Made by a program: the position numbers and the translations under genes. Positions 1-64,000 of a stretch of 64,000 bases of DNA are shown here, piece after piece. Position 1 is the stretch's first letter; each line of letters begins with the position of its first letter. The notes under the pieces are model-generated. The model worked only from the letters and a program-made list of their open reading frames with translations. It did not search any database and had not been told where the DNA came from. Source of the stretch: Flavobacteriales bacterium (lineage in GTDB: Bacteria > Bacteroidota > Bacteroidia > Flavobacteriales_F > PHOS-HE28); NCBI GenBank assembly GCA_039931265.1, contig JBDTSG010000147.1:17642-81641 (forward strand), read 5' to 3'.

Positions 1-1157
1 AACCCGGGCAGCACCGCCACGCAATGGTCGTGCACGATGTTCACATGGAAGTACGCGCTGAGCTCCTTGATGTTCGCATCGCTATCGAAACTGATCGCGT
101 TCGGGCCGTCCTGCAGTGTGGTGGTGAACTCCGGCACCACGTTGTTGGTGCGCACGCTGCTCCATTCGCCTTCCAACCTGAAGGTCGCACTGACAGGCCC
201 GGTGATCCCGGTGGCTGCACTGCCGCTGGGATCGGTGGTGAACGTGTTGCCGTTCACGGTGAATTGAAGGTTGCGTACCGGTTGTACCGTTGGTGCGATG
301 TAGGGCTGCACTTCGTAAACCGTTGCGCTCACCGTTACATCGCTGCTGCTTTCCATGGGCGCACAGCGCGCTGCATCGTGGTCTTTGTCGTTATGATGCA
401 GGCCGCAGTGCATCACCCGGTCCTGCCTGTAAAGCAGTTCGCCCGAGTTCGCGTCCACAAGGCAGTCGTACTTGCCGGGTGCACCGTCCGGTTCCGTCGT
501 GATCACATGCGCCGTGAATACCAACTTGTGCTCTACACTGAAGCCGTCCGGAACACCAAGCAACGAGAGCCCTTGCTCCACCGAAACACTCTGCACGTTG
601 CTCAAGCCTCCGATCGCTGCGGCTTCCACCGCTCCGTTCCCGATCGCAGGCGTGGTGGACAGGTCAATGCCGCGCTCCATTTCCAAACCGAAAGAGATCA
701 CGTTGCCCTGCAGGTCCAGCTTCACCATAACGTGGCTGAAGATCACCGGCAGCCCTTGGTGCTTCTGGCTGAAATGCACGTAGGTGAGCTTCTCGGTAGG
801 CCGAACACCGGTCAACACCAGTTCATTCACCGGGAGGGCATAACCGCCGAGTTCCGTGCTGAGGAATTCCAGTGCACGCTCCTCAGGCGAATTGCCGGTG
901 GTTGCGATGGGCCGACCATACGCACGGTGCGGAAGTCCCGTGGCCTCGTTGAACTCGACCGCCCAAGCACCATGCTGCTGCTTGAACTGCTGCCATGCAG
1001 GCAAGGCCCGCAATTGCGCTTGCCGCGTAACGTCCGGAAGTCGCTTGGCATCGGTTATGAACGTGACCTCGCGCGGAACTGGTCCGCTGACGGGGTTGGT
1101 GGCCGTGGCCAGCAGCGAAGAACCGCCCAGAGCGGCCAGAAGGGTAATGAGACGCAT
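1..1157 (-). CDS. Secreted protein, N-terminal part (gene runs off the window start); FTP/PepSY-like propeptide region suggests an M4/M36-type zinc metalloprotease precursor
   Basis: Minus-strand ATG at 1157..1155 gives a classic signal peptide MRLITLLAALGGSSLLATA. A hand-translated ~80-aa segment (minus codons across ~1080..841) reads VPREVTFITDAKRLPDVTRQAQLRALPAWQQFKQQHGAWAVEFNEATGLPHRAYGRPIATTGNSPEERALEFLSTELGGY; the rest of the frame was not translated. The plus ORF 24..1175 in the track is the codon-aligned antisense frame. Confidence 0.55.
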   Translation of the reverse strand, partial: MRLITLLAALGGSSLLATATNPVSGPVPREVTFITDAKRLPDVTRQAQLRALPAWQQFKQQHGAWAVEFNEATGLPHRAYGRPIATTGNSPEERALEFLSTELGGYALPVNELVLTGVRPTEKLTYVHFSQKHQGLPVIFSHVMVKLDLQGNVISFGLEMERGIDLSTTPAIGNGAVEAAAIGGLSNVQSVSVEQGLSLLGVPDGFSVEHKLVFTAHVITTEPDGAPGKYDCLVDANSGELLYRQDRVMHCGLHHNDKDHDAARCAPMESSSDVTVSATVYEVQPYIAPTVQPVRNLQFTVNGNTFTTDPSGSAATGITGPVSATFRLEGEWSSVRTNNVVPEFTTTLQDGPNAISFDSDANIKELSAYFHVNIVHDHCVAVLPG

Positions 1158-1259
1158 GGAGCAACAGAGGTTTAAGGGTCCCGAAAGTGGTGAAAAGGGA
1201 CACACCAGACAGTGGACGACTTCGGGTTGGTCTTGGTGGCCCAACGGTTTTGCCCGGAT

Positions 1260-2021
1260 CTACAGGTCCACCACAAGGCCGTCGTAGGCCAGCAGCACCC
1301 CCGGCGGCAGTTCCACGGAAGTCTCGGCATGCTTACCAAGACCGTGGCTGAGGTGGGTGAAGTAGGTCCTCCCCGGCTTCACTTCTTCCACCAAGGCAAG
1401 TGCCTCGGCCAGGTTGAAATGGCTGATGTGCGGCTCCTTGCGCAGCGCGTTCAGAACCAATACGTCACACCCAACGATCTTCTCCTTCTCCTTCGGATCG
1501 ATCGACTTGGCATCGGTGATATAGACCAAGCCACCCATACGGAACCCGAGCACACGCATCCGCAAATGCATCACTTCAATAGGCTGCACAACAACCCCGG
1601 CAATATCCTGCGGATCCAAGCCGATCGGGTGAAGGGCCAGTTCAGGCGTGCCCGGGTACTTCTCCTTGGCGAAAGCATAGGCGAACATTCTTCGCACCGC
1701 TTCGCAGGTGTATTCGTCCGCGTAAAGGTGTACCGGCTGCTTTTGCAGGAAATTGAACGTCCGGAGTTCATCGATCCCCGCAATATGATCCATATGCGAA
1801 TGCGTCAGCAGCACCGCGTCGAGGTGCTCCACCCGCTCCCGCAGTATCTGCTGGCGCAGGTCGGGCCCGGCATCGATGAGAAGCCGTTTGCCATCCACCT
1901 CCACGATAGCAGAGGCCCGCAGCCGTTGATCGCGTGGATCGCTGCTGGTGCAAATAGCGCAGTGGCACCCGATCATGGGCACCCCGGAGCTGGTGCCCGT
2001 GCCGAGGAAGGTGATGCGCAT
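1260..2021 (-). CDS. MBL-fold metallo-hydrolase (PhnP/YhfI-like)
   Basis: MRITFLGTGTSSGVPMIGCHCAIC...LLTHSHMDHIAGIDEL with an HxHxDH motif. The internal ATG at 2021 is used; the track ORF extending to 2498 runs across the tRNA and is treated as a spurious 5' extension. Confidence 0.8.
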   Translation of the reverse strand: MRITFLGTGTSSGVPMIGCHCAICTSSDPRDQRLRASAIVEVDGKRLLIDAGPDLRQQILRERVEHLDAVLLTHSHMDHIAGIDELRTFNFLQKQPVHLYADEYTCEAVRRMFAYAFAKEKYPGTPELALHPIGLDPQDIAGVVVQPIEVMHLRMRVLGFRMGGLVYITDAKSIDPKEKEKIVGCDVLVLNALRKEPHISHFNLAEALALVEEVKPGRTYFTHLSHGLGKHAETSVELPPGVLLAYDGLVVDL

Positions 2022-2220
2022 GGCTGCAAAAGAACGAGGCCGCCCAGAAGGAACGGCCTTGAAAAGCGCAGAGGGGGGGATCGCCATATGAACGGCCATC
2101 CCAAAAGGGGGTGGCTTCAAGCAGCAGCACGCTACGCGTGCCGAGCTTTTACCGGCAGGATATGCTTGCGAGCAAGCTCGCGCACACGCCGCCGGTAAAA
2201 GCGCCGCTAACGCGGGTCGC

Positions 2221-2310
2221 TTGGCGGAGAGGGAGGGATTCGAACCCCCGGTGCCCTTGCGAGCACAGCAGTTTTCAAGACTGCCGCAATCGACCACTCT
2301 GCCACCTCTC
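2221..2310 (-). tRNA. tRNA-Ser (anticodon TGA)
   Basis: Reverse complement reads GGAGAGGTGGCAGAGTGGTCGATTGCGGCAGTCTTGAAAACTGC...GGGTTCGAATCCCTCCCTCTCCGCCA. It has a 7-bp acceptor stem, anticodon loop CTTGAAA, a long variable arm, a GTTCGAATC T-loop and a 3' CCA. Confidence 0.85.
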
Positions 2311-2455
2311 CATTTGGTGCTTGCAAAGCGCCGCGAAAGTAGATGCCCGATCAACGGCGTGGATGGTGCAAGGAACGGCGGTCGATCGGTGAGCTGCGGG
2401 GATATCTTTGAGGACCTTGCTCCAACACCATCCCCGATGCGTCGGGGCGTACCGC

Positions 2456-3898
2456 ATGCGCTACCTCCTGCCCTGCTTGCTCGCCGTACTGGCGCCACCT
2501 GCCTCTGCCGCCGTGGATGCCTTCGTGGAAACGAAGACCTTCTACACCAACGGACTGCAGCCGGTGGTAGGGATCCATTTCGCTTTCAACGGCGGCAGCG
2601 CCGTGCATCTGGCCAACGAGCGCGGTTTCATGCAGGCGCGCATCGAGGCGCTGACGATCATCCGCCGTCCGGCGGATGGTGCCATTCTCGACTTCCGTAA
2701 GACCGTGGTGCAAGGACCGGAGCGGCTCGATGAGCAGCGCACCGATTTCCTGCATACGGAGACATTCCAGCTCGATCCGGGCAACTACGATCTGTACTTC
2801 GAGCTGCGCGATCTGAACGGGGCCGATACCACCGTGGGCCGCTTCAGCCAACCCCTAGCCATTGCGGCGCCGGGCGCGGGCTTGTTTTTCAGCGATGTGT
2901 TGCTTGCCGAACGTTTCGACCCCGCGAGCGATGGCAGCGGCAATACACCGGTGCCGTACCTGGGTACCTACTACCCGCCTGATGTGGATGTGCTGAATTT
3001 CTACGCCGAGGTTTACGGAACCGACAAACTGTTCGGTACGGATTCGCTCTTCCTGCTCAGTTGGCAGTTGGAGATTTTCGAGGACAAGAAAGTGTTCGGC
3101 AACTATAGGGCAGTGAAGCGCGTGAAAGCCGCTACCACCGAACCCCTGATGGCACAATTCGATATCAGCGGATTGCCGAGCGGCAATTACCTGCTTGCCC
3201 TTGAAGTGCGGGGCCGTAGCGGTGATCTACAAGGGCGCAAGGAACTCTTCTTCCAACGCAACAACCCCATCGCTTACGACATGGAGAGCCTCGGAGGGGT
3301 GGCCATCGGGAACACCTTCGCCGATGCCATCACCGATGTGGACACACTATTGGAACACATCAACAGCATGCGCCCTATCGCCGAGGACTTGGAGCGCAAG
3401 ATCATCGACGACCGGCTGAAGGACCGCGATCGGGCCTTGATGCAGCGGTTCTTCTACAGCTTCTGGTTCAACCGCAATGGCTACGCACCGCAGCAGGCTT
3501 GGGAGAAGTACCGCAAGGAGGTGATCAAGGTGAACGCGCTTTACGGTTGCCGCAACAGACCCGGCTATACCACCGACCAGGGGATCATCAGGCTCAAGTA
3601 CGGCATGCCGAATTCGGTGGCGGACCAGCCCATGGACAACGACGGCTATCCCTACCAAGTGTGGCACTACTACCGCTGCGGCAACTACAACGATCGGCGC
3701 TTCATCTTTTACCAGCCCGAACGCGTAGGGAATTGCTACGAATTGCTCCACAGCGACATGCCCGGGGAGATCCAGAACAAGAACTGGAACCAGATACTCC
3801 ACGGCCGCAACACACAGGCCGGCGACGTTACCCGCCCTGCCGGGAACTCGACGATGCACGGTTCGCAGGTGGATGACCTGTTCAACCGTCCACGCTGA
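2456..3898 (+). CDS. GWxTD domain-containing secreted protein
   Basis: Signal peptide MRYLLPCLLAVLAPPASA and a C-terminal NRPGYTTDQGIIRLKYGMP...YQVWHYY segment matching the Bacteroidota GWxTD family pattern. The track start at 2408 is a TTG. Confidence 0.7.
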   Translation: MRYLLPCLLAVLAPPASAAVDAFVETKTFYTNGLQPVVGIHFAFNGGSAVHLANERGFMQARIEALTIIRRPADGAILDFRKTVVQGPERLDEQRTDFLHTETFQLDPGNYDLYFELRDLNGADTTVGRFSQPLAIAAPGAGLFFSDVLLAERFDPASDGSGNTPVPYLGTYYPPDVDVLNFYAEVYGTDKLFGTDSLFLLSWQLEIFEDKKVFGNYRAVKRVKAATTEPLMAQFDISGLPSGNYLLALEVRGRSGDLQGRKELFFQRNNPIAYDMESLGGVAIGNTFADAITDVDTLLEHINSMRPIAEDLERKIIDDRLKDRDRALMQRFFYSFWFNRNGYAPQQAWEKYRKEVIKVNALYGCRNRPGYTTDQGIIRLKYGMPNSVADQPMDNDGYPYQVWHYYRCGNYNDRRFIFYQPERVGNCYELLHSDMPGEIQNKNWNQILHGRNTQAGDVTRPAGNSTMHGSQVDDLFNRPR

Positions 3899-3936
3899 CA
3901 AGGGCGCATATTCGCACCTGCGTTGGCAGTACGGAT

Positions 3937-4995
3937 ATGGAAAGGGTCGCGGTGGTCATCCTCAATTGGAACGGCAAGCAATGGCTTGAACGGTTCCTTC
4001 CCGATGTGCTGCAACGCAGTGCGGGTGCCCGCGTGATCGTAGCGGACAACGGTAGCACCGATACTTCGCTGGAATGGTTGGCGGCCCATGCACCGCACGC
4101 GAAGACCATCGCCATGCCGACGAACCAAGGGTTCGCTGGCGGCTACAACACGGCGCTGGAGCAAGTGGAGTCGGAGTTCTTCATTCTGTTGAACAGCGAT
4201 GTGGAAGTGACGACCGGTTGGGTGGACGGGCTCTTGCGCTACATGGACGCGCATCCGGAAATGGCCGCCTGCCAACCCAAGATGTTGAGCCACGCCCGTC
4301 GCGATCGTTTCGAACATGCCGGCGCGGCAGGGGGCTTCATCGATCGCAACGGTTATCCGTTCTGCCGCGGGCGCATCTTCGAACTCACCGAACAGGACAG
4401 GGGGCAGTACGACGATGATCGCGAAGTGTTCTGGGCCACGGGCGCCTGCCTCATGATCCGCAGTGCCGCGTTCCGCGAAGCGGGCGGCTTCGATGCTTCG
4501 CTGTTCGCGCACATGGAAGAGATCGATCTGTGCTGGCGACTGCGCCGCACCGGTTGGCGTATCGGCTACACCAGTTCCAGTAGCGTGTATCACGTGGGCG
4601 GCGGAGCTCTTGGTTACGGAAGTCCGCGCAAGACGTACCTCAACTTCCGCAACAGCTTGATCGTCCTTGCCAAGAACCTGCGATCACGTGCGCTGATCGT
4701 GCGCATCGTCCGTCGCTTCTTCTTGGACAACATGGCTGCGCTGAAATTCCTGTTGGAAGGGCACGCCAGCCATGCGTGGATGGTAGGGCGCGCACATCGC
4801 CACTTCTGCTATCGCCTACCCGCGATCCTACGTGAACGCCGACGGCTGAAGGCCTTGGAACACGATACTGACCTTACTGGCCAGTATTTGCGCAGCGTGG
4901 CCTATGATCGCTTCATCCTCGGGTGGAAGAAGTTCAGCGAGCTGGACAGGCACGCCTTCGGCCTCACCCTGCCCTCTCCAAAGGGGAGGGTCTGA
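3937..4995 (+). CDS. Glycosyltransferase family 2
   Basis: VVILNWNGKQWLERFLPDVL...VIVADNGSTDTS...QGFAGGYN are GT2 motifs. The last ~11 codons (GLTLPSPKGRV*) are read from a palindromic repeat element. Confidence 0.85.
   Translation: MERVAVVILNWNGKQWLERFLPDVLQRSAGARVIVADNGSTDTSLEWLAAHAPHAKTIAMPTNQGFAGGYNTALEQVESEFFILLNSDVEVTTGWVDGLLRYMDAHPEMAACQPKMLSHARRDRFEHAGAAGGFIDRNGYPFCRGRIFELTEQDRGQYDDDREVFWATGACLMIRSAAFREAGGFDASLFAHMEEIDLCWRLRRTGWRIGYTSSSSVYHVGGGALGYGSPRKTYLNFRNSLIVLAKNLRSRALIVRIVRRFFLDNMAALKFLLEGHASHAWMVGRAHRHFCYRLPAILRERRRLKALEHDTDLTGQYLRSVAYDRFILGWKKFSELDRHAFGLTLPSPKGRV
4960..4992. repeat. Small GC-rich palindromic (REP-like) element: GGCCTCACCCTGCCCTCTCC-AAA-GGGGAGGG
   Basis: Inverted repeat CCCTCTCC/GGGGAGGG with a CCTCACCCTG flank. 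The same family recurs at 8947..8979 and, inverted, at 9023..9059. It lies at the convergent junction of the GT2 gene and aroQ. Confidence 0.5.
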
Positions 4996-5013
4996 ACAGA
5001 GGTGAGCAACGCA

Positions 5014-5442
5014 TCACTTGCTACCGATGCGCAACAGGTGATCGATGGCCAACCGATAGCCGTCAAGCCCGAGCCCGCTGATCACACCCTTGCTGACCGA
5101 ACCCGTAAGACTGTTGTGCCGGAACTCCTCGCGCGCGTGGATGTTGCTGATGTGCACTTCCACCACGGGAATGCTCAACGTGACCACCGTATCGCGCAGT
5201 GCTACGCTCGTGTGCGAGTAACCCGCTGCGTTCAACACAACGGCATCGAAGTGCTGCGGTGCCTGTTGAAGAGCTTCCACCAAGTCGCCCTCAATGTTCG
5301 ATTGCCGCAACTCGATGCTCGCCTGCGGAAATGCCTCGCGCAACTCAGGCAAGTAGCTATCGAAGGAAGTGCTGCCATAGATGTGCGGCTCGCGCGTGCC
5401 GAGCATGTTGAGGTTCGGACCGTTGAGGATGAGGATGCGCAT
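5014..5442 (-). CDS. aroQ: Type II 3-dehydroquinate dehydratase
   Basis: MRILILNGPNLNMLGTREPHIYG...HISNIHAREEFRH is a canonical type II DHQase. The ATG is at 5442; the upstream extension in the track is discarded. Confidence 0.9.
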   Translation of the reverse strand: MRILILNGPNLNMLGTREPHIYGSTSFDSYLPELREAFPQASIELRQSNIEGDLVEALQQAPQHFDAVVLNAAGYSHTSVALRDTVVTLSIPVVEVHISNIHAREEFRHNSLTGSVSKGVISGLGLDGYRLAIDHLLRIGSK

Positions 5443-5477
5443 GGGAGCGTGAAGTAAACTATCGGTGCGTTGACAAC

Positions 5478-5515
5478 GAGAGCGCCCCCCGAAGCATCGG
5501 GGGGGCGCTCTCGTT
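5478..5515. terminator. Perfect GC-rich hairpin (13-bp stem GAGAGCGCCCCCC / GGGGGGCGCTCTC)
   Basis: It sits 16 nt downstream of the stop of the minus-strand gene 5531..6124 and upstream of aroQ. There is no U-tract, so it may be a terminator or an RNA-stability element. Confidence 0.4.
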
Positions 5516-5530
5516 GCACACAGTATCGCC

Positions 5531-6124
5531 TCAACGTTTGCCTTGCACGGCAATGGGCGATCGTCGCCGCTCGATATCGGAGATTTCCTTTCGGTCCTTT
5601 CGTGTTCCTGCGCCTCCAGGGACGCTCCGCTCAACTGTCTTCTTCGGTTCCATGTCAGAAATCAAACGGAACACGGCAATTTTCTCCGGCTTGATCGCTG
5701 CCGTTTCCGGTGCGCGTTTGGTTGGATGGGTCACGAGCCTCACGTTGTCCACGTCAGGGCATTTGCGCTTCACATAGCTCCACTTCTTGCCCACATGTAT
5801 CGAACGCGTAACGCTTTCACCATTGGCATCAACCACGGTTACCCGATGCATACCAGCGTCGGCTATGAATACCTCACCGCCCAACCACGGATACGCGTGC
5901 CATATGATCCGGTAGGGTGCCACGCCACCTGAAACATCAAGCGCGATGGAACCGGGGAACGTGCGCATTTCCTGTGGTACCGAAACAGATCGCTCGGCGC
6001 CGCTGCAGTGGCAGGGACGCACTAGTGTAGCGTGCGCTTTTACGGTGCGGACATCGACAGTGAGGTTGCTTGCATCCGCAAGTGGCGCGAGCAACAACAA
6101 TGCGGGAATGAGGAGCGCTCTCAT
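5531..6124 (-). CDS. Hypothetical secreted protein with a single SprB-type repeat and a basic C-terminal tail
   Basis: Signal peptide MRALLIPALLLLAPLADA and DVSGGVAPYRIIW (GGxxPYxYxW, SprB/CHU repeat signature). The C-terminal half is K/R-rich and of low complexity. Confidence 0.5.
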   Translation of the reverse strand: MRALLIPALLLLAPLADASNLTVDVRTVKAHATLVRPCHCSGAERSVSVPQEMRTFPGSIALDVSGGVAPYRIIWHAYPWLGGEVFIADAGMHRVTVVDANGESVTRSIHVGKKWSYVKRKCPDVDNVRLVTHPTKRAPETAAIKPEKIAVFRLISDMEPKKTVERSVPGGAGTRKDRKEISDIERRRSPIAVQGKR

Positions 6125-6222
6125 GGTCGTTGGGTGTTCGTACAATTCGAATGTAGGCTCATCCTGTTCTATGCGCGCTACTTCGCGCGGATCCACCATT
6201 CTAGCCCGCAGCCGGTATGAAT

Positions 6223-8400
6223 TCACCGCTTGAGCAATGGGAGCGCATGGCGGGCGCCGTCAGTCGTCCACACCATCAGCAGGTACGCCCCGACAGGCCA
6301 CCGCGACAAGTCGAGGGTTCCACGATCGGCCCGGATCATCTCCACCTCCACCCGTTTTCCATCGCTACTGAACGCCTCGATGGATCGGATCGCACCTGGG
6401 TCCATCAAGCCGACGATCATGACACGATCATGCGTAGGGTTCGGCACCAACGAAAGCGTGGATCCGGGTGCAGTGTTCTCCACATCCGTCCCTTGAGTCG
6501 CCGTCACCACGGCATCATTCGTTCGCACCGCTGAATTGAAGTCGAAGAAAATATCCGCCGCGTTGCTCATCACCGTTCCCGGCTGAAGCGGTTGGGCAGG
6601 CTTGATCCGAAAGCTCACCAAACCATGGCTCAGTGCTTCATTCGTGCTGCTGTCCGGTAAGAGGATGTTGTTGAAGGTCCACTTCACCACGCGCTCAGGA
6701 AGGAACTGCACGCTGAACGCATGGCTTGCAAGGCCTTGCTCGAAGCTGGACATGTCCAGATCGGCATCGAGCGTATCCGTGATGGCAACGGTGAACGCGG
6801 TGTCGGTTCCGGTATTCTGGAATTGGATCACATAGTCGAGGTATTCGTCTTGGCCGATGTAGTACAGGTCATTGCTCCATCGGGTGCTGGTGCGCACCTC
6901 CTTCGCATTGGGATCGTAGCTACCGGTAACGGTAGTGCTCAGATCGGTGGTGTTGTTGACGAGGCTGCTTTCCGTGTTCGGCTGGAATGCGGACCACTGA
7001 TGCGTGACCACCGTACCGATCAAGCCCGGGTTCGGCGGAAGCTGCAGCTGCACACTGAAGCCCAATGATCCGAATGCCGTTGGCGCCGAAAGGCCGCTCC
7101 ATGTCACTACGTTGCCCACAACACCTGAGGGCGTGGGCACCGAGGAAACAAAAGCGAACTCCGGGTCGAACGTGAAGGTGGCATCCACTGCGCCGCTCTG
7201 CTGGCCGCTCAGGTTCCGCACCGTCAAGTATACGGTCTGTATGAACCCGGGTCGCGCGGCGGTTGCGAGCATCTGCACACCGAGATCCAGCGGTATCAAG
7301 CTGCTATCGGCCACATCCAGCACCGTTGCTCCGCCGTTGGTGATCACGAACGGAACAGGGTTGGCCGCTGGGCACAGTGGCAGCAGGTCCGCACCCGGCG
7401 CCTGATCCAAGGTGTAATTGCCCGGGCCCAAATTGGTGCCGTACGCGCCGTCAATGTTCGTGATCACATACTGCTGGTTGGGTAGAATGGTCAACACACG
7501 ATAGGGTATCCCCTCATCAGCGACATCCTGCACACAATCCTGATCGTGATCGAAGAAGAGGCTGCCACTGAGCGTTCCGCAGTTCCCTCCCAGATCCGGG
7601 ATAAGGATAGGAAGCGTTTCAGCGAAGCAGCCGTTCCCGCCGGGCCAAGTGCGGGAAGCAGTGTACATCCCCGGCAACAGACCGACCAAGGGGATCTGCA
7701 CGCCCCATCCGGTGATGTTCGAATTGACGATCAACACATTGTTGGGGTCGCGCACTTCAATGAGACATCCGAACAAGGAGTTCATGTCGCCATTGGTTTC
7801 CAGCACGAAGGAGCCATTGGCACCTCCGCAAGCACCTACGATCGATGTGGCTGCCATCGGTGTGGGTTCCGGCACGTGCATGGTGGTGCTGGCAGAACCC
7901 GGACACCCGTTGGCATCAGTGAAGGTTACCGTGGCCGTTTGGCCATTGCACCAGCCCTGTTGGAAGTCGGCGAGGTTCAACCCCATGGTCTGGGTTGGGG
8001 TATACGACCAACCGTACGGCACGGTGCCATTGATCGCCCATAGGCGCACGCTACCGTCACATCCGTTCGGACAAGCATGTGGGTCCACCAGATCAAGTTG
8101 CGCGGAAACGAACGGGTCGTTCAGGATCACCACATTCGTGGAAGCAGTTGCGCTCATGGCGTCCGTCACTTCCACCAGATAGGTACCCGCACTGAGGTCG
8201 GCGGCATAGGCGGTTCCTTGGCCAATGCCCGGCGTTGGCGTCCATACATATGTGTACGGTGGCACACCTCCCCATGCTTGAACTTCGGCTTGCCCTTTCG
8301 CATTGCCGCAGGCCTCGTTGCGCACATAGGTGACGTTGATGGTCAATACCGCTTGGGCCATGGCGGGCAATGCGATCAGAAGAAAGGAGAGACTTCGCAT
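6223..8400 (-). CDS. T9SS-sorted cell-surface protein (SprB repeats, DUF11-like conserved repeat domain, type A C-terminal sorting domain)
   Basis: Signal MRSLSFLLIALPAMAQA; GGVPPYTYVW repeat; the C terminus LSLVPNPTHDRVMIVGL...GKRVEVEM...GAYLLMVWTTDGARHALPLLKR matches the T9SS CTD pattern. Confidence 0.8.
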   Translation of the reverse strand: MRSLSFLLIALPAMAQAVLTINVTYVRNEACGNAKGQAEVQAWGGVPPYTYVWTPTPGIGQGTAYAADLSAGTYLVEVTDAMSATASTNVVILNDPFVSAQLDLVDPHACPNGCDGSVRLWAINGTVPYGWSYTPTQTMGLNLADFQQGWCNGQTATVTFTDANGCPGSASTTMHVPEPTPMAATSIVGACGGANGSFVLETNGDMNSLFGCLIEVRDPNNVLIVNSNITGWGVQIPLVGLLPGMYTASRTWPGGNGCFAETLPILIPDLGGNCGTLSGSLFFDHDQDCVQDVADEGIPYRVLTILPNQQYVITNIDGAYGTNLGPGNYTLDQAPGADLLPLCPAANPVPFVITNGGATVLDVADSSLIPLDLGVQMLATAARPGFIQTVYLTVRNLSGQQSGAVDATFTFDPEFAFVSSVPTPSGVVGNVVTWSGLSAPTAFGSLGFSVQLQLPPNPGLIGTVVTHQWSAFQPNTESSLVNNTTDLSTTVTGSYDPNAKEVRTSTRWSNDLYYIGQDEYLDYVIQFQNTGTDTAFTVAITDTLDADLDMSSFEQGLASHAFSVQFLPERVVKWTFNNILLPDSSTNEALSHGLVSFRIKPAQPLQPGTVMSNAADIFFDFNSAVRTNDAVVTATQGTDVENTAPGSTLSLVPNPTHDRVMIVGLMDPGAIRSIEAFSSDGKRVEVEMIRADRGTLDLSRWPVGAYLLMVWTTDGARHALPLLKR

Positions 8401-8610
8401 ATGCTCAACGTTTGATGAAGGTGGTGTTCAGGCTGCGCGCTGCTCAAAGCCGCACATGTACCGGTCGGCGCGGTGATGATGCTGAAGAATGTGGGGTTGC
8501 AGAGTTGCAAGGTAGACGGCCACCACACCGCATGGCTGCCTCCCGACCTCCTGCGTCCGCACACAACCTACTGTTCACTGATGGGTACTTTCGCCGCCCT
8601 TCCAGGATCA

Positions 8611-10008
8611 ATGGGTTCCACGCGCACAGCCGCCTTCCACACCTTGGGCTGCAAGCTCAACTTCGCCGAGACCAGCACGCTGGCCCGCTCGCTGGAGGAG
8701 GCAGGCTATGCCCGTGTGAAAGTCGAGGAGCGGCCCGATGTGTTCGTGCTGAACACCTGCAGTGTGACGGAGAATGCGGACAAGGAATGCCGGCAATGGG
8801 TGCGTCGTTTCCAACGCATCAACCCGGAGGCGTTCATTGCAGTGGTGGGTTGCTACGCGCAGTTGAAGCCGCAGGAGATCGCAGCTATCCCCGGTGTTGG
8901 ACTGGTGCTCGGCGCGAACGAGAAGTTCGATCTGGCAGAATATCTACCTCAACCCCAACCCCTCTCCCAAGGAGAGGGGAACAGTATAGGGACAACCTAT
9001 GATCCCGATCAGCGCTTTATGACCCTCTCCATGGGAGAGGGCAGGGTGAGGGCGGCCCCCATCAAGGACCTCAAGCACTTCGTCCCTTCCTGGAACAGCG
9101 GCGACCGCACGCGGACCTTCTTGAAAGTGCAGGATGGATGCGACTACTTCTGCTCGTTCTGCACGATCCCCTTAGCACGCGGTCGAAGCCGTAGCGCAAC
9201 GATCGCCGAAACAGTGGCCATCGCTGAGGGCATTGCGGCCTCGGGTGTGAAGGAGATCGTTCTCACGGGTGTGAACACCGGCGATTTCGGCCGGGCACAT
9301 GGGGAGTCCTTCCTTGAACTGGCCCAAGCCTTGGACCATGTGGAGGGTATCGAGCGCTTCCGCATCAGCAGTATCGAACCCAACCTCTGTAGCGACGCGG
9401 TTATCGACTTCGTTGCCGGAAGCCGCCGTTTCATGCCGCATTTCCACATGCCGTTGCAGAGCGGTAGCGACGTGATCCTGGAGCGCATGCGCCGCCGGTA
9501 CGATACCACCCTCTATGCCGATCGCGTTGCGCACATCAAACGTGTCATGCCACATGCATGCATCGGTGTTGATGTGATCACCGGTACACCGGGCGAGACC
9601 GACGAGGAGTTCCTGAAGACGCGCGGCTTCCTGCGTTCAATACCCGTGGACTACTTGCATGCGTTCACATACAGCGAACGAGCCAACACAACCGCGGTGC
9701 GCATGGACGACGCCGTGCCAATGGAAACGAGGCGTGAGCGCACCAAGCAATTGCGCATTCTCAGCAGCAAACTTCAACGCGCCCACTACGAGAGGCATCT
9801 CGATACCGCACGGCCGGTGCTGCTTGAAGCGGAAGAAGTGGATGGCATGATGCGCGGTTATACGGACAACTACATCCGTGTCGAACTGCCTTACGATCCA
9901 ACGCTCGTGAACTCCGTCCGCCCTGCCGTGCTGCAACGGATCAACGGCAATGGCCTTATGGATGCAGCAATTGCGATCGATCAGTTGATCGATCAAATGA
10001 CCTCCTGA
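8611..10008 (+). CDS. mtaB: tRNA threonylcarbamoyladenosine methylthiotransferase (MtaB/YqeV-like radical SAM MTTase)
   Basis: AFHTLGCKLNFAETSTLARSLEEAGY...VLNTCSVTENADKECRQWVRRFQRINPEAFIAVVGCYAQLKPQEIAAIPGV is near-colinear with B. subtilis YqeV/MtaB; a CxxxCxxC radical-SAM motif (CSFCTIP) is present. An alternative in-frame ATG lies at 8581. Confidence 0.8.
   Translation: MGSTRTAAFHTLGCKLNFAETSTLARSLEEAGYARVKVEERPDVFVLNTCSVTENADKECRQWVRRFQRINPEAFIAVVGCYAQLKPQEIAAIPGVGLVLGANEKFDLAEYLPQPQPLSQGEGNSIGTTYDPDQRFMTLSMGEGRVRAAPIKDLKHFVPSWNSGDRTRTFLKVQDGCDYFCSFCTIPLARGRSRSATIAETVAIAEGIAASGVKEIVLTGVNTGDFGRAHGESFLELAQALDHVEGIERFRISSIEPNLCSDAVIDFVAGSRRFMPHFHMPLQSGSDVILERMRRRYDTTLYADRVAHIKRVMPHACIGVDVITGTPGETDEEFLKTRGFLRSIPVDYLHAFTYSERANTTAVRMDDAVPMETRRERTKQLRILSSKLQRAHYERHLDTARPVLLEAEEVDGMMRGYTDNYIRVELPYDPTLVNSVRPAVLQRINGNGLMDAAIAIDQLIDQMTS
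8947..8979. repeat. Palindromic REP-like element (CCTCAACCCCAACCCCTCTCC-CAA-GGAGAGGGG) embedded in frame in mtaB
   Basis: A perfect 9-bp stem CCCCTCTCC/GGAGAGGGG is translated as PQPQPLSQGEG. It belongs to the same family as 4960..4992. Confidence 0.5.
9023..9059. repeat. Palindromic REP-like element, inverted orientation (CCCTCTCC-ATG-GGAGAGGG-CAGGGTGAGGGCGGCC) embedded in frame in mtaB
   Basis: Its reverse complement GGCCGCCCTCACCCTGCCCTCTCC-CAT-GGAGAGGGTC matches the 4960..4992 copy almost base for base. It is translated as TLSMGEGRVRAAP. Confidence 0.5.
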
Positions 10009-10020
10009 TCGATCACCGCC

Positions 10021-11325
10021 ATGTATCCTACCCTCTACCACGCGCTCTACGACGTCACCGGGATCGAGTGGTGCTTCCTCAAGTTCCTCAACAGCTTCGG
10101 CTTCTTCGTGGCGCTTGCGTTCATCGCTGCCAACCGGACACTGGTGTCGGAGATGAAGCGCCGCGAGGGCATCGGGCAATTGCGATCGAGCAAAGCAAAG
10201 ATCACGGTGGGCGCACGGCTCACCACCAGCGATCTGGTGAGCACGGGCATTTTCGGTTTCGTTGTCGGCTGGAAAGGCGCACCCGTGCTGCTCGACTCGT
10301 GCAGGGTAACGGAAGACGCTCCGAGCTTCCTGCTCAGCCTGCAAGGCAACTGGATCGCGGGCGTGTTGATCGCTGCCATCAGCATTGCGTACACATGGTG
10401 GCAGAGCCGAAAGAACACGGCGACCGAGCCCAAGCGTGAGGAAGTGGATGTGCATCCGTACCAGTTGGTGGGCCGCATCACCATCACCGCCGCGCTATGG
10501 GGCATGATCGGCGCCAAGGTGTTCCACTGGTTGGAGAACCCGGACGACTTCGTTCGCTTCGTTACCGCGCCCAGTGCCGAAGGCTTCATCACGGGACTCA
10601 CCATGTACGGTGGGCTCATCATCGCCGGCATCATGGTCATCCGGTTCTTCCGCAAGAACAACCTGGCGATCCTGCCCAGCATGGACTCGGCCGCTCCGGG
10701 GCTCATGCTCGCTTATGCCATCGGCCGTATCGGCTGCCAAGTGAGCGGCGATGGCGATTGGGGCATCGTGAACTCAGCTTACGTGAGCAATGGCAACGGC
10801 ACCGTGGCCGAAGCACAGGTTGCGGCAGTCAAAGACCGCATCGCGCTGAACGCGACATACTACGAGCGCCACTTCGGCTCGGTGGAGGCCGTGCCGATGG
10901 CCGCCTTCAAGGCACCGTCCTTCCTGCCTACTTGGATGGTGGCGTACAGCTACCCGAACAACGTGAACGGTGTGGGCGGCAACATGATCATGGGCGGTAC
11001 CTGCTTCGGTCCGAAGTATTGCACCTTCCTCGACCCGCCGGTCTACCCTACTCCGTTCTACGAGACGATCGTCTCATCGCTTCTCTTCATCGTACTGTGG
11101 GCAGTGCGCAAACGCATCGCCACGCCGGGTGTGCTCTTTTGCCTCTACCTCATGTTGAACGGCACCGAACGCTTCTTCATCGAGAAGATCCGCGTGAACG
11201 TTCAGGTGCTCGGCAGCATCACACAAGCGGAGATCATCGCCACGCTGCTCTTCCTGATCGGCCTTGGCGGTTGGATCTGGTTGAAGCGAAAACTGAAGCA
11301 TGGAGAACCTGCAAAGGCTAACTGA
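10021..11325 (+). CDS. lgt: Prolipoprotein diacylglyceryl transferase (long Bacteroidota form)
   Basis: GRIGCQVSGDGDWG corresponds to the Lgt GRxGNFxNGExxG signature; PTPFYETIVSSLLFIVLW...FCLYLMLNGTERFFIE corresponds to the HPxQLYE...RFxxEFxR block. It is a multi-TM protein. Confidence 0.7.
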   Translation: MYPTLYHALYDVTGIEWCFLKFLNSFGFFVALAFIAANRTLVSEMKRREGIGQLRSSKAKITVGARLTTSDLVSTGIFGFVVGWKGAPVLLDSCRVTEDAPSFLLSLQGNWIAGVLIAAISIAYTWWQSRKNTATEPKREEVDVHPYQLVGRITITAALWGMIGAKVFHWLENPDDFVRFVTAPSAEGFITGLTMYGGLIIAGIMVIRFFRKNNLAILPSMDSAAPGLMLAYAIGRIGCQVSGDGDWGIVNSAYVSNGNGTVAEAQVAAVKDRIALNATYYERHFGSVEAVPMAAFKAPSFLPTWMVAYSYPNNVNGVGGNMIMGGTCFGPKYCTFLDPPVYPTPFYETIVSSLLFIVLWAVRKRIATPGVLFCLYLMLNGTERFFIEKIRVNVQVLGSITQAEIIATLLFLIGLGGWIWLKRKLKHGEPAKAN

Positions 11326-12094
11326 ACAAGTAGCGACACTGAGCCGTGAGGTGGCGGTGTTCATACGCACCGAGGCGCTGCGCTTCACCGAGGCCAGTGT
11401 GGAAAGCAAGAGCCTCAACAACCTTGTCAGTTACGTGGACAAAGGCGCGGAGCAGCGGCTCGTCGATGGCTTGCTGAAGCTCCTGCCTGAAGCTGGCGTG
11501 ATCGCCGAGGAGGGCACAGGTGCACGCAAGTCGGAGCTGAACTGGATCATCGATCCGTTGGATGGCACCACCAACTTCGTACACGGTGTGCCGTGCTATT
11601 GCATCAGCGTGGGACTTCACGATGGCGAACGGATGCTCGTCGGGGTCGTACATGAGATCACGCGCGACGAGTGCTTCACCGCGTGGCACGGTGGCGGCGC
11701 CTTCCTCAATGAAAAGCCGATCCGTGTGAGCCAACGCGGCAAGTTGATCGAGAGCCTGCTAGCCACCGGATTCCCCTACGACGATTTCGGACGCGAAGCC
11801 GAATACATGCAACTGTTGCGCGAGCTGATGCACGGCTCCCGTGGGATCCGCAGGCTGGGCAGCGCAGCAGCCGACTTGGCCTATGTGGCTTGCGGCCGGT
11901 TCGAGGCTTTCTACGAGTACGGCCTCAACACATGGGATGTAGCAGCCGGCGCTTTGCTGGTGCAGGAAGCCGGTGGACAGGTCACGGACTTCAGGGGCCA
12001 TACCGAGTGGTTGTTCGGGGAGGAGATCGTGGCCAGCAACGGCGCCATCCACGCGGAGTTGATCGGGCCGATCGGCAAGTTCTTCACCAAATGA
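11300..12094 (+). CDS. Inositol monophosphatase family protein (SuhB-like)
   Basis: IIDPLDGTTNFVHGVPCYCISVGL and WDVAAGALLVQEAGG are IMPase motifs. Confidence 0.85.
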   Translation: MENLQRLTEQVATLSREVAVFIRTEALRFTEASVESKSLNNLVSYVDKGAEQRLVDGLLKLLPEAGVIAEEGTGARKSELNWIIDPLDGTTNFVHGVPCYCISVGLHDGERMLVGVVHEITRDECFTAWHGGGAFLNEKPIRVSQRGKLIESLLATGFPYDDFGREAEYMQLLRELMHGSRGIRRLGSAAADLAYVACGRFEAFYEYGLNTWDVAAGALLVQEAGGQVTDFRGHTEWLFGEEIVASNGAIHAELIGPIGKFFTK

Positions 12095-12101
12095 ACATGC
12101 G

Positions 12102-12428
12102 ATGATCATCGGTGTCGCAGGCCCGTACTCCGCCCCTATAGCTGTGCAGCGCCAAGCCAATTTGGATGCGATGAACGCCGCTGCCGCGCGGCTGCTGGAA
12201 ATGGGTCACGTTCCCGTTATCGGTATGAACGCCGCACTGCCCGTATTGGAACAGGCCAACGTCGCCGATCGGTATGCGGCCATAATGGCCATCTCGCTTG
12301 CCGTCATCGGTGCGTGCGATGCACTGCTGCTGATCGGGGAAAGTCCCGGCGCGAACAAGGAGCGCGACCTCATCGCGGCGTACGGAAAGCCCGTGTACAC
12401 AAGGATCGAAGACGTACCGGCAGCATGA
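12102..12428 (+). CDS. DUF4406-like small protein (nucleoside 2-deoxyribosyltransferase-like fold)
   Basis: MIIGVAGPYS...CDALLLIGESPGANKERDL resembles the DUF4406 pattern. It overlaps the following GNAT gene by 4 nt. Confidence 0.45.
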   Translation: MIIGVAGPYSAPIAVQRQANLDAMNAAAARLLEMGHVPVIGMNAALPVLEQANVADRYAAIMAISLAVIGACDALLLIGESPGANKERDLIAAYGKPVYTRIEDVPAA

Positions 12429-12922
12429 TCATCACTGCAACGGAACGGCTCACCCTGCGCACGCTGGACGATCGCGATGCTGGGAACATCTTCTTGATCA
12501 ACAACGATCCGGAGGTCTTGAAGCACGTCCACGACGTTCCGTTCAAGGACGTTGAGGCGGCGCGCGCTTGGATCGCGAACATCGATCTCGCGCTACCGCT
12601 CGGCATCGGGCGCTGGGCCATTGAAACGAAGGAAGGCACGTGGATCGGTCGTTGCAGCTTGCGCCGTTACGCCGATGGTGAAGTGTTGATGGGTTACCGC
12701 CTGCTGCACGAACATTGGGGCAAGGGCTTCGCCAGCGAGGCCGCACGCGCGATGCTCGACCTCGCCTTCAACACGCACGGGCTTCCGTACGTGGCTTCCA
12801 AAGTGGCAGCGGATAACAAGGCCAGCCAACGCGTAATGGAAAAGAACGGCGGGCGGTTCTGGAAGAAAGGGTCTGCGGAGAATTTCGCGGAGGCGCTGGT
12901 CTACCGCTTCGATAGGCGCTGA
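12425..12922 (+). CDS. GNAT family N-acetyltransferase (RimJ/RimL-like)
   Basis: MIITATERLTLRTL...GYRLLHEHWGKGFASEAARAMLDLAF is a GNAT core; the ATG at 12425 (ATGA overlap with the upstream stop) is used. Confidence 0.8.
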   Translation: MIITATERLTLRTLDDRDAGNIFLINNDPEVLKHVHDVPFKDVEAARAWIANIDLALPLGIGRWAIETKEGTWIGRCSLRRYADGEVLMGYRLLHEHWGKGFASEAARAMLDLAFNTHGLPYVASKVAADNKASQRVMEKNGGRFWKKGSAENFAEALVYRFDRR

Positions 12923-12941
12923 GCAACCACTTTACTTCCCT

Positions 12942-14060
12942 TCACTTCGCGGAATACGTGATCCTATAGATCATGCCTGCACTGTCATCGCTCACCAGCA
13001 AGCTGCCATCGCGCAACTCAAGCACGTCCACCGGGCGGCCCGAAGCTTTGTTGCCCTTCAGCCAACCTTCCGCGAAGACCTCTTGACCCCACGCACCATT
13101 GGCGTCCTGCCGCGCGACTTTCACCCGGTAGCCGATAGGTGTGCTGCGGTTCCAACTGCCGTGCTCCGCAATGAAAATGGCGTTGCGGTAGGACTCCGGG
13201 AACATGGTACCACGATAGAACTTCATGCCCAGCGGTGCAACGTGCGGGCCGAGCTTCACCACGGGTGGCGTGAAGTCTGCGCAGTTCCTGTCCTTTCCGA
13301 ATTCCGGATCGGGGATCTCGCCTTGGTGGCAGAAAGGGAATCCGAAATGCTCGCCACGCTTTGTCAGTGTGTTCAGTTCGCAGAAGGGAACGTCCTCGCC
13401 CATCATGTCGCGGCCGTTGTCGGTGAACCAGAACTGCCCGTTGCGCGGGTCCCAATCGAAACCCACTGAGTTGCGCACACCATTGGCCTCGATGCGCAGA
13501 TCGGTGCCGTCGAGCTTCATGCTGGTTATGGAAGCGTAGATGCTGTCCTCGCTCAGGCAGATGTTGCACGGCGCTCCAACCGGCACGTACAACCGGTCGT
13601 CCGGTCCGATGGCGATGTACTTCCAGCCGTGGTGTTTCTCGGAAGGGAACCTATCGTAGACCACTATGGGTTGCGGCGGTGTGGCCAGGTTCTCCTCGAT
13701 CGCATCGAATCGAATGACCCGGCTCACCTCGGCCACGTAAAGCGATCCGTTCTTGAAGGCCACTCCATTGGGCATGACCAAACCTTGCGCAACGATGTAT
13801 TTGGTTTCAGGCTTCCCATCCCCGTCGGCATCGGTGAGCGCATAAACGTTCTTGTCGCGCGTGCTCACGAACAGGGTGCCCTTCTCACCAAGGCACAGTT
13901 CACGCGCACCATCCACGTTCTCCGCGTACATCTCGATCTTGAAACCATCGGGCAGCACGATATCCTCCAAGCGCGGATCGCCCCCCAGAAGCGCGGGCTG
14001 ACAGACCCCGGCTGTGAGGAAAGCCGGCAACAGGATGTAGAAGAGCAAGCGAGTGATCAT
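12942..14060 (-). CDS. PQQ-dependent soluble sugar (aldose/sorbosone) dehydrogenase, YliI/GSDH family
   Basis: Signal MITRLLFYILLPAFLTAGVC; GSDH beta-propeller motifs (GFxxE, PNGVAF...LYVAE, GRDMMGEDVP...ELN). Confidence 0.85.
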   Translation of the reverse strand: MITRLLFYILLPAFLTAGVCQPALLGGDPRLEDIVLPDGFKIEMYAENVDGARELCLGEKGTLFVSTRDKNVYALTDADGDGKPETKYIVAQGLVMPNGVAFKNGSLYVAEVSRVIRFDAIEENLATPPQPIVVYDRFPSEKHHGWKYIAIGPDDRLYVPVGAPCNICLSEDSIYASITSMKLDGTDLRIEANGVRNSVGFDWDPRNGQFWFTDNGRDMMGEDVPFCELNTLTKRGEHFGFPFCHQGEIPDPEFGKDRNCADFTPPVVKLGPHVAPLGMKFYRGTMFPESYRNAIFIAEHGSWNRSTPIGYRVKVARQDANGAWGQEVFAEGWLKGNKASGRPVDVLELRDGSLLVSDDSAGMIYRITYSAK

Positions 14061-14140
14061 GGCGCTAAGGAAAGAGGCGCAAGGTCGCGAAAGAAGAAGG
14101 CGGCCCATGGCCGCCTTCTCCGATGATCGGTTGAAGGCCT

Positions 14141-14743
14141 TCAGCCCTTTTCAATATGGAGCTTATCGAGCGCGCTGCCGCGCAATTTCCCGCTGCTCGC
14201 AAAGAACCACTTGATCAAACCATAGTGGTTGCCGCGTTGCAGGCCCGTGTGGTGGGCGCCCAGGTTCTTCACCTTACCGGTGCTCAGCTTCTGCAATGAA
14301 CGCGTAACGAAGGCTTCGACTTCCGGCGCCTTCAGGGCGGGTTCGTTCTTGCGTGCCCACGCTTTCACATGATCCATGATCTCCGCCTTCGGCAAGAGCC
14401 TGTCGGAGGTAGTGATCGAGGAGATCACTGCATTGTCCCACTGGTTGAGCGCTGGACCCTCCCCCGGTTTCTTCTTCCGGCGACCGGGACGTCCTTTGCG
14501 CTTCCGCTCGGGGGCTTCAACACCGGGCGGCAGCGGGTTCTTACGCGGACGGCCGGGACCACGTTTCGGGATGCCGAGCCGCTTCATCCGTGCGGCCTCT
14601 TCTTTCTCCGCCGCTGACCGGATCCTGCGCAATTCCTTGATAGCCATGCGCAGCTTGTTCATCTGGAAGCCGAGCACACGCCGCTCGCTTCGGTAACGGC
14701 GCAGCAGTTCGTCCGCTTCGCTCAATTTCATCTTGTTCGCCAT
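14141..14743 (-). CDS. AT-hook-containing putative DNA-binding protein
   Basis: MANKMKLSEADELL... is coiled-coil-like, followed by PKRGPGRPRK and KRKGRPGRRKKKPG (AT-hook GRP cores). The track start is a TTG; the ATG at 14743 is used. Confidence 0.55.
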   Translation of the reverse strand: MANKMKLSEADELLRRYRSERRVLGFQMNKLRMAIKELRRIRSAAEKEEAARMKRLGIPKRGPGRPRKNPLPPGVEAPERKRKGRPGRRKKKPGEGPALNQWDNAVISSITTSDRLLPKAEIMDHVKAWARKNEPALKAPEVEAFVTRSLQKLSTGKVKNLGAHHTGLQRGNHYGLIKWFFASSGKLRGSALDKLHIEKG

Positions 14744-14881
14744 CTGGAGCAATTGATCTTTAGGTAGTTGATATCGAAGGCTGTATCCAGCAGCCGGAGC
14801 GCTCGAAAAGTAGGAAGTTCATTTATGTCCGGCTACCTGCGCCAAGAACCGTGGCCGGAACGGATCACCGCATCTTGCCGA

Positions 14882-15937
14882 TCAACGCACCGCGATCACT
14901 GGACCGGACGCCCGGGGCACGATCGCGCCTATGGCCTTGGACGGCAACCGATGCCGTTCGAGCAATTCCACGATCATTCCCGAATGGCCGGGATCCACGG
15001 CCATCAGCAAGCCCCCGCTCGTTTCCGGATCCGCTAGGACGAACATCCTTTCCATCGTCCCCGCGCCCACGATCCTGTGCCCGTAGCTCTTCCAATTGCG
15101 CAACGCGCCGTCCGGGTAACAACCCTGTGCTACAAGGTTCCGCGCGTATTCATGCACCGGCACTGCGGTGTAGTCCAACTCAGCGTTCAACCCGGATCCG
15201 TTGCACATCTCCAGCAAGTGACCGAGCAGTCCGAATCCCGTTACATCCGTTAGCGCATGCACCTGCGGCAGTCGGCCCAATTCCATGCCGATGGTGTTCA
15301 GGTGCGCCATTGCATCGCGCATCAACTCGGCTTGCTCCTGTGCAAGTATGCCGCGCTTCTGCGCAGTACTGAGGATTCCGACACCCAGCGGCTTGGTGAG
15401 GAACAAGATGTCGCCCGCTTGCGCCGTGTCGTTGCGTTTGATGAAGCGCTTGTCCACTTCACCGGTTACGGCCAGGCCGAAGAATGGCTCGGGGGCATCG
15501 ATGCTATGACCACCAGCCAAGGGAATACCCGCATCGTGGCAGGCGCGTCGGCCTCCCTCCACCACTTGTTGAGCGAGCTCGGGCCCGAGCTTATCGATCG
15601 GCCAGCCGAGAATGGCGACGGCCAGCAAAGGCTTTCCGCCCATGGCGTACACATCGCTGAGCGCATTGGTAGCCGCGATCCGCCCGAAGTCGTACGCATC
15701 ATCCACAATGGGCGAGAAGAAATCGGTGGTGCTGATCATGCAACGGCCATCGGCCAGCTCGTACACCGCTGCATCGTCGCGGCTACCATAACCAACAAGC
15801 AACTTCGGGTCGGGCAAGGTGCCCAACGCGCTTTTCAGGATCACTTCCAGTTGCGCTGGCGCGATCTTGCAACCACAGCCGGCGCCGTGGCTGTATTGCG
15901 TCAATCGGACCGGTTCAGGCTTGGTGGGGGTCTCCAT
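14882..15937 (-). CDS. selD: Selenide, water dikinase (selenophosphate synthetase), Cys-type
   Basis: RLTQYSHGAGCGCKIAPAQLEVIL...GRIAATNALSDVYAMGGKP...AGGHSIDAPEP is near-colinear with E. coli SelD; the active site has Cys rather than Sec (no in-frame TGA). Confidence 0.9.
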   Translation of the reverse strand: METPTKPEPVRLTQYSHGAGCGCKIAPAQLEVILKSALGTLPDPKLLVGYGSRDDAAVYELADGRCMISTTDFFSPIVDDAYDFGRIAATNALSDVYAMGGKPLLAVAILGWPIDKLGPELAQQVVEGGRRACHDAGIPLAGGHSIDAPEPFFGLAVTGEVDKRFIKRNDTAQAGDILFLTKPLGVGILSTAQKRGILAQEQAELMRDAMAHLNTIGMELGRLPQVHALTDVTGFGLLGHLLEMCNGSGLNAELDYTAVPVHEYARNLVAQGCYPDGALRNWKSYGHRIVGAGTMERMFVLADPETSGGLLMAVDPGHSGMIVELLERHRLPSKAIGAIVPRASGPVIAVR

Positions 15938-16946
15938 CGTATGCGATCAGGCGTTGCGCCAAGCCACGAAGATCGCTGGCCACAGCTGGCAGCCGCGTTA
16001 TGCGTGAAGGATGACGTTGGGCGGTACCGTGCTGATAGCTCTTGTCGTAATAGCTAAGGGTGATAACAGCCACTGTGTACAGGTCATCCGCGTCAAGCGC
16101 TTCCAATGCTCTTTTGCAGTGCTGGGGTCCGAGCCGTTTATGAATGCGCTTGGTCGCCTCAGCCAGTTCCTCCTTAGGATACTTGCCATAGTCCTCAACC
16201 AGGCGGGCGGCGCGTTCTTCAATGGACATTTCGGCGAAGAACATCCGGGCTTCCCGCATTTGCGCGAAGAACGCGTCGTGGATCTTCGCCCTGCCGATCA
16301 TCATGCTCTCGTCTTCCACCCAAACGGGGCGCTTGACATCCACCGACCGCAGCGCCTGCCACAACAGGTTCTCGAAATGCTCGGTGGTGGGTTGTGGCAA
16401 TTCGCCGATGGCTCCGAAGCTCGATCCCTTGTGGTGCGCCAGTGCTTCCAGATCCACCACCTGCTGGCCAAAGGTCCGCAAGTGCTTCAACGTTTCCGTT
16501 TTGCCCGTGCCCGTGTATCCGCCAAGCACCCGCAGGTCGAACGGGTTGTTCATCTCCGCCTGCACATGGTTCCGGAAGCCTTTGTAACCGCGCTTCAACG
16601 TTGAGACTTCCGCAAAGCCCGCCTTGTCGAGCAACCATGCAACGCTGCCGCTGCGCTCACCACCACGCCAGCAATGCACACGGATGCATCCGTGGGGCGC
16701 GATCGTCCGGGCCTGCTCCACGATCCACGCCATCTTGGGCCCAACGATGCGCAGCCCTTCCAACACTGCGGCATCGCGACCTGTCTGCTTGTACAGCGTG
16801 CCCACGATCGCACGCTCTTCGTCTGTGAACAACGGCAGACTTGTCGCACCGGGGATATGTCCGCGCGAGAATTCCCCCGGTGAACGCACGTCGATGATGG
16901 GTTCATCCAACGCGAGGAAGTCGACGATGGACAGGGCGCGCAGCAT
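15915..16946 (-). CDS. mnmH: tRNA 2-selenouridine synthase (rhodanese + P-loop)
   Basis: N-terminal rhodanese domain (CWRGGERSG) and a GGYTGTGKT Walker A motif. It overlaps the selD start by 23 nt in a classic selD-ybbB/selU arrangement. Confidence 0.9.
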   Translation of the reverse strand: MLRALSIVDFLALDEPIIDVRSPGEFSRGHIPGATSLPLFTDEERAIVGTLYKQTGRDAAVLEGLRIVGPKMAWIVEQARTIAPHGCIRVHCWRGGERSGSVAWLLDKAGFAEVSTLKRGYKGFRNHVQAEMNNPFDLRVLGGYTGTGKTETLKHLRTFGQQVVDLEALAHHKGSSFGAIGELPQPTTEHFENLLWQALRSVDVKRPVWVEDESMMIGRAKIHDAFFAQMREARMFFAEMSIEERAARLVEDYGKYPKEELAEATKRIHKRLGPQHCKRALEALDADDLYTVAVITLSYYDKSYQHGTAQRHPSRITRLPAVASDLRGLAQRLIAYDGDPHQA

Positions 16947-17018
16947 GCGCCGAATTTAGAGGGCCGACACCCCGCCGATAGATGGCACGAAGAACAAACC
17001 TCACGGCCGAAGACCCTT

Positions 17019-18086
17019 TCAGCGGAACAGATCCAATTGCCCTTGCTCCGGTCGCCGGAACAAAGCGGTGTTCAAATCGGGCATGTGCCTTCCTGCAAAG
17101 ACACGGCGGTAGGTGACCTTGAACAGTTGCCGCACGGTGTTGGCGAACTCCCCTTCGCCGCGCATACGCCTGCCGAAGTTCGAGTCGTTCATGGCGCCGC
17201 CGTGCATTTCGCTCACCTGGGCGATCACCTTGGCCGCGCGATCGGGGAAATGCTCGTGTACCCAATTGTCGAACACCGGTTTCACCGCACCGTTGGTGCG
17301 CACCACCGTGTAACCGGCATGCACCGCCCCGGCATCGGCGGCGGCCTGCATCAACGTTGGGATCTCCGCCTCGTTCAGGGCCGGTATGATGGGTGCGATC
17401 ATCGCCATGGTGGGCACACCGGCTTTGCTCAGCGCTTCGATCGTCTTCACACGACCCGCCCCCGTGCTGGTGCGCGGCTCCATCACGCGGCGTAGGTCCT
17501 CGTTCAGGGTGGTCAAACTGATGGCAACGCTGGCGAGGCCCATGGATGCCAGTTCAGCGATCAGGTCCAGATCGCGCAGGATCAATGCGTTCTTGGTGAT
17601 CATGGCAACGGGTTGACGGAATTCCAGTAGCACCTCCAGCATCCGCCGCGTGATCCCCTCCTTCCGTTCCACCGGTTGGTAGCAATCCGTGTTGCCCGAG
17701 AGCATGATCGGTTCCGGCAGCCACTTCTTGTTCATCAGCGCTGCACGGAGCAGATCCGGCGCGTTGCGCTTCACAATAATGACGCGCTCGAAGTCCAGAC
17801 CCGCGCTATAGCCCCAGTACTCATGCGTGGGCCGCGCGTAACAATAGGCGCAGCCATGCTCGCATCCTTGGTAGGGGTTCATGCTCCAACCGAAGGACAG
17901 GTCAGGCGAGGTCACCTTGTTCACGATGGTCTTCGGGTTCTCCACCACGTAACGCGTGCGGCGGTCTTCCTCCTCCACCTCGTCGATGCCTTCCCAATGC
18001 ACAACGCCGTAGCTGTGTTTCAGGAAGCGGTTGGCCACCTGCGTTGCAGCACCACGGCCTTTGATGGGTTTTCCGTCGATCGGCAT
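17019..18086 (-). CDS. PA0069-family radical SAM protein (SPL/photolyase-like)
   Basis: MNPYQGCEHGCAYCYARP carries a CxxxCxxC motif; the family matches over its length. The ATG at 18086 (MPIDGKPIKGRG) is used. Confidence 0.85.
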   Translation of the reverse strand: MPIDGKPIKGRGAATQVANRFLKHSYGVVHWEGIDEVEEEDRRTRYVVENPKTIVNKVTSPDLSFGWSMNPYQGCEHGCAYCYARPTHEYWGYSAGLDFERVIIVKRNAPDLLRAALMNKKWLPEPIMLSGNTDCYQPVERKEGITRRMLEVLLEFRQPVAMITKNALILRDLDLIAELASMGLASVAISLTTLNEDLRRVMEPRTSTGAGRVKTIEALSKAGVPTMAMIAPIIPALNEAEIPTLMQAAADAGAVHAGYTVVRTNGAVKPVFDNWVHEHFPDRAAKVIAQVSEMHGGAMNDSNFGRRMRGEGEFANTVRQLFKVTYRRVFAGRHMPDLNTALFRRPEQGQLDLFR

Positions 18087-18359
18087 GCGAATAATATATG
18101 CTCGATCAGCGGGGAGCACCTGCGAATTCCGATGAAAGGAAGACAGGCCTGCTGAAGTACAGGTTTGGTGCTGTCCGCTGGAACAGCCCATCCCTCCCCG
18201 GCTGCTCACTCAAGGAAAGCACCGTTCACTCGGAGTTGCTGTTCGAACTGCGTTCTTCAACATGACCGACCAGCAGCGCGATGTCTTCATGATGAAGGTG
18301 TGCAGGGATGGCGACCCCGATCGGGCCAAGGCCTTCAGCAGCAACGACCCCGCAGCGAA

Positions 18360-18455
18360 CTACGCCGTCTGCTTCACACTCTTCTTCGCCGCGATCGCCT
18401 TCTCCACCTCCGCAATGGCCCGCTTCGTCTTCAGCAACGAATCCGGAGTAACGCT
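18360..18455. repeat. Degenerate (~90% identical) duplicate of the 3'-terminal ~95 bp of ppsA (copy at 18760..18857)
   Basis: In the ppsA frame it reads ...VKSVTPDSLLKTKRAIAEVEKAIAAKKSVKQTA*, against the genuine ppsA C terminus ...SVTPDSLLKTKRAIAEVEKTIAVKKSVKVEA*. The CTA (TAG) stop is retained at 18360..18362. Confidence 0.7.
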
Positions 18456-18457
18456 CT

Positions 18458-18748
18458 TCACTTATTCCCAAAGCGCGTCCACAACCAACTCAGCGCAGCG
18501 CCCCAAAGAGCGCTGTTCAACAGAAGGAGGAAAACGCCCTCCCCCAAGCTCAAAGTGGCGTCTTCAAAAGGAATGAGAATGATCGGGAACCAGGTCACAT
18601 TGGCGATTGCACGAAATATTGCATTCGGCGGGTCAGCGAAGGCCTCCAACTCATACTCGTCTATTCCGACGGAGAGGAAGTAGAATCCAAGCGCTAGTGA
18701 AACGAGAAAGTGGGTAGCGCTTAACCAGAACGTACGTCTCGCGCTCAT
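18458..18748 (-). CDS. Small hydrophobic (2-3 TM) protein of unknown function in a lower-GC insert
   Basis: MSARRTFWLSATHFLVSLALGFYFLSVG...FLLLLNSALWGAALSWLWTRF. The gene lies between ppsA and its duplicated 3' end. Local GC is about 50%, against about 63% for the window. Confidence 0.45.
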   Translation of the reverse strand: MSARRTFWLSATHFLVSLALGFYFLSVGIDEYELEAFADPPNAIFRAIANVTWFPIILIPFEDATLSLGEGVFLLLLNSALWGAALSWLWTRFGNK

Positions 18749-18761
18749 GGCCACAAAGCAA

Positions 18762-21218
18762 CTACGCCTCCACCTTCACACTCTTCTTCACCGCGATCGT
18801 CTTCTCCACCTCCGCAATAGCCCGCTTCGTCTTCAACAACGAATCCGGTGTAACGCTGATGGAATCGATCCCCAGTTCCACCAGGAACTGCGCAAAGTCC
18901 GGAAAGTCAGAAGGCCCTTGGCCGCAGATGCCCACTTTGGTTCCGGTACGTTTCGCGGTTTCGATCAGCAGCTTCAGCATGGCTTTTACGGCCGGGTTGC
19001 GCTCGTCGTAGAGGTGGCTGACCAGTGCGCTGTCGCGGTCCAGGCCAAGGGTGAGCTGGGTGAGGTCGTTGCTGCCGATGGAGAAGCCGTCGATGTGTTT
19101 GGCGAACTCTTCGGCGAGGATGATGTTGCTGGGGATCTCGGCCATGAGGTAGAGTTCCAGACCTTCCTTGCCGCGCTTCAGGCCGTATTCGTCCATCACG
19201 CCTTTCACCTTTTGCAGTTCTTCCACGGTGCGGCAGAAGGGCACCATGACGACCACGTTCTTCAAGCCCATCTTCTCGCGCACACGGCGGATGGCCTTGC
19301 ACTCGAGGCCGAAGGCTTCCTTGTACACCTCGCTGTAGTAGCGGCTCGCGCCGCGCCAGCCGATCATCGGGTTCTCCTCGGTGGGCTCGAAATGTTCGCC
19401 GCCCAGCAGGTTCTTGTACTCGTTGCTCTTGAAGTCGCTGAAGCGCACGATCACCTTGTTCGGGTAGAAGGCCGCGGCGATTTTCGCGATGCCGTAGCTG
19501 AGCTTTTTTACGAAGAAGGTCTCCTCGTCTTCGTAGCCGTTGATCAGGTAGCTGATCTTGCCGCTGAGGGCCACATCGCCGAGCTCCTTGTGTTGCAGCA
19601 GCGCGAGCGGGTGCGCTTGGATGTAGTTGTTGATGATGAACTCTTCGCGCGCCAGGCCGACACCGGCGTTCGGCAATCCGGAGAATTTGAAAGCGAGATC
19701 CGGACTTGCGACGTTGAGCATGATCGGCGTCTTCGTCTCCGGCATGTCGGCGAGCAGCGTTTCCTCTTTGCTGAAGGGAATGATACCGTGGTAGATGATG
19801 CCGACGTCGCCTTCGCAGCAACTGGCGGTCACTTCCATGCCGGTATCGAGCAGGTCGGTGGCGTTGCCGCAACCCACGATGGCGGGCACGCCCATTTCGC
19901 GCGCGACGATCGCCGCGTGGCAGGTACGTCCGCCTTTGTTGGTGATGATGGCGCTGGCCTTCTTCATGATCGGCTCCCAATCCGGGTCGGTCATGTCGGT
20001 AACGAGCACGTCGCCCGCTTGGAAATCCTTGCCGTCGCCGCCACCGCCACGACCGTCGAGGCTGTATAGGATGCGCACTTTTCCGCTGCCGATGCGATCA
20101 CCGATGGCGATGCCACGCGTGACTTCTTTCACCACGGCGGGCTTGTCGATCTTGTATTCCACAACACGATCCGTGGCCTTGCGGCTGTGGATCGTTTCGG
20201 GCCGCGCCTGCACGATGAAGAGCTGCTTGGTGAGTCCGTCGATGGCCCACTCCACATCCATCGGGCACCAGTGGCCTTTCTTGTCGCTGTAGTATTTCTC
20301 GATGGCCGCCACACTGCGCGCGATCTCCAACGCCTGATCATCGCTGATGCAGAAACGGTTGCGCTGCGCACGTTCCATGGGGATCACGGACACAGGCTTT
20401 CCGGGCTCGCCACCATAAACCATTTTGCGGTCCTTGTTGCCGAGCTTCTTCTCGATGATGCTACTGAAGCCTTCGGCCAATGTGGGCTTGAAGACGAGGA
20501 ACTCGTCCGGACTCACGGCACCTTGCACCACCATTTCCCCAAGGCCATAACTGCCGTTGATCAGCACCACGTCCTTGAAACCGCTTTCCGTATCGAGGCT
20601 GAACGCCACGCCGCTGCTGCCCACATCGGAGCGCACCATCTTCTGGATACCCACGCTGAGACCCACTTGGAAGTGGTCGTAGCCCAGGCTTTCGCGGTAA
20701 ACGATTGCGCGATCGGTAAAGAGCGAGGCGAAGCAGTTACGCACCGCACTGATCAGGTCCTGGTGGCCGCGGATATTGAGGAAGGTTTCCTGCTGCCCTG
20801 CGAAGGATGCATCGGGAAGATCTTCCGCAGTGGCTGATGAACGCACGGCCACGTCGGTTGCTTCCTGGCCATACTTCTGGCTCATTTCATCGTAGCGCTG
20901 AAGGATCCCTTTCCAGATCTCTTCCGGGAACTTGCCGTTCTTGATCAGCGTTCGAACCGCCAAACCGGTGCGACGGATGTTCTCCACGTCATCCACGTCC
21001 AAGCCCGCCACGATGTCGCGGATCTTCTGGTCGAGCACATTGTGCGCAATGAAAGCCTCGTAGCTCGCCACGGTGACGACGAATCCGCCGGGCACTTCCA
21101 CACCGAGCTTCCCCAGGTGCTGGATCATCTCCCCGAGGCTGGCGTTCTTGCCGCCCACCGTGGGGATGTCGCTCAATTCAACTTCGTGGAGCCATTTGAG
21201 GTAGGGAGCGGTGGGCAT
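18762..21218 (-). CDS. ppsA: Phosphoenolpyruvate synthase (pyruvate, water dikinase)
   Basis: MPTAPYLKWLHEVELSDIPTVGGKNASLGEMIQHL aligns with the E. coli PpsA N terminus; the PEP-utilising and PPDK-type domains continue to 830 aa. The track start at 21254 is a TTG. Confidence 0.9.
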   Translation of the reverse strand: MPTAPYLKWLHEVELSDIPTVGGKNASLGEMIQHLGKLGVEVPGGFVVTVASYEAFIAHNVLDQKIRDIVAGLDVDDVENIRRTGLAVRTLIKNGKFPEEIWKGILQRYDEMSQKYGQEATDVAVRSSATAEDLPDASFAGQQETFLNIRGHQDLISAVRNCFASLFTDRAIVYRESLGYDHFQVGLSVGIQKMVRSDVGSSGVAFSLDTESGFKDVVLINGSYGLGEMVVQGAVSPDEFLVFKPTLAEGFSSIIEKKLGNKDRKMVYGGEPGKPVSVIPMERAQRNRFCISDDQALEIARSVAAIEKYYSDKKGHWCPMDVEWAIDGLTKQLFIVQARPETIHSRKATDRVVEYKIDKPAVVKEVTRGIAIGDRIGSGKVRILYSLDGRGGGGDGKDFQAGDVLVTDMTDPDWEPIMKKASAIITNKGGRTCHAAIVAREMGVPAIVGCGNATDLLDTGMEVTASCCEGDVGIIYHGIIPFSKEETLLADMPETKTPIMLNVASPDLAFKFSGLPNAGVGLAREEFIINNYIQAHPLALLQHKELGDVALSGKISYLINGYEDEETFFVKKLSYGIAKIAAAFYPNKVIVRFSDFKSNEYKNLLGGEHFEPTEENPMIGWRGASRYYSEVYKEAFGLECKAIRRVREKMGLKNVVVMVPFCRTVEELQKVKGVMDEYGLKRGKEGLELYLMAEIPSNIILAEEFAKHIDGFSIGSNDLTQLTLGLDRDSALVSHLYDERNPAVKAMLKLLIETAKRTGTKVGICGQGPSDFPDFAQFLVELGIDSISVTPDSLLKTKRAIAEVEKTIAVKKSVKVEA

Positions 21219-21357
21219 GGGTAAGATGGATATGGGAATATGACGCGCGTTCAACGGAAGGTCATGGCGAAGGTTAGCAACCGACCCGGAATTGCACCCT
21301 AACGCTCCCCGAACGTCGTGGTTGTGTGAAGAAGCAACGCTCCTAACCCAGCGCCGA

Positions 21358-22794
21358 TCAGCGCTGGATCACAAGGACCTTGCTGATCGTGGTCGAGTTG
21401 TGCGCATCGAGCAACGCCAACACATAGGTCCCTGCGGCCAAGTCGGACAAGTCGAAGGTGGGCCCTGCTTGGGGCGAAAGGATCCTGAGCACGCGACCTG
21501 TTCCGTCCACGATGCGGATCGCCCGGATGTTGCCCTCCCCTATCAGTGCGTTGCAGATGGTGATGCCCCCTGTGCTGGGGTTCGGGAAAAACAAGGGTCC
21601 TACCGTCCCTGGGGGGGCATTCGCCAACGCAGTGGACAGGTTGCAGTTGACATACTGCAGGTAATTGTTCAACCCGAAGTTGCAGGTTTTGCCAGCCAAG
21701 TACATACCGTCGCGTACGTAATCGCAGGCCGACCCGGGCATGTCCGGGTTGTTGACCACGCCAAGGAAACCGCTGCTCTGCCGAGCAATGTAGATGCGGC
21801 CATCAGGCCCCAATTGCACGGAACCGAAGGGTTCGGTGATCGCACCCGTGTCCAAGACGATGCGGGAATTGGCGATGGTAGCCGAGTCGCTACTGCTCAG
21901 GTCGAACTGGTACAGCAGGTTGACATCGTTCCCGGTGAAGTTGAAGGCCTTCCATGTGGAGCCGTACAACTTCGATCCGTCGGGCGAGAAGGACACACCG
22001 AAGTCGCCGCGGCCATAAGGTAGCTGCAGTGGGTTGCTGACAATTCCCGTAAAAGGGTCGAAATCGAAAAGGGCGAGAAGATTCGTGGCATCGTTCACAC
22101 CCTCACCATTGGCGGTCATGGCAAGCCGGTCGCCGGCGAGGTTGAATTTCATCTCGCCACGCGCGTTCATGTTCGAGTTGCATGTGGCGAAAGACGGTCC
22201 CACAGCTGAAACCACGGGGTTCGGCGATAGGCCTGTGCTGGTGAGCAGGTATGCAAGGAAGCTGTTCGATGGGTACTCATGCGCCAGTACCCACACATCG
22301 GTGCCGTTGCCGTGGCGCGCAACAGTGACCGTTTCGGTGATGGTCGCCGTGGTAAGGATATTGGCCGCCGAAGCCACATCGCCCATGCCATTGTCGAGGG
22401 CCATGTCGACGATGTGGTACATCAGCGAAAGCGTGCCCTGCGCCTGGATCATGGTGGTGAGGATGCAGAAAAGGGAATCGGAGAGCGGCTGCCGCACGAT
22501 GAGCACTTGGCTCAACGTACCGCCGCTGTTCGTGATCGTACCGAATGGCATGGCCTGATGCGCGCGGTTCCACACCGTTTCACCGTTCGTGTAGAAAAGG
22601 AGCCCGCTGATGGCGTTGCTGATCGTTGCACACCCTTCGAAGCCATCGTTCTGTCCATCGTCCAAGGCCAACGCATCGCATTCCTGGAATCGCAGGCCGG
22701 CGTGGTTGCCGAATTGCCAAACGTTGCCTTCAACCTGCGCATATGCTGGCAGGACGAAGGTTCCGATGAGAAGAGGGAGCAAGGCTTTGATCAT
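21358..22794 (-). CDS. T9SS-sorted secreted protein (beta-propeller-like, type A C-terminal sorting domain)
   Basis: Signal MIKALLPLLIGTFVLPAYAQ; C terminus FFPNPSTGGITI...GRVLRI...GTYVLALL...KVLVIQR. Confidence 0.75.
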   Translation of the reverse strand: MIKALLPLLIGTFVLPAYAQVEGNVWQFGNHAGLRFQECDALALDDGQNDGFEGCATISNAISGLLFYTNGETVWNRAHQAMPFGTITNSGGTLSQVLIVRQPLSDSLFCILTTMIQAQGTLSLMYHIVDMALDNGMGDVASAANILTTATITETVTVARHGNGTDVWVLAHEYPSNSFLAYLLTSTGLSPNPVVSAVGPSFATCNSNMNARGEMKFNLAGDRLAMTANGEGVNDATNLLALFDFDPFTGIVSNPLQLPYGRGDFGVSFSPDGSKLYGSTWKAFNFTGNDVNLLYQFDLSSSDSATIANSRIVLDTGAITEPFGSVQLGPDGRIYIARQSSGFLGVVNNPDMPGSACDYVRDGMYLAGKTCNFGLNNYLQYVNCNLSTALANAPPGTVGPLFFPNPSTGGITICNALIGEGNIRAIRIVDGTGRVLRILSPQAGPTFDLSDLAAGTYVLALLDAHNSTTISKVLVIQR

Positions 22795-22916
22795 GTGTTC
22801 GGGCGAGTGAAAGTAGGGGGCCGTTCACTTCACCAGCCGTTCCCCGATTCCTTGAACCAGTTCAATGCACGGCGCGGGAGGGCGATGAACATTTGCCCCG
22901 TGAAACAACAACAACC

Positions 22917-23498
22917 ATGAGCACCACCACCGCAACGGCCGCCAATACGGCCACCACAAACCTCACCAAATGGACCATCGATCCCGCGCATAGCGAGATC
23001 CAGTTCAAGGTGAAGCACCTGATGATCACCACGGTAACCGGCAGCTTCCAGAAGTTCGAAGCCGAGATCACCGCGCCCGGCGACGATCTGAGCAAAGCCC
23101 GCGTGGATTTCCGTGCCGAAGCCGCAAGCATTACAACTGGCAGCGAGCAGCGCGATGGCCACCTGAAGAGCGGCGACTTCTTCGATATCGCGAACCACCC
23201 GCACATCACTTTCACCAGCACAAAGGCCGAGGATGTGGACCACGACGGTAGTTGGACGTTGCGCGGCGACCTCACCATCAACGGTATCACCAAGCCGATC
23301 ACCTTGGATGTGGAGTTCGGTGGCGTGATGAAGGATCCTTGGGGCAACACCAAAGCAGGTGTTTCCATACACGGCAAACTGGACCGTAAGCAGTGGGGCC
23401 TTTCATGGAACGCTGCGCTGGAAGCAGGTGGCATGTTGTTGAGCGACGAGGTGCGCATTGCCTGCGAAGTGCAGTTGGTGCAACAGGGCGCGGTGTAA
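22917..23498 (+). CDS. YceI family periplasmic protein
   Basis: TKWTIDPAHSEIQFKVKHLMITTVTGSF...DGHLKSGDFFD are YceI motifs. An alternative ATG lies at 22893. Confidence 0.8.
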   Translation: MSTTTATAANTATTNLTKWTIDPAHSEIQFKVKHLMITTVTGSFQKFEAEITAPGDDLSKARVDFRAEAASITTGSEQRDGHLKSGDFFDIANHPHITFTSTKAEDVDHDGSWTLRGDLTINGITKPITLDVEFGGVMKDPWGNTKAGVSIHGKLDRKQWGLSWNAALEAGGMLLSDEVRIACEVQLVQQGAV

Positions 23499-23766
23499 GG
23501 GACCGGCGCCAAGGGCGAACGGCGATGGGGAGCGGCGATGCCGCTGTCCGTCGCCGTTGCCGTTCATGCCACATTCAGTGGGGAAAGCCCTACTTGTGCG
23601 ACTTCCTCCGAGGGCAACGGTGCATTGATCCATCGGCGTTCGACGTGGGCAGCCGGGGAAAGGGTGCCAGGAACCGAAGTTGGAAACAACGGCCTGATAC
23701 TGTTGGCCGGAGACATTGTGCAGCGTTCCATCCACTTACCTTGTCTTGCCCACAAACCCCACGCCC

Positions 23767-25371
23767 ATGAAACACGCTACCGTTCTTCTTGCCTTGCTGT
23801 CGAGCAGCTTGCTCCAGGCCCAAGTGCCCGGTGTGGAATGGATGCGCACGGCCGGTGAATTCAGTCAGTTCGGCAAGCACTTGAGCGCCGTTGGTATGAA
23901 CGGATACATATACACTGCGGCGCGGGCCATGAACCCCGATTACGGCAACGGCTTCGTGGTGGCCGATGAGGGCATTGTTCTGGCCCGCTACGACAGCACC
24001 GGCACTATCGACTGGTGCCAGGGCATCAGCACATCACCGGTCGAATTCGAGGATGTGACGAGCATTGCCGTAACGAGCACCGGCGGTGTCTGGGTGCTGG
24101 GCCAGTTCACTTCCACCACCCTCACCGTTGGGGGTACGGTGCTCACCAACATGGGCAGTTCCTCTTCCTTTCTTGCCCGCTATAGTGTCCTGGGTGCGGT
24201 TGAGGAGGTGCACAGTTGGGGGGGAACCGGCAGCAGCATCACCAATGCAAGCGACCTGTGCATCGACGGGATGGACCGCGTGCATGTGACCGGCGCCACC
24301 GATGCAACGTCGATCACGGTCGATGGTGTTACAATGACCAACAGTGGGACCGGGCTTCAACTGTACACATTGGCCTTCGATGCGAACGGCACCGCGCTCT
24401 GGGGTGTCATGAGCGCTTCACCCGGCGGGACGGCTAGCGGGCGGGCCATAAGTGTGGATGCATCACTGAGAACGTACATAGCCGGGGTGGCGTCCACCGA
24501 TCTGGTGATCAACGGCACCACTTTGCCCGTGGGCAACCAGGACAAGGCCGTGCTGCTCACTTTCGATAACGTCGGTGCGCTCACCCACATGGAGGTGATG
24601 GCCGATTGTGTGCCCGTGGACATGGCCGTTGACGATGCCGGCCACGCCTACGTCTGCGGCTTCGTTGTGAACTCGGCCGTCTTTGGGAACGATACGCTGG
24701 TGCCTTCGGTGCTCGACGGTTTCGTGGCGGCCTTTCCCGGTAATGGGACGTGCGACTGGGTGGTGGGCGTGAGCGGCGCGCAGGACAACGAGATCTGCTA
24801 CAGCGTGGCGTTGGACAACTCTCACACACACTTGATCTCAAGCGGCATCTTCACCTTCGATGCATGGTTCGGTCCGCTGCATGTGCAGAGCGGGATGGTA
24901 CCCAGCGATGGCTTCATCATGCACCTGGACACGGCCGGGGCGGTGAACTGGGTGAAGGACATGACCGACAATGGACCGACGCTGTACGCGCAAGCGTTGT
25001 ACGATGCGAACGACCGCATCCACACGAGCGGTCTCACGCAGAGCACGCAGATCTACCTCGATGAGATCGTGGGTATCACCGCTCCCACCATAGGGTTCCT
25101 GGCGCGTTTCGATGGCTTGGTGATGGCCGTTCCCCAAGCAGAAGAGCAGCAAGACGCGCTCGTATACCCCAACCCAAACAACGGGATCTTCACGCTCGAC
25201 CTCCCACGGGATGCGCGTGCGATCATCATTGCGGATGCGCGAGGGCGTGAGCTACAACGCATGGCCGTGCGATCATCGCGTTCGTCTTTCCTCGTTGCAA
25301 CGAGCGGCGTGTACTTCGTGAGTGTGGTTTCCGATAGCGGTCGCACGGTACAACGCATCGTGGTTGACTGA
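23767..25371 (+). CDS. T9SS-sorted secreted protein with SBBP-like beta-propeller repeats
   Basis: Signal MKHATVLLALLSSSLLQAQ; C terminus ALVYPNPNNGIFTLDL...GRELQRM...GVYFVSVVSDSGRTVQRIVVD. Confidence 0.75.
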   Translation: MKHATVLLALLSSSLLQAQVPGVEWMRTAGEFSQFGKHLSAVGMNGYIYTAARAMNPDYGNGFVVADEGIVLARYDSTGTIDWCQGISTSPVEFEDVTSIAVTSTGGVWVLGQFTSTTLTVGGTVLTNMGSSSSFLARYSVLGAVEEVHSWGGTGSSITNASDLCIDGMDRVHVTGATDATSITVDGVTMTNSGTGLQLYTLAFDANGTALWGVMSASPGGTASGRAISVDASLRTYIAGVASTDLVINGTTLPVGNQDKAVLLTFDNVGALTHMEVMADCVPVDMAVDDAGHAYVCGFVVNSAVFGNDTLVPSVLDGFVAAFPGNGTCDWVVGVSGAQDNEICYSVALDNSHTHLISSGIFTFDAWFGPLHVQSGMVPSDGFIMHLDTAGAVNWVKDMTDNGPTLYAQALYDANDRIHTSGLTQSTQIYLDEIVGITAPTIGFLARFDGLVMAVPQAEEQQDALVYPNPNNGIFTLDLPRDARAIIIADARGRELQRMAVRSSRSSFLVATSGVYFVSVVSDSGRTVQRIVVD

Positions 25372-25402
25372 TAGCGAACGCCATGGAGCGATATTCGCCA
25401 CC

Positions 25403-25861
25403 GTGCGCATCATCGAATACGAGCCGCGGTACCGATCCGAATTCAAGCGCATCAACGTCGCATGGATAGCGAAGCGCTTCGAGGTGGAGGATGTGGACCT
25501 CGAGGTACTCGATCGGCCTGAGGAGAAGATCCTGGCGCTCGGCGGGAGGATCCTGCTGGCGTTGGAGGGCGATGAAGTAGCGGGCACTTGCGCTTTGCTC
25601 AACGCCGCGCCCGGTGTTTACCAGTTGGCGAAGATGGCCGTGGACGAGCCCTTCCGTGGTGCGGGCATCGGCCGTGCACTTTGTGAGGCCGGTGTAGAAA
25701 TAGCCCGGCAGTTAGGCGCGACCAAAGTCATGCTCTATTCCAACACGAAGGGATCCGCAGCGGCCGTGCAGTTGTATCGGAAACTCGGTTTCCGGGAGCT
25801 GCCACTACCAACACAGGCCTACCTCCGTGCCGACATCTATATGGAGTTGATGCTGCATTGA
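25403..25861 (+). CDS. GNAT family N-acetyltransferase
   Basis: ...YQLAKMAVDEPFRGAGIGRALCEAGVEIARQLG...LYRKLGF is a GNAT core. The start is uncertain: GTG at 25403 (MRIIEYEP) or the ATG at 25322, which would overlap the upstream gene by 50 nt. Confidence 0.6.
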   Translation: MRIIEYEPRYRSEFKRINVAWIAKRFEVEDVDLEVLDRPEEKILALGGRILLALEGDEVAGTCALLNAAPGVYQLAKMAVDEPFRGAGIGRALCEAGVEIARQLGATKVMLYSNTKGSAAAVQLYRKLGFRELPLPTQAYLRADIYMELMLH

Positions 25862-25965
25862 GGCGATCGGCTACCGAACCGTTCATCACACGAGCAACTG
25901 CGGCGCACTCGATCCTTCGTGCGCGCAACAAGGGGCTCGACCTTTCCATCCCCTAGTTGCATCCC

Positions 25966-28374
25966 ATGCTGAAGAATTTCCTCCTGACGAGCCTGCGCAA
26001 TCTCGCACGCAACAAGCTCTACACATTGATCAATCTGTTGGGGTTGGCCACGGGCATCGCGTGCTTCGTGCTGATAGGCCTGTACGTCGACTACCAGCGC
26101 GGCTTCGACCGCTTCGTGCCGAATGCTGAACGCGTCTACCGCGTGGTCGGCCAGATCGAAATGGAAGGCCAGGGCGAGCACAGCAGCAGCATGGTCTTCG
26201 GCCTCGGCCCTACCCTGCTGCATGATCATCCCGAACTTGTGGAGCGCCAATGCCGTTGGTTCGATTTCCAGGACCCGCAGCACTCCCTCAAGGTCGGGGA
26301 CAGCCTGAGCACCAACAAACTCTTCACCGAGGCTGGCCTCTATCTGGTGGACAGCACCGTGTTCGAAATGTTCAACTACCCGCTGCTCGTGGGCGATCCG
26401 AAGAGCGCGCTCGCCAAGCCCGGTAGTATCGTGCTGAGCCAACAGCTCGCCAAGAAGTACTTCGGCGATGCAGATCCCATGGGGCAGATGATGAAGTGGG
26501 ATGGATCCATGGACGTGCAAGTGACAGGGATCCTCGGCGACATTCCGCGCAACTCGCACATCTCGTTCGAAGGCTTGGTATCCATCGGCACGATCCTGCA
26601 GTTCTGGAAGAACATCGAAACGCGTAATTGGGTATGGAACCCCTGCTGGACTTACGTGCGGTTGAAGGACGGCATCAGTGCAGCGGAAGTGAACAGGGTC
26701 TTCCCGGACTTCATCCAGAAATACTATCCCGACTTCCTCAGGGACCAGATCGGGCATCAACTGCAACCGCTCGCGGACATCCACCTTACAAGCAAGCTGG
26801 ATTTCGAAATGCACCAGAACGGCGACGCCGGCAGCGTGAACATCCTCTGGGGCATCGGGTTCTTCATCTTGATCCTGGCCTGTGTCAACTTCATGAATCT
26901 CGCAACAGCGCGCAGCGCTTATCGTGCGCGTGAGGTGGGCGTGCGCAAGGCCGCGGGTGCGGCGCGCGGCCAGCTGATCGGGCAGTTTCTTTTGGAGAGC
27001 GTGCTCATGAGCGTGATCGCGGCGGTGATCGCTCTCGTCTTCATCAAGCTCTTGATGCCTGCGTTCAACTCGTTGGCCGGTGAAGTGATCACCCTGCCCT
27101 CCATGTTGGTCCCGGCCGTTCTGGGGATCGCCGTGGTGGTCGGCTTGCTCAGCGGTATTTATCCGGCCTTCTTCCTGTCGTCGTTCCAGCCTGCCGTGGT
27201 GCTGAAAGCCAATACCATGGGCAGCGCACGCGGGCAATCGCTGCGGAAGGCATTGGTCGTCGTGCAGTTCGCGATCGCATTGGTCTTCATGATCGGCACC
27301 GTGTTCGTGAAACGGCAGTACGACCACTTACGCAGTGTGGATCTCGGCTTCACCAAAGAGCAGGTGATCCTGATCCCCGTGCGCGCACCGATGGCCGATG
27401 TATATCTGGCCGTCTTCCCCGAACTGAAGAAGATCAGCGGCGTGAAGGCCGTGTCCTGGTCCAACGATATCATCGGAAAGAAGCACAACACGCACGAGTT
27501 CAACTGGGGCGACATGGAGCAGGGCAAGTGGACCTACCTGCCAGCGCTGTACGTGGATCCCGAGTTCCAGCAAGCCATGGACATCAAGCTACTGGCCGGC
27601 CGCTGGTTCTCCCGGGACTTCCCCGGCGACGACTCGCTCGGCGTGATCGTTAACGAAACATTCGCGCGGCAAACGCATCCGGACGATCCTTCGAAGGCTT
27701 TGGGCGATCGCATGGATACCCCGCACGGCGAAGAGCGCGTGATCGGTGTGGCGAAGGACTTCTCCTTCGACCCGCTCTTCAAAGCCGTGCAACCTTTCGT
27801 GTTCGATATGGCCAACCGCGACGAAGTGACACAATGGCTCCGCTACATATACATCCGTACGGATGCAGGCGATCCCGCACCCGTGATAACAGCGGCGCGC
27901 AAGGAGTGGAATGCGCGCACGACGGAATTCCCCTTCGAGTACCAGTTTTTGGATGAGCAACTCGACAGCCAGTACAAGGCGCAGGGAACTTTGGCGCAGC
28001 TCGTCGGGATCTTCTCGTTGCTCGCGGTCTTCATCGCCTGCCTCGGCCTGTTCGCATTGGCATCGTGGACCGCAGAGAAGCGGACGCGGGAGATCGGCAT
28101 ACGGAAAGTCATGGGCGCCGATACCCTGCGCATCACTTACCTCGTTACGCGCGACTTTCTCCTGCTCGTCTTCATCGGTGCGCTGGTTGCCGTTCCGCTG
28201 GCTTGGTTCGGGGTTGGCCGTTGGCTGGAGAACTTCGCGTTCCGCACCACGATAGAACCCTTGGTGTTCGTCGGAGCAGCGCTCGTGGTGTTGCTCATCG
28301 CCACCTTCACCGTCAGCTTCCGCGCGATACGTGCTGCCCAAACGGATCCCGTACGCGCTTTACGCCACGAATGA
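25966..28374 (+). CDS. ABC transporter permease, FtsX/MacB family
   Basis: MLKNFLLTSLRNLARNKLYTLINLLGLATGIAC... has two FtsX 4-TM domains with large periplasmic loops. No ATPase gene is adjacent. Confidence 0.85.
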   Translation: MLKNFLLTSLRNLARNKLYTLINLLGLATGIACFVLIGLYVDYQRGFDRFVPNAERVYRVVGQIEMEGQGEHSSSMVFGLGPTLLHDHPELVERQCRWFDFQDPQHSLKVGDSLSTNKLFTEAGLYLVDSTVFEMFNYPLLVGDPKSALAKPGSIVLSQQLAKKYFGDADPMGQMMKWDGSMDVQVTGILGDIPRNSHISFEGLVSIGTILQFWKNIETRNWVWNPCWTYVRLKDGISAAEVNRVFPDFIQKYYPDFLRDQIGHQLQPLADIHLTSKLDFEMHQNGDAGSVNILWGIGFFILILACVNFMNLATARSAYRAREVGVRKAAGAARGQLIGQFLLESVLMSVIAAVIALVFIKLLMPAFNSLAGEVITLPSMLVPAVLGIAVVVGLLSGIYPAFFLSSFQPAVVLKANTMGSARGQSLRKALVVVQFAIALVFMIGTVFVKRQYDHLRSVDLGFTKEQVILIPVRAPMADVYLAVFPELKKISGVKAVSWSNDIIGKKHNTHEFNWGDMEQGKWTYLPALYVDPEFQQAMDIKLLAGRWFSRDFPGDDSLGVIVNETFARQTHPDDPSKALGDRMDTPHGEERVIGVAKDFSFDPLFKAVQPFVFDMANRDEVTQWLRYIYIRTDAGDPAPVITAARKEWNARTTEFPFEYQFLDEQLDSQYKAQGTLAQLVGIFSLLAVFIACLGLFALASWTAEKRTREIGIRKVMGADTLRITYLVTRDFLLLVFIGALVAVPLAWFGVGRWLENFAFRTTIEPLVFVGAALVVLLIATFTVSFRAIRAAQTDPVRALRHE

Positions 28375-28384
28375 CCGAACGCAC

Positions 28385-28891
28385 ATGGACAGGAGACACT
28401 TCATTGCCGCTGCCAGCCTCGGACTTCCGTTGATCGGAACCGTATTGCATGCGCAGGATGTCGCGAAACCTCCGAAGCCGCCAAAGCTTCCCGATGATCT
28501 GGTGAAGGAGTTCGTACGCGTGGGCCACAACGATCTTCCCGCTGTGCAACGCATGTTAAAGGAACAACCGGGATTGCTGAACGCTTGTTGGGACCTAGGC
28601 GGTGGTGATTTCGAAACAGCCTTGGAAGGTGCAGGCCACGTGGGCGACCGGGACATTGCGGAATACCTGATCGGACAGGGAGCGCGCGCGAACATCTTCG
28701 TGCTGACCATGTTGGGCCATACCCTGGAAGTGAAAGCCCTACTCGCGGCTTTCCCTTCGCTGCTTCGATCGAAGGGGCCGCATGGGCTTACGCTGTTGCA
28801 TCACGCGCAACGCGGTGGACCCCAAGCAGCCGAATTGTTGCAGCACATTTCGGGGCTCGGCCTTACGGAAACCAAGATGGCCCTTCCGTAG
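28385..28891 (+). CDS. Ankyrin-repeat protein with a twin-arginine (Tat) signal
   Basis: MDRRHFIAAASLGLPLIGT is a Tat-type leader; HVGDRDIAEYLIGQGARANI...LTLLHHAQRGG are ankyrin repeats. Confidence 0.65.
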   Translation: MDRRHFIAAASLGLPLIGTVLHAQDVAKPPKPPKLPDDLVKEFVRVGHNDLPAVQRMLKEQPGLLNACWDLGGGDFETALEGAGHVGDRDIAEYLIGQGARANIFVLTMLGHTLEVKALLAAFPSLLRSKGPHGLTLLHHAQRGGPQAAELLQHISGLGLTETKMALP

Positions 28892-28894
28892 ACC

Positions 28895-30595
28895 TCAGTA
28901 GCCACCGGCTCGATCATCGCCGCGCGGATCCGCGCCACCTTCCAACCGACCGTCGGGCAGTACAAGTATCGCATCCACACGTCCGAACGGTTCCCGCGCT
29001 TTGAACACATGCCCCATGCGCGTCAGCAGCACACTGTCCGATGCGGCGATCGCCCCGGATTCCACTTGGATGGAGTCCGGCAACCACTGATGATGGAAGC
29101 GCGGCGTAGCGACCGCTTCTTGCATCGTCATACCGTGATCCAACACATCCAGAACAACTTGGAATACGGAAGTGATGATCGTTGAGCCGCCGGGCGTGCC
29201 GACGACCATGAGCAGTTTGTCATCGCGCGTGATGATCGTCGGGGTCATGGAGGACAGCATGCGTTTGCCGGGTGCAATGGCGTTCGCCTCTCCCCCGATC
29301 AGGCCGTATTGGTTCTGCACGCCCGGGGCCGCGCTGAAGTCGTCCATCTCGTTGTTCAGGATAAAACCCGCACCACCCACCACCGTCTTGCAGCCGTAGC
29401 TGTCGTTGAGCGTAGTGGTGCAGGAAACGGCATTCCCCAGTGCATCCACAATAGAGAAGTGGGTAGTGTGCTCCGACTCTCTGGGAGCGCCCGCGTGGAT
29501 CATCGAACTAGGTGTGGCACGCTCAGGGTCAACATCGGTCATGCGGTCAAGCACGTAAAGGCTATCGACAAGCCCGGCAACAGGCACGGCTACTGATCCG
29601 GGATCGCCCAAGTGCGTTGCACGATCCGCATAAACACGGCGTTCGGCTTCAACCATCCGGTGAACGGTGGGGGCCTTCCGCGGCCCGGCTTGTCCCACGT
29701 CCATCGGCTCCATGGCTTCAAGCAATTGCAGGAGCGCGATGCCACCGCTCGACGGCGGCCCCATGCTGTGGATCGAGCAGCCGCGATAACTACCACGCAC
29801 TTCCGGTCGCCAGACGGCACGATAATCGGCCAGGTCTCGAGCAGTGACCAGCCCACCGCCACGTTCCATCTCGGCAATGATCAGTGCAGCGGTCTCGCCT
29901 GCATAAAACCCGTCTTGCCCATGATCACGGATCCGGGTCAGTGTCAATGCCAACTCCGGAAGTCGCAGCGTGTCGCCGGATCTCCATGGCTCTCGGCCGA
30001 CATACGCGTTGGGGCGCGTGTTCACCCGGCGCATGTCATCGGCGGCCTCGTTCAATCCTTCCGCTTCCAAGGCTGTAAGTGGGAAGCCGTTGCGTGCAAG
30101 ATCGATGGCCGGCTGGATCAACCGTTGCATGGGCATGGAACCCAAGCTGTCCAGTGCCGCGAACATTCCCGCTACAGCGCCGGGCACACCGGCTGCGCGA
30201 TGGCCCAGTAAACTCAGGTTGGTGATCACCTGTCCGTTCGCATCCAGGTACATGTCACGCGTTGCGGCAGCCGGTGCGGTTTCCCGAAAGTCAAGGGTGT
30301 GCACCGTACCATCCGCCATGCGGATAACCATGAATCCACCGCCACCGATGTTCCCTGCTTCGGGATGAACAACAGCTAATGCATGATGCACCGCAACAGC
30401 CGCATCGATCGCGTTGCCACCATCCCGCAGCACCTGCACCCCAACGGCAGTTGCCAAGGGATGTGCGCAAACCACCATGCCATGTTGGGTGTTCGGTCCA
30501 TGATCACTTACCCGTGGTACCTCCGCACCGGAGCCGGGATCGCAACCGAGCAGTAGTAGCAGCAAGAACGGGATGGTTGGGATGGGGAAGTCCAT
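28895..30595 (-). CDS. ggt: Gamma-glutamyltransferase
   Basis: TTHFSIVDALGNAVSCTTTLNDSYG contains the catalytic Thr region; GxxGGxxI is present. The lipoprotein-type signal MDFPIPTIPFLLLLLLGC is used as the start. Confidence 0.9.
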   Translation of the reverse strand: MDFPIPTIPFLLLLLLGCDPGSGAEVPRVSDHGPNTQHGMVVCAHPLATAVGVQVLRDGGNAIDAAVAVHHALAVVHPEAGNIGGGGFMVIRMADGTVHTLDFRETAPAAATRDMYLDANGQVITNLSLLGHRAAGVPGAVAGMFAALDSLGSMPMQRLIQPAIDLARNGFPLTALEAEGLNEAADDMRRVNTRPNAYVGREPWRSGDTLRLPELALTLTRIRDHGQDGFYAGETAALIIAEMERGGGLVTARDLADYRAVWRPEVRGSYRGCSIHSMGPPSSGGIALLQLLEAMEPMDVGQAGPRKAPTVHRMVEAERRVYADRATHLGDPGSVAVPVAGLVDSLYVLDRMTDVDPERATPSSMIHAGAPRESEHTTHFSIVDALGNAVSCTTTLNDSYGCKTVVGGAGFILNNEMDDFSAAPGVQNQYGLIGGEANAIAPGKRMLSSMTPTIITRDDKLLMVVGTPGGSTIITSVFQVVLDVLDHGMTMQEAVATPRFHHQWLPDSIQVESGAIAASDSVLLTRMGHVFKAREPFGRVDAILVLPDGRLEGGADPRGDDRAGGY

Positions 30596-30717
30596 GAACA
30601 AGGTTCGATAGTTGCACGGAACGCAGCGCCGCAGCGAAGTTCCGGTGGATCACGGACGCGCCGACGAACATGCTACCGGACCGACGCCCGGGGTGCCATT
30701 ACCTTGTCGGCTCCTCG

Positions 30718-32703
30718 ATGGCCCGATCCCTTCGCCTTGTCCTCTTGCTGGCCGCCGCGCTCCGCTTGGCGCATGTTGCAGGCCAGGATGCGTCGCTTGT
30801 CCCCGATCTGATCGTGCAATTGTCGGGCGCCACCAATGACACTTTGCGCGCGGATGCATTGGCGCGCATCTGCTTCAATTTGATCCGCTCCAACCCAGAC
30901 AGCGCGCGACTTGTCGGTGACCAAGCAATGGCATTGGCTAAAAGGGTCAACAACAGGCGAGCGCTCGCCGACGCGCACAACAACCTCGGTTGGCTGGCAA
31001 CGGAGCAGGGACAATTCCCACGGGCGGACTCCTTGCTGAACACAGCTCTTGGGCTCTTCAAGAAGATCGGCAAGCCGGAATACACCTCGGTAGCACTTTC
31101 CAACCTCGGCTGGCTTGCGGAGAAGAAGGGCGACAGCGTGGGTTCCTTGAAACGCTTCCAAGAGGCATTGCGCGAAAGCGAAGCCGCGCACGATAGCGCA
31201 ACCACAGCGATCCTCCTCTACTCCTTGGGGGTGGGTTATCGCAAGATCAAGGAATACCCCAAAGCCCTGGATTACCTGCAGGGTGCGCTCGATATCGAGC
31301 GCACCATCGGCCGGAAGAGCAAAGAAGGCAACTGCCTTGTGGCGCTGGCCAATACCTACCGGGAACAAGGCGACACCTCGCAAGCCCTGATCAACTACAC
31401 GGAGGCCACGCGCATCTATCTCTTGAGGCAAGATCACGGCGGTGCGGGTCTGGTGCAGGAGAACATCGGCGACCTGTATGCCGATACCGACCCGCAGCGT
31501 GCGTTGGACCGCTACGCGATCGCATTCGCCCATTATGACTCCATCAATAGTGCTTCGGACAAGGCTTATGTGCTGAAGAGCATTGGTGCCGTGCAGACCA
31601 CGCTGCTGCACTTCGACGAAGCGGGTGAAAGTCTTACAACAGGACGGGCGTTGGCCATTGCAGTTGGGTCCAACGAACTGGTGATGGACTATGAACAAGC
31701 ATTGGCGCAGTTGGCGAGCGCCCAAGGCGATGCGATCGGCACCTTGCACCATTACGAACGCTACTTGGCGCTGAAGGACAGTCTGCAAGGAGCCGACACA
31801 CAGCGTGAACTCGCCCGTTTGCGAACGGAATTCGAAACGGAGCGCGCCGAAAAGGACAACGCGTTGCTACGGGCGGCGAACAACGAAAAAGCCGAACGTC
31901 TTCGGCGCAGGGACATACAACTGTACGGGAGCATTGCGCTCGGTGCGCTCGCAATGGTCGCTGCCGCCCTCTTCTGGCGCAACTACCGGCAAAAGCACAA
32001 GCACGCCGACGTGCTTGAAGGCTTGAACGAACAATTGGAGAACAGCAATGCGGAGATCACCGAGATCAATGGGCTGCTGGAAATGAAGGTGCTGCGCGGA
32101 CAGATGAACCCGCACTTCATTTACAACTGCTTGAACAGTGCGGCGCGGATGACCCAAGCAGGACACAGCACCGAGGCGTTGTTCTACCTCCAAGGCTTTG
32201 CACGGCTCCTGCGCATGGTGCTCGATCATAGCGTGAAGGACCGCATCACCATCACCGAAGAACTCGACTTCCTGCGGCAATACCTGAAGCTGGAAGCGTA
32301 CCGCCTGGATGGATTGAAGTATGAAGTGGATGCCGATCGCGCATTGCTCGACGATGACGTGGAACTGCCCGCGCTGATCGTGCAACCCTTCGTCGAGAAT
32401 GCCCTATGGCACGGGCTCGGCGGGAAACAAGGTGATAGGTCGGTATCGGTGCGTTTTGCGCAACAGAGCGGATCGTTGATCTGCACCATTACCGACAATG
32501 GCACCGGGCGCACCAAGTCCACCGCCGCACCCAAGGCGGATCCCCAGCACAAGTCGCTCGGTATGCAGCTAACGAACGAACGGTTACGACTGCTCGCGCG
32601 CCGGATCGGGCAGAACGGATCCTTCGTTGTCGAAGATCTGCAGGACGCCAGCGGTGCCGCCGTCGGGACCCGCGTAACGCTGCAACTGCCCATGGAACCT
32701 TGA
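30718..32703 (+). CDS. Sensor histidine kinase, TPR repeats + LytS/YehU-type His_kinase + HATPase
   Basis: N-terminal TPR repeats, a TM segment, then MNPHFIYNCLNSAARM (His_kinase family signature) and a GHKL ATPase domain. Confidence 0.8.
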   Translation: MARSLRLVLLLAAALRLAHVAGQDASLVPDLIVQLSGATNDTLRADALARICFNLIRSNPDSARLVGDQAMALAKRVNNRRALADAHNNLGWLATEQGQFPRADSLLNTALGLFKKIGKPEYTSVALSNLGWLAEKKGDSVGSLKRFQEALRESEAAHDSATTAILLYSLGVGYRKIKEYPKALDYLQGALDIERTIGRKSKEGNCLVALANTYREQGDTSQALINYTEATRIYLLRQDHGGAGLVQENIGDLYADTDPQRALDRYAIAFAHYDSINSASDKAYVLKSIGAVQTTLLHFDEAGESLTTGRALAIAVGSNELVMDYEQALAQLASAQGDAIGTLHHYERYLALKDSLQGADTQRELARLRTEFETERAEKDNALLRAANNEKAERLRRRDIQLYGSIALGALAMVAAALFWRNYRQKHKHADVLEGLNEQLENSNAEITEINGLLEMKVLRGQMNPHFIYNCLNSAARMTQAGHSTEALFYLQGFARLLRMVLDHSVKDRITITEELDFLRQYLKLEAYRLDGLKYEVDADRALLDDDVELPALIVQPFVENALWHGLGGKQGDRSVSVRFAQQSGSLICTITDNGTGRTKSTAAPKADPQHKSLGMQLTNERLRLLARRIGQNGSFVVEDLQDASGAAVGTRVTLQLPMEP

Positions 32704-32742
32704 GGCCCGGCTAACTTGCCGCCTAACGAGGGAAGGGAAAAC

Positions 32743-33483
32743 ATGATCAAGGCGCTTGTGGTGGATGATGATGCAGGCAATCGGCAGTACTTGCGCGCGT
32801 TGCTGGGCAGCATCGCACCCCAGGCGGAGGTGGTCGGCGAGGCCAGCAACATCTCGGACGCGCGCACGGCGATCCTTGCCCATGGCCCCGACTTGGTTTT
32901 CCTTGATGTGGAAATGCCGGGCGGCAGCGGCTTCGATCTCCTGAAGCAATTCGGAACATGGCCTTTCGAGGTGATCTTCACTACGGCTTACTCGCGTTAT
33001 GCGATCCAGGCCATCCGCTTCAGCGCATTGGACTACTTGCTCAAACCCGTGCAGCCTGACGAATTGAAAAGCGCGCTGGACAGGTTCCGTGCGCAACATC
33101 CCGACGCCGCCTCGCGCAGCGAAGTGCAACAACAGTTCATCAGCAACATCGCTCATGGCGATGAGCAAGCGTTGAAATTGACGCTCTCCACTGGCGACCG
33201 CAGCTACTTCGTGCCACCCATGGATGTGATGCACTGCAGCGCAGACGACAACTATACCGAGTTGCACTTAACGGACGGCCGACGCTTCGTGAGCGCCCGC
33301 ACACTGAAGGAATACGAAGAGATGCTGGAGCCGTGGGGCTTCCTCAGGGTACACCGCTCCTCGTTGGTGAACCGTTCTGCCGTGTCGCATTTGGACGATA
33401 CCCACCTGGTGCTGAAGAGCGGGACCCGCGTGGAAGTGAGCCGCCGCAAGCGCGAGGAAGTGATACGGGCGTTGGCCTCTTGA
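32743..33483 (+). CDS. LytTR-family response regulator
   Basis: MIKALVVDDDAGNRQYL...DLVFLDVEMPGGSGFDL is a REC domain; the C-terminal LytTR DNA-binding domain has ...LRVHRSSLVN. Confidence 0.85.
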   Translation: MIKALVVDDDAGNRQYLRALLGSIAPQAEVVGEASNISDARTAILAHGPDLVFLDVEMPGGSGFDLLKQFGTWPFEVIFTTAYSRYAIQAIRFSALDYLLKPVQPDELKSALDRFRAQHPDAASRSEVQQQFISNIAHGDEQALKLTLSTGDRSYFVPPMDVMHCSADDNYTELHLTDGRRFVSARTLKEYEEMLEPWGFLRVHRSSLVNRSAVSHLDDTHLVLKSGTRVEVSRRKREEVIRALAS

Positions 33484-33571
33484 GCCGCTCCCTCAGCGGA
33501 ACAACCGCTTGCTCATGCGCCCTTCCGGACGCGTGCTCAACCGCACACTTTTCGGTCACGAACCGAAAACC

Positions 33572-36034
33572 ATGCGCACCAGAGCCCACCTTTCCGACCT
33601 CGCGATCCCTGCTGCTATCCTGTCGCTTCTGGCATTGGGCTTGACAGCGTCCGCGACTTCCGTGCGTGTTGGTTTCATGGAGAACAAGGGGCAGATACAC
33701 GATCAGTTCCGCAAGCCGAACGCGGCTGTGTCGTTCCTCTTGAGCGCTCCCGGCATGAACGTTCAGTTGCGCAGGGATGGGTTCTCGTACGATACGTATG
33801 TAGTGATGGACAGTGAAATGGTGACAGAGTTGGACAGTGAGAAAGCGTTGGATAGTGCAATGGATATGAAGGGAAGGGGGGCGATGGATGTGAACGTGGT
33901 CGCGACCACCTTCGCCTTCCACCGCATCGACATCCGGTTCGTGGATGGGGATCCGAACGCGGAGATCATAAGGGGCGGTCGCAGCGAGGACTACACGAAC
34001 TACTACACCGATGTGACCGGTGAGGCGGGCGCGACGTTGGTCCGTTCCTACTCTACCATAACGTACAGCAACGTATGGCCGAACATCGATGTGCGCTTCA
34101 ACAGCGGCGAGAAAGGCTTCAAGTACGATGTGGTCGTGCGGCCCGGTGGCGATGTGAACGACGCTCGGTTCGCCGTGGAAGGCGCACTGGTGAGCAAGGG
34201 TTTGGACGGGCGGCTTGTGTTCAGTTGGGGCAGCGGAACAATGGAAGAAGTGATCCCGGAGAGCTGGCTGGAACTGGATGGGAAGCGCGAACAAGCAGCG
34301 GTCAGCTACCGCATCAACGGTGCAGCGCAGTTCGGCTTCAATTCTCTTCCCCAAGGCAAGAGCACCTTGGTGATCGACCCCTATCCCGATCTGTATTGGG
34401 CTACTTACTATGGTGGCAACTTGGCGGATACGTTCAGTGGAGTTGCCATGGACGGCGGTGGTTCAGCGTATGCAAGTGGGAGTACGAAGTCCGCGGCCAG
34501 TATCGCCACTGCCGGATCCTTCGATGCGGTGTTCACCGGTAGCGAGAACGCCATGCTGGTGAAGATGAGCCCGAACGGCGCGCGCGCCTGGGCCACCTAC
34601 TTCGGCGGGACCGGTTACACCGCAGCGAACGCATGCGCGTACTCTGGAGGTGCGCTCTGGATCGGTGGGCGCACCGATTCCCCAACCGGGATAGCTACCG
34701 CAGGTGCCTTCCAAGCCACTCGGGATCCATTCTCGGCGGACGCCTTCCTGGCCAAATTCAACACGGCCGGTGTGCGACTTTACGCCACCTACTTCGGCGG
34801 CCGGGCCGCAGACGCCATCACCGATATCGCTATCGATGCAGGCGGCTGGCTCGCGGTGGTCGGCTATACCGATTCGGACAATGTGATCGCGACCATCGGT
34901 AGTGCGGACGCCTCCTACGGGGGGAACACGGACGGTTTCGTTTCGCGGTTCACACCGGCCGGCTCGCGTGTGTGGGGGTGCTACATCGGTGGCCCTTCCA
35001 CTGACCGTGTTTCGGGTGTCACCATCGTGGGCACCACTGCGCTCGCCGTTTGCGGATCCACCAGCAGTTCCACCGGGCTTGCTTCAGTGGGTGCGTGGGA
35101 TGCCTCTTTATCAGGTACCAACGATGCCTTCCTTGCCTCGTACTCATTGGGCGGTCCGCTATCCTGGAGCACCTACTTCGGTGGATCCGGTGCCGAGACC
35201 GGCTATGACTGTGCGTGGAACGGCAGCGCGGCCATCGCCATTTGTGGGCATACCAACTCATCGACAGCCATCGCCACGGCAGGCGCACAACAAACAGCCT
35301 TCGGTGGAGGAGTGGACGCTTTCCTTGCCTCGTTCAGCACTTCAGCAGGCAGCCGCATCTGGGCCACTTACGCAGGAGGTTCCTGCTGGGACGACCTTAC
35401 GGCCATCTCTTACAACGGCTTTGGTCAATGGGTAGTGGGCGGGGCCACGTGCTCGGACCTGGGCATGGCCACTCCGGGTGCGTACGATACCGTGCATGAC
35501 TGGTACGATCTGTTCCTCACTGGTTACGATGTCACCGGTGCGCGGCTCTGGGCCACGTACATGGGTTGCAGCGTGCCCGAATACACCAACGATATAGTGG
35601 CCGGCGGCAACGTGGCCTACGTGGTGGGGGAAACCATCGCCCCTGGCACGTTCGCCACGGCAGGTGCGCACCAAAGCGCTTACGGTGGTGGATTGAGCGA
35701 TGGTCTCATAGCGCGGTTGAATCTCACCCCCCCGGCCGCTCAAATGAGCCCCGATGAAGGTCGCGATCATTCCGCCGGTGGACTCGATGCACGGATCGAC
35801 AACGACAGGATAGTGCTACGCATGATGGATGCTGATGGCAACGCGACCACTGGTCAGGCGCGCGCCATGCTCACTATCTACGATGGAAGCGGCCGCACGG
35901 TGCTGATGCGACCCTGGCCCGAGAACACGCTGGACATGCAGCTACCGATCAATGGTATCAGCGCCGGGCCTTTGATGGCGGTGATCGCCCATGAGGATGG
36001 ATTGTACCACACCGCTCGCATCGTGATCCCTTGA
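33572..36034 (+). CDS. T9SS-sorted secreted protein with SBBP beta-propeller repeats
   Basis: Signal MRTRAHLSDLAIPAAILSLLALGLTASA; repeated ...WATYFGG... SBBP-type units; a C-terminal sorting-like domain ends ...LYHTARIVIP. Confidence 0.7.
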   Translation: MRTRAHLSDLAIPAAILSLLALGLTASATSVRVGFMENKGQIHDQFRKPNAAVSFLLSAPGMNVQLRRDGFSYDTYVVMDSEMVTELDSEKALDSAMDMKGRGAMDVNVVATTFAFHRIDIRFVDGDPNAEIIRGGRSEDYTNYYTDVTGEAGATLVRSYSTITYSNVWPNIDVRFNSGEKGFKYDVVVRPGGDVNDARFAVEGALVSKGLDGRLVFSWGSGTMEEVIPESWLELDGKREQAAVSYRINGAAQFGFNSLPQGKSTLVIDPYPDLYWATYYGGNLADTFSGVAMDGGGSAYASGSTKSAASIATAGSFDAVFTGSENAMLVKMSPNGARAWATYFGGTGYTAANACAYSGGALWIGGRTDSPTGIATAGAFQATRDPFSADAFLAKFNTAGVRLYATYFGGRAADAITDIAIDAGGWLAVVGYTDSDNVIATIGSADASYGGNTDGFVSRFTPAGSRVWGCYIGGPSTDRVSGVTIVGTTALAVCGSTSSSTGLASVGAWDASLSGTNDAFLASYSLGGPLSWSTYFGGSGAETGYDCAWNGSAAIAICGHTNSSTAIATAGAQQTAFGGGVDAFLASFSTSAGSRIWATYAGGSCWDDLTAISYNGFGQWVVGGATCSDLGMATPGAYDTVHDWYDLFLTGYDVTGARLWATYMGCSVPEYTNDIVAGGNVAYVVGETIAPGTFATAGAHQSAYGGGLSDGLIARLNLTPPAAQMSPDEGRDHSAGGLDARIDNDRIVLRMMDADGNATTGQARAMLTIYDGSGRTVLMRPWPENTLDMQLPINGISAGPLMAVIAHEDGLYHTARIVIP

Positions 36035-36124
36035 ACCGCTCCCTCAGCGCCGCGACCGCTCGCTCGGAGTTCCTTCCGCACGAGCGGTGGCGGCGTTTGC
36101 TTCGACACGATAACGATGCAACCA

Positions 36125-37732
36125 ATGAAAACACTTCTCCTCCCCTTCGCATTCGTGACTTCCAGCGCGCTGGCTCAATGGAGTACCGATCCCGCTGCAC
36201 CGCTGCAGGTGTGTGGTACGGCAGGAGCGCCTTCCGCGCCGAGCGTATTCTCCGATGGCTCCGGTGGCTGGTTCGCCTTCTGGACGGACAAACGCACCGA
36301 CCAGACCAACCGCGAAATCTATGGCCAGCATTTGGACCCCGACGGCATGGCGCTTTGGCCGAACGATGGAAAGCTGATACACAATGAACCCGGATCAAGC
36401 ATTGAGGAGATCGCTGCTGCGCGATTGGACAATGGCAATGTGATGATCGCGTACCTATTCCGCCCGGCGGTCTTCCAAGACACGCTGAGAGCCCTTGCGA
36501 TCGACGCCAACGGCGATCCGGTGTGGTCCGCACCGACGCACATCACACAGTGCGGCTCACCGATCCTCGGCCTTGGCGATCTGCGCGTGATGAGCACTGC
36601 TGGGGGTGCCTACGTTGCTTGGTACGACACCTACTTCGGGGGGAGCAACGGTATCAACGTTACACGGGTGACCAGCGCGGGCGATCTGCCCTGGGGTGTG
36701 GACGGCTATGCCATCCCAAGCGCGGCCTACGGACCGTATGAGTTGCTCAACGACCACGCCACTGGCGCGGTGGTGCAGTGGCGCACCGGCAACGGATCGG
36801 GTGCCCACCTGATGGCAATGCGGGTTGATAGCACAGGTGCGAACGTTTGGGCCGCCAACGTGCAGACCAGCGTGGGCAGCGGTGGTCTGAATTATGCCTT
36901 CCACTCCACGGTGGACGGACTTGGCGCTCATTTGACCGCCTTTGTGGACTTACCGCACCACATCGTGATGGCCCGTGTGGACACTACCGGCGCGCTCACG
37001 TACTCACCTTCGCCCGTTAGTGTTTGCACCTTCGCCAGCGATCAGGACCAGCCCATGGTGGTGGTGAGCGAGGGCTACACCTTTGTTGCTTGGACCGACA
37101 ACCGCCCACCTGCGAACTATAGGGACTTATATCTGCAGAAGCTGGATGCCGACGGTCTACCACAATGGGACCCCGATGGTGTGGCCGCCATCCAATTGAA
37201 CACGTACATACCCACTCCCGGACTTGTCTTATCCGATAGCGGTGCGGTGATCGCCACCATCGACGCGAACGTTGCAGGCTATTCCGCCATGCGTATGCGC
37301 GCGGATGGCACCGCCGCCTGGCCAGCGCCTGTGCAATTCTGCACACCCGCGTTCAATCCGTTCTACACCTCGCAAACACAACATGCCGATGGAGAAGGTG
37401 GTGTGGTGAGCTTCTGGCTCTCCAGCGGCATTGCGATCCACGCCGCGCGCATCCATCGGAACGGATCGCTCAACAACGATGTGGGCATCGATGAACATGC
37501 TTCCTCGACCAGCATTGCCGCTTATCCGAACCCAGCGAACGATCTGATCACCTTCACCTTGCCCGCCAACGAGCGGGCCACGCGGATCGAACTGATCAAC
37601 ATGACCGGCGCCATCGTTGCACATCACAGTAGAACAGGCACGATCAATATCCATGCGCTCCATGCCGGCAGCTACACCGCGCGCATCCGTACGGCGCATG
37701 GTGTGTACTTCTCCCGCTTCATCAAACTTTGA
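36125..37732 (+). CDS. T9SS-sorted secreted protein
   Basis: Signal MKTLLLPFAFVTSSALAQ; C terminus IAAYPNPANDLITFTL...ATRIELINMTGAIV...GSYTARIRTAHGVYFSRFIKL. Confidence 0.7.
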   Translation: MKTLLLPFAFVTSSALAQWSTDPAAPLQVCGTAGAPSAPSVFSDGSGGWFAFWTDKRTDQTNREIYGQHLDPDGMALWPNDGKLIHNEPGSSIEEIAAARLDNGNVMIAYLFRPAVFQDTLRALAIDANGDPVWSAPTHITQCGSPILGLGDLRVMSTAGGAYVAWYDTYFGGSNGINVTRVTSAGDLPWGVDGYAIPSAAYGPYELLNDHATGAVVQWRTGNGSGAHLMAMRVDSTGANVWAANVQTSVGSGGLNYAFHSTVDGLGAHLTAFVDLPHHIVMARVDTTGALTYSPSPVSVCTFASDQDQPMVVVSEGYTFVAWTDNRPPANYRDLYLQKLDADGLPQWDPDGVAAIQLNTYIPTPGLVLSDSGAVIATIDANVAGYSAMRMRADGTAAWPAPVQFCTPAFNPFYTSQTQHADGEGGVVSFWLSSGIAIHAARIHRNGSLNNDVGIDEHASSTSIAAYPNPANDLITFTLPANERATRIELINMTGAIVAHHSRTGTINIHALHAGSYTARIRTAHGVYFSRFIKL

Positions 37733-37851
37733 ACGACAACGCGCATCGTTCCATCATCAGGTTGACCACCGAGGTCCTGAAGAGGGCGACCGATGGGCCC
37801 AACGTTCCAAGGGCATCATCGTTCACTAACAGCCGTGTGTACCTACGGCCG

Positions 37852-38502
37852 CTACTGCCAAGCGTCCTGCTTCCTGAACGGTGATCGTTCCATCCAACGC
37901 ACGTTGCGCCATAGGCCGAAGAGCAATGCGTACGCGAACCATGCGGTGATCGTGCCGATCAGGGCTCCAGCAACAACATCTTCCGTGAAATGTTGGCTGA
38001 TCCATACCCTGCTACCGGCCAGTAGCACGGCAACAACGGCCAGCACGATGGACCAGCCACGCTGGTCGATGAGCAGAGCCACCGACAGACAGAGACCGAA
38101 AGCAGCAGCGCTATGGCCGCTGGGAAAACTGAAATGCTGCATCAACTCCGTTCCCTCGGGTATGCGCAGGCCGGGCATCTGTTCCAAGAAGTACCCGGGG
38201 CGATGGGCTGCGAAAACACTGCGTTTCAATGTTTGTACTGCCAAGGAACCGAGCAGCGATGCTCCTCCGACCAACAGCATGCTCCTCCAACTGCGCCACA
38301 AGAGAGCCAATGCGATCACGCCGGTGAGGTAGCCATCAGCGATATGCGTCCCGTACACGAAGATGGGGTCGGCCCACTGCGGCAAGGAGGCGTTGATGCG
38401 CTGGTGCAATTCCAATTGGGTGTTTCCCAGCATGAGCCCGACCGCAACCCCGCACCACGCCAACAGCACGATCATGAAGGGCAGCAACGCGCGGTTCGCC
38501 AT
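37852..38502 (-). CDS. PAP2 family phosphatase (membrane)
   Basis: KRSVFAAHRP...PSGHSAAAF...SRVWISQHFTEDVVAG is the PAP2 KxxxxxxRP / PSGH / SRxxxxxHxxxD signature. Confidence 0.8.
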   Translation of the reverse strand: MANRALLPFMIVLLAWCGVAVGLMLGNTQLELHQRINASLPQWADPIFVYGTHIADGYLTGVIALALLWRSWRSMLLVGGASLLGSLAVQTLKRSVFAAHRPGYFLEQMPGLRIPEGTELMQHFSFPSGHSAAAFGLCLSVALLIDQRGWSIVLAVVAVLLAGSRVWISQHFTEDVVAGALIGTITAWFAYALLFGLWRNVRWMERSPFRKQDAWQ

Positions 38503-38850
38503 GCGCTAAATGTAGAAGGACGATCCAACAGCAAAGAGTGCAGAAGTGATCGGCCCTTTACTGCGATCGTGGTATTGAGCAGGTGTGCACACCGCTTGAC
38601 TTTCGCACCCGTCATCGGGCATCCATCCGGTGATCAACACCCGAATACCATGGCTACCATCGGCAAGAGATTCGCTGAGCGCACGCAGGATAAGCAGATG
38701 AACAAGATGTTGGACGCCGGCACGAAAGCGGTCCTCTCCGCAGTGCTCACCGAGCCGCGCTGCACCGGGCTCAACGCCTACCTGCGGGCCAGGGGCAGGA
38801 CCGGTTCCAAATAGACGTGGGCCACGCTCCCTGCTCGGGGAAAGTTCCGA

Positions 38851-41800
38851 TCAGGGCAGTTGCTCCTGGCGTGTTGTCGTAGGAACGCTTCCGCCAACGT
38901 TCACCAGGATCGGATCGCGATCGTTGTTCACACCGATGTACTTGGTGACGCCATCGAGGTTGATGTCCGTGACCATGTAGCCCGGTGTGGTGTTCGTGGG
39001 TACACTGCCACCGATGTTCACCAGGATCGGATCGCGATCGTTGTTGGTGCCGATGTACTTCAACATGTTGTCGCGCACCACGTTGCCGCTCCATTGTGCC
39101 CATTTGCCATTGGGAAGTTGTGTGCGGGCCTGCGTGCCATAGGTGGCGGTGGTGGTCAGCGTGAAGTCAATGCTCTTCTCGTCCTTGTTCAACAGGGTGC
39201 TCGTGCCGATCATCACCCCGAAGTGGTTGCGGTGGCGAACAGCGATGAAGTAGTTGTCGCTGGCAACGTTGAAGAGCATCCGAGGGTAACCATCGGTGCC
39301 TATGATATCCCCGTCGCGTTGCAACAAGGCGCTCCGCGTTGCAAGCACCTGCGCACTGTTGTTCTTGTTGCGCAGTTCAACCAGCACCCAATCCACGATC
39401 GCGTTCTGGCCGGTTACAGCAAGCATTCCCGGCGATACCGTCTCCCCTCCTCCACCTCCGGCATGCGTAAAGCCGAGGCCCGTGAAGGGTTCGGTCGACG
39501 GAATGAACCCTTGCGCGCGAAGGTCATCGCGCATCAATCCGGTGTTCGTGTCGAAGGCACCCTGCAATACCGTCCGCAGTTTCACACTCGGTGAACAATC
39601 CTGCCAACGTGCCAGATAAGCGCCCGCTACGATGGTGCGCGTCGGAACGCTCGGCCGTTCCCAGCGCACCGTCATATGATCGCTTCCTGTTCCCTCCTTC
39701 TGCAGAAACTCGAAGTAGTAGTACACGCCTGCTTGCAACTGTATGCCTGCGCTGCGCTGGGTTGGGTACTTGGCGTACTCGGTATCGTTCGTCCAGCCCG
39801 CAACACTGGCGATCTGCTGCTTCAATTCAGGCTTGGCATTGAGGCTCAGATACAGAACGGAAGCCTCATTGCTCGTAACCGTGAAATAGAACAGTCCCGT
39901 CTCCGGCGCTATGATGTAGCCACGCATGCGTGTGCCGGTATTGTCGCCCCAGTTGGTCGGTCCCTGGATGCTCGTTGGGAATGAAGATCCGTTCGGGCTG
40001 TTCGGATAGTTGGCGTTGCTCGTAAGGTCGCTCACCGCTACACCGGAACCGATACCCGTCCAGAATTCGCGCAGTATGCTGCCAGCTGCACCAACGCACT
40101 GGGGTGGGTCCAAAGAGATGACACTGATAACGCGCGACGCATGCCCGACCAAGCCTTCATTGTCCGTTACGGTGAGGGTTACCACATGATCGCCAGCGCT
40201 GGTGAAAGTCTTGCTTGGCGACGGTCCGGTGCTCATTGTACCATCCCCGAAATCCCAGGCATAGCTCGCTATGGTCCCGTTGTCAGTGCTTGATGATCCA
40301 CTGAAATTAACCGGGAGCGGCGCTTGCCCGGAGCTTACGTTGGCGACGATCACCGCCACGGGCGGGGTATTGGCGCAACGCGGTTGCAGGTCATGCGTAA
40401 CGGTCGTGCTCAATCCCTTTGAATCAGTAACCGTGTATTTCACCTCGTACCAATAGTCGTCGATCGCGCAACCGACACCACTGATCACGGTGTTCGTTGT
40501 GGCGGTGTAGACGGGACTTTCGGGGTGCGTGTGGTTGTTGTGGTGGAAGATCGTTTGCCACTGGTGCGTCAATGGCAGGGAGTTGGGTTCAAGGTCGATT
40601 GCCGTTCCAGCACAGGCGTAGGTCGTATCCACACCCACCGGGTAGTGATGTCCATCCGGAAAGCTCGTAATGCTCACCAAGGGTGGCGTGTTGTTCACGC
40701 TGACGATCAGCGTTGCCGTGTTGAAGGCACTGCTCGGGTCGAGCACCGTTAACGTGACGTTGTATGTGATCGGGTTGCCGTTGAGCGGTGTGTACGTGTG
40801 CAGTGGGTTGGGCAACGAACTGTTCGGTGTGCCATCACCGAAGTTCCAACTGTAAGTGAGGGCTGCGTTCTCCGGATCGGTACTGTTGCTGCCTGTGAAC
40901 TGCACCGTGAGCGGGCCAGGCCCGTACTGCACGTTCTGTTGCGCAACAGCGGCTGGGGGCAAATTGGTCACCCCGATGGGGGCGATCTTCCGAATGGTGT
41001 AGGTATCGTAGCGTATGTACCAAAGCGCGTGGTCGGGGCCCTCTGTAATGAATACCACCGGCCCTAGAATGTCACCGAAGCTGGCCACGCTCACCGGACC
41101 ATTGTCCGCATTGAACGTGAACCGGCGGATCCACGCACCAGCGTAGTCGGCGTTGAAGTACACGTTCTGGTAACCGAGCGGCCAACCAATACCCGTAAGC
41201 CATGTACCGCCAACGGACGCGCTGCCGCCGAACCGGGGCCCCGTTACCGGGCTACCGGGCATATCGATGTCGAAGGTCACTGCAGTATTACCACTGAACC
41301 CTGCACAACGGCTGCGGTTCGCATGCGCCCAGTCGATCTTCGGTCGGCTGTGGAACCAGTGCGGCACCTCCAGCGGCACTTGCACCGCCGCATTGCACGG
41401 ATTCGGATGGCCGTTCAGGGGCATTTGCGTTTCCTGTTTGAGCAGGTCCTTGAAGTTGAAGTACTGCTGCGTGCATCCTCCGGTACCGAACAGCGGGTTC
41501 GGCATGTCGGGATTCGCAGTGGGTACGGTGTCGAACGCCAAATGGCTTTCCATTCCCTCGTACAAAGGCCACCCGAAATTCTGGCCGGGGTCGGTACAAA
41601 CGTTCAGTTCCTCCCAATCATCAGAACCGACATCACCGATGTAGAAAGCCCCGGGGTTCCCATCGGCCGGGTTGGCGCTGCCGCTACCGGGGCGGCGTGT
41701 CATACGGTACGGATTGCGCAGGCCCGAGGCCCAGACCCGGCTCTTGGGCGCACGCGGTTGCAACGGATCATAGTACGGGTTGCTCGGAACGCCATCGCCC

Positions 41801-42564
41801 GTGTTCGGGTCGATCCTCAGAAGTTTTCCGTTGTAGCAATTGAGCAGTTGGCTCCTGAACGAACCGATGTTCTCGTTCGGGCGGATGATGCTGTCGTTGA
41901 GCGCTTGGCTCCAGTAGGTCTCACTCGCACTACCAAAGTCATTGGAGCTGTAGCTCCCTCCGTCACCAACGGTGGCCATCAAGGTGCCGTCGGCGCCGAA
42001 AACCAGTTGGCCGGTGCTGTGACTTTCGTGCAGTAAGGGCACTCCTGTCTTCTTGGTTTCACCCAATAGGACCACTCGGCTGTTGTCATCCACCGTATTG
42101 AAGTTGGGACCGATCGCGGTGTACCGCGTGATCCGCATGATCGTCGCTGAGAAGTAGTCGTTCACGAAAATGCTGTAGTTGTCAGTGCCATAGTTCAGGA
42201 GGTGGTGGCGATCAACAGCGTACAAAGCGTAGATGCGTCCATTGCTAAGGAAGTTGGGATCGAGCGTAAAGCCCAGAAAACCATGATCACGCCATTCACC
42301 CACTTCGGTATTGATGTCCAGGAGCGGCGGGTTCAATTTCACACCGTTCTCCACGATCCACACGATGCCGGCTTTCTCCCATACGTACATCCGGCCGTTG
42401 GCATCGAACGTGAACCCCACCGGTGCGTTGAACCCGCCCATCACCAACGCATCGGTGAAACCTGACGGAACGGACTGCGAACTGACCTTGGTCGATGAGA
42501 ATGCGAACAGCATTAGGGCGATCACCCACGCCGAGAAGGGGTCAGAGTTGATGGTCCGGTTCAT
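38851..42564 (-). CDS. Large secreted multidomain protein A (GSDH-like beta-propeller + PKD repeats + PA14 + unassigned C-terminal module)
   Basis: Signal MNRTINSDPFSAWVIALMLFAFS. SVPSGFTDALVMGGFNAPVGFTFDANGRMYVWEKAG is GSDH-like. PKD-like repeats follow (...DPENAALTYSWNFGDGT...). The PA14-like block is GYIIAPETGLFYFTV...YYYFEFLQKEG. The C terminus carries two NNDRDPILVN(I/V)GGSVPT repeats. Confidence 0.8.
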   Translation of the reverse strand: MNRTINSDPFSAWVIALMLFAFSSTKVSSQSVPSGFTDALVMGGFNAPVGFTFDANGRMYVWEKAGIVWIVENGVKLNPPLLDINTEVGEWRDHGFLGFTLDPNFLSNGRIYALYAVDRHHLLNYGTDNYSIFVNDYFSATIMRITRYTAIGPNFNTVDDNSRVVLLGETKKTGVPLLHESHSTGQLVFGADGTLMATVGDGGSYSSNDFGSASETYWSQALNDSIIRPNENIGSFRSQLLNCYNGKLLRIDPNTGDGVPSNPYYDPLQPRAPKSRVWASGLRNPYRMTRRPGSGSANPADGNPGAFYIGDVGSDDWEELNVCTDPGQNFGWPLYEGMESHLAFDTVPTANPDMPNPLFGTGGCTQQYFNFKDLLKQETQMPLNGHPNPCNAAVQVPLEVPHWFHSRPKIDWAHANRSRCAGFSGNTAVTFDIDMPGSPVTGPRFGGSASVGGTWLTGIGWPLGYQNVYFNADYAGAWIRRFTFNADNGPVSVASFGDILGPVVFITEGPDHALWYIRYDTYTIRKIAPIGVTNLPPAAVAQQNVQYGPGPLTVQFTGSNSTDPENAALTYSWNFGDGTPNSSLPNPLHTYTPLNGNPITYNVTLTVLDPSSAFNTATLIVSVNNTPPLVSITSFPDGHHYPVGVDTTYACAGTAIDLEPNSLPLTHQWQTIFHHNNHTHPESPVYTATTNTVISGVGCAIDDYWYEVKYTVTDSKGLSTTVTHDLQPRCANTPPVAVIVANVSSGQAPLPVNFSGSSSTDNGTIASYAWDFGDGTMSTGPSPSKTFTSAGDHVVTLTVTDNEGLVGHASRVISVISLDPPQCVGAAGSILREFWTGIGSGVAVSDLTSNANYPNSPNGSSFPTSIQGPTNWGDNTGTRMRGYIIAPETGLFYFTVTSNEASVLYLSLNAKPELKQQIASVAGWTNDTEYAKYPTQRSAGIQLQAGVYYYFEFLQKEGTGSDHMTVRWERPSVPTRTIVAGAYLARWQDCSPSVKLRTVLQGAFDTNTGLMRDDLRAQGFIPSTEPFTGLGFTHAGGGGGETVSPGMLAVTGQNAIVDWVLVELRNKNNSAQVLATRSALLQRDGDIIGTDGYPRMLFNVASDNYFIAVRHRNHFGVMIGTSTLLNKDEKSIDFTLTTTATYGTQARTQLPNGKWAQWSGNVVRDNMLKYIGTNNDRDPILVNIGGSVPTNTTPGYMVTDINLDGVTKYIGVNNDRDPILVNVGGSVPTTTRQEQLP
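39023..39663. repeat. 641-bp tract 100% identical to 42920..43560 (paralog gene-conversion block)
   Basis: A hand comparison of both copies shows no mismatches across the tract, while the flanks diverge immediately (~85% identity). Confidence 0.8.
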
Positions 42565-42747
42565 TCGAAGGTCAATGTTGAAGATCGGGCGAGGCAAGCT
42601 ATCCGGTGTTTCAATACGGGTCAAGGTGCCACCAGAACGATCCCATGGGCGCGGAACGGACCTCCCTTGACATGTCCTCACCGGCAGCACGCCGCACTTC
42701 GTGAAGGGAACCCTGGGGCCATGGCAGCGCGAGGCCTGAGGCTTCCA

Positions 42748-45700
42748 TCACGGCAGTTGCTCCTGCTTTGTCGCTGTCGGCAGGGATCCACCCAAGTTCA
42801 CCAGGATCAGGTCGCGATCGTTGTTCGTGCCGATGTACTTGGTCGATCCGTCAAGGTTTATGTCCGTCTGCTGGTAACCCTGGGCCGTGTTGGTGGGAAC
42901 AAGCCCGCCGATACCCACGAGGATCGGATCGCGATCGTTGTTGGTGCCGATGTACTTCAACATGTTGTCGCGCACCACGTTGCCGCTCCATTGTGCCCAT
43001 TTGCCATTGGGAAGTTGTGTGCGGGCCTGCGTGCCATAGGTGGCGGTGGTGGTCAGCGTGAAGTCAATGCTCTTCTCGTCCTTGTTCAACAGGGTGCTCG
43101 TGCCGATCATCACCCCGAAGTGGTTGCGGTGGCGAACAGCGATGAAGTAGTTGTCGCTGGCAACGTTGAAGAGCATCCGAGGGTAACCATCGGTGCCTAT
43201 GATATCCCCGTCGCGTTGCAACAAGGCGCTCCGCGTTGCAAGCACCTGCGCACTGTTGTTCTTGTTGCGCAGTTCAACCAGCACCCAATCCACGATCGCG
43301 TTCTGGCCGGTTACAGCAAGCATTCCCGGCGATACCGTCTCCCCTCCTCCACCTCCGGCATGCGTAAAGCCGAGGCCCGTGAAGGGTTCGGTCGACGGAA
43401 TGAACCCTTGCGCGCGAAGGTCATCGCGCATCAATCCGGTGTTCGTGTCGAAGGCACCCTGCAATACCGTCCGCAGTTTCACACTCGGTGAACAATCCTG
43501 CCAACGTGCCAGATAAGCGCCCGCTACGATGGTGCGCGTCGGAACGCTCGGCCGTTCCCAACGCACTGCCATGTGATCGCCGCCACCGCCTTCCTTCTGC
43601 AAGAACTCGAAGTAGTAGTACACACCCGCCTGCAACTGGACCCCTGCGCTCCTTTGCGTCCCGTACTTGGTGTATTCCGTTTCGTTCGTCCAACCCGGTA
43701 CGCTGGCGATCTGTTGCTTCAATTCAGGCTTGGCGTTCAGACTTAAATACAGGATCGAGGCATCATCGCTGGTCACGGTGAAGTAGTAGAGCCCGGTTTC
43801 AGGAGCGATGATGTAGCCGCGCATTCGGGTACCGTAGTTGTCGCCCCAGTTGGTCGGTCCTTGAATGCTCGTTGGGAACGAAGATCCATTGGGGCTGTTC
43901 GGGTAGTTCGCGTTGCTCGTAAGGTCGCTCACCGCTACACCGGAACCGATACCCGTCCAGTATTCACGCAGTATGCTGCCCGCTGCGCCAACGCATTGGG
44001 GTGGATCGAACGTGATCACGCTGATCATGCGCGATGCGTGACCGACCAGACCATCGTTATCCGTGACCGTAAGGGTTACTACATGATCACCCGTGCTGGT
44101 GAACGTTTTGCTCGGCGCTGATGAAGTACTTGTGGTGCCATCGCCGAAATCCCAGGCGTAGCTCACGATCGTACCATTGTCCACACTGGTACCGCCATTG
44201 AAGTTCACCGCCAACGGACCTTGGCCTGCGCTTACGTTGCTGACGATCACTGCCGTGGGCGCAATGCTGCTGCAACGCGGCTGCAGATCATACACAACGG
44301 TCGTGCTCAGCCCTTGAACATCGGTTACCGTGTACTTCACCTCGTACCAGTAATCATCGGTGTAGCAACCGAGACCGCTGATCACGGTGCTCGTCGTCAC
44401 TGCGGTAACGGGGCTCTCGGGGTGAACGTGGTTGTTGTGGTGGAAGATCGTTTGCCACTGATGCGTCAATGGCAAGGAGTTGGGCTCAGGATCAGTTGCT
44501 GTTCCAGCACAGGCGTAGATCGTATCCACCCCGAGCGGATAGAAGTGCCCGTCCGGGAAACTCGTTATGCTCACCACAGGCGGCGTATTGTTCACGCTGA
44601 CGATCAGCGTTGCCGTGTTGAAAGCGCTGCTCGGGTCGAGCACCGTTAACGTGACGTTATATGAGATCGGGTTGCCGTTGAGCGGTGTGAAGGTGTGCTG
44701 TGGGTTGGGTAGCGAACTGTTCGTTGTGCCATCACCGAAGTTCCAGATGTAGGTAAGCGCGGCGTTCTCCGGATCGGTGCTGTTGCTGCCGGTGAACTGC
44801 ACCGTGAGCGGGCCGGGCCCGTACTGCACGTTCTGCTGTGCCACAGCGGCCGGGGGCAGATTCGTGACCCCGATGGGCATCACCTTCCTAATGGCACCGG
44901 TATCGTAACGCACATACCACAAACCACCGTCAGGACCTTCCTTCACGAAGACAACTGCGCCCATGCTCGAACCGAAGTTGGCCACGTTCACTGGTTTGTT
45001 GTCTGCATTGAACGTGAACCGTTTGATCCAAGCGCCCGGGTAGTCGGCATTGAAATATGTGTTCTGGTACCCGATCGGCCAACCGATGCCCGTAAGCCAT
45101 GTGCCACCAACCGAGGCATTCCCGCCGAAGCGTGGCCCCGGCACCGGACTTCCAACAGCATCGAGATCAAAGGTCACTGCCGTGTTGCCGCTGAAACCGC
45201 CACAACGGCTGCGGTTGCCATGTTGCCAATCGATCGCGGGGCGGCTATGGAACCAATGCGGCACGTTCACGGGTACCTGTACCGCGGCATCGCAAGGGTT
45301 CGGGTGACCGTTGAGGTGTACCGGTGTGTCCTGCTTCAAGAGATCCTGGAAGTTGAAGTACTGCTGCGCGCATGATCCTGTGCCATAAAGCGGGTTCGGC
45401 ATATCCAAGTTGGGCGTGAGCGCGGCCGCGTAGCTCGTGTTGTTCTCCAATCCTTCGAAGATGGGCCAGCCGAAATTCTGGCCGGGGTCGGTGCTCACTT
45501 GCAGGTCTTCCCATGTACCCCAGCCCACATCACCGATATAGAATACGCCCGGGTTGCCATCCGCCGGGTTGGTACTGCCGCTACCGGGTCGGCGTGTCAT
45601 GCGGAACGGGTTCCTCAACCCCATTGCCCAAACACGGCTTTTCGGTGCACGTGGCTGAAGCGGGTCGTAGTAAGGATTGCTCGGTACGCCATTGCCCGTG

Positions 45701-46470
45701 TTCGGATCCAAGCGGAGCAACTTCCCGTTGTGGCAATTGAGCAACTGGCTACGCATGGCGCCCACGTTCTCAGCGGGGCGGATGATGCTGTCGGTCAGGG
45801 CTTGTGAGAAATAGGTCGCACCGTCATTTCCCACATCCGTTGCGTTGTAGCTGGCACCATCACCAACGGTTGCCATCAAGGTTCCATCCGCACCGAAAAC
45901 CAACTGGCCCGTGCTGTGACTTTCGTGAAGCAAAGGCACACCCGTCTTCCTCGTCTCACCGAGCAGCACGAAGCGGCTGCTGTAGTCCACCGTATTGAAG
46001 TTGGGACCGATGGCCGTGTACCTCGTAATGCGCATGATGGTCGCGGCGTAGTACTGGTTGGTGCCCGCATTGTAGATACCGGTGCCAGTGCCGTAATTCA
46101 TCAAATGGTGCCGGTCCACCGTGTACAGCATGTACATACGCCCGTTCGTCAGAAAATCCGGATCGAGGGTGAACCCCAGGAAACCGTGGTCGCGCCAATC
46201 ACCTACTTCCTCGCTGATGTCCAACAGCGCAGGACTGAGTTTCACGCCGTTCTGCACGATCCACACCCTGCCCGCCTTCTCCCATACATACATGCGGCCG
46301 TTAGCATCGAACGTGAACCCCACCGGTGCAGTGAACCCGTTCATCACCAACGCGTCGTTGAAGCCCGACGGAACGGTTTGTGCGCAAGTGCTTGGGCCGT
46401 TCAGCACCATACCGACCAGCAATAAGAACGCACCGGAAAAGCGCAGATCAAGCACAATGGACTTCTTCAT
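42748..46470 (-). CDS. Large secreted multidomain protein B (tandem paralog of A)
   Basis: Signal MKKSIVLDLRFSGAFLLLVGMVLN. It has the same GSDH-like / PKD / PA14 / C-terminal architecture as A. About 200 C-terminal residues are identical to A, and the last ~50 diverge. Confidence 0.8.
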   Translation of the reverse strand: MKKSIVLDLRFSGAFLLLVGMVLNGPSTCAQTVPSGFNDALVMNGFTAPVGFTFDANGRMYVWEKAGRVWIVQNGVKLSPALLDISEEVGDWRDHGFLGFTLDPDFLTNGRMYMLYTVDRHHLMNYGTGTGIYNAGTNQYYAATIMRITRYTAIGPNFNTVDYSSRFVLLGETRKTGVPLLHESHSTGQLVFGADGTLMATVGDGASYNATDVGNDGATYFSQALTDSIIRPAENVGAMRSQLLNCHNGKLLRLDPNTGNGVPSNPYYDPLQPRAPKSRVWAMGLRNPFRMTRRPGSGSTNPADGNPGVFYIGDVGWGTWEDLQVSTDPGQNFGWPIFEGLENNTSYAAALTPNLDMPNPLYGTGSCAQQYFNFQDLLKQDTPVHLNGHPNPCDAAVQVPVNVPHWFHSRPAIDWQHGNRSRCGGFSGNTAVTFDLDAVGSPVPGPRFGGNASVGGTWLTGIGWPIGYQNTYFNADYPGAWIKRFTFNADNKPVNVANFGSSMGAVVFVKEGPDGGLWYVRYDTGAIRKVMPIGVTNLPPAAVAQQNVQYGPGPLTVQFTGSNSTDPENAALTYIWNFGDGTTNSSLPNPQHTFTPLNGNPISYNVTLTVLDPSSAFNTATLIVSVNNTPPVVSITSFPDGHFYPLGVDTIYACAGTATDPEPNSLPLTHQWQTIFHHNNHVHPESPVTAVTTSTVISGLGCYTDDYWYEVKYTVTDVQGLSTTVVYDLQPRCSSIAPTAVIVSNVSAGQGPLAVNFNGGTSVDNGTIVSYAWDFGDGTTSTSSAPSKTFTSTGDHVVTLTVTDNDGLVGHASRMISVITFDPPQCVGAAGSILREYWTGIGSGVAVSDLTSNANYPNSPNGSSFPTSIQGPTNWGDNYGTRMRGYIIAPETGLYYFTVTSDDASILYLSLNAKPELKQQIASVPGWTNETEYTKYGTQRSAGVQLQAGVYYYFEFLQKEGGGGDHMAVRWERPSVPTRTIVAGAYLARWQDCSPSVKLRTVLQGAFDTNTGLMRDDLRAQGFIPSTEPFTGLGFTHAGGGGGETVSPGMLAVTGQNAIVDWVLVELRNKNNSAQVLATRSALLQRDGDIIGTDGYPRMLFNVASDNYFIAVRHRNHFGVMIGTSTLLNKDEKSIDFTLTTTATYGTQARTQLPNGKWAQWSGNVVRDNMLKYIGTNNDRDPILVGIGGLVPTNTAQGYQQTDINLDGSTKYIGTNNDRDLILVNLGGSLPTATKQEQLP
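42920..43560. repeat. 641-bp tract 100% identical to 39023..39663
   Basis: See the paired feature at 39023..39663. Confidence 0.8.
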
Positions 46471-46557
46471 TCGTCTATGGATTTGACGGATTGAGCGTGG
46501 CAAACTATCGGGTTCGTCTACCCCAAGTCAAGTAACACCGATCATACATTGGCTGCC

Positions 46558-46833
46558 ATGGAACTGCTCCATCTGGACCTATGGATCACGGGACTGGTGC
46601 AGGGCGTCCGGTACCGGCAGACCGCGGTGGAACGAGCCACGGCGCTGGGTTTGAAGGGTTACGCGAAAAACCTGCCCGACGGCAGCGTGCGCATCGAGGC
46701 CGAGGGCAAAGAGGAAGCCTTGGATGCTTTCGTTGCGTGGTGCCGAACAGGCCCGTCGTTAGCCCGCGTGGATCAGGTGAAGAGCGCGATCGGGAAATGG
46801 GTGGGCTACACCACGTTCGAGACCCGACGGTAG
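46558..46833 (+). CDS. acyP: Acylphosphatase
   Basis: ITGLVQGVRYRQTAVERATALGLKGYAKNLPDGSVRIEAEG carries the acylphosphatase VxGxVQGVxFR signature. The track start at 46549 is a TTG. Confidence 0.8.
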   Translation: MELLHLDLWITGLVQGVRYRQTAVERATALGLKGYAKNLPDGSVRIEAEGKEEALDAFVAWCRTGPSLARVDQVKSAIGKWVGYTTFETRR

Positions 46834-46947
46834 GTTTCTTCACTCAAACGCTGTTGCCTTGAAGTCCGAGGCTTTCAGACCGACGGAGGGAGACCTTGCT
46901 TTTCAATGACTGCCGCTGGTTGTCGTCGCCGATACATTCGCGGCCGT

Positions 46948-48054
46948 ATGGCAAAAACAACATCTATCATAGTGCTCGCCGCGTTGCTCGCTGCCTGCGG
47001 GGGACCACCGCATCCCCAGGAGATCGCGGCTGTTCCCGAACCGGACAGCGTACCAAAGGACACGCTCATCCTTCCGGGCGAGACCCACTTCAAGACGTTG
47101 AAGCAATTGACCTTCGGCGGGGACAATGCCGAGGCCTATTGGAGTTTCGCCGGTGACAAACTCACGTTCCAGGTCACCAATCCGGCTTGGGGGGATAGCT
47201 GCGACCAGATCAGGTTCTTCAACCCGTTCACCGACGACCTGACAACCGGAGCGCCGGCCAAGATCAGCAGCCGCAACGGCCGCAACACGTGCAGCTACTT
47301 CCTGCCCGGCGATAGCCTTGTGCTTTTCGCCAGTACGCAATTGGCAGGGCCCGAATGCCCACCAGTACCCGAGCGGAAACCCGGTGGCAAGTACACGTGG
47401 CCGTTGTACGAAAGCATGGACATTTTCGTGAGCGACCTGAAAGGCAAGATCCGCAAGCAACTGACCAAAACCAAGGGCTACGATGCGGAAGGCACGGTTT
47501 CACCGAAAGGTGATCGCATCGTGTTCACCAGTGTGCGCAATGGCGACATCGATCTGTACACGATGAACATCGACGGTAGCGATGTGAAACAAGTGACCAA
47601 CACCTTGGGATACGACGGTGGTGCGTTCTTCAGTCCGGATGGCACCAAGCTGCTGTGGCGCGCAAGCCGCCCCACCAAACCCGAAGACGTGAAGGACTAC
47701 AAAGACCTTCTGGCCGCGGGCCTCGTTCAACCAACGCAGATGGAACTCTTCGTTGCCAATGCCGACGGCACCGATGCAATGCAGATCACCTCGCTCGGCA
47801 AAGCGAATTGGGCACCCTATTGGCACCCCGATGGCAAGCACATCATCTTCGCCAGCAACCACATGACCGAACGCGGTTTCCCTTTCAGTCTGTTCATGAT
47901 CAACACCGATGGCAGTGGGCTGGAGCGACTCACCGCGAGCGACACCTTCGATGCCTTCCCCGTGTTCAGCGCGGATGGCCGCTACCTCGTTTTCAGCAGC
48001 AACCGTGGTGGCAAAGACCACGAGACGAACCTGTTCATTGCCGAGTGGCAATGA
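46948..48054 (+). CDS. TolB-like / PD40 beta-propeller lipoprotein
   Basis: Lipoprotein signal MAKTTSIIVLAALLAACGG; repeated FSPDG...(L/I)xF PD40 units. Confidence 0.75.
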   Translation: MAKTTSIIVLAALLAACGGPPHPQEIAAVPEPDSVPKDTLILPGETHFKTLKQLTFGGDNAEAYWSFAGDKLTFQVTNPAWGDSCDQIRFFNPFTDDLTTGAPAKISSRNGRNTCSYFLPGDSLVLFASTQLAGPECPPVPERKPGGKYTWPLYESMDIFVSDLKGKIRKQLTKTKGYDAEGTVSPKGDRIVFTSVRNGDIDLYTMNIDGSDVKQVTNTLGYDGGAFFSPDGTKLLWRASRPTKPEDVKDYKDLLAAGLVQPTQMELFVANADGTDAMQITSLGKANWAPYWHPDGKHIIFASNHMTERGFPFSLFMINTDGSGLERLTASDTFDAFPVFSADGRYLVFSSNRGGKDHETNLFIAEWQ

Positions 48055-48111
48055 TGGTGATGGCCGCATCGCAGCCATCTTCGCGCCCCCGAACGATCGG
48101 GACCTTGAAGC

Positions 48112-48450
48112 GTGCCGAACCAGGCTGACCGTACTTGGACACAGCGCCTCGCAGAACGTTGGGGTGTTTCGCCGCAACGCGTGCTGGTGATACTGCTCGT
48201 GTTCGCGCTCACCGGGTTTACGGTCATGTTCCTCAAACGTCCTCTTGTCTCATTGTTCACCGAGGACGGGGCGCAACCCATCCTGTTCACGGTCATCTAT
48301 TACGTACTCATCCTCCCGTTCTACAATCTGTTGCTCTTGGCTTATGGGGCGGTGTTCGGGCAGTTCCGCTTCTTCTGGGAGTTCGAGAAGAAGTTCTTCC
48401 GAAGAATGTTCGGCAGGACTTCTTCGGCGAGTCGCGGGGGTGCCAAGTAG
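48112..48450 (+). CDS. Small membrane protein of unknown function
   Basis: Two predicted TM segments (VLVILLVFALTGFTVMFL; ILFTVIYYVLILPFYNLLLLAYGAVFG). Confidence 0.5.
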   Translation: MPNQADRTWTQRLAERWGVSPQRVLVILLVFALTGFTVMFLKRPLVSLFTEDGAQPILFTVIYYVLILPFYNLLLLAYGAVFGQFRFFWEFEKKFFRRMFGRTSSASRGGAK

Positions 48451-48461
48451 CTCGGCGCGCA

Positions 48462-48908
48462 TCAGCCGCCGAGCGCCTTCGACACCCTGTTCGATTCCCT
48501 GACAGGGCTTTGCTTCAACCGGCAATCCCACACGGTGATGACGCGCCAGCCAAGCTCGTGTAACGCCTTCACCTTCTCCGCATCGCGCTCAACGTTCCGA
48601 TCCAGCTTCCTGCGCCACCAGTTCTTGTTCGCCTTTGGTCGTTGCGGCTGGCAATGCGGGCACTGGTGCCAGAAGCAACCGTGCACGAACACTGCGACCT
48701 TTCTTCCAACGAAGGCGATATCGGGTTTGCCGGGAACCTTTGCGTAATGCAACCTGTAACCGCGTATGCCCGCTGCGCCCAATGCGCCGCGCATTGCTTT
48801 TTCCGGACCGGTGTTCTTGTTGCGTATGCGGCTCATCACCGCGCTCACCCGTGGGTCGGTAGGCACTGGGGCGCGACCGTCGCGGAGATAGATGCGCGCT
48901 ACGGGCAT
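48462..48908 (-). CDS. vsr: Very-short-patch repair endonuclease
   Basis: ...DIAFVGRKVAVFVHGCFWHQCPHC...WWRRKLDRNVERDAE...LGWRVITVWDC is near-colinear with E. coli Vsr (FTHGCFWH, NVERD, GWRVLIVWEC). Confidence 0.85.
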   Translation of the reverse strand: MPVARIYLRDGRAPVPTDPRVSAVMSRIRNKNTGPEKAMRGALGAAGIRGYRLHYAKVPGKPDIAFVGRKVAVFVHGCFWHQCPHCQPQRPKANKNWWRRKLDRNVERDAEKVKALHELGWRVITVWDCRLKQSPVRESNRVSKALGG

Positions 48909-48918
48909 CACCGAACGA

Positions 48919-50058
48919 TCACGCCGTAACCAGCTGGAAGATCCGCTTCAGTGCGGCAACGGTGTGTTCCACTTCTTGCTTCGTGTTGAAGCGCCCGAAG
49001 GAGAAGCGGATGTTCGCACCCGTCTGGTCGGGATACAACGCAGCCATTACGTGGCTGCCCTTGTTGCTGCCGCTGCTGCACGCACTGCCGCCACTGGTGG
49101 CAATGCCTTCGATGTCCAAGTTGTAGAGCAGCATTTCGCTCTTACCATCGTCGGGGAAGTTGACGCTGAGCACCGTGTACAAGCTGTCGGGTCCACTGTC
49201 GCCATTGAAGCTGACCCCGGGGATCTCAGCCGACAAGCGCTGCTTCATGTACGCCTTCAGATCACCGATCATGTGCTGGTGTTCATCCATGTCGCGATAG
49301 GCGATCTCCATGGCCTTGGCCAGACCGACAATGCCGCCAAGATTCTCGGTGCCTGCGCGCATGTTGCGCTCTTGGCTACCACCCAGGATCATCGGTTTCA
49401 GCGTCGCGCCATTGCGCATGTACAGGAAGCCGATGCCTTTCGGACCATGGAACTTGTGCGCGCTTGCGCTCAGGAAGTCGATGGGTAACTGAGCGAGATC
49501 GAAACGATAATGTGCCATGGTCTGCACGGTGTCGCTGTGGAACAACGCACCGTGCTTTCTACACAAACCGCCGATGGCATCGAGATCGATACGCGTGCCC
49601 AGTTCGTTGTTGGCGTGCATCAAACTGACCAGCACGTTCTTGTGTGAGCTGAGCAATTCCTCAAAATGGGCCATATCGGGCCGGCCATGTGCGTCCAGTT
49701 TCACCCAATGCACCTGCGCTTGGCCCAGCTTACCGACTTCATGCGCCGTGAGTTCAACAGCATGATGCTCCACTGGGGAGGTAATGATGTGCTTCACGCC
49801 GAGATCGCGCACGGCGCAATGCAGTACCATGTTGTCGGCCTCCGTACCACCGCTGGTGAAGACAAGTTCACCAGCTGTGCAGTTGAGCAACCCGGCTACC
49901 TGCCGTCTCGCCTTTTCAATGGCAGCGCGCGTCTGTCTTCCGAAGGAGTGGATGCTGCTCGGGTTGCCGTAATGCTCCGAGAGGTAAGGAACCATGGCCT
50001 CAAAGACCTTCGGGTCCAACTGTGTGGTGGCGGCGTTGTCGAAGTAGATGCGGAGCAT
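48919..50058 (-). CDS. Cysteine desulfurase (class V aminotransferase, IscS/NifS family)
   Basis: MLRIYFDNAATTQLDPKV...SGGTEADN...SASAHKFHGPKGIGFLY contains the PLP lysine motif. Confidence 0.9.
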   Translation of the reverse strand: MLRIYFDNAATTQLDPKVFEAMVPYLSEHYGNPSSIHSFGRQTRAAIEKARRQVAGLLNCTAGELVFTSGGTEADNMVLHCAVRDLGVKHIITSPVEHHAVELTAHEVGKLGQAQVHWVKLDAHGRPDMAHFEELLSSHKNVLVSLMHANNELGTRIDLDAIGGLCRKHGALFHSDTVQTMAHYRFDLAQLPIDFLSASAHKFHGPKGIGFLYMRNGATLKPMILGGSQERNMRAGTENLGGIVGLAKAMEIAYRDMDEHQHMIGDLKAYMKQRLSAEIPGVSFNGDSGPDSLYTVLSVNFPDDGKSEMLLYNLDIEGIATSGGSACSSGSNKGSHVMAALYPDQTGANIRFSFGRFNTKQEVEHTVAALKRIFQLVTA

Positions 50059-50231
50059 AGCGCAAAGATGATGTGGAGGGCATTCTCCCCCACAACCGTA
50101 TCAACCCGTGTTATGGGATCCCAGCGCCCTCGCTCCGCCAACACCCCTCCCCTCACATCCCGACTTGTCCCGCCAATGCCCCTACGGGCGCACGGCTACT
50201 TTTGGCGCTCCGATCCCAACCCGACAGGGTC

Positions 50232-51320
50232 ATGACAACAGCGACAAAAGTGAAAATCCACAACTACAGCGCAGGCCCTTGCATCCTGCCGCGCGAGGTG
50301 ATGGAACAGGCCGCGCAAGCGGTTCTCGATTTCGAAGGCAGTGGCCTCGGCATACTGGAGATCAGCCACCGCAGCAAGCCGTTCGAGGCAGTGATGGCAA
50401 AAGCGCAAGCGCTTGTGAAGGAACTCCTCGGGGCACCTGACGGCTACCAAGTGGTGTTCCTTGGCGGAGGTGCCAGCATGGGCTTCCACATGGTGCCGCA
50501 GAACTACATGAAGATCGGTGGCAAGGCGGCATATGCGAACACAGGCGAGTGGGCCAGCCGCGCGATCAAGGAGAGCAAACTGGCCGGTGAAACGATCGTT
50601 GTGGCCAGCAGTGAGGACAAGAACTTCAGTTACATCCCCAAAGGCTTCAGTATTCCCAGCGACGCCGACTACTTCCACTTCACCAGCAACAACACCATTT
50701 TCGGAACGCAGTTCAAGCAATTCCCGAAGAGCCCTGTGCCGGTGGTATGCGATATGAGCAGCGACATCTTCAGTCGCCCGGTGAACGTGGCCGACTTCGC
50801 CCTGATCTATGCCGGCGCGCAGAAGAACATGGGACCTGCCGGTGCCACGGTGTACCTCTTCGACCCGGACCGGTTGGGCAAGACAGGCCGGAAGCTGAGC
50901 CCGATGATGGACCTTAAGAACCACGCGGACAAGGAGAGCATGTACAATACCCCTCCTGTCTTCGCCGTGTACGTGAGCATGCTCACCATGGAGTGGATGA
51001 AGCGCGTGGGCGGTGTGGCCGCGATCGAGAAGCGCAATACGGCGAAAGCGGAATTGCTGTACGGTGCGATCGATCGCTTGCCAGCGTTCAAGGGCACTAC
51101 CGCTGTTGAGGACCGCAGCCACATGAACCCCACGTTCGTTCTGGCCGATGCCAAATCGGAACCAACCTTCGACGCGATGTGGAAGGAAGCAGGGATCAGC
51201 GGCATACGCGGCCACCGCAGCGTGGGTGGCTACCGCGCAAGCATGTACAATGCCCTGCCGATCGAAAGTGTGCAGGCACTTGTTGATGTGATGGAGGAAT
51301 TCGCAAAGAACAACGGATGA
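50232..51320 (+). CDS. serC: Phosphoserine aminotransferase
   Basis: KIHNYSAGPCILPREVMEQA...ISHRSKPFEAVM...GGGASMGF are SerC motifs. The 159-nt upstream part of the track ORF is treated as leader. Confidence 0.9.
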   Translation: MTTATKVKIHNYSAGPCILPREVMEQAAQAVLDFEGSGLGILEISHRSKPFEAVMAKAQALVKELLGAPDGYQVVFLGGGASMGFHMVPQNYMKIGGKAAYANTGEWASRAIKESKLAGETIVVASSEDKNFSYIPKGFSIPSDADYFHFTSNNTIFGTQFKQFPKSPVPVVCDMSSDIFSRPVNVADFALIYAGAQKNMGPAGATVYLFDPDRLGKTGRKLSPMMDLKNHADKESMYNTPPVFAVYVSMLTMEWMKRVGGVAAIEKRNTAKAELLYGAIDRLPAFKGTTAVEDRSHMNPTFVLADAKSEPTFDAMWKEAGISGIRGHRSVGGYRASMYNALPIESVQALVDVMEEFAKNNG

Positions 51321-52294
51321 GCAAACGTGTACACGCCAACGACGGGATCTCGTCGAACGGCAAGCAAGCCCTCACGGATGCCGGCTTTAAGGTCACTGCG
51401 GACTTCATACCCCAGGACAAGCTGGCCGAGTACATCAACAAGGAGCATGTTGAAGTGCTCTTGGTGCGCAGTGCCACCAAAGTCCGGAAGGATCTCATCG
51501 ATGCTTGCCCCGGCCTGAAACTGGTCGGACGGGGTGGTGTCGGCATGGACAACATCGATCGCGAATACGCGACCAACCGACGTATCACGGTGTTCAACAC
51601 ACCCGCCAGCAGCAGCATCAGCGTTGCCGAATTGGTGATGGCACATCTTTTCGCGCTCATGCGCGGGTTGCATGAGAGCAACCGCCACATGCCAGCGCGC
51701 GGCCAAGGTGAATTCAAGGAACTGAAGAAGATCTACGAGAAAGGCCAGGAGTTGCGCGGCAAAACGTTGGGGATCATCGGCTTCGGGCGTATCGGCCAAT
51801 GGACGGCGCGCTATGCTTTGGGAGCAGGCATGAAGGTGATCTACTCCGATCATCACGCCACGGCGGAAGCGATCGAAATGGAAGTTGGCGGGCAGACGTT
51901 GCGTGTGCCCGTGAAGATGGTACCGATGGCCGAGTTGCTCGCGAAAGCCGATGCCATCAGCCTGCACGTGCCTGCCCAAAAGGATGGTGCACCGGTTCTC
52001 GGTCGTGGAGAATTGGCCCTTGTGAAGCAGGGTGCCGTTCTTGTGAACACGGCGCGCGGGGGGAGCGTGGACGAAGACGCCCTGCTCGATGCCCTGAAGA
52101 GCGGCCGATTGCGCGGCGCGGCGCTCGATGTCTTCGTGAACGAGCCTACCCCGCGCGCGGATGTGCTGGGGCATGCGCACATCAGCCTTACCCCGCACAT
52201 CGGTGCTGCCACAGCCGAAGCACAAGGCCGCATCGGCAACGAACTGGCCGACATCATCATTGAGCATTACGCCCAACAGAGCGTGGATGCCTGA
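51317..52294 (+). CDS. serA: D-3-phosphoglycerate dehydrogenase (D-2-hydroxyacid dehydrogenase family)
   Basis: GIIGFGRIGQWTARYALGAGMKV is an NAD-binding motif; ...ARGGSVDEDAL... is the catalytic region. There is an ATGA overlap with the serC stop. Confidence 0.85.
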   Translation: MSKRVHANDGISSNGKQALTDAGFKVTADFIPQDKLAEYINKEHVEVLLVRSATKVRKDLIDACPGLKLVGRGGVGMDNIDREYATNRRITVFNTPASSSISVAELVMAHLFALMRGLHESNRHMPARGQGEFKELKKIYEKGQELRGKTLGIIGFGRIGQWTARYALGAGMKVIYSDHHATAEAIEMEVGGQTLRVPVKMVPMAELLAKADAISLHVPAQKDGAPVLGRGELALVKQGAVLVNTARGGSVDEDALLDALKSGRLRGAALDVFVNEPTPRADVLGHAHISLTPHIGAATAEAQGRIGNELADIIIEHYAQQSVDA

Positions 52295-52300
52295 AGGAGA

Positions 52301-53518
52301 ATGAAGATCCGTCCGTTCCGTGCGTGGCGGCCTGCACCCGATAAGGCCCACCTTGTTGCGAGCCGCAGTTATGTGGAATACGCACCGGAAGACCTGACAG
52401 CCAAGCTCAGGAGCAACCCGTACAGTTTCCTCCACATCGTGCACCCGGATCTGGGGCGCGACATGCACCTTACCCAAGCCGAGCGTTTTCGGCGGGTGCG
52501 CAAAAAATTCGAATCGTTCTGTGCGGACAGGATACTGAAACAGGACGCCTTGCCCAGCCTGTACATCTATCAACAGGATCAGGACGACCACAGCTCGCGC
52601 GGGATCATTTGCGCGGTGAGCGTGCAGGACTATCGCGACGGCCGTATCAAGGTGCACGAGCAAACGCTAACGGCACGCGAAACACTTTTCGAGAAGTACC
52701 TCGGCACCACCGGGATCAACGCCGAACCCGTGCTGCTCACCAGTACCGACATGCCTTTGCTGGAAGCCACCATGGACCGTGTTACCCTAACGCGACCGGA
52801 GTTGGACCTGAGCACGACCGATCGGGTACGGCATCGGTTATGGGCGATCAATGATGTTGCGCACATGGAGGAGATATCGGCGTGCTTCTCCCAACTCGAT
52901 GCCCTGTACATAGCCGATGGCCACCACCGCAGCGCAAGCAGCGCACGCTTGGCCGAGAGCACGAACGCAACCAACAACGACCCGAAGGCTTGGTGCCTCG
53001 CGTTCATTGTTCCGCGCGCACACCTCCACATCTGGAACTTCGATCGCGCCGTGACAAGTCTCAACGGAATGGACACCGCTGAATTCCTGTCGGAGCTGTC
53101 CAAAGTCGGCAGCCTCTCGCCCTTGGAGAACGTACCGACCGATCAACCTGCCCAAGGCCATGTGTTCGTTTGCACACGCCAAGGCTGGTACGAATTGCAG
53201 ATGCCCTCCCCACCGGTCTGGGCAACGCCTGCTGACGCGTTGGACCCCGCCCTACTGAACACCTGTGTGCTTGCGCCGGTGCTCGGTATCCAGGACCTGC
53301 GCACCGATCCGCACATCCGTTTCATTCCCGGCACGCAAGGCCCTGCCGAATTGGAACGCATGGTGAAAAGCGGTGAGGCTGCCGCTGCCTTCCACCTGCG
53401 CCCGATCAGCTTCGAGGAATTGAAGGCCGTTGCGGACAGCAATGGCACGATGCCGCCCAAGAGCACTTACATCGAACCGAAGATGCGTAGCGGCTTGACG
53501 ATCTACCCGTTAGAGTAA
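52301..53518 (+). CDS. DUF1015 domain-containing protein
   Basis: MKIRPFRAWRPAPDKAHLVASRSYVEYAPEDL... is a typical DUF1015 N terminus. It lies immediately downstream of serC-serA. Confidence 0.8.
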   Translation: MKIRPFRAWRPAPDKAHLVASRSYVEYAPEDLTAKLRSNPYSFLHIVHPDLGRDMHLTQAERFRRVRKKFESFCADRILKQDALPSLYIYQQDQDDHSSRGIICAVSVQDYRDGRIKVHEQTLTARETLFEKYLGTTGINAEPVLLTSTDMPLLEATMDRVTLTRPELDLSTTDRVRHRLWAINDVAHMEEISACFSQLDALYIADGHHRSASSARLAESTNATNNDPKAWCLAFIVPRAHLHIWNFDRAVTSLNGMDTAEFLSELSKVGSLSPLENVPTDQPAQGHVFVCTRQGWYELQMPSPPVWATPADALDPALLNTCVLAPVLGIQDLRTDPHIRFIPGTQGPAELERMVKSGEAAAAFHLRPISFEELKAVADSNGTMPPKSTYIEPKMRSGLTIYPLE

Positions 53519-53587
53519 TGTGGCCATGTGGTGATGTGAAAATGAAAACGGCTGAGTGCATCTGAGATCACATCTCCACATTTCCAA

Positions 53588-54253
53588 ATGGACTCTCTTG
53601 AAGATCGCTACCACCGGCTGAAGACGGTGCTGCCCCCGCAGGTAAAACTGATCGCGGTGAGCAAGACCCGTACAGTGGAAGAGATCAGGGCGCTCTATGA
53701 TCTTGGGCAGCGCGCCTTCGGGGAAAACTACCCGCAGGAACTGAAGGAGAAGCAACCGCAGCTTCCCGGTGATATTGAATGGCACTTCATTGGTCACCTT
53801 CAAACCAACAAGGTGAAGGTGATCGCCCCCTTCGTCCATTTGGTGCACAGCGCCGACAGCGAAAGGCTCTTGGACGAACTGGACAAACGTGCCAACACTG
53901 CTGGAAGGCGGATCAACGTCTTGATACAGGTGCATGTGGCGCAGGAGGAAACCAAACATGGTTTCACACCGGATGAGCTTCGCCGGGCTGCTCCTGAATG
54001 GGGCGGCAGGTGGCCGAACCTTTCTGTGCAAGGCATCATGGCCATGGCTTCCTTGACGAATGACCGCATGTTGATCGATGGTGAATTCAAAGCTGCTTCC
54101 GGACTTTTTGACGACCTGAAAGCAGTGGCCGTCTTCCCCGCCGAAAGCTTCACGCACCTTAGCATGGGCATGAGCGGGGACATGGATCTTGCCATGGCGC
54201 GCGGCAGCACGATGGTGCGCGTGGGGACAGCCCTTTTCGGCGAGCGCCACTGA
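53588..54253 (+). CDS. yggS: YggS-family PLP-binding (pyridoxal phosphate homeostasis) protein
   Basis: LIAVSKTRTVEEIRALYDLGQRAFGENYPQEL is the YggS/PROSC signature. Confidence 0.85.
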   Translation: MDSLEDRYHRLKTVLPPQVKLIAVSKTRTVEEIRALYDLGQRAFGENYPQELKEKQPQLPGDIEWHFIGHLQTNKVKVIAPFVHLVHSADSERLLDELDKRANTAGRRINVLIQVHVAQEETKHGFTPDELRRAAPEWGGRWPNLSVQGIMAMASLTNDRMLIDGEFKAASGLFDDLKAVAVFPAESFTHLSMGMSGDMDLAMARGSTMVRVGTALFGERH

Positions 54254-54329
54254 CCCGTCGGACGCGAGGCAACGCATCGCACATCGCCCCGTCTTGTCTG
54301 CGTACTTTCACGCCCAAGCCCGAACGACC

Positions 54330-55349
54330 ATGATCAGAGTCCTACTCTTCTCAGCCCTCTCCTGCGCCGCTCTTCTGGCTTCCGGCCAGCGTAATATCGA
54401 GGTGGGCGTTGCCGGTGGCGTCACCCATTACTACGGCGACTTGGGCAACTGGGATGGCCCGATCCAGTGGAACAGCGCTCGGCCGGGCATGACCGTCACC
54501 GTCCGCGATTTCTTCAACAACCCCAAGCGTTACGTTACCCGGGCCTTGACGATGGAAGGACGCTTGAGCTGGTTGAGGATCGGTTATGACGAAACAGAAG
54601 CAACGGGCGGAAAGAGCGGCAACGAACTGAGCAACTTCAAACGAGGTCTCAACTTCCGCACGGACCTTTTCGGGGCCAGCGCGCACTTGGTGCTGAACGC
54701 CTACCGGGAGCCTTACCAACCGCTCTTCCAACAGCGCTTCTTCGCCTACTTCTATTTGGGTGCCGGCGTTTATTACGGCCGGCCGAAGGCGGATCTTTTC
54801 CGTGGTGAGGCGAACCTCGGAAACGCCTATTACCACTGGGAAGACGGCACCCTGCGCGATCGGGAGCAGTATACCGAAGGGTCGGAGAACGCGAACGTCG
54901 TGGAGCGCGATGGTACCTATGAAACGGACCTCTACGATTGGCACACGGAGGGTGGCTGGGGGAATGCCGAAGGCGCCAACACGCAGAAGACATCTCCTTG
55001 GCATTTCGGTATGCCCTTGGGCTTCGGACTGCGCTACATGGTGAACAAGCAGATGAGCATCGGTGCCGAGTTCTCGTACATCTACTTCATCAGCGATAAA
55101 CTCGACGACGTGAGCGATCGCTACTCCACCTACGAGGAGATCGGCGAGGCCTTCCCCACCGACAGCACGCAACAGTTCATGGCGCGTTACATCAGCGACC
55201 CCAGCAGCTATGGCAGCGATGGCACCATGGGCGAGCGCACGAGCCGTCGTGGCAATCCTGGGCTACCTGATTACTTCAGCTACCTGATGGTTGAAGTGAG
55301 CTACAAGTTCAAACGCCGCCCGGCACGCCGGATCTTCGTTCATCTCTGA
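54330..55349 (+). CDS. Putative outer-membrane beta-barrel protein (DUF6089-like)
   Basis: Signal MIRVLLFSALSCAALLASGQ and an aromatic-rich alternating pattern. The call is weak. Confidence 0.5.
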   Translation: MIRVLLFSALSCAALLASGQRNIEVGVAGGVTHYYGDLGNWDGPIQWNSARPGMTVTVRDFFNNPKRYVTRALTMEGRLSWLRIGYDETEATGGKSGNELSNFKRGLNFRTDLFGASAHLVLNAYREPYQPLFQQRFFAYFYLGAGVYYGRPKADLFRGEANLGNAYYHWEDGTLRDREQYTEGSENANVVERDGTYETDLYDWHTEGGWGNAEGANTQKTSPWHFGMPLGFGLRYMVNKQMSIGAEFSYIYFISDKLDDVSDRYSTYEEIGEAFPTDSTQQFMARYISDPSSYGSDGTMGERTSRRGNPGLPDYFSYLMVEVSYKFKRRPARRIFVHL

Positions 55350-55366
55350 GCGAACTCGCGTTCTTG

Positions 55367-55398
55367 GAAAGGCCCGACATCGGGCCTTTCTGCTTTTG
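55367..55398 (+). terminator. Rho-independent terminator
   Basis: GAAAGGCCCG-ACAT-CGGGCCTTTC stem-loop followed by TGCTTTTG, 18 nt after the stop at 55349. Confidence 0.6.
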
Positions 55399-55439
55399 CC
55401 ACGGTCCTATTTTCGCGGCTCCTTCAACAGTCAAGACCA

Positions 55440-55850
55440 ATGAGCATGGACCCTCTTTTCGCCCAACTCCTTTCCGATGACGATGCGAAAGTGCTTGACG
55501 CTATCGAAAAGGTGGACCAGCGTGGCGATGCCATGGCCATCGTACCGCTCTTACACGCTTTGACCAAGGCAAACGAGATAACGACGCAACAGCGCATCAC
55601 CACCATGCTTTTCGCGGTGAAGGCAAAGGGGGCCAAAGAACAATTGCTGGCCGCGCTGGACATTCCGGAATTGCGCGCGGTGCGTCGAACCGTGCTTTCG
55701 TGTTTCTGGAACGCAGGCATCGACATGCGCGACCATCTCGACATCATCACCGGCATCGCCATCTCCGGGGATCTTGCTGAGGCCTTCGAGTGTTTCACCA
55801 TTCTACAGGAACAAGACGTTTGGCCGGAGAAACGGCGCGCACAGCGCTGA
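55440..55850 (+). CDS. Hypothetical protein (HEAT-like helical repeats)
   Basis: MSMDPLFAQLLSDDDAKVLDAIEKV... The protein-like reading continues in another frame to 55948 (see findings). Confidence 0.5.
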   Translation: MSMDPLFAQLLSDDDAKVLDAIEKVDQRGDAMAIVPLLHALTKANEITTQQRITTMLFAVKAKGAKEQLLAALDIPELRAVRRTVLSCFWNAGIDMRDHLDIITGIAISGDLAEAFECFTILQEQDVWPEKRRAQR

Positions 55851-55949
55851 TCCGCTTCCGCAATGCGGCCGCAAGCCAGGATGATCGGGTGAAAACCTCG
55901 CTTCTCAGCGATATGGCCGCTGAACTGGAAAGCCGTCTCGGCAAGTAGA

Positions 55950-56900
55950 TCAGCTGCGCAAGTACGCTTCCACGTTGCGTTGGATCCGCGCGGAGATATC
56001 CGTGGTATCCGCAGGAACGAAAGGCGCGCCGGTGATCCTGTCGTGCAGTTCGATGTAGCGGTCCGTAACGCTTTGCACGAAAGCATCGTCCATGTTCGGC
56101 ACCTGCTGGCCTTCCTTCCCCATGAAGCCACCAGCGATCAGCCACTGCCGCACGAACTCTTTGCTCAGCTGCTTCTGTGCCTCACCGCGTTGCTGGCGCT
56201 CTTCGTAACCTTCCAAGTGGAAGTAGCGCGAACTGTCCGGAGTGTGGATCTCATCGATGAGGATGATCTCGCCGACGTCCGTCTTCCCGAACTCATACTT
56301 GGTATCCACCAGGATCAACCCTCGCTTGCGCGCGATCTCGGTACCCCGGGCAAAGAGTGCGAGCGCATAGCGCTCCATTGTTGCCCATTCCACATCGGTG
56401 CAAAGGCCGCACTCAAGGATCCCGGCCGGAGTAATGTCCGCGTCATGTCCTTCATCGGCCTTGGTGCTGGGCGTGATGATCGGTTGCGGAAAACGATCGC
56501 TCTCCTTCAAGCCATCCGGCATCGAAGCACCGCACAGCATGCGGTGCCCCTCGTTGTACTGTCGCCATGCATGGCCGCTGAGATATCCGCGCACTACCAT
56601 CTCAACCTTCACCGGAGCGCAGGCTTGTCCCACGATCACCTGCGGGTCCGGCATGGCCACCGCCCAATTCGGCGCAACACCGCGCGTAGCCTGTAGCATG
56701 CTCCAACTCACTTGGCTCAACACTTGTCCCTTGTGCGGGATGCCACGCGGCAGGATCACATCGAAAGCGCTGATGCGATCGCTCGCCACCATCACCATAC
56801 GGCCGTCGGCCAAACGGTACACATCACGCACTTTGCCACGGTAAACATCCGTGACTTTCGGAAGGCGCAGGTCACTGCGCATCAATGTCGTATTGCTCAT
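55950..56900 (-). CDS. purC: Phosphoribosylaminoimidazole-succinocarboxamide synthase (long form)
   Basis: [32 protein letters not shown] is the SAICAR synthetase signature. Confidence 0.9.
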
Positions 56901-57862
56901 CGCGGGCTTTCGCGTTCGCGTTCCTCGTCACGTTCCCTGAAAGCCTGCACAACCCGCGTTACCAGCTCGTGGCGGATGATGTCCTTCTCGTCCAACTCGA
57001 TCACCGCGATGCCCTCCACATTGCGCAGCATCTCGACGGCAGGGACCAGCCCACTTGGCTGGTTGCGTGGCAGATCGATCTGGGTAACATCGCCGGTGAT
57101 CACGAATTTGGCACTGCGCCCCATCCGGGTCAGGAACATCTTCACCTGCGGGAGCGTTGCGTTCTGCGCTTCATCCAAGATCACGAAAGCATTGTCCAAG
57201 GTGCGCCCGCGCATGAAGGCGAGCGGTGCGATCTGGATGATGCCATTGTCGATGTTCTCGGCCAGCTTCTGCACGGGGATCATGTCGCGCAGCGCATCGT
57301 AGAGCGGCTGCAGGTATGGATCCAGCTTGTCTTTCAGATCGCCCGGAAGGAACCCCAGGTTCTCCCCTGCTTCCACCGCTGGGCGTGTAAGTATGATCCG
57401 CCGCACCTTCCGGTCCTTCAAAGCCTTCACAGCAAGCGCAACAGCGGTATATGTCTTCCCGCTCCCCGCTGGGCCGACCGCGAAGACCATGTCGTTCGTC
57501 GTTACCGCCTCCACCAAGCGTTGCTGCCCAGCCGTGCGAGCTTTGATCCGCAAGCCTTGGTTGCCGTGCACCAGTGTGCCCGGTTCATCGTTCTCCACCG
57601 CGCCACGGTCACCATTGCCCATGATATCGTCCAGCACCTTACGCGGCAGGTCGTTGAAGCGTTCCACATGCTTCACCAGTTCGTCGAAGCGCTCGCCGAA
57701 CCGGTTCATCTCATCCTCGTCGCCTTTCACCATCAAGGTATCGCCGCGCGCGATCAGGACGAGCTTCGGGAAAAGCCCTTTGATGATGCGCAGGTTGCTG
57801 TCGTTGGCGCCAAGGACAGCCATCGGGTCGGCGCCTTCAATGATGATCGTGCGTTCGCTCAA
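56897..57862 (-). CDS. phoH: PhoH-family ATPase
   Basis: [16 protein letters not shown] (Walker A) ... ILDEAQNAT... A TTG start at 57862 ([13 protein letters not shown]...) gives the canonical ~321-aa PhoH; the track's 505-aa version adds junk 5' sequence. There is a 4-nt overlap with purC. Confidence 0.75.
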
Positions 57863-58096
57863 GGAGATCGTGTTGCTGCGGCCGAAGGTATTCGGCGCTT
57901 GGTTCTCCGTTGTTGTCCTGACCTGATGTCGAAAAGGATGGCGTTCCCCGCATCGCGCCTTGGCGCCAAGGACGCGCGGCGAACCTTCATTGATTTTCAA
58001 CCGATGCGCTTGAACAACTCTTCCACTCACGGGTGTGGGTGACAATAGTTTCGTCCTCCCTTCGCAAGGCCCCCGACCATATCGGGACTCTGAAGC

Positions 58097-58894
58097 ATGC
58101 CCATCATCACCCTCACCACCGATATGGGCCTGAAGGACCACTACGTGGGCGCGGTGAAAGGCGCGATCCTGACGCAATGCCCGGAAGCGACGATCGTGGA
58201 TATCAGCCACCACGTGGCCACCTTCGACAACACACAAGCTGCTTTCGTGCTGCGCAACGCCTATCCGGAATTCCCACGCGGTACCATCCACATCATTGGT
58301 GTGAACCCTGAAGCGGATGGCCGAACACCGCACTTGGTGGTACGGCACGACGGCCACTACTTCGTAGGTGCCGACAATGGCATCTTCAGCCTGCTCTTCG
58401 ATGGCAAACCGCATGAAGTGTTCGAGTTAACGATGAAGCTGGATGCCGATCACCTCGCCTTTCCGGTGAAAAACGTGTTCGTGAAGGCCGCGTGCCACAT
58501 TGCGCGCGGCGGAACACCCGAAGTGATCGGGCGCCGCACAGTGGAACTACGGGAACAGGTCGGCTTCCGCCCGGCATTGGACGAGAAGAGCATCCGTGGA
58601 AGCGTGCTTTATGTCGACGCATACGGCAATGTGGTCACCAACATCACGAAGGGCCTCTTCGAGGAGCAGCGCAAGCGGCGCAACTTCACCATCACCTGCG
58701 CCAAGCATGGCAACGATATCAGCACGCTGCACGAGACGTACAGCGACGTGCCGGAAGGCGAGCGTGTGGCTTTTTTCGGCGACACGGGTTATCTCGAGAT
58801 AGCGGTGAACAAAGGGGTGGACGGAACTGGCGGCGGGGCTTCGCGCCTTTTCGGTCTGCGGGTGCGTGACAGCGTCCGCATCGAATTCAATTGA
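58097..58894 (+). CDS. SAM hydroxide adenosyltransferase (DUF62 / fluorinase-chlorinase fold)
   Basis: MPIITLTTDMGLKDHYVGAVKGAIL...IVDISHHV...LYVDAYGNVVTNI. Confidence 0.85.
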   Translation: MPIITLTTDMGLKDHYVGAVKGAILTQCPEATIVDISHHVATFDNTQAAFVLRNAYPEFPRGTIHIIGVNPEADGRTPHLVVRHDGHYFVGADNGIFSLLFDGKPHEVFELTMKLDADHLAFPVKNVFVKAACHIARGGTPEVIGRRTVELREQVGFRPALDEKSIRGSVLYVDAYGNVVTNITKGLFEEQRKRRNFTITCAKHGNDISTLHETYSDVPEGERVAFFGDTGYLEIAVNKGVDGTGGGASRLFGLRVRDSVRIEFN

Positions 58895-58900
58895 ACCAAG

Positions 58901-59197
58901 ATGGTGGTGCGCGTGGTGAAAATGACCTTCCGCCCGGAAGAGTGCGACCGCTTCCTTGAACTGTTCGATGGCTGGCGCCACCGCATCCGCGCGTTCCCGG
59001 GTTGCCGTTACCTGGAACTTTTGGGTGAGCAGGGAAACAGCGGGGTTTTCATGACCTACAGCGAATGGGACGATCCCTCCGACCTTGAGAACTACCGTCT
59101 TTCCGCGGTGTTCGCCGAAGTCTGGCCCACGGTGAAAGGCATGTTCGCCGCACCCGCCGAAGCGTGGACCGCGGACCGTTTACACCGCATGCCGTGA
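58901..59197 (+). CDS. ABM-domain (antibiotic biosynthesis monooxygenase-like) protein
   Basis: About 98 aa with a ferredoxin-like pattern, MVVRVVKMTF...FMTYSEWDDPSDLENY. Confidence 0.55.
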   Translation: MVVRVVKMTFRPEECDRFLELFDGWRHRIRAFPGCRYLELLGEQGNSGVFMTYSEWDDPSDLENYRLSAVFAEVWPTVKGMFAAPAEAWTADRLHRMP

Positions 59198-59215
59198 ACG
59201 CCATCTTTGTGGGGC

Positions 59216-60091
59216 ATGACGCGCAACCTCCTTCTCGCCTTTTTCGCCCTGCCTCTCTTGTCCATTGCACAAGGCACGGCCAACGATCATTACCTCAACG
59301 CACAAGCGGCCTATTCATCGGGCAATTGGACCACGGCGCATGCGCTTGCCGATAGCGCCATCGCGGCCGACGCCACGTTCGCCAAAGCTTGGAAGCTGCG
59401 TGGCGATTGCAAGCAAAAACTGAAGGACCCGAAGGCCTCGCTGGAAGATTATTCGCAGGCCATCAAGCTGGACAAGTCCGATGCTCGCGCGTACGTGAGC
59501 CGAAGTGCTGCGCGTATCACCTTGGGCAACCACAACGGGGCGCTGGGCGACTTGGACAAGGCCATAGAACTTACCCCGGATGATGCGGACATCCTGTACA
59601 ACCGTGCTTGCGCCAAGTACATGGGCGGGGATAACAATGGTGCTCTGCGCGATGCACAGCGGGCCATGAAACTGAACGAGGGGATGGCCGATGCGCTCTT
59701 CCTCAGTGGCGTTATCAAGGGTGAAGAACAGCGCACCGAGGAAGGCTTGCTGGAAGTGGAGGCAGCCTTAAAAATGAAGCAGGACATCCCCGGTGGAGCG
59801 ATGGCATTGGCCCTCCTGTACTACGACCAAGGGGAATGGGATCAGGCCATAGCACGACTGGACGATGTGATCGCCAGGGCTGACACGGGAGCTGCCGAAG
59901 CTCACTACTACCGCGGCGACTGCTACTACAACCTGAAGAACAAGGAAAAGGCTTGCGAGGATTGGACCATAAGCGCTTCGCTGGGTGACAAGGAGGCCAA
60001 GTTCATCCAGAAGAACTACTGCCTCACGGACGAGGAGAAAATCCCGAAGAAGCCGAAGAAAGGAAGGAAGAAGAGCGTGATCGAGTTCTGA
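59216..60091 (+). CDS. Tetratricopeptide-repeat protein, secreted
   Basis: Signal MTRNLLLAFFALPLLSIAQG; repeated AxxxxGxxyxxxGxxxxAxxDxxxAI TPR units. The track start at 59207 is a TTG. Confidence 0.75.
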   Translation: MTRNLLLAFFALPLLSIAQGTANDHYLNAQAAYSSGNWTTAHALADSAIAADATFAKAWKLRGDCKQKLKDPKASLEDYSQAIKLDKSDARAYVSRSAARITLGNHNGALGDLDKAIELTPDDADILYNRACAKYMGGDNNGALRDAQRAMKLNEGMADALFLSGVIKGEEQRTEEGLLEVEAALKMKQDIPGGAMALALLYYDQGEWDQAIARLDDVIARADTGAAEAHYYRGDCYYNLKNKEKACEDWTISASLGDKEAKFIQKNYCLTDEEKIPKKPKKGRKKSVIEF

Positions 60092-60137
60092 TCACCTCTT
60101 CATGCTGCTCAGAAGGAAAAGGTGACATTCTAAACGC

Positions 60138-60576
60138 ATGCGTAGTGCTCGATGCATCCTTTCCATTCTGAGCTGTGTAATTGCCTCCTGCTCCGAAACA
60201 AGGTTGTCTGACGGAGTAAAACTTGCGGATAGCCTGTACTTCTTCGGCGGGGACAATCAAGAGGGGATCATCTACCAATGGAAAGCCGAATCAGTCGGGC
60301 AGTTCAGGTACACCATTAGTAGTTGGCGATGTCTTGCTGTGTTCCGCGCGTGGGAAGTACCTCTTTGTTGCAAGCCGACTGGACCCTATCGAGGCTGTGG
60401 AATATTGGCTGATCGACACTGAACAAGACCGGACGGCCTACTACGCTGAGGGACTTAGCAGCATGGAAAGGGACTCCATCTTGCGGAAAGGGGTAATTGG
60501 TCCGTTGACACCCCCTGATACAGGATCATACTTGACCGATCTACCTCCTGCGAGGCACACTTGGGTGGCACAATGA
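60138..60576 (+). pseudogene. Putative lipoprotein gene interrupted by a frameshift, in a lower-GC (~50%) islet
   Basis: Frame 0 ORF 60138..60422 begins MRSARCILSILSCVIASC (lipobox-like) and is protein-like up to ...AESVGQFRYT. Frame +1 ORF 60223..60576 is protein-like from ...LVVGDVLLCSARGKYLFVASRLDPIEAVEYW. The frame switch lies near 60305..60325. Confidence 0.4.
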
Positions 60577-60589
60577 CCTAGAATGGGCC

Positions 60590-61924
60590 TCACGTTTTGT
60601 GGCCTCCATTCTCACCTAGCGTGATCCCCACCAACTCATGCTCCCTCGCCTCGGTAATCTCGACCTCGGCAAAATCCCCGATGCGCAAGTGCCCGGCGGA
60701 GGTTGGGATCAGCACGTCGTTATCGACCTCCGGTGAGTCATGCTCTGTGCGGGCATGATAGAAGCCGCTCTCAGCCTTGTCAACGAGCACGCGGAGGGTC
60801 CTGCCCACCTTGGCTTGGTTCAGTTCGAAGCTGATGCCGCCCTGTAACTCCATCATCTCGTTGGCGCGCTGCTGTTTCACTTCGAAGGGCACATCATCCT
60901 CGAAGGTGTGTGCATGGGTGTCCTCCTCATGGCTGTACGTGAAGCAGCCAAGACGATCGAAGCGCATGCGCTCGATCCAGCGCAGCCCGTCCTCGTGATC
61001 CTCCTGCGTTTCCCCCGGAAAACCGGCAATCAGCGTTGTGCGGATGGCGATGCCCGGAACGCGATCGCGGATGTCACTGACAAGTTTCTCCGTCTTCTCC
61101 TGGGTGATGCCACGGCGCATGCGCGTGAGCATTCGGGTGCTACCGTGCTGCAAGGGCATGTCGAGGTAGTTGCAGATGTTCTTGCGGTCGCGTATCACAT
61201 CGAGCACTTCCATGGGGAAACCGCTGGGGAAAGCATAGTGCAGACGGATCCAGTCGACGCCCTCCACGTCGCTGAGACGCTCGAGCAGTTCGCTCAGGTT
61301 GCGCTTCTTGTAGATATCGAGGCCGTAGTACGTGAGGTCCTGCGCTATGAGGATGAGTTCCTTGGTGCCGCCGGCAGCGAGATTCCGGGCGTTGGTCACC
61401 AACTGCTCCATTGGCGTGCTTACGTGCTTGCCACGCATGAGCGGTATGGCACAGAAGGAGCATTTGCGATCGCAGCCCTCGCTGATCTTGAAGTAGGCGT
61501 AGTGGACCGGGGTCGTGAGCAGCCGCTCCCCCACCAGTTCATGCTTGTAGTCGGCTTTCAGGGTCTTGAGCAACCGTGGCAGATCGCGCGTGCCGAACCA
61601 TGCGTCCACCTGCGGGATCTCGGCTTTCAGCTCCGCACCGTAGCGCTGGCTGAGGCAGCCGGTTACATATACCTTCTCCACCAAGCCCTGATCCTTCGCT
61701 TTAGCGTAGCTGAGGATGGTGTCGATGCTCTCCTGCTTGGCGTTGTCGATGAAGCCGCAGGTGTTGATGACGACCACGTTGTGCTCGCCGCTCTCGCTCT
61801 CGTGGTCAACACTGATGCCGTTGGCCTTCAACTGCGCCATCATCACCTCGCTGTCGAAGGTGTTCTTGGAGCAGCCCAGGGTGACGACATTGACCTTGGT
61901 GGGCTTGAGGGTTTTGGCTTTCAT
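60590..61924 (-). CDS. rimO: Ribosomal protein S12 methylthiotransferase
   Basis: KVNVVTLGCSKNTFDSEVM...VINTCGF...EGCDRKCSFCAIP...TRAM domain. The ATG at 61924 (MKAKTLKP) is used; the track ORF is 5'-extended. Confidence 0.9.
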   Translation of the reverse strand: MKAKTLKPTKVNVVTLGCSKNTFDSEVMMAQLKANGISVDHESESGEHNVVVINTCGFIDNAKQESIDTILSYAKAKDQGLVEKVYVTGCLSQRYGAELKAEIPQVDAWFGTRDLPRLLKTLKADYKHELVGERLLTTPVHYAYFKISEGCDRKCSFCAIPLMRGKHVSTPMEQLVTNARNLAAGGTKELILIAQDLTYYGLDIYKKRNLSELLERLSDVEGVDWIRLHYAFPSGFPMEVLDVIRDRKNICNYLDMPLQHGSTRMLTRMRRGITQEKTEKLVSDIRDRVPGIAIRTTLIAGFPGETQEDHEDGLRWIERMRFDRLGCFTYSHEEDTHAHTFEDDVPFEVKQQRANEMMELQGGISFELNQAKVGRTLRVLVDKAESGFYHARTEHDSPEVDNDVLIPTSAGHLRIGDFAEVEITEAREHELVGITLGENGGHKT

Positions 61925-61997
61925 GAAGGGCCGCAAAGGAAAGCAACCCGGCCGTCCGTAACCCTTTTGGCAAAGGTCCGTTCCAACGGCCGCTCCA

Positions 61998-62480
61998 ATG
62001 AACCAGAATCTCATCCAATATGAAGGTCGCCTCAGCTCCGAGATCCGCGTCCAGCTCATCGACCTGCTGAACGTGGTTTCGCTGGCCAACATGGGCAAGC
62101 GAACCGACCTGAAGAAGCTCTGCGGCATCGCCTTGGAGCTATTGGACAATGCCCAACGCTACTGCAGCTCGGGCGGGGTGAACTTCGAATGGCGCATCGA
62201 CGGGACCCAACTGGTTGTGAGCATTACGAACAATGCCGTGCGCGAGGATGCCGAACGCTTGGTGCAGACGGTGAACGATATCAACAATATGAGCGCTGAG
62301 CAGGTGACCGAAGCTTTCAGGGCTCAACTCACCAACGAGGAATTCGGTGCTAAGGGAGGTGCGGGACTGGGTATGCTGCAGATCGCCAAGAAGACCGGCA
62401 GCCGCTTGCTGGCAACTGCTGAACCCGCTTCGGCCAATGAGTACTTGTGCACCAGCCAAGTAGCTGCCAACCTCGCCTGA
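61998..62480 (+). CDS. SiaB-like GHKL-fold putative kinase (DUF6272-like)
   Basis: ...ELLDNAQRYCSSGG...GAKGGAGLGMLQIAKKTGS resembles the anti-sigma-factor/SiaB-type ATPase N and G boxes; it is paired with a DUF1987 gene. Confidence 0.5.
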   Translation: MNQNLIQYEGRLSSEIRVQLIDLLNVVSLANMGKRTDLKKLCGIALELLDNAQRYCSSGGVNFEWRIDGTQLVVSITNNAVREDAERLVQTVNDINNMSAEQVTEAFRAQLTNEEFGAKGGAGLGMLQIAKKTGSRLLATAEPASANEYLCTSQVAANLA

Positions 62481-62490
62481 ACCTGCCCCA

Positions 62491-62895
62491 ATGCAAGCCC
62501 TGATAATCCCCGCCTCCAGCAACACGCCCGGCATTTGGTTCGAACCCGGCAGTGCAACCTTCGAACTAACGGGCAATTCCATTCCGGAGAATGCCAGCGA
62601 GTTCTACCAGCCTGTGATGGGTTGGCTGGCAAACCACCTGCATCTGCTGGATGGTGAACAGATCCTGCGCATCAAGCTCTCCTACTTCAACAGCACTTCG
62701 CTGAAAGCATTGTACATGATGCTGAAGCTGGTGAAGGATGCGAACGCCATGGGCAGCAACATGCGCGTAGAGTGGCACATTGAAGAGGACGATGAACTCC
62801 TGATGGAGACCCAGGCCATGTTGAGCGAAATGCTCGGCATGCCCATGGAGGTGATCGCCTGCGGTGATCGTGGCGCGAAGCGCGAAGCGATCTGA
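62491..62895 (+). CDS. DUF1987 (SiaC-like) protein
   Basis: MQALIIPASSNTPGIWFEPGSATFELTGNSIPENASEFYQPVMGWL is a typical DUF1987 N terminus. Confidence 0.6.
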   Translation: MQALIIPASSNTPGIWFEPGSATFELTGNSIPENASEFYQPVMGWLANHLHLLDGEQILRIKLSYFNSTSLKALYMMLKLVKDANAMGSNMRVEWHIEEDDELLMETQAMLSEMLGMPMEVIACGDRGAKREAI

Positions 62896-62904
62896 GCGAA
62901 CAAG

Positions 62905-63864
62905 CTACTGCTTGAACAGCGCCTCCGTGAAGGCGTGTTTGTCGAACACTTGCAGGTGATCGATACCCTCCCCAACGCCCAGATACTTGATGGGCACTTG
63001 GAACTGTTCACTGATACCGATCGCTACGCCTCCTTTAGCGGTACCGTCGAGTTTTGTCAGTACGAGTCCTGTTACCTGTGTGGCGGCCGTGAAGGCCTTG
63101 GCCTGCTCGAAGGCGTTCTGCCCGGTTGAGGCATCCAGGACCAACAACACCTCGTGCGGCGCGTCCCGGATCACCTTCTGCATCACGTTGCGCACTTTGG
63201 TGAGTTCGGCCATCAAGTTCACCTTGTTGTGCAAGCGACCCGCCGTATCAATGATGACCACATTGGTGCCCTTCGCTTTGGCGCTCTCCACGCTGTCGAA
63301 CGCGACAGCCGCTGGATCGGCACCCATGCCTTGCTGCACGATGGGCACGCCCACACGCTCGCTCCAGATGCGCAACTGATCCACGGCAGCAGCACGGAAG
63401 GTATCGGCGGCGCCGAGCAGCACACTTTGCCCAGCCTTCTTGTACGCGTTGGCCAGCTTACCGATGGTGGTGGTCTTCCCAACGCCGTTCACCCCCACCA
63501 CCATGATCACATGCGGCACATCGCTCTGGGGAAGAGCGAAACCCGGACCCTCCGGATCCCGCATCAATCCGGCGATCTCCTCCCGTAGCAACCCGTTCAG
63601 CTGATCCGTGCCCACGTATTTGTCGCGCGCCACCCTTTCCTGGATCCGCTTGATGATGCGCAACGTGGTATCCACTCCGACGTCGCTCTGCACAAGTATG
63701 CTTTCCAATTCATCGAGCACGTCATCGTCAACAGTGCTCTTGCCCGCAACGGCCAGCTTCAGCTTGGCGAAAAAGCCCGTACGTGACCGTTCCAGCCCTT
63801 GGTCCAAGTCCTTTTTCTCCGCCTCTGTGGCAGGTGCTTTCTTGAACAGACCGAACAATGCCAT
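62905..63864 (-). CDS. ftsY: Signal recognition particle receptor
   Basis: MVVGVNGVGKTTTIGKLA...DTAGRLHNK...LTKLDGTAKGG are SRP GTPase motifs. Confidence 0.9.
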   Translation of the reverse strand: MALFGLFKKAPATEAEKKDLDQGLERSRTGFFAKLKLAVAGKSTVDDDVLDELESILVQSDVGVDTTLRIIKRIQERVARDKYVGTDQLNGLLREEIAGLMRDPEGPGFALPQSDVPHVIMVVGVNGVGKTTTIGKLANAYKKAGQSVLLGAADTFRAAAVDQLRIWSERVGVPIVQQGMGADPAAVAFDSVESAKAKGTNVVIIDTAGRLHNKVNLMAELTKVRNVMQKVIRDAPHEVLLVLDASTGQNAFEQAKAFTAATQVTGLVLTKLDGTAKGGVAIGISEQFQVPIKYLGVGEGIDHLQVFDKHAFTEALFKQ

Positions 63865-63926
63865 GGCCTAATGCGCGAAAAGGCCTCCGCAGTGGAAAGC
63901 CTTTTCACAAATGGGGTTGTTGAAGA

Positions 63927-64000
63927 TCACTTCTTCGCGATGGCCTTGTCGACCTCTTCGCTGGCCATGATCTGCTCGTGGAACATGTAACCGCCGGTTT
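63927..64000 (-). CDS. 3' end of a small gene running off the window (possibly DUF4295-like ribosomal-cluster protein)
   Basis: The minus frame reads ...TGGYMFHEQIMASEEVDKAIAKK*. Coordinates are approximate (±2 nt). Confidence 0.3.
   Translation of the reverse strand, partial: TGGYMFHEQIMASEEVDKAIAKK

Follow-up and report, generated by a model that had tools for sequence, protein, structure and literature searches.

Introduction

In Clostridium thermocellum, the cellulosome is anchored to the cell surface by the dyad of an X-module and a type II dockerin (XDoc). Canonical dockerins comprise two repeats, each with a 12-residue EF-hand-like calcium loop (D1, N/D3, D5, backbone at position 7, acidic residue at position 12) followed by a helix. 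In the T9SS, the C-terminal domains (CTDs) of type A are recognised by PorV, and those of type B by PorP/SprF-like proteins. The attachment of cellulosomes to the cell surface by type II dockerins is calcium-dependent (PMC12484212).

We report here on two paralogous genes from a Flavobacteriales bacterium, located in a stretch of 64,000 nucleotides that was analysed as a whole (hereafter the window). Their products combine a sugar-dehydrogenase-type propeller with a C-terminal module, which we compare with the above-mentioned systems.

Organization of the two paralogous genes

Paralog A (38851..42564, minus strand; complete CDS of 1237 aa plus stop, start MNRTINSD) and paralog B (42748..46470, minus strand; complete CDS of 1240 aa plus stop, start MKKSIVLD) occur in tandem, and their products are 83% identical. 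The original prediction of a propeller, PKD repeats, a PA14 domain and a C-terminal module was confirmed by the open reading frames, the Pfam matches and the comparison of the paralogs, which both have the following order: signal peptide, sGDH-type six-bladed propeller, PKD, Ig-like domain, PKD, PA14 and a C-terminal module of 248 aa. A tract of 641 nt, which includes the final part of PA14 and the greater part of the C-terminal module, is 100% identical between A (39023..39663, minus strand) and B (42920..43560, minus strand), whereas the flanking sequences are only 73% and 78% identical. This difference indicates a gene conversion, or possibly an assembly collapse instead.

The predicted Sec-type signal peptide of A (42475..42564, minus strand) reads MNRTINSDPFSAWVIALMLFAFSSTKVSS followed by QS, with a Gln right after the predicted cleavage site and no lipobox cysteine; signal peptides were inferred from a hydrophobic N-terminus followed by A/S-Q. 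The orthologs of A have the consensus ...AQ(T)VPxGF in common at this end. Downstream of the propeller, Pfam recognised the first PKD/Big_9 domain (40702..40965, minus strand; about aa 534-621), the second PKD domain (40129..40371, minus strand; about aa 732-812, with a PKD_4 match at aa 732-808, E 1.8e-35) and the PA14/GLEYA-type glycan-binding domain (39619..40077, minus strand; about aa 870-979). The E-values in A and B were 6.7e-8 and 1.5e-10 for PA14, and 1.9e-5 and 1.5e-8 for GLEYA, respectively. A domain of about 110 aa between the PKDs (40372..40701, minus strand), which has no Pfam model, was delineated from the sequence and the consensus of relatives; its HHNNH(T/V)HPE motif is kept in relatives as LHHNxHxH. 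This domain is an addition to the architecture originally described.

Three other proteins of the window harbor a Por_Secre_tail domain (36116-37732, E 6e-9; 23716-25371, E 9.5e-7; 21358-22794, E 1.1e-7), and a fourth candidate (6223-8400, E 4e-5) falls short of the Pfam cut-off. The statement that other secreted proteins of the window end in a T9SS domain is therefore borne out, with a type A CTD in at least three of them, probably four. The same holds for the claimed absence of such a domain from both paralogs: the Pfam and NCBIfam searches that detect the CTDs of these neighbors found no match to any T9SS CTD model in A and B.

The propeller

The propeller of A (40969..42474, minus strand) matches the GSDH family of PQQ sugar dehydrogenases (PF07995; aa 46-358, E 1.6e-18) and has the complete six-bladed fold of the sGDH enzymes; an insertion of some 100 residues, Cys included, follows the NFGWP motif. 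The H182 and R283-N284 residues, which are invariant in the orthologs and across phyla, align to HSGGRIAFGPDG and GHRNPQG of 2ISM; we take them to be the catalytic base His144 and the PQQ-contacting pair Arg228/Asn229 in the numbering of A. calcoaceticus sGDH. Judging from the alignment, the propeller retains the catalytic-type His and Arg-Asn pair, and it may bind PQQ. In sGDH, the basic residues of blades 5-6 that bind the PQQ carboxylates are presumably Lys377, Arg406 and Arg408. The HMMER alignment to the sGDHs reaches the GWP motif only, leaving blades 5-6 outside the alignable part; in a manual motif alignment, the Arg-x-Arg before the last GPDG is seemingly absent (GPVVFITEGPDH). Invariant basic residues occur elsewhere in the propeller (H405, R407 and R419). 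The original question whether the propeller is catalytic or purely carbohydrate-binding is answered in part: the enzyme fold, the His and the Arg-Asn pair are there, and the carboxylate-binding residues of blades 5-6 are not alignable. The protein noticed at 12942 as a separate PQQ-sugar dehydrogenase (12942-14108) is a divergent GSDH/DUF7133 protein.

The C-terminal module

The C-terminal module, located at 42751-43494 (minus strand) in B, is made of two parts. In A, part 1 (39094..39597, minus strand; aa 990-1157) is a predicted beta-sandwich (X-module or transthyretin-like) with an N-terminal extension of about 65 aa, and bears the family hallmarks VDWVLVELR and VRHRNH. It is followed by repeat 1 (38980..39093, minus strand; aa 1158-1195), the first dockerin-like loop-helix, with the pattern W-x-G-N-V-x-x-D-x-x-L-K-Y-x-G-x-x-N-D-R-D-P-I-L-x-x-I-G-G-x-V-P-T and a helix at module residues 189-195 of the predicted model, and then by repeat 2 with the invariant terminus (38854..38979, minus strand; aa 1196-1237), which reads D-I-N-L-D-G-x-x-K-Y-x-G-x-x-N-D-R-D-P-I-L... 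and ends with R-x-E-Q-L-P-stop. The two repeats, of about 38 aa each, share 22 of 35 residues, including NNDRDPIL; TRF found no repeat in the DNA, so the tail repeat exists at the protein level only. According to the alignment and the model, each repeat starts with D-x-N-x-D-G and continues with a short helix. The invariant positions are paired across the repeats (Y181/Y220, G183/G222, N-D-R-D 186-189/225-228, L192/L231, G196/G235 and P200/P239). Such an internal two-fold symmetry is typical of dockerins.

The module had been described as unassigned, with a length of about 200 aa; it is longer (about 248 aa) and unassigned indeed. The HMM search of the tail, which had been proposed as a check, found no catalogued sequence family: even at E<=10, the last ~250 residues match no model of Pfam or NCBIfam and no sequence of the PDB. 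At the same threshold, neither the module nor any of 44 family members matches Dockerin_1 (PF00404). Likewise, no match was found to the type A models (TIGR04183, PF18962 Por_Secre_tail) in the paralogs, the module alone and the 44 members, nor to those of type B (TIGR04131, PF13585 CHU_C), for which the original prediction had also suggested a test; no other CTD was matched either. A PDB search with the family profile, dockerin chains included, was equally negative. A well-described family for the module together with a full set of catalytic residues, the combination named at the outset as contrary to the prediction, was not found at the sequence level.

Structure prediction, which had been proposed as well, revealed a resemblance to a known module that had not been anticipated, namely the X-module plus type II dockerin. 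In the AF2 model (pLDDT 89.7, pTM 0.88), the module is predicted to adopt this fold, dockerin part included. XDoc chains account for seven of the top 10 Foldseek matches, with a probability of 0.97-0.99 and a target-normalised TM of 0.52-0.59, the E-values being only about 3e-3 and the query-normalised TM about 0.4. From this resemblance, the short repeats noticed earlier would be the two halves of a dockerin-type domain. The putative calcium loop is non-canonical, with an invariant Gly at position 12 and the acidic N-D-R-D 4-6 residues further on, in a model that contains no ions. Compared profile to profile, the module and a "CarboxypepD_reg + Dockerin_1" tail align colinearly but weakly (P about 0.011, HH probability 3.7%).

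Distribution of the module family

The module is not peculiar to A and B. Its family comprises 13,000 clusters or more, with 13,112 representatives retrieved at E<=1e-3 (4,510 at E<=1e-30), and is uncatalogued in both Pfam-A (2025 copy) and NCBIfam release 20. In the genome collection searched, it occurs in uncultured Flavobacteriales/Bacteroidota MAGs only, and the names of these MAGs point to flocs and biofilms (activated sludge) as source habitats. The alignment extends to the final residue in 145 of the 150 best matches, the lengths of the proteins ranging from 255 to 3228 aa, and the terminus reads xQ[LVMI]P in 252 of the 260 members fetched. The passengers are very diverse: at least 97 Pfam families were counted on 62 carriers, among them SprB repeats, DUF7619, the CHU_C-associated Ig_7, GEVED and the peptidases M43, M23, M64 and S8, while "choice-of-anchor J" was noted on 5 of the 44 members. 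There are also short members consisting almost solely of the module, and several members of about 315 aa are named "hemagglutinin protein" by NCBI. Among 168 carriers, 112 have a hydrophobic N-terminus (with a small residue then a Gln in 99 of them), three a lipobox and two a C-terminal TM-like segment. No recurrent partner gene, cohesin-like or other, was found beside family members (80 + 3 loci of about 12-20 kb each), nor was a recurrent adjacent PorP/SprF-like gene (80 loci).

The N-terminal 980 residues of A and B are ordinary, in that they belong to a "PQQ-dependent sugar dehydrogenase" plus PKD family widespread in many phyla. Among passenger relatives with an approximately 50% identical propeller, P0331, P0345 and P0376 end with Por_Secre_tail, and P0341, P0347 and P0362 with a beta-sandwich followed by Dockerin_1. 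In A and B, the module thus stands where these relatives have a T9SS CTD or a canonical dockerin.

Discussion

From these data we propose, with a probability of about 0.5, that the module is a C-terminal tag for anchoring or sorting, dockerin-like and specific to this lineage. Each paralog would be exported via Sec and reside in the cell envelope or at the cell surface. It combines several domains, namely the propeller of the sugar-dehydrogenase type, PKD and Ig domains as spacers and PA14 for glycan binding, with the last 248 residues, predicted to form a self-contained two-part module (a beta-sandwich and two EF-hand-type DxNxDG loop-helix units). In the uncultured Flavobacteriales clade, this module would operate as a common, strictly C-terminal tag for thousands of unrelated secreted proteins, tethering its passenger to a putative cell-envelope receptor, probably in a calcium-dependent way. 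In the case of A and B, the outcome would be a sugar-oxidising, glycan-binding protein displayed on the cell; the presence of the module suggests such a display of the PA14-bearing enzyme, and not its release. The different export or anchoring route originally suggested for the two proteins is consistent with the strictly C-terminal position of the tag, the diversity of its passengers and the CTD or dockerin found in the same slot of relatives. It is worth noting that a dockerin tether alone leaves unexplained how the passengers of a diderm Bacteroidota get through the outer membrane.

The crossing would be accounted for if the T9SS used the module as a sorting signal of a new class, read at the C-terminus by the translocon together with a shuttle or anchor protein of its own; later anchoring would be optional. 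We regard this as possible, though on the unlikely side. The organism uses the T9SS, as judged from the type A CTDs in the window; the module has the strict C-terminal position and the invariant terminus of sorting signals; its passengers SprB, DUF7619, Ig_7 and GEVED are typical T9SS cargo domains (the window protein 6223-8400 itself combines DUF7619 with its sub-threshold type A CTD match); and orthologous passengers elsewhere end with Por_Secre_tail. Furthermore, the carriers have predicted Sec signal peptides and hardly any lipobox, and we know of no other general outer-membrane route for such proteins in Bacteroidota. The functional type B signals span 150-235 aa (PMC12618676), and the 248 aa of the module are not out of this range. 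A new T9SS signal is also compatible with the dockerin-like fold, in which case the "receptor" would be a T9SS shuttle protein. Three observations argue against it: the 44 members have no similarity to the four CTD models; the extreme C-terminus is predicted to be helical/loop and dockerin-like, unlike the final beta-strands of a CTD sandwich; and no PorP/SprF-like gene recurs beside the family members in the loci covered.

A purely adhesive role, in which the module would be a partner-less calcium-binding or glycan-binding domain (lectin) attaching to polysaccharide, cells or the floc matrix without any sorting function, appears improbable. Dockerin-like modules for which no cohesin is known are widespread outside cellulosomes, flocs and biofilms are the source habitats, and the members that are nearly module-only point to a self-standing unit. 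The "hemagglutinin" name goes in the same direction, but it comes without a model, and the full-length members bearing it have no NCBIfam or Pfam match. Besides, a pure binder need not be last in 145 of 150 proteins, with an invariant Q-(L/V/M/I)-P terminus; the window proteins already possess PA14 for glycan binding; and no lectin fold appeared among the top structural matches. We give very little credit to the view that A and B are ordinary dehydrogenase fusions ending with a catalogued domain overlooked earlier (T9SS type A/B/C CTD, cadherin, FG-GAP or canonical dockerin). It fits the widespread family of their N-terminal 980 residues, whereas neither the module nor the 44 members gave any match in the above searches, PDB profile search included. 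Within the sensitivity of the HMMER comparison with Pfam-A and NCBIfam, the catalogued-domain reading was rejected.

Going back to the anchoring or sorting tag, we tentatively suggest, at a lower level of confidence, that in a clade of floc-dwelling uncultured Flavobacteriales a dockerin-type module may have come to replace or supplement the T9SS CTDs over a large part of the secretome. Two forms are conceivable: a T9SS signal of a fourth class, whose fold is not that of a CTD, or a surface display of the cohesin-dockerin kind in a diderm Bacteroidota. In either case, dozens of enzymes, adhesins and proteases would be arranged on each cell by a putative receptor or shuttle.

With more than 13,000 sequence clusters, the family that the module defines lies outside the Pfam and NCBIfam copies searched, and the module marks much of the secreted proteome in Flavobacteriales lineages abundant in activated sludge. 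Should it be an anchoring or sorting tag, the rule ...VDWVxVELR...HRNH...2×NDRDPIL...xQLP-stop would predict the surface or secreted proteome of these uncultured organisms. The tag would also imply a missing receptor or shuttle protein and might bring to light a further class of T9SS signals, or a principle of display in Gram-negative bacteria that resembles the cellulosome. For surface display, the tag and its receptor would make a new, compact pair.

Comparison with known systems

The closest known propellers are those of the soluble PQQ-dependent glucose/aldose dehydrogenases (A. calcoaceticus sGDH 1C9U; Thermus 2ISM; 7CDY; fungal AA12). The propeller of the window shares with them the catalytic-type His, the Arg-Asn pair and the N(F/Y)GWP motif, and differs from them by the Cys-containing insertion of about 100 aa after GWP and by the fusion to PKD, PA14 and the C-terminal module.

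As to the module, the closest known fold is the XDoc of the C. thermocellum scaffoldin CipA/ScaA (PDB 2B59, 3KCP, 5G5D, 4FL4). Both, the module by prediction, comprise an Ig-like beta-sandwich packed on a small domain of two repeated loop-helix motifs, which start with D-x-N-x-D-G, and both terminate a large extracellular protein of modular build. Unlike XDoc, the module has no detectable sequence similarity to dockerins (10-16% identity in structural alignments and no Dockerin_1 match), a putative calcium loop about 4-6 residues longer with a Gly replacing the usual acidic ligand 12, repeats of about 38 aa instead of about 22 aa, and an additional N-terminal extension of about 65 aa on its sandwich. 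Furthermore, it occurs in a diderm Bacteroidota and not in a Gram-positive clostridium, and on thousands of different passengers instead of one scaffoldin, with no known cohesin partner.

Similarly, the Big_9/CarboxypepD_reg-like sandwich plus Dockerin_1 tails of P0341, P0347 and P0362 terminate related passengers and display the same order of a sandwich then a two-repeat domain with calcium loops, which are putative in the module, the profile alignment being colinear over the sandwich core and both repeats. These tails are shorter (about 150 aa versus 248 aa) and are recognised by Dockerin_1, whereas the module is not, the similarity being weak (P about 0.011). Compared with the T9SS CTDs of type A (TIGR04183/PF18962) and type B (TIGR04131), the module has no sequence match and a predicted helical, dockerin-like C-terminal end, and, unlike type B, no PorP/SprF-like gene adjacent to it. 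Like these CTDs, it is strictly C-terminal and common to many unrelated Sec-exported Bacteroidota passengers with similar domains, and the module and the CTD alternate on orthologous passengers.

Domain architecture of paralogs A and B

Paralogs A and B are encoded head to tail on the minus strand, at 38851-42564 (1237 aa if translation starts at MNRTINSD, the start chosen in the original prediction) and 42748-46470 (1240 aa from MKKSIVLD), and their proteins are 83% identical. An exact-sequence search for the window protein in public assemblies, with either start codon, matched no record. Both N-termini have a basic n-region and a hydrophobic core, after which a small residue precedes Gln (…KVSS before QS; …TCA before QT); neither has a lipobox Cys. 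A small residue plus Gln after a hydrophobic core is what signal peptidase I substrates of Bacteroidota usually look like, and we predict from this reading of the sequence that both proteins carry a signal peptide of that type. Pfam assigned a GSDH domain (aa 46-358; E 1.6e-18), a PKD/Big_9 domain (aa ~534-621), a second PKD domain (aa ~732-812) and a PA14/GLEYA domain (aa ~870-979), so that the architecture originally proposed (signal peptide, GSDH propeller, PKD, PA14) is borne out by Pfam and by the N-terminal sequence. The list of domains was nevertheless incomplete: between the two PKD domains lies an additional domain of ~110 aa, with a HHNNH(T/V)HPE motif kept as LHHNxHxH in relatives, for which Pfam has no model. 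Altogether, there is nothing unusual about the N-terminal ~980 residues of A and B, which belong to a known family.

The AlphaFold2 model of residues 31-545 has a pLDDT of 92.2, and the closest solved structures to it are sGDH-type enzymes. H182, R283-N284 and N-F-G-W-P (329-333), which are invariant in the orthologs and across phyla, align with HSGGRIAFGPDG, GHRNPQG and NYGWP of 2ISM, a Thermus sGDH-type structure; we take H182 to correspond to the catalytic base His144, and R283-N284 to Arg228/Asn229, of the A. calcoaceticus enzyme. The propeller genuinely belongs to the sGDH fold family, with the core catalytic-type residues kept. A Cys-containing insertion of roughly 100 residues follows GWP, and blades 5-6, which in sGDH contribute the Lys/Arg residues that bind the carboxylates of PQQ, could not be aligned by sequence to sGDH structures with HMMER. 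As regards the PQQ site, the His and Arg-Asn residues are conserved; when the motifs are compared by hand, the R-x-R preceding the last GPDG seems to be missing. PQQ dependence is plausible.

The gene at 12942-14108 (minus strand), previously described as a separate soluble PQQ-sugar dehydrogenase, does match GSDH, but in a divergent manner, limited to profile positions 171-276 (E 1.5e-12), and it also matches DUF7133 and TrAA12-like models.

Genomic context and an identical tract

Paralogs A and B share a 641-nt tract that is 100% identical (39023-39663 in A; 42920-43560 in B) and spans the last part of PA14 and the bulk of the C-terminal module. Identity is 73% and 78% in its flanks, and 57-90% in the remaining parts of the two genes. 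The simplest explanation is a recent gene conversion between the tandem paralogs, centred on the module; the identity may possibly reflect a collapse in the metagenome assembly. Long antisense ORFs lie opposite the module-coding regions (38860-39594, 42667-43491, 39296-39619 and 43193-43516, all on the plus strand) and are identical in both copies. We rejected them as genes: they simply result from the 59% G+C content and from the identical tract.

Full-length orthologs of the window proteins (~1230-1250 aa) occur in at least nine of the module loci, and in at least six to seven species they keep a PAP2 phosphatase gene downstream and a PD40 (TolB-like) propeller gene upstream (37852-38502, minus strand, and 46906-48054, plus strand, in the window; also loci L006, L009, L012 and others). 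In several loci a second sGDH-like gene stands beside the full-length ortholog. None of these three genes was retained as a partner of the module, since their synteny is restricted to the full-length orthologs and does not extend to the module family.

As originally proposed, A and B lack a T9SS CTD (no match to the CTD models of Pfam and NCBIfam), while other secreted proteins of the window have one. Pfam found the Por_Secre_tail (type A CTD) in three of them, at 36116-37732 (plus), 23716-25371 (plus) and 21358-22794 (minus), and below its cut-off in a fourth, the SprB repeat, DUF7619 and CTD protein at 6223-8400 (minus). The passenger domains of this fourth protein, SprB repeat and DUF7619, are found elsewhere fused to the module. 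The 841-aa secreted protein encoded at 33509-36034 (plus) comprises an N-terminal DUF7948 (E 2e-41) and a long Gly/Ala/Thr-rich repetitive region, beta-propeller-like, and its C-terminal end was not recognised as a CTD.

The C-terminal module defines an uncatalogued family

The C-terminal module, first estimated at ~200 aa, comprises about 248 aa. The claim that it has no assignable family stands: at a threshold as loose as E<=10, the last ~250 residues of A and B had no match in Pfam, in NCBIfam or among solved-structure sequences, and searches of these three collections with the module as a single sequence, as 44 members or as a profile returned nothing meaningful (weak matches to DUF6839, pfkB and ribosomal protein S2 were rejected as noise). 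The module is absent from the copies of Pfam-A (2025) and NCBIfam (release 20) that we searched, and we found no paper describing it in the literature searched.

The family is large. A word-indexed search with the 248-aa module retrieved 1,939 proteins at E<=1e-3, the best being 50-70% identical, nearly all from MAGs labelled Flavobacteriales. An exhaustive search of 1.84 billion cluster representatives with profile A1, built from 44 members, retrieved 13,112 proteins at E<=1e-3, of which 4,510 reached E<=1e-30. A collection of species-representative genomes contained at least 590 confirmed copies, the best 80 of which all came from uncultured Flavobacteriales/Bacteroidota MAGs, many of them from activated sludge, with up to four of these 80 copies in one MAG. 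Near-complete MAGs with the family include JACJZJ01, JADKHI01 and JADJCS01. When module genes were flagged by a regular expression, 15 of 68 loci had at least two of them, usually in tandem, within a ~12-kb stretch.

The module behaves like a C-terminal tag

The match to profile A1 ends at the last residue of the protein in 145 of the 150 best members, the carriers range from 255 to 3,228 aa, and 252 of 260 fetched members terminate in x-Q-(L/V/M/I)-P, most commonly EQLP. Across 62 full-length carriers, Pfam found 97 different families, including propellers of several kinds (DUF5122, WD40, FG-GAP), GEVED, PKD, beta-helix and MAM domains, peptidases (M43, M23, M64, S8) and typical T9SS-cargo domains (SprB repeats, DUF7619, CHU_C-associated Ig_7, P_proprotein). 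The 25 families listed, which take in all those present in at least two of these carriers, include no T9SS CTD family. The NCBIfam model 'choice-of-anchor J', a name given to domains preceding various C-terminal anchoring signals, was found in 5 of the 44 members. Among 168 members with a Met start and at least 300 aa, 112 have a hydrophobic N-terminus, followed in 99 of these by a small residue then Gln; lipobox-like motifs (3/168) and TM-like C-termini (2/168) are rare.

The most direct evidence for tag behaviour comes from the relatives of the passenger of A and B. They form a 'PQQ-dependent sugar dehydrogenase' plus PKD family (about 50% identity), spread over Bacteroidota, Planctomycetota, Verrucomicrobiota and other phyla. 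Three of these proteins (P0331, P0345 and P0376) carry a type A T9SS CTD at their extreme C-terminus; three others end in a beta-sandwich plus a canonical Dockerin_1, the sandwich being Big_9 in P0341 and P0347 and CarboxypepD_reg-like in P0362. In A and B the module occupies the exact slot of the type A CTD or of the sandwich plus Dockerin_1.

Non-terminal modules are rare. In P0187 (1083 aa) the last of three matched stretches ends at residue 839, and in P0219 (341 aa) the match ends at residue 266; each may be a fusion made in gene calling, a frameshift or a true internal copy. The 'stand-alone' member P0033 (249 aa; locus L083, 7666-10750) runs into the end of the Sortilin/PKD gene (804 aa) called upstream of it, and therefore some short members are probably fragments of longer, frameshifted carriers.

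Predicted structure of the module and its likeness to dockerins

The AlphaFold2 model of the module, computed from a 44-sequence alignment, has a mean pLDDT of 89.7 and a pTM of 0.88, the confidence exceeding 90 over the first ~170 residues and ranging from 60 to 90 over the last ~80. A beta-sandwich, extended at its N-terminus, occupies residues ~1-170, and a small domain containing two short helices (189-195, 227-233) occupies residues ~170-248; the two halves of this small domain are the 'tandem NNDRDPIL repeats' of the original prediction. The ~38-aa repeat has the family consensus D-V-N-(L/M)-D-G-x-V-K-Y-T-G-x-x-N-D-R-D-P-I-L-x-x-I-G-G-x-V-P-T, with invariant positions matching in both copies (22 of 35 residues identical between the copies of paralog A). 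The repeat is seen in the protein only, as TRF detected no tandem repeat in the DNA.

Each repeat opens with D-x-N-x-D-G and has a hydrophobic residue at position 8, as in an EF-hand/dockerin-type loop. Position 12 of such loops is normally an acidic bidentate ligand, whereas in the module it is an invariant Gly, and the helix begins with an invariant N-D-R-D a further 4-6 residues on. At best, the loop is an extended-loop variant of the dockerin type, which is probably why Pfam Dockerin_1 is blind to it (no match at E<=10 in any of the 44 members). Profile-profile comparison with P0362-type CarboxypepD_reg plus Dockerin_1 tails was colinear through the sandwich core and both repeats, but statistically weak (E 0.28 with a single sequence, 0.011 with a seven-sequence profile; P about 0.011, HH probability 3.7%), and so suggestive only of a possible link to canonical dockerin tails. 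As the family profile also matched no PDB sequence, the case for a link to dockerins is made by the predicted structure and the logic of the motif rather than by demonstrated homology. The model makes it highly probable that the fold resembles that of XDoc, the X-module plus type II dockerin of the Clostridium thermocellum cellulosome. From this XDoc-adjacent predicted fold, we rate the module as X-dockerin-like, but divergent and with an extended loop; as a C-terminal tag it has undergone massive expansion in a diderm lineage.

A candidate anchoring tag

The best explanation of these data, drawn from the tag behaviour and the cellulosome analogy, is that the module may serve as a lineage-specific C-terminal anchoring tag; the probability of a shared tag for anchoring or sorting is about 0.55-0.6. 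In the main rival, which is compatible with anchoring, the module would itself be a T9SS signal of a new class. In its favour, T9SS cargo exists in the organism, the passengers resemble such cargo and orthologous passengers use type A CTDs; moreover, with functional type B signals of up to 150-235 aa (PMC12618676), the size of the module is no objection. However, the module has no sequence or specific structural likeness to known CTDs, its C-terminal end is not a sandwich, and the loci examined have no adjacent PorP/SprF-like gene.

A third reading, a partner-less lectin or adhesin, has as its sole support the name 'hemagglutinin protein' that NCBI gives to several members with a TQGF(H/Q)Q motif. 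This motif occurs in 20 of 260 members (P0044, P0059, P0119, P0120 and about 16 others of ~310-320 aa; e.g. locus L082, 10001-10948), and in those whose sequences were read (about 310-320 aa) a signal peptide and a mini-domain of ~45 aa (…SPTVIASxGGSGxxGGVxxDWTVGE…LTQGFHQ) precede the module. These ~315-aa proteins have no match among NCBIfam or Pfam models, and no basis for the name was found; furthermore, a lectin or adhesin would leave the strict C-terminal position and the invariant terminus unexplained.

If the module is an anchoring tag, whose mechanism, partner and localisation we infer, Sec-exported passengers would be tethered by it to a receptor in the envelope. The crossing of the outer membrane, which a dockerin tether leaves unexplained, is the weak point of this explanation. 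No recurrent partner gene stands beside the module among 634 crude ORFs clustered from 80 loci, nor in the annotated neighbourhoods of P0059 and P0033. A receptor of the cohesin type seems rather unlikely. Our literature searches turned up nothing relevant on modules of dockerin type, whether in Flavobacteriales or in T9SS cargo. Cellulosomes use type II dockerins to attach the scaffoldin, in a Ca-dependent manner, to the cohesins of proteins on the cell surface (PMC12484212). For specialists of the T9SS or of cellulosomes, the size of the present family, its strict terminal motif and its slot equivalence with both CTDs and dockerins are surprising and directly testable.
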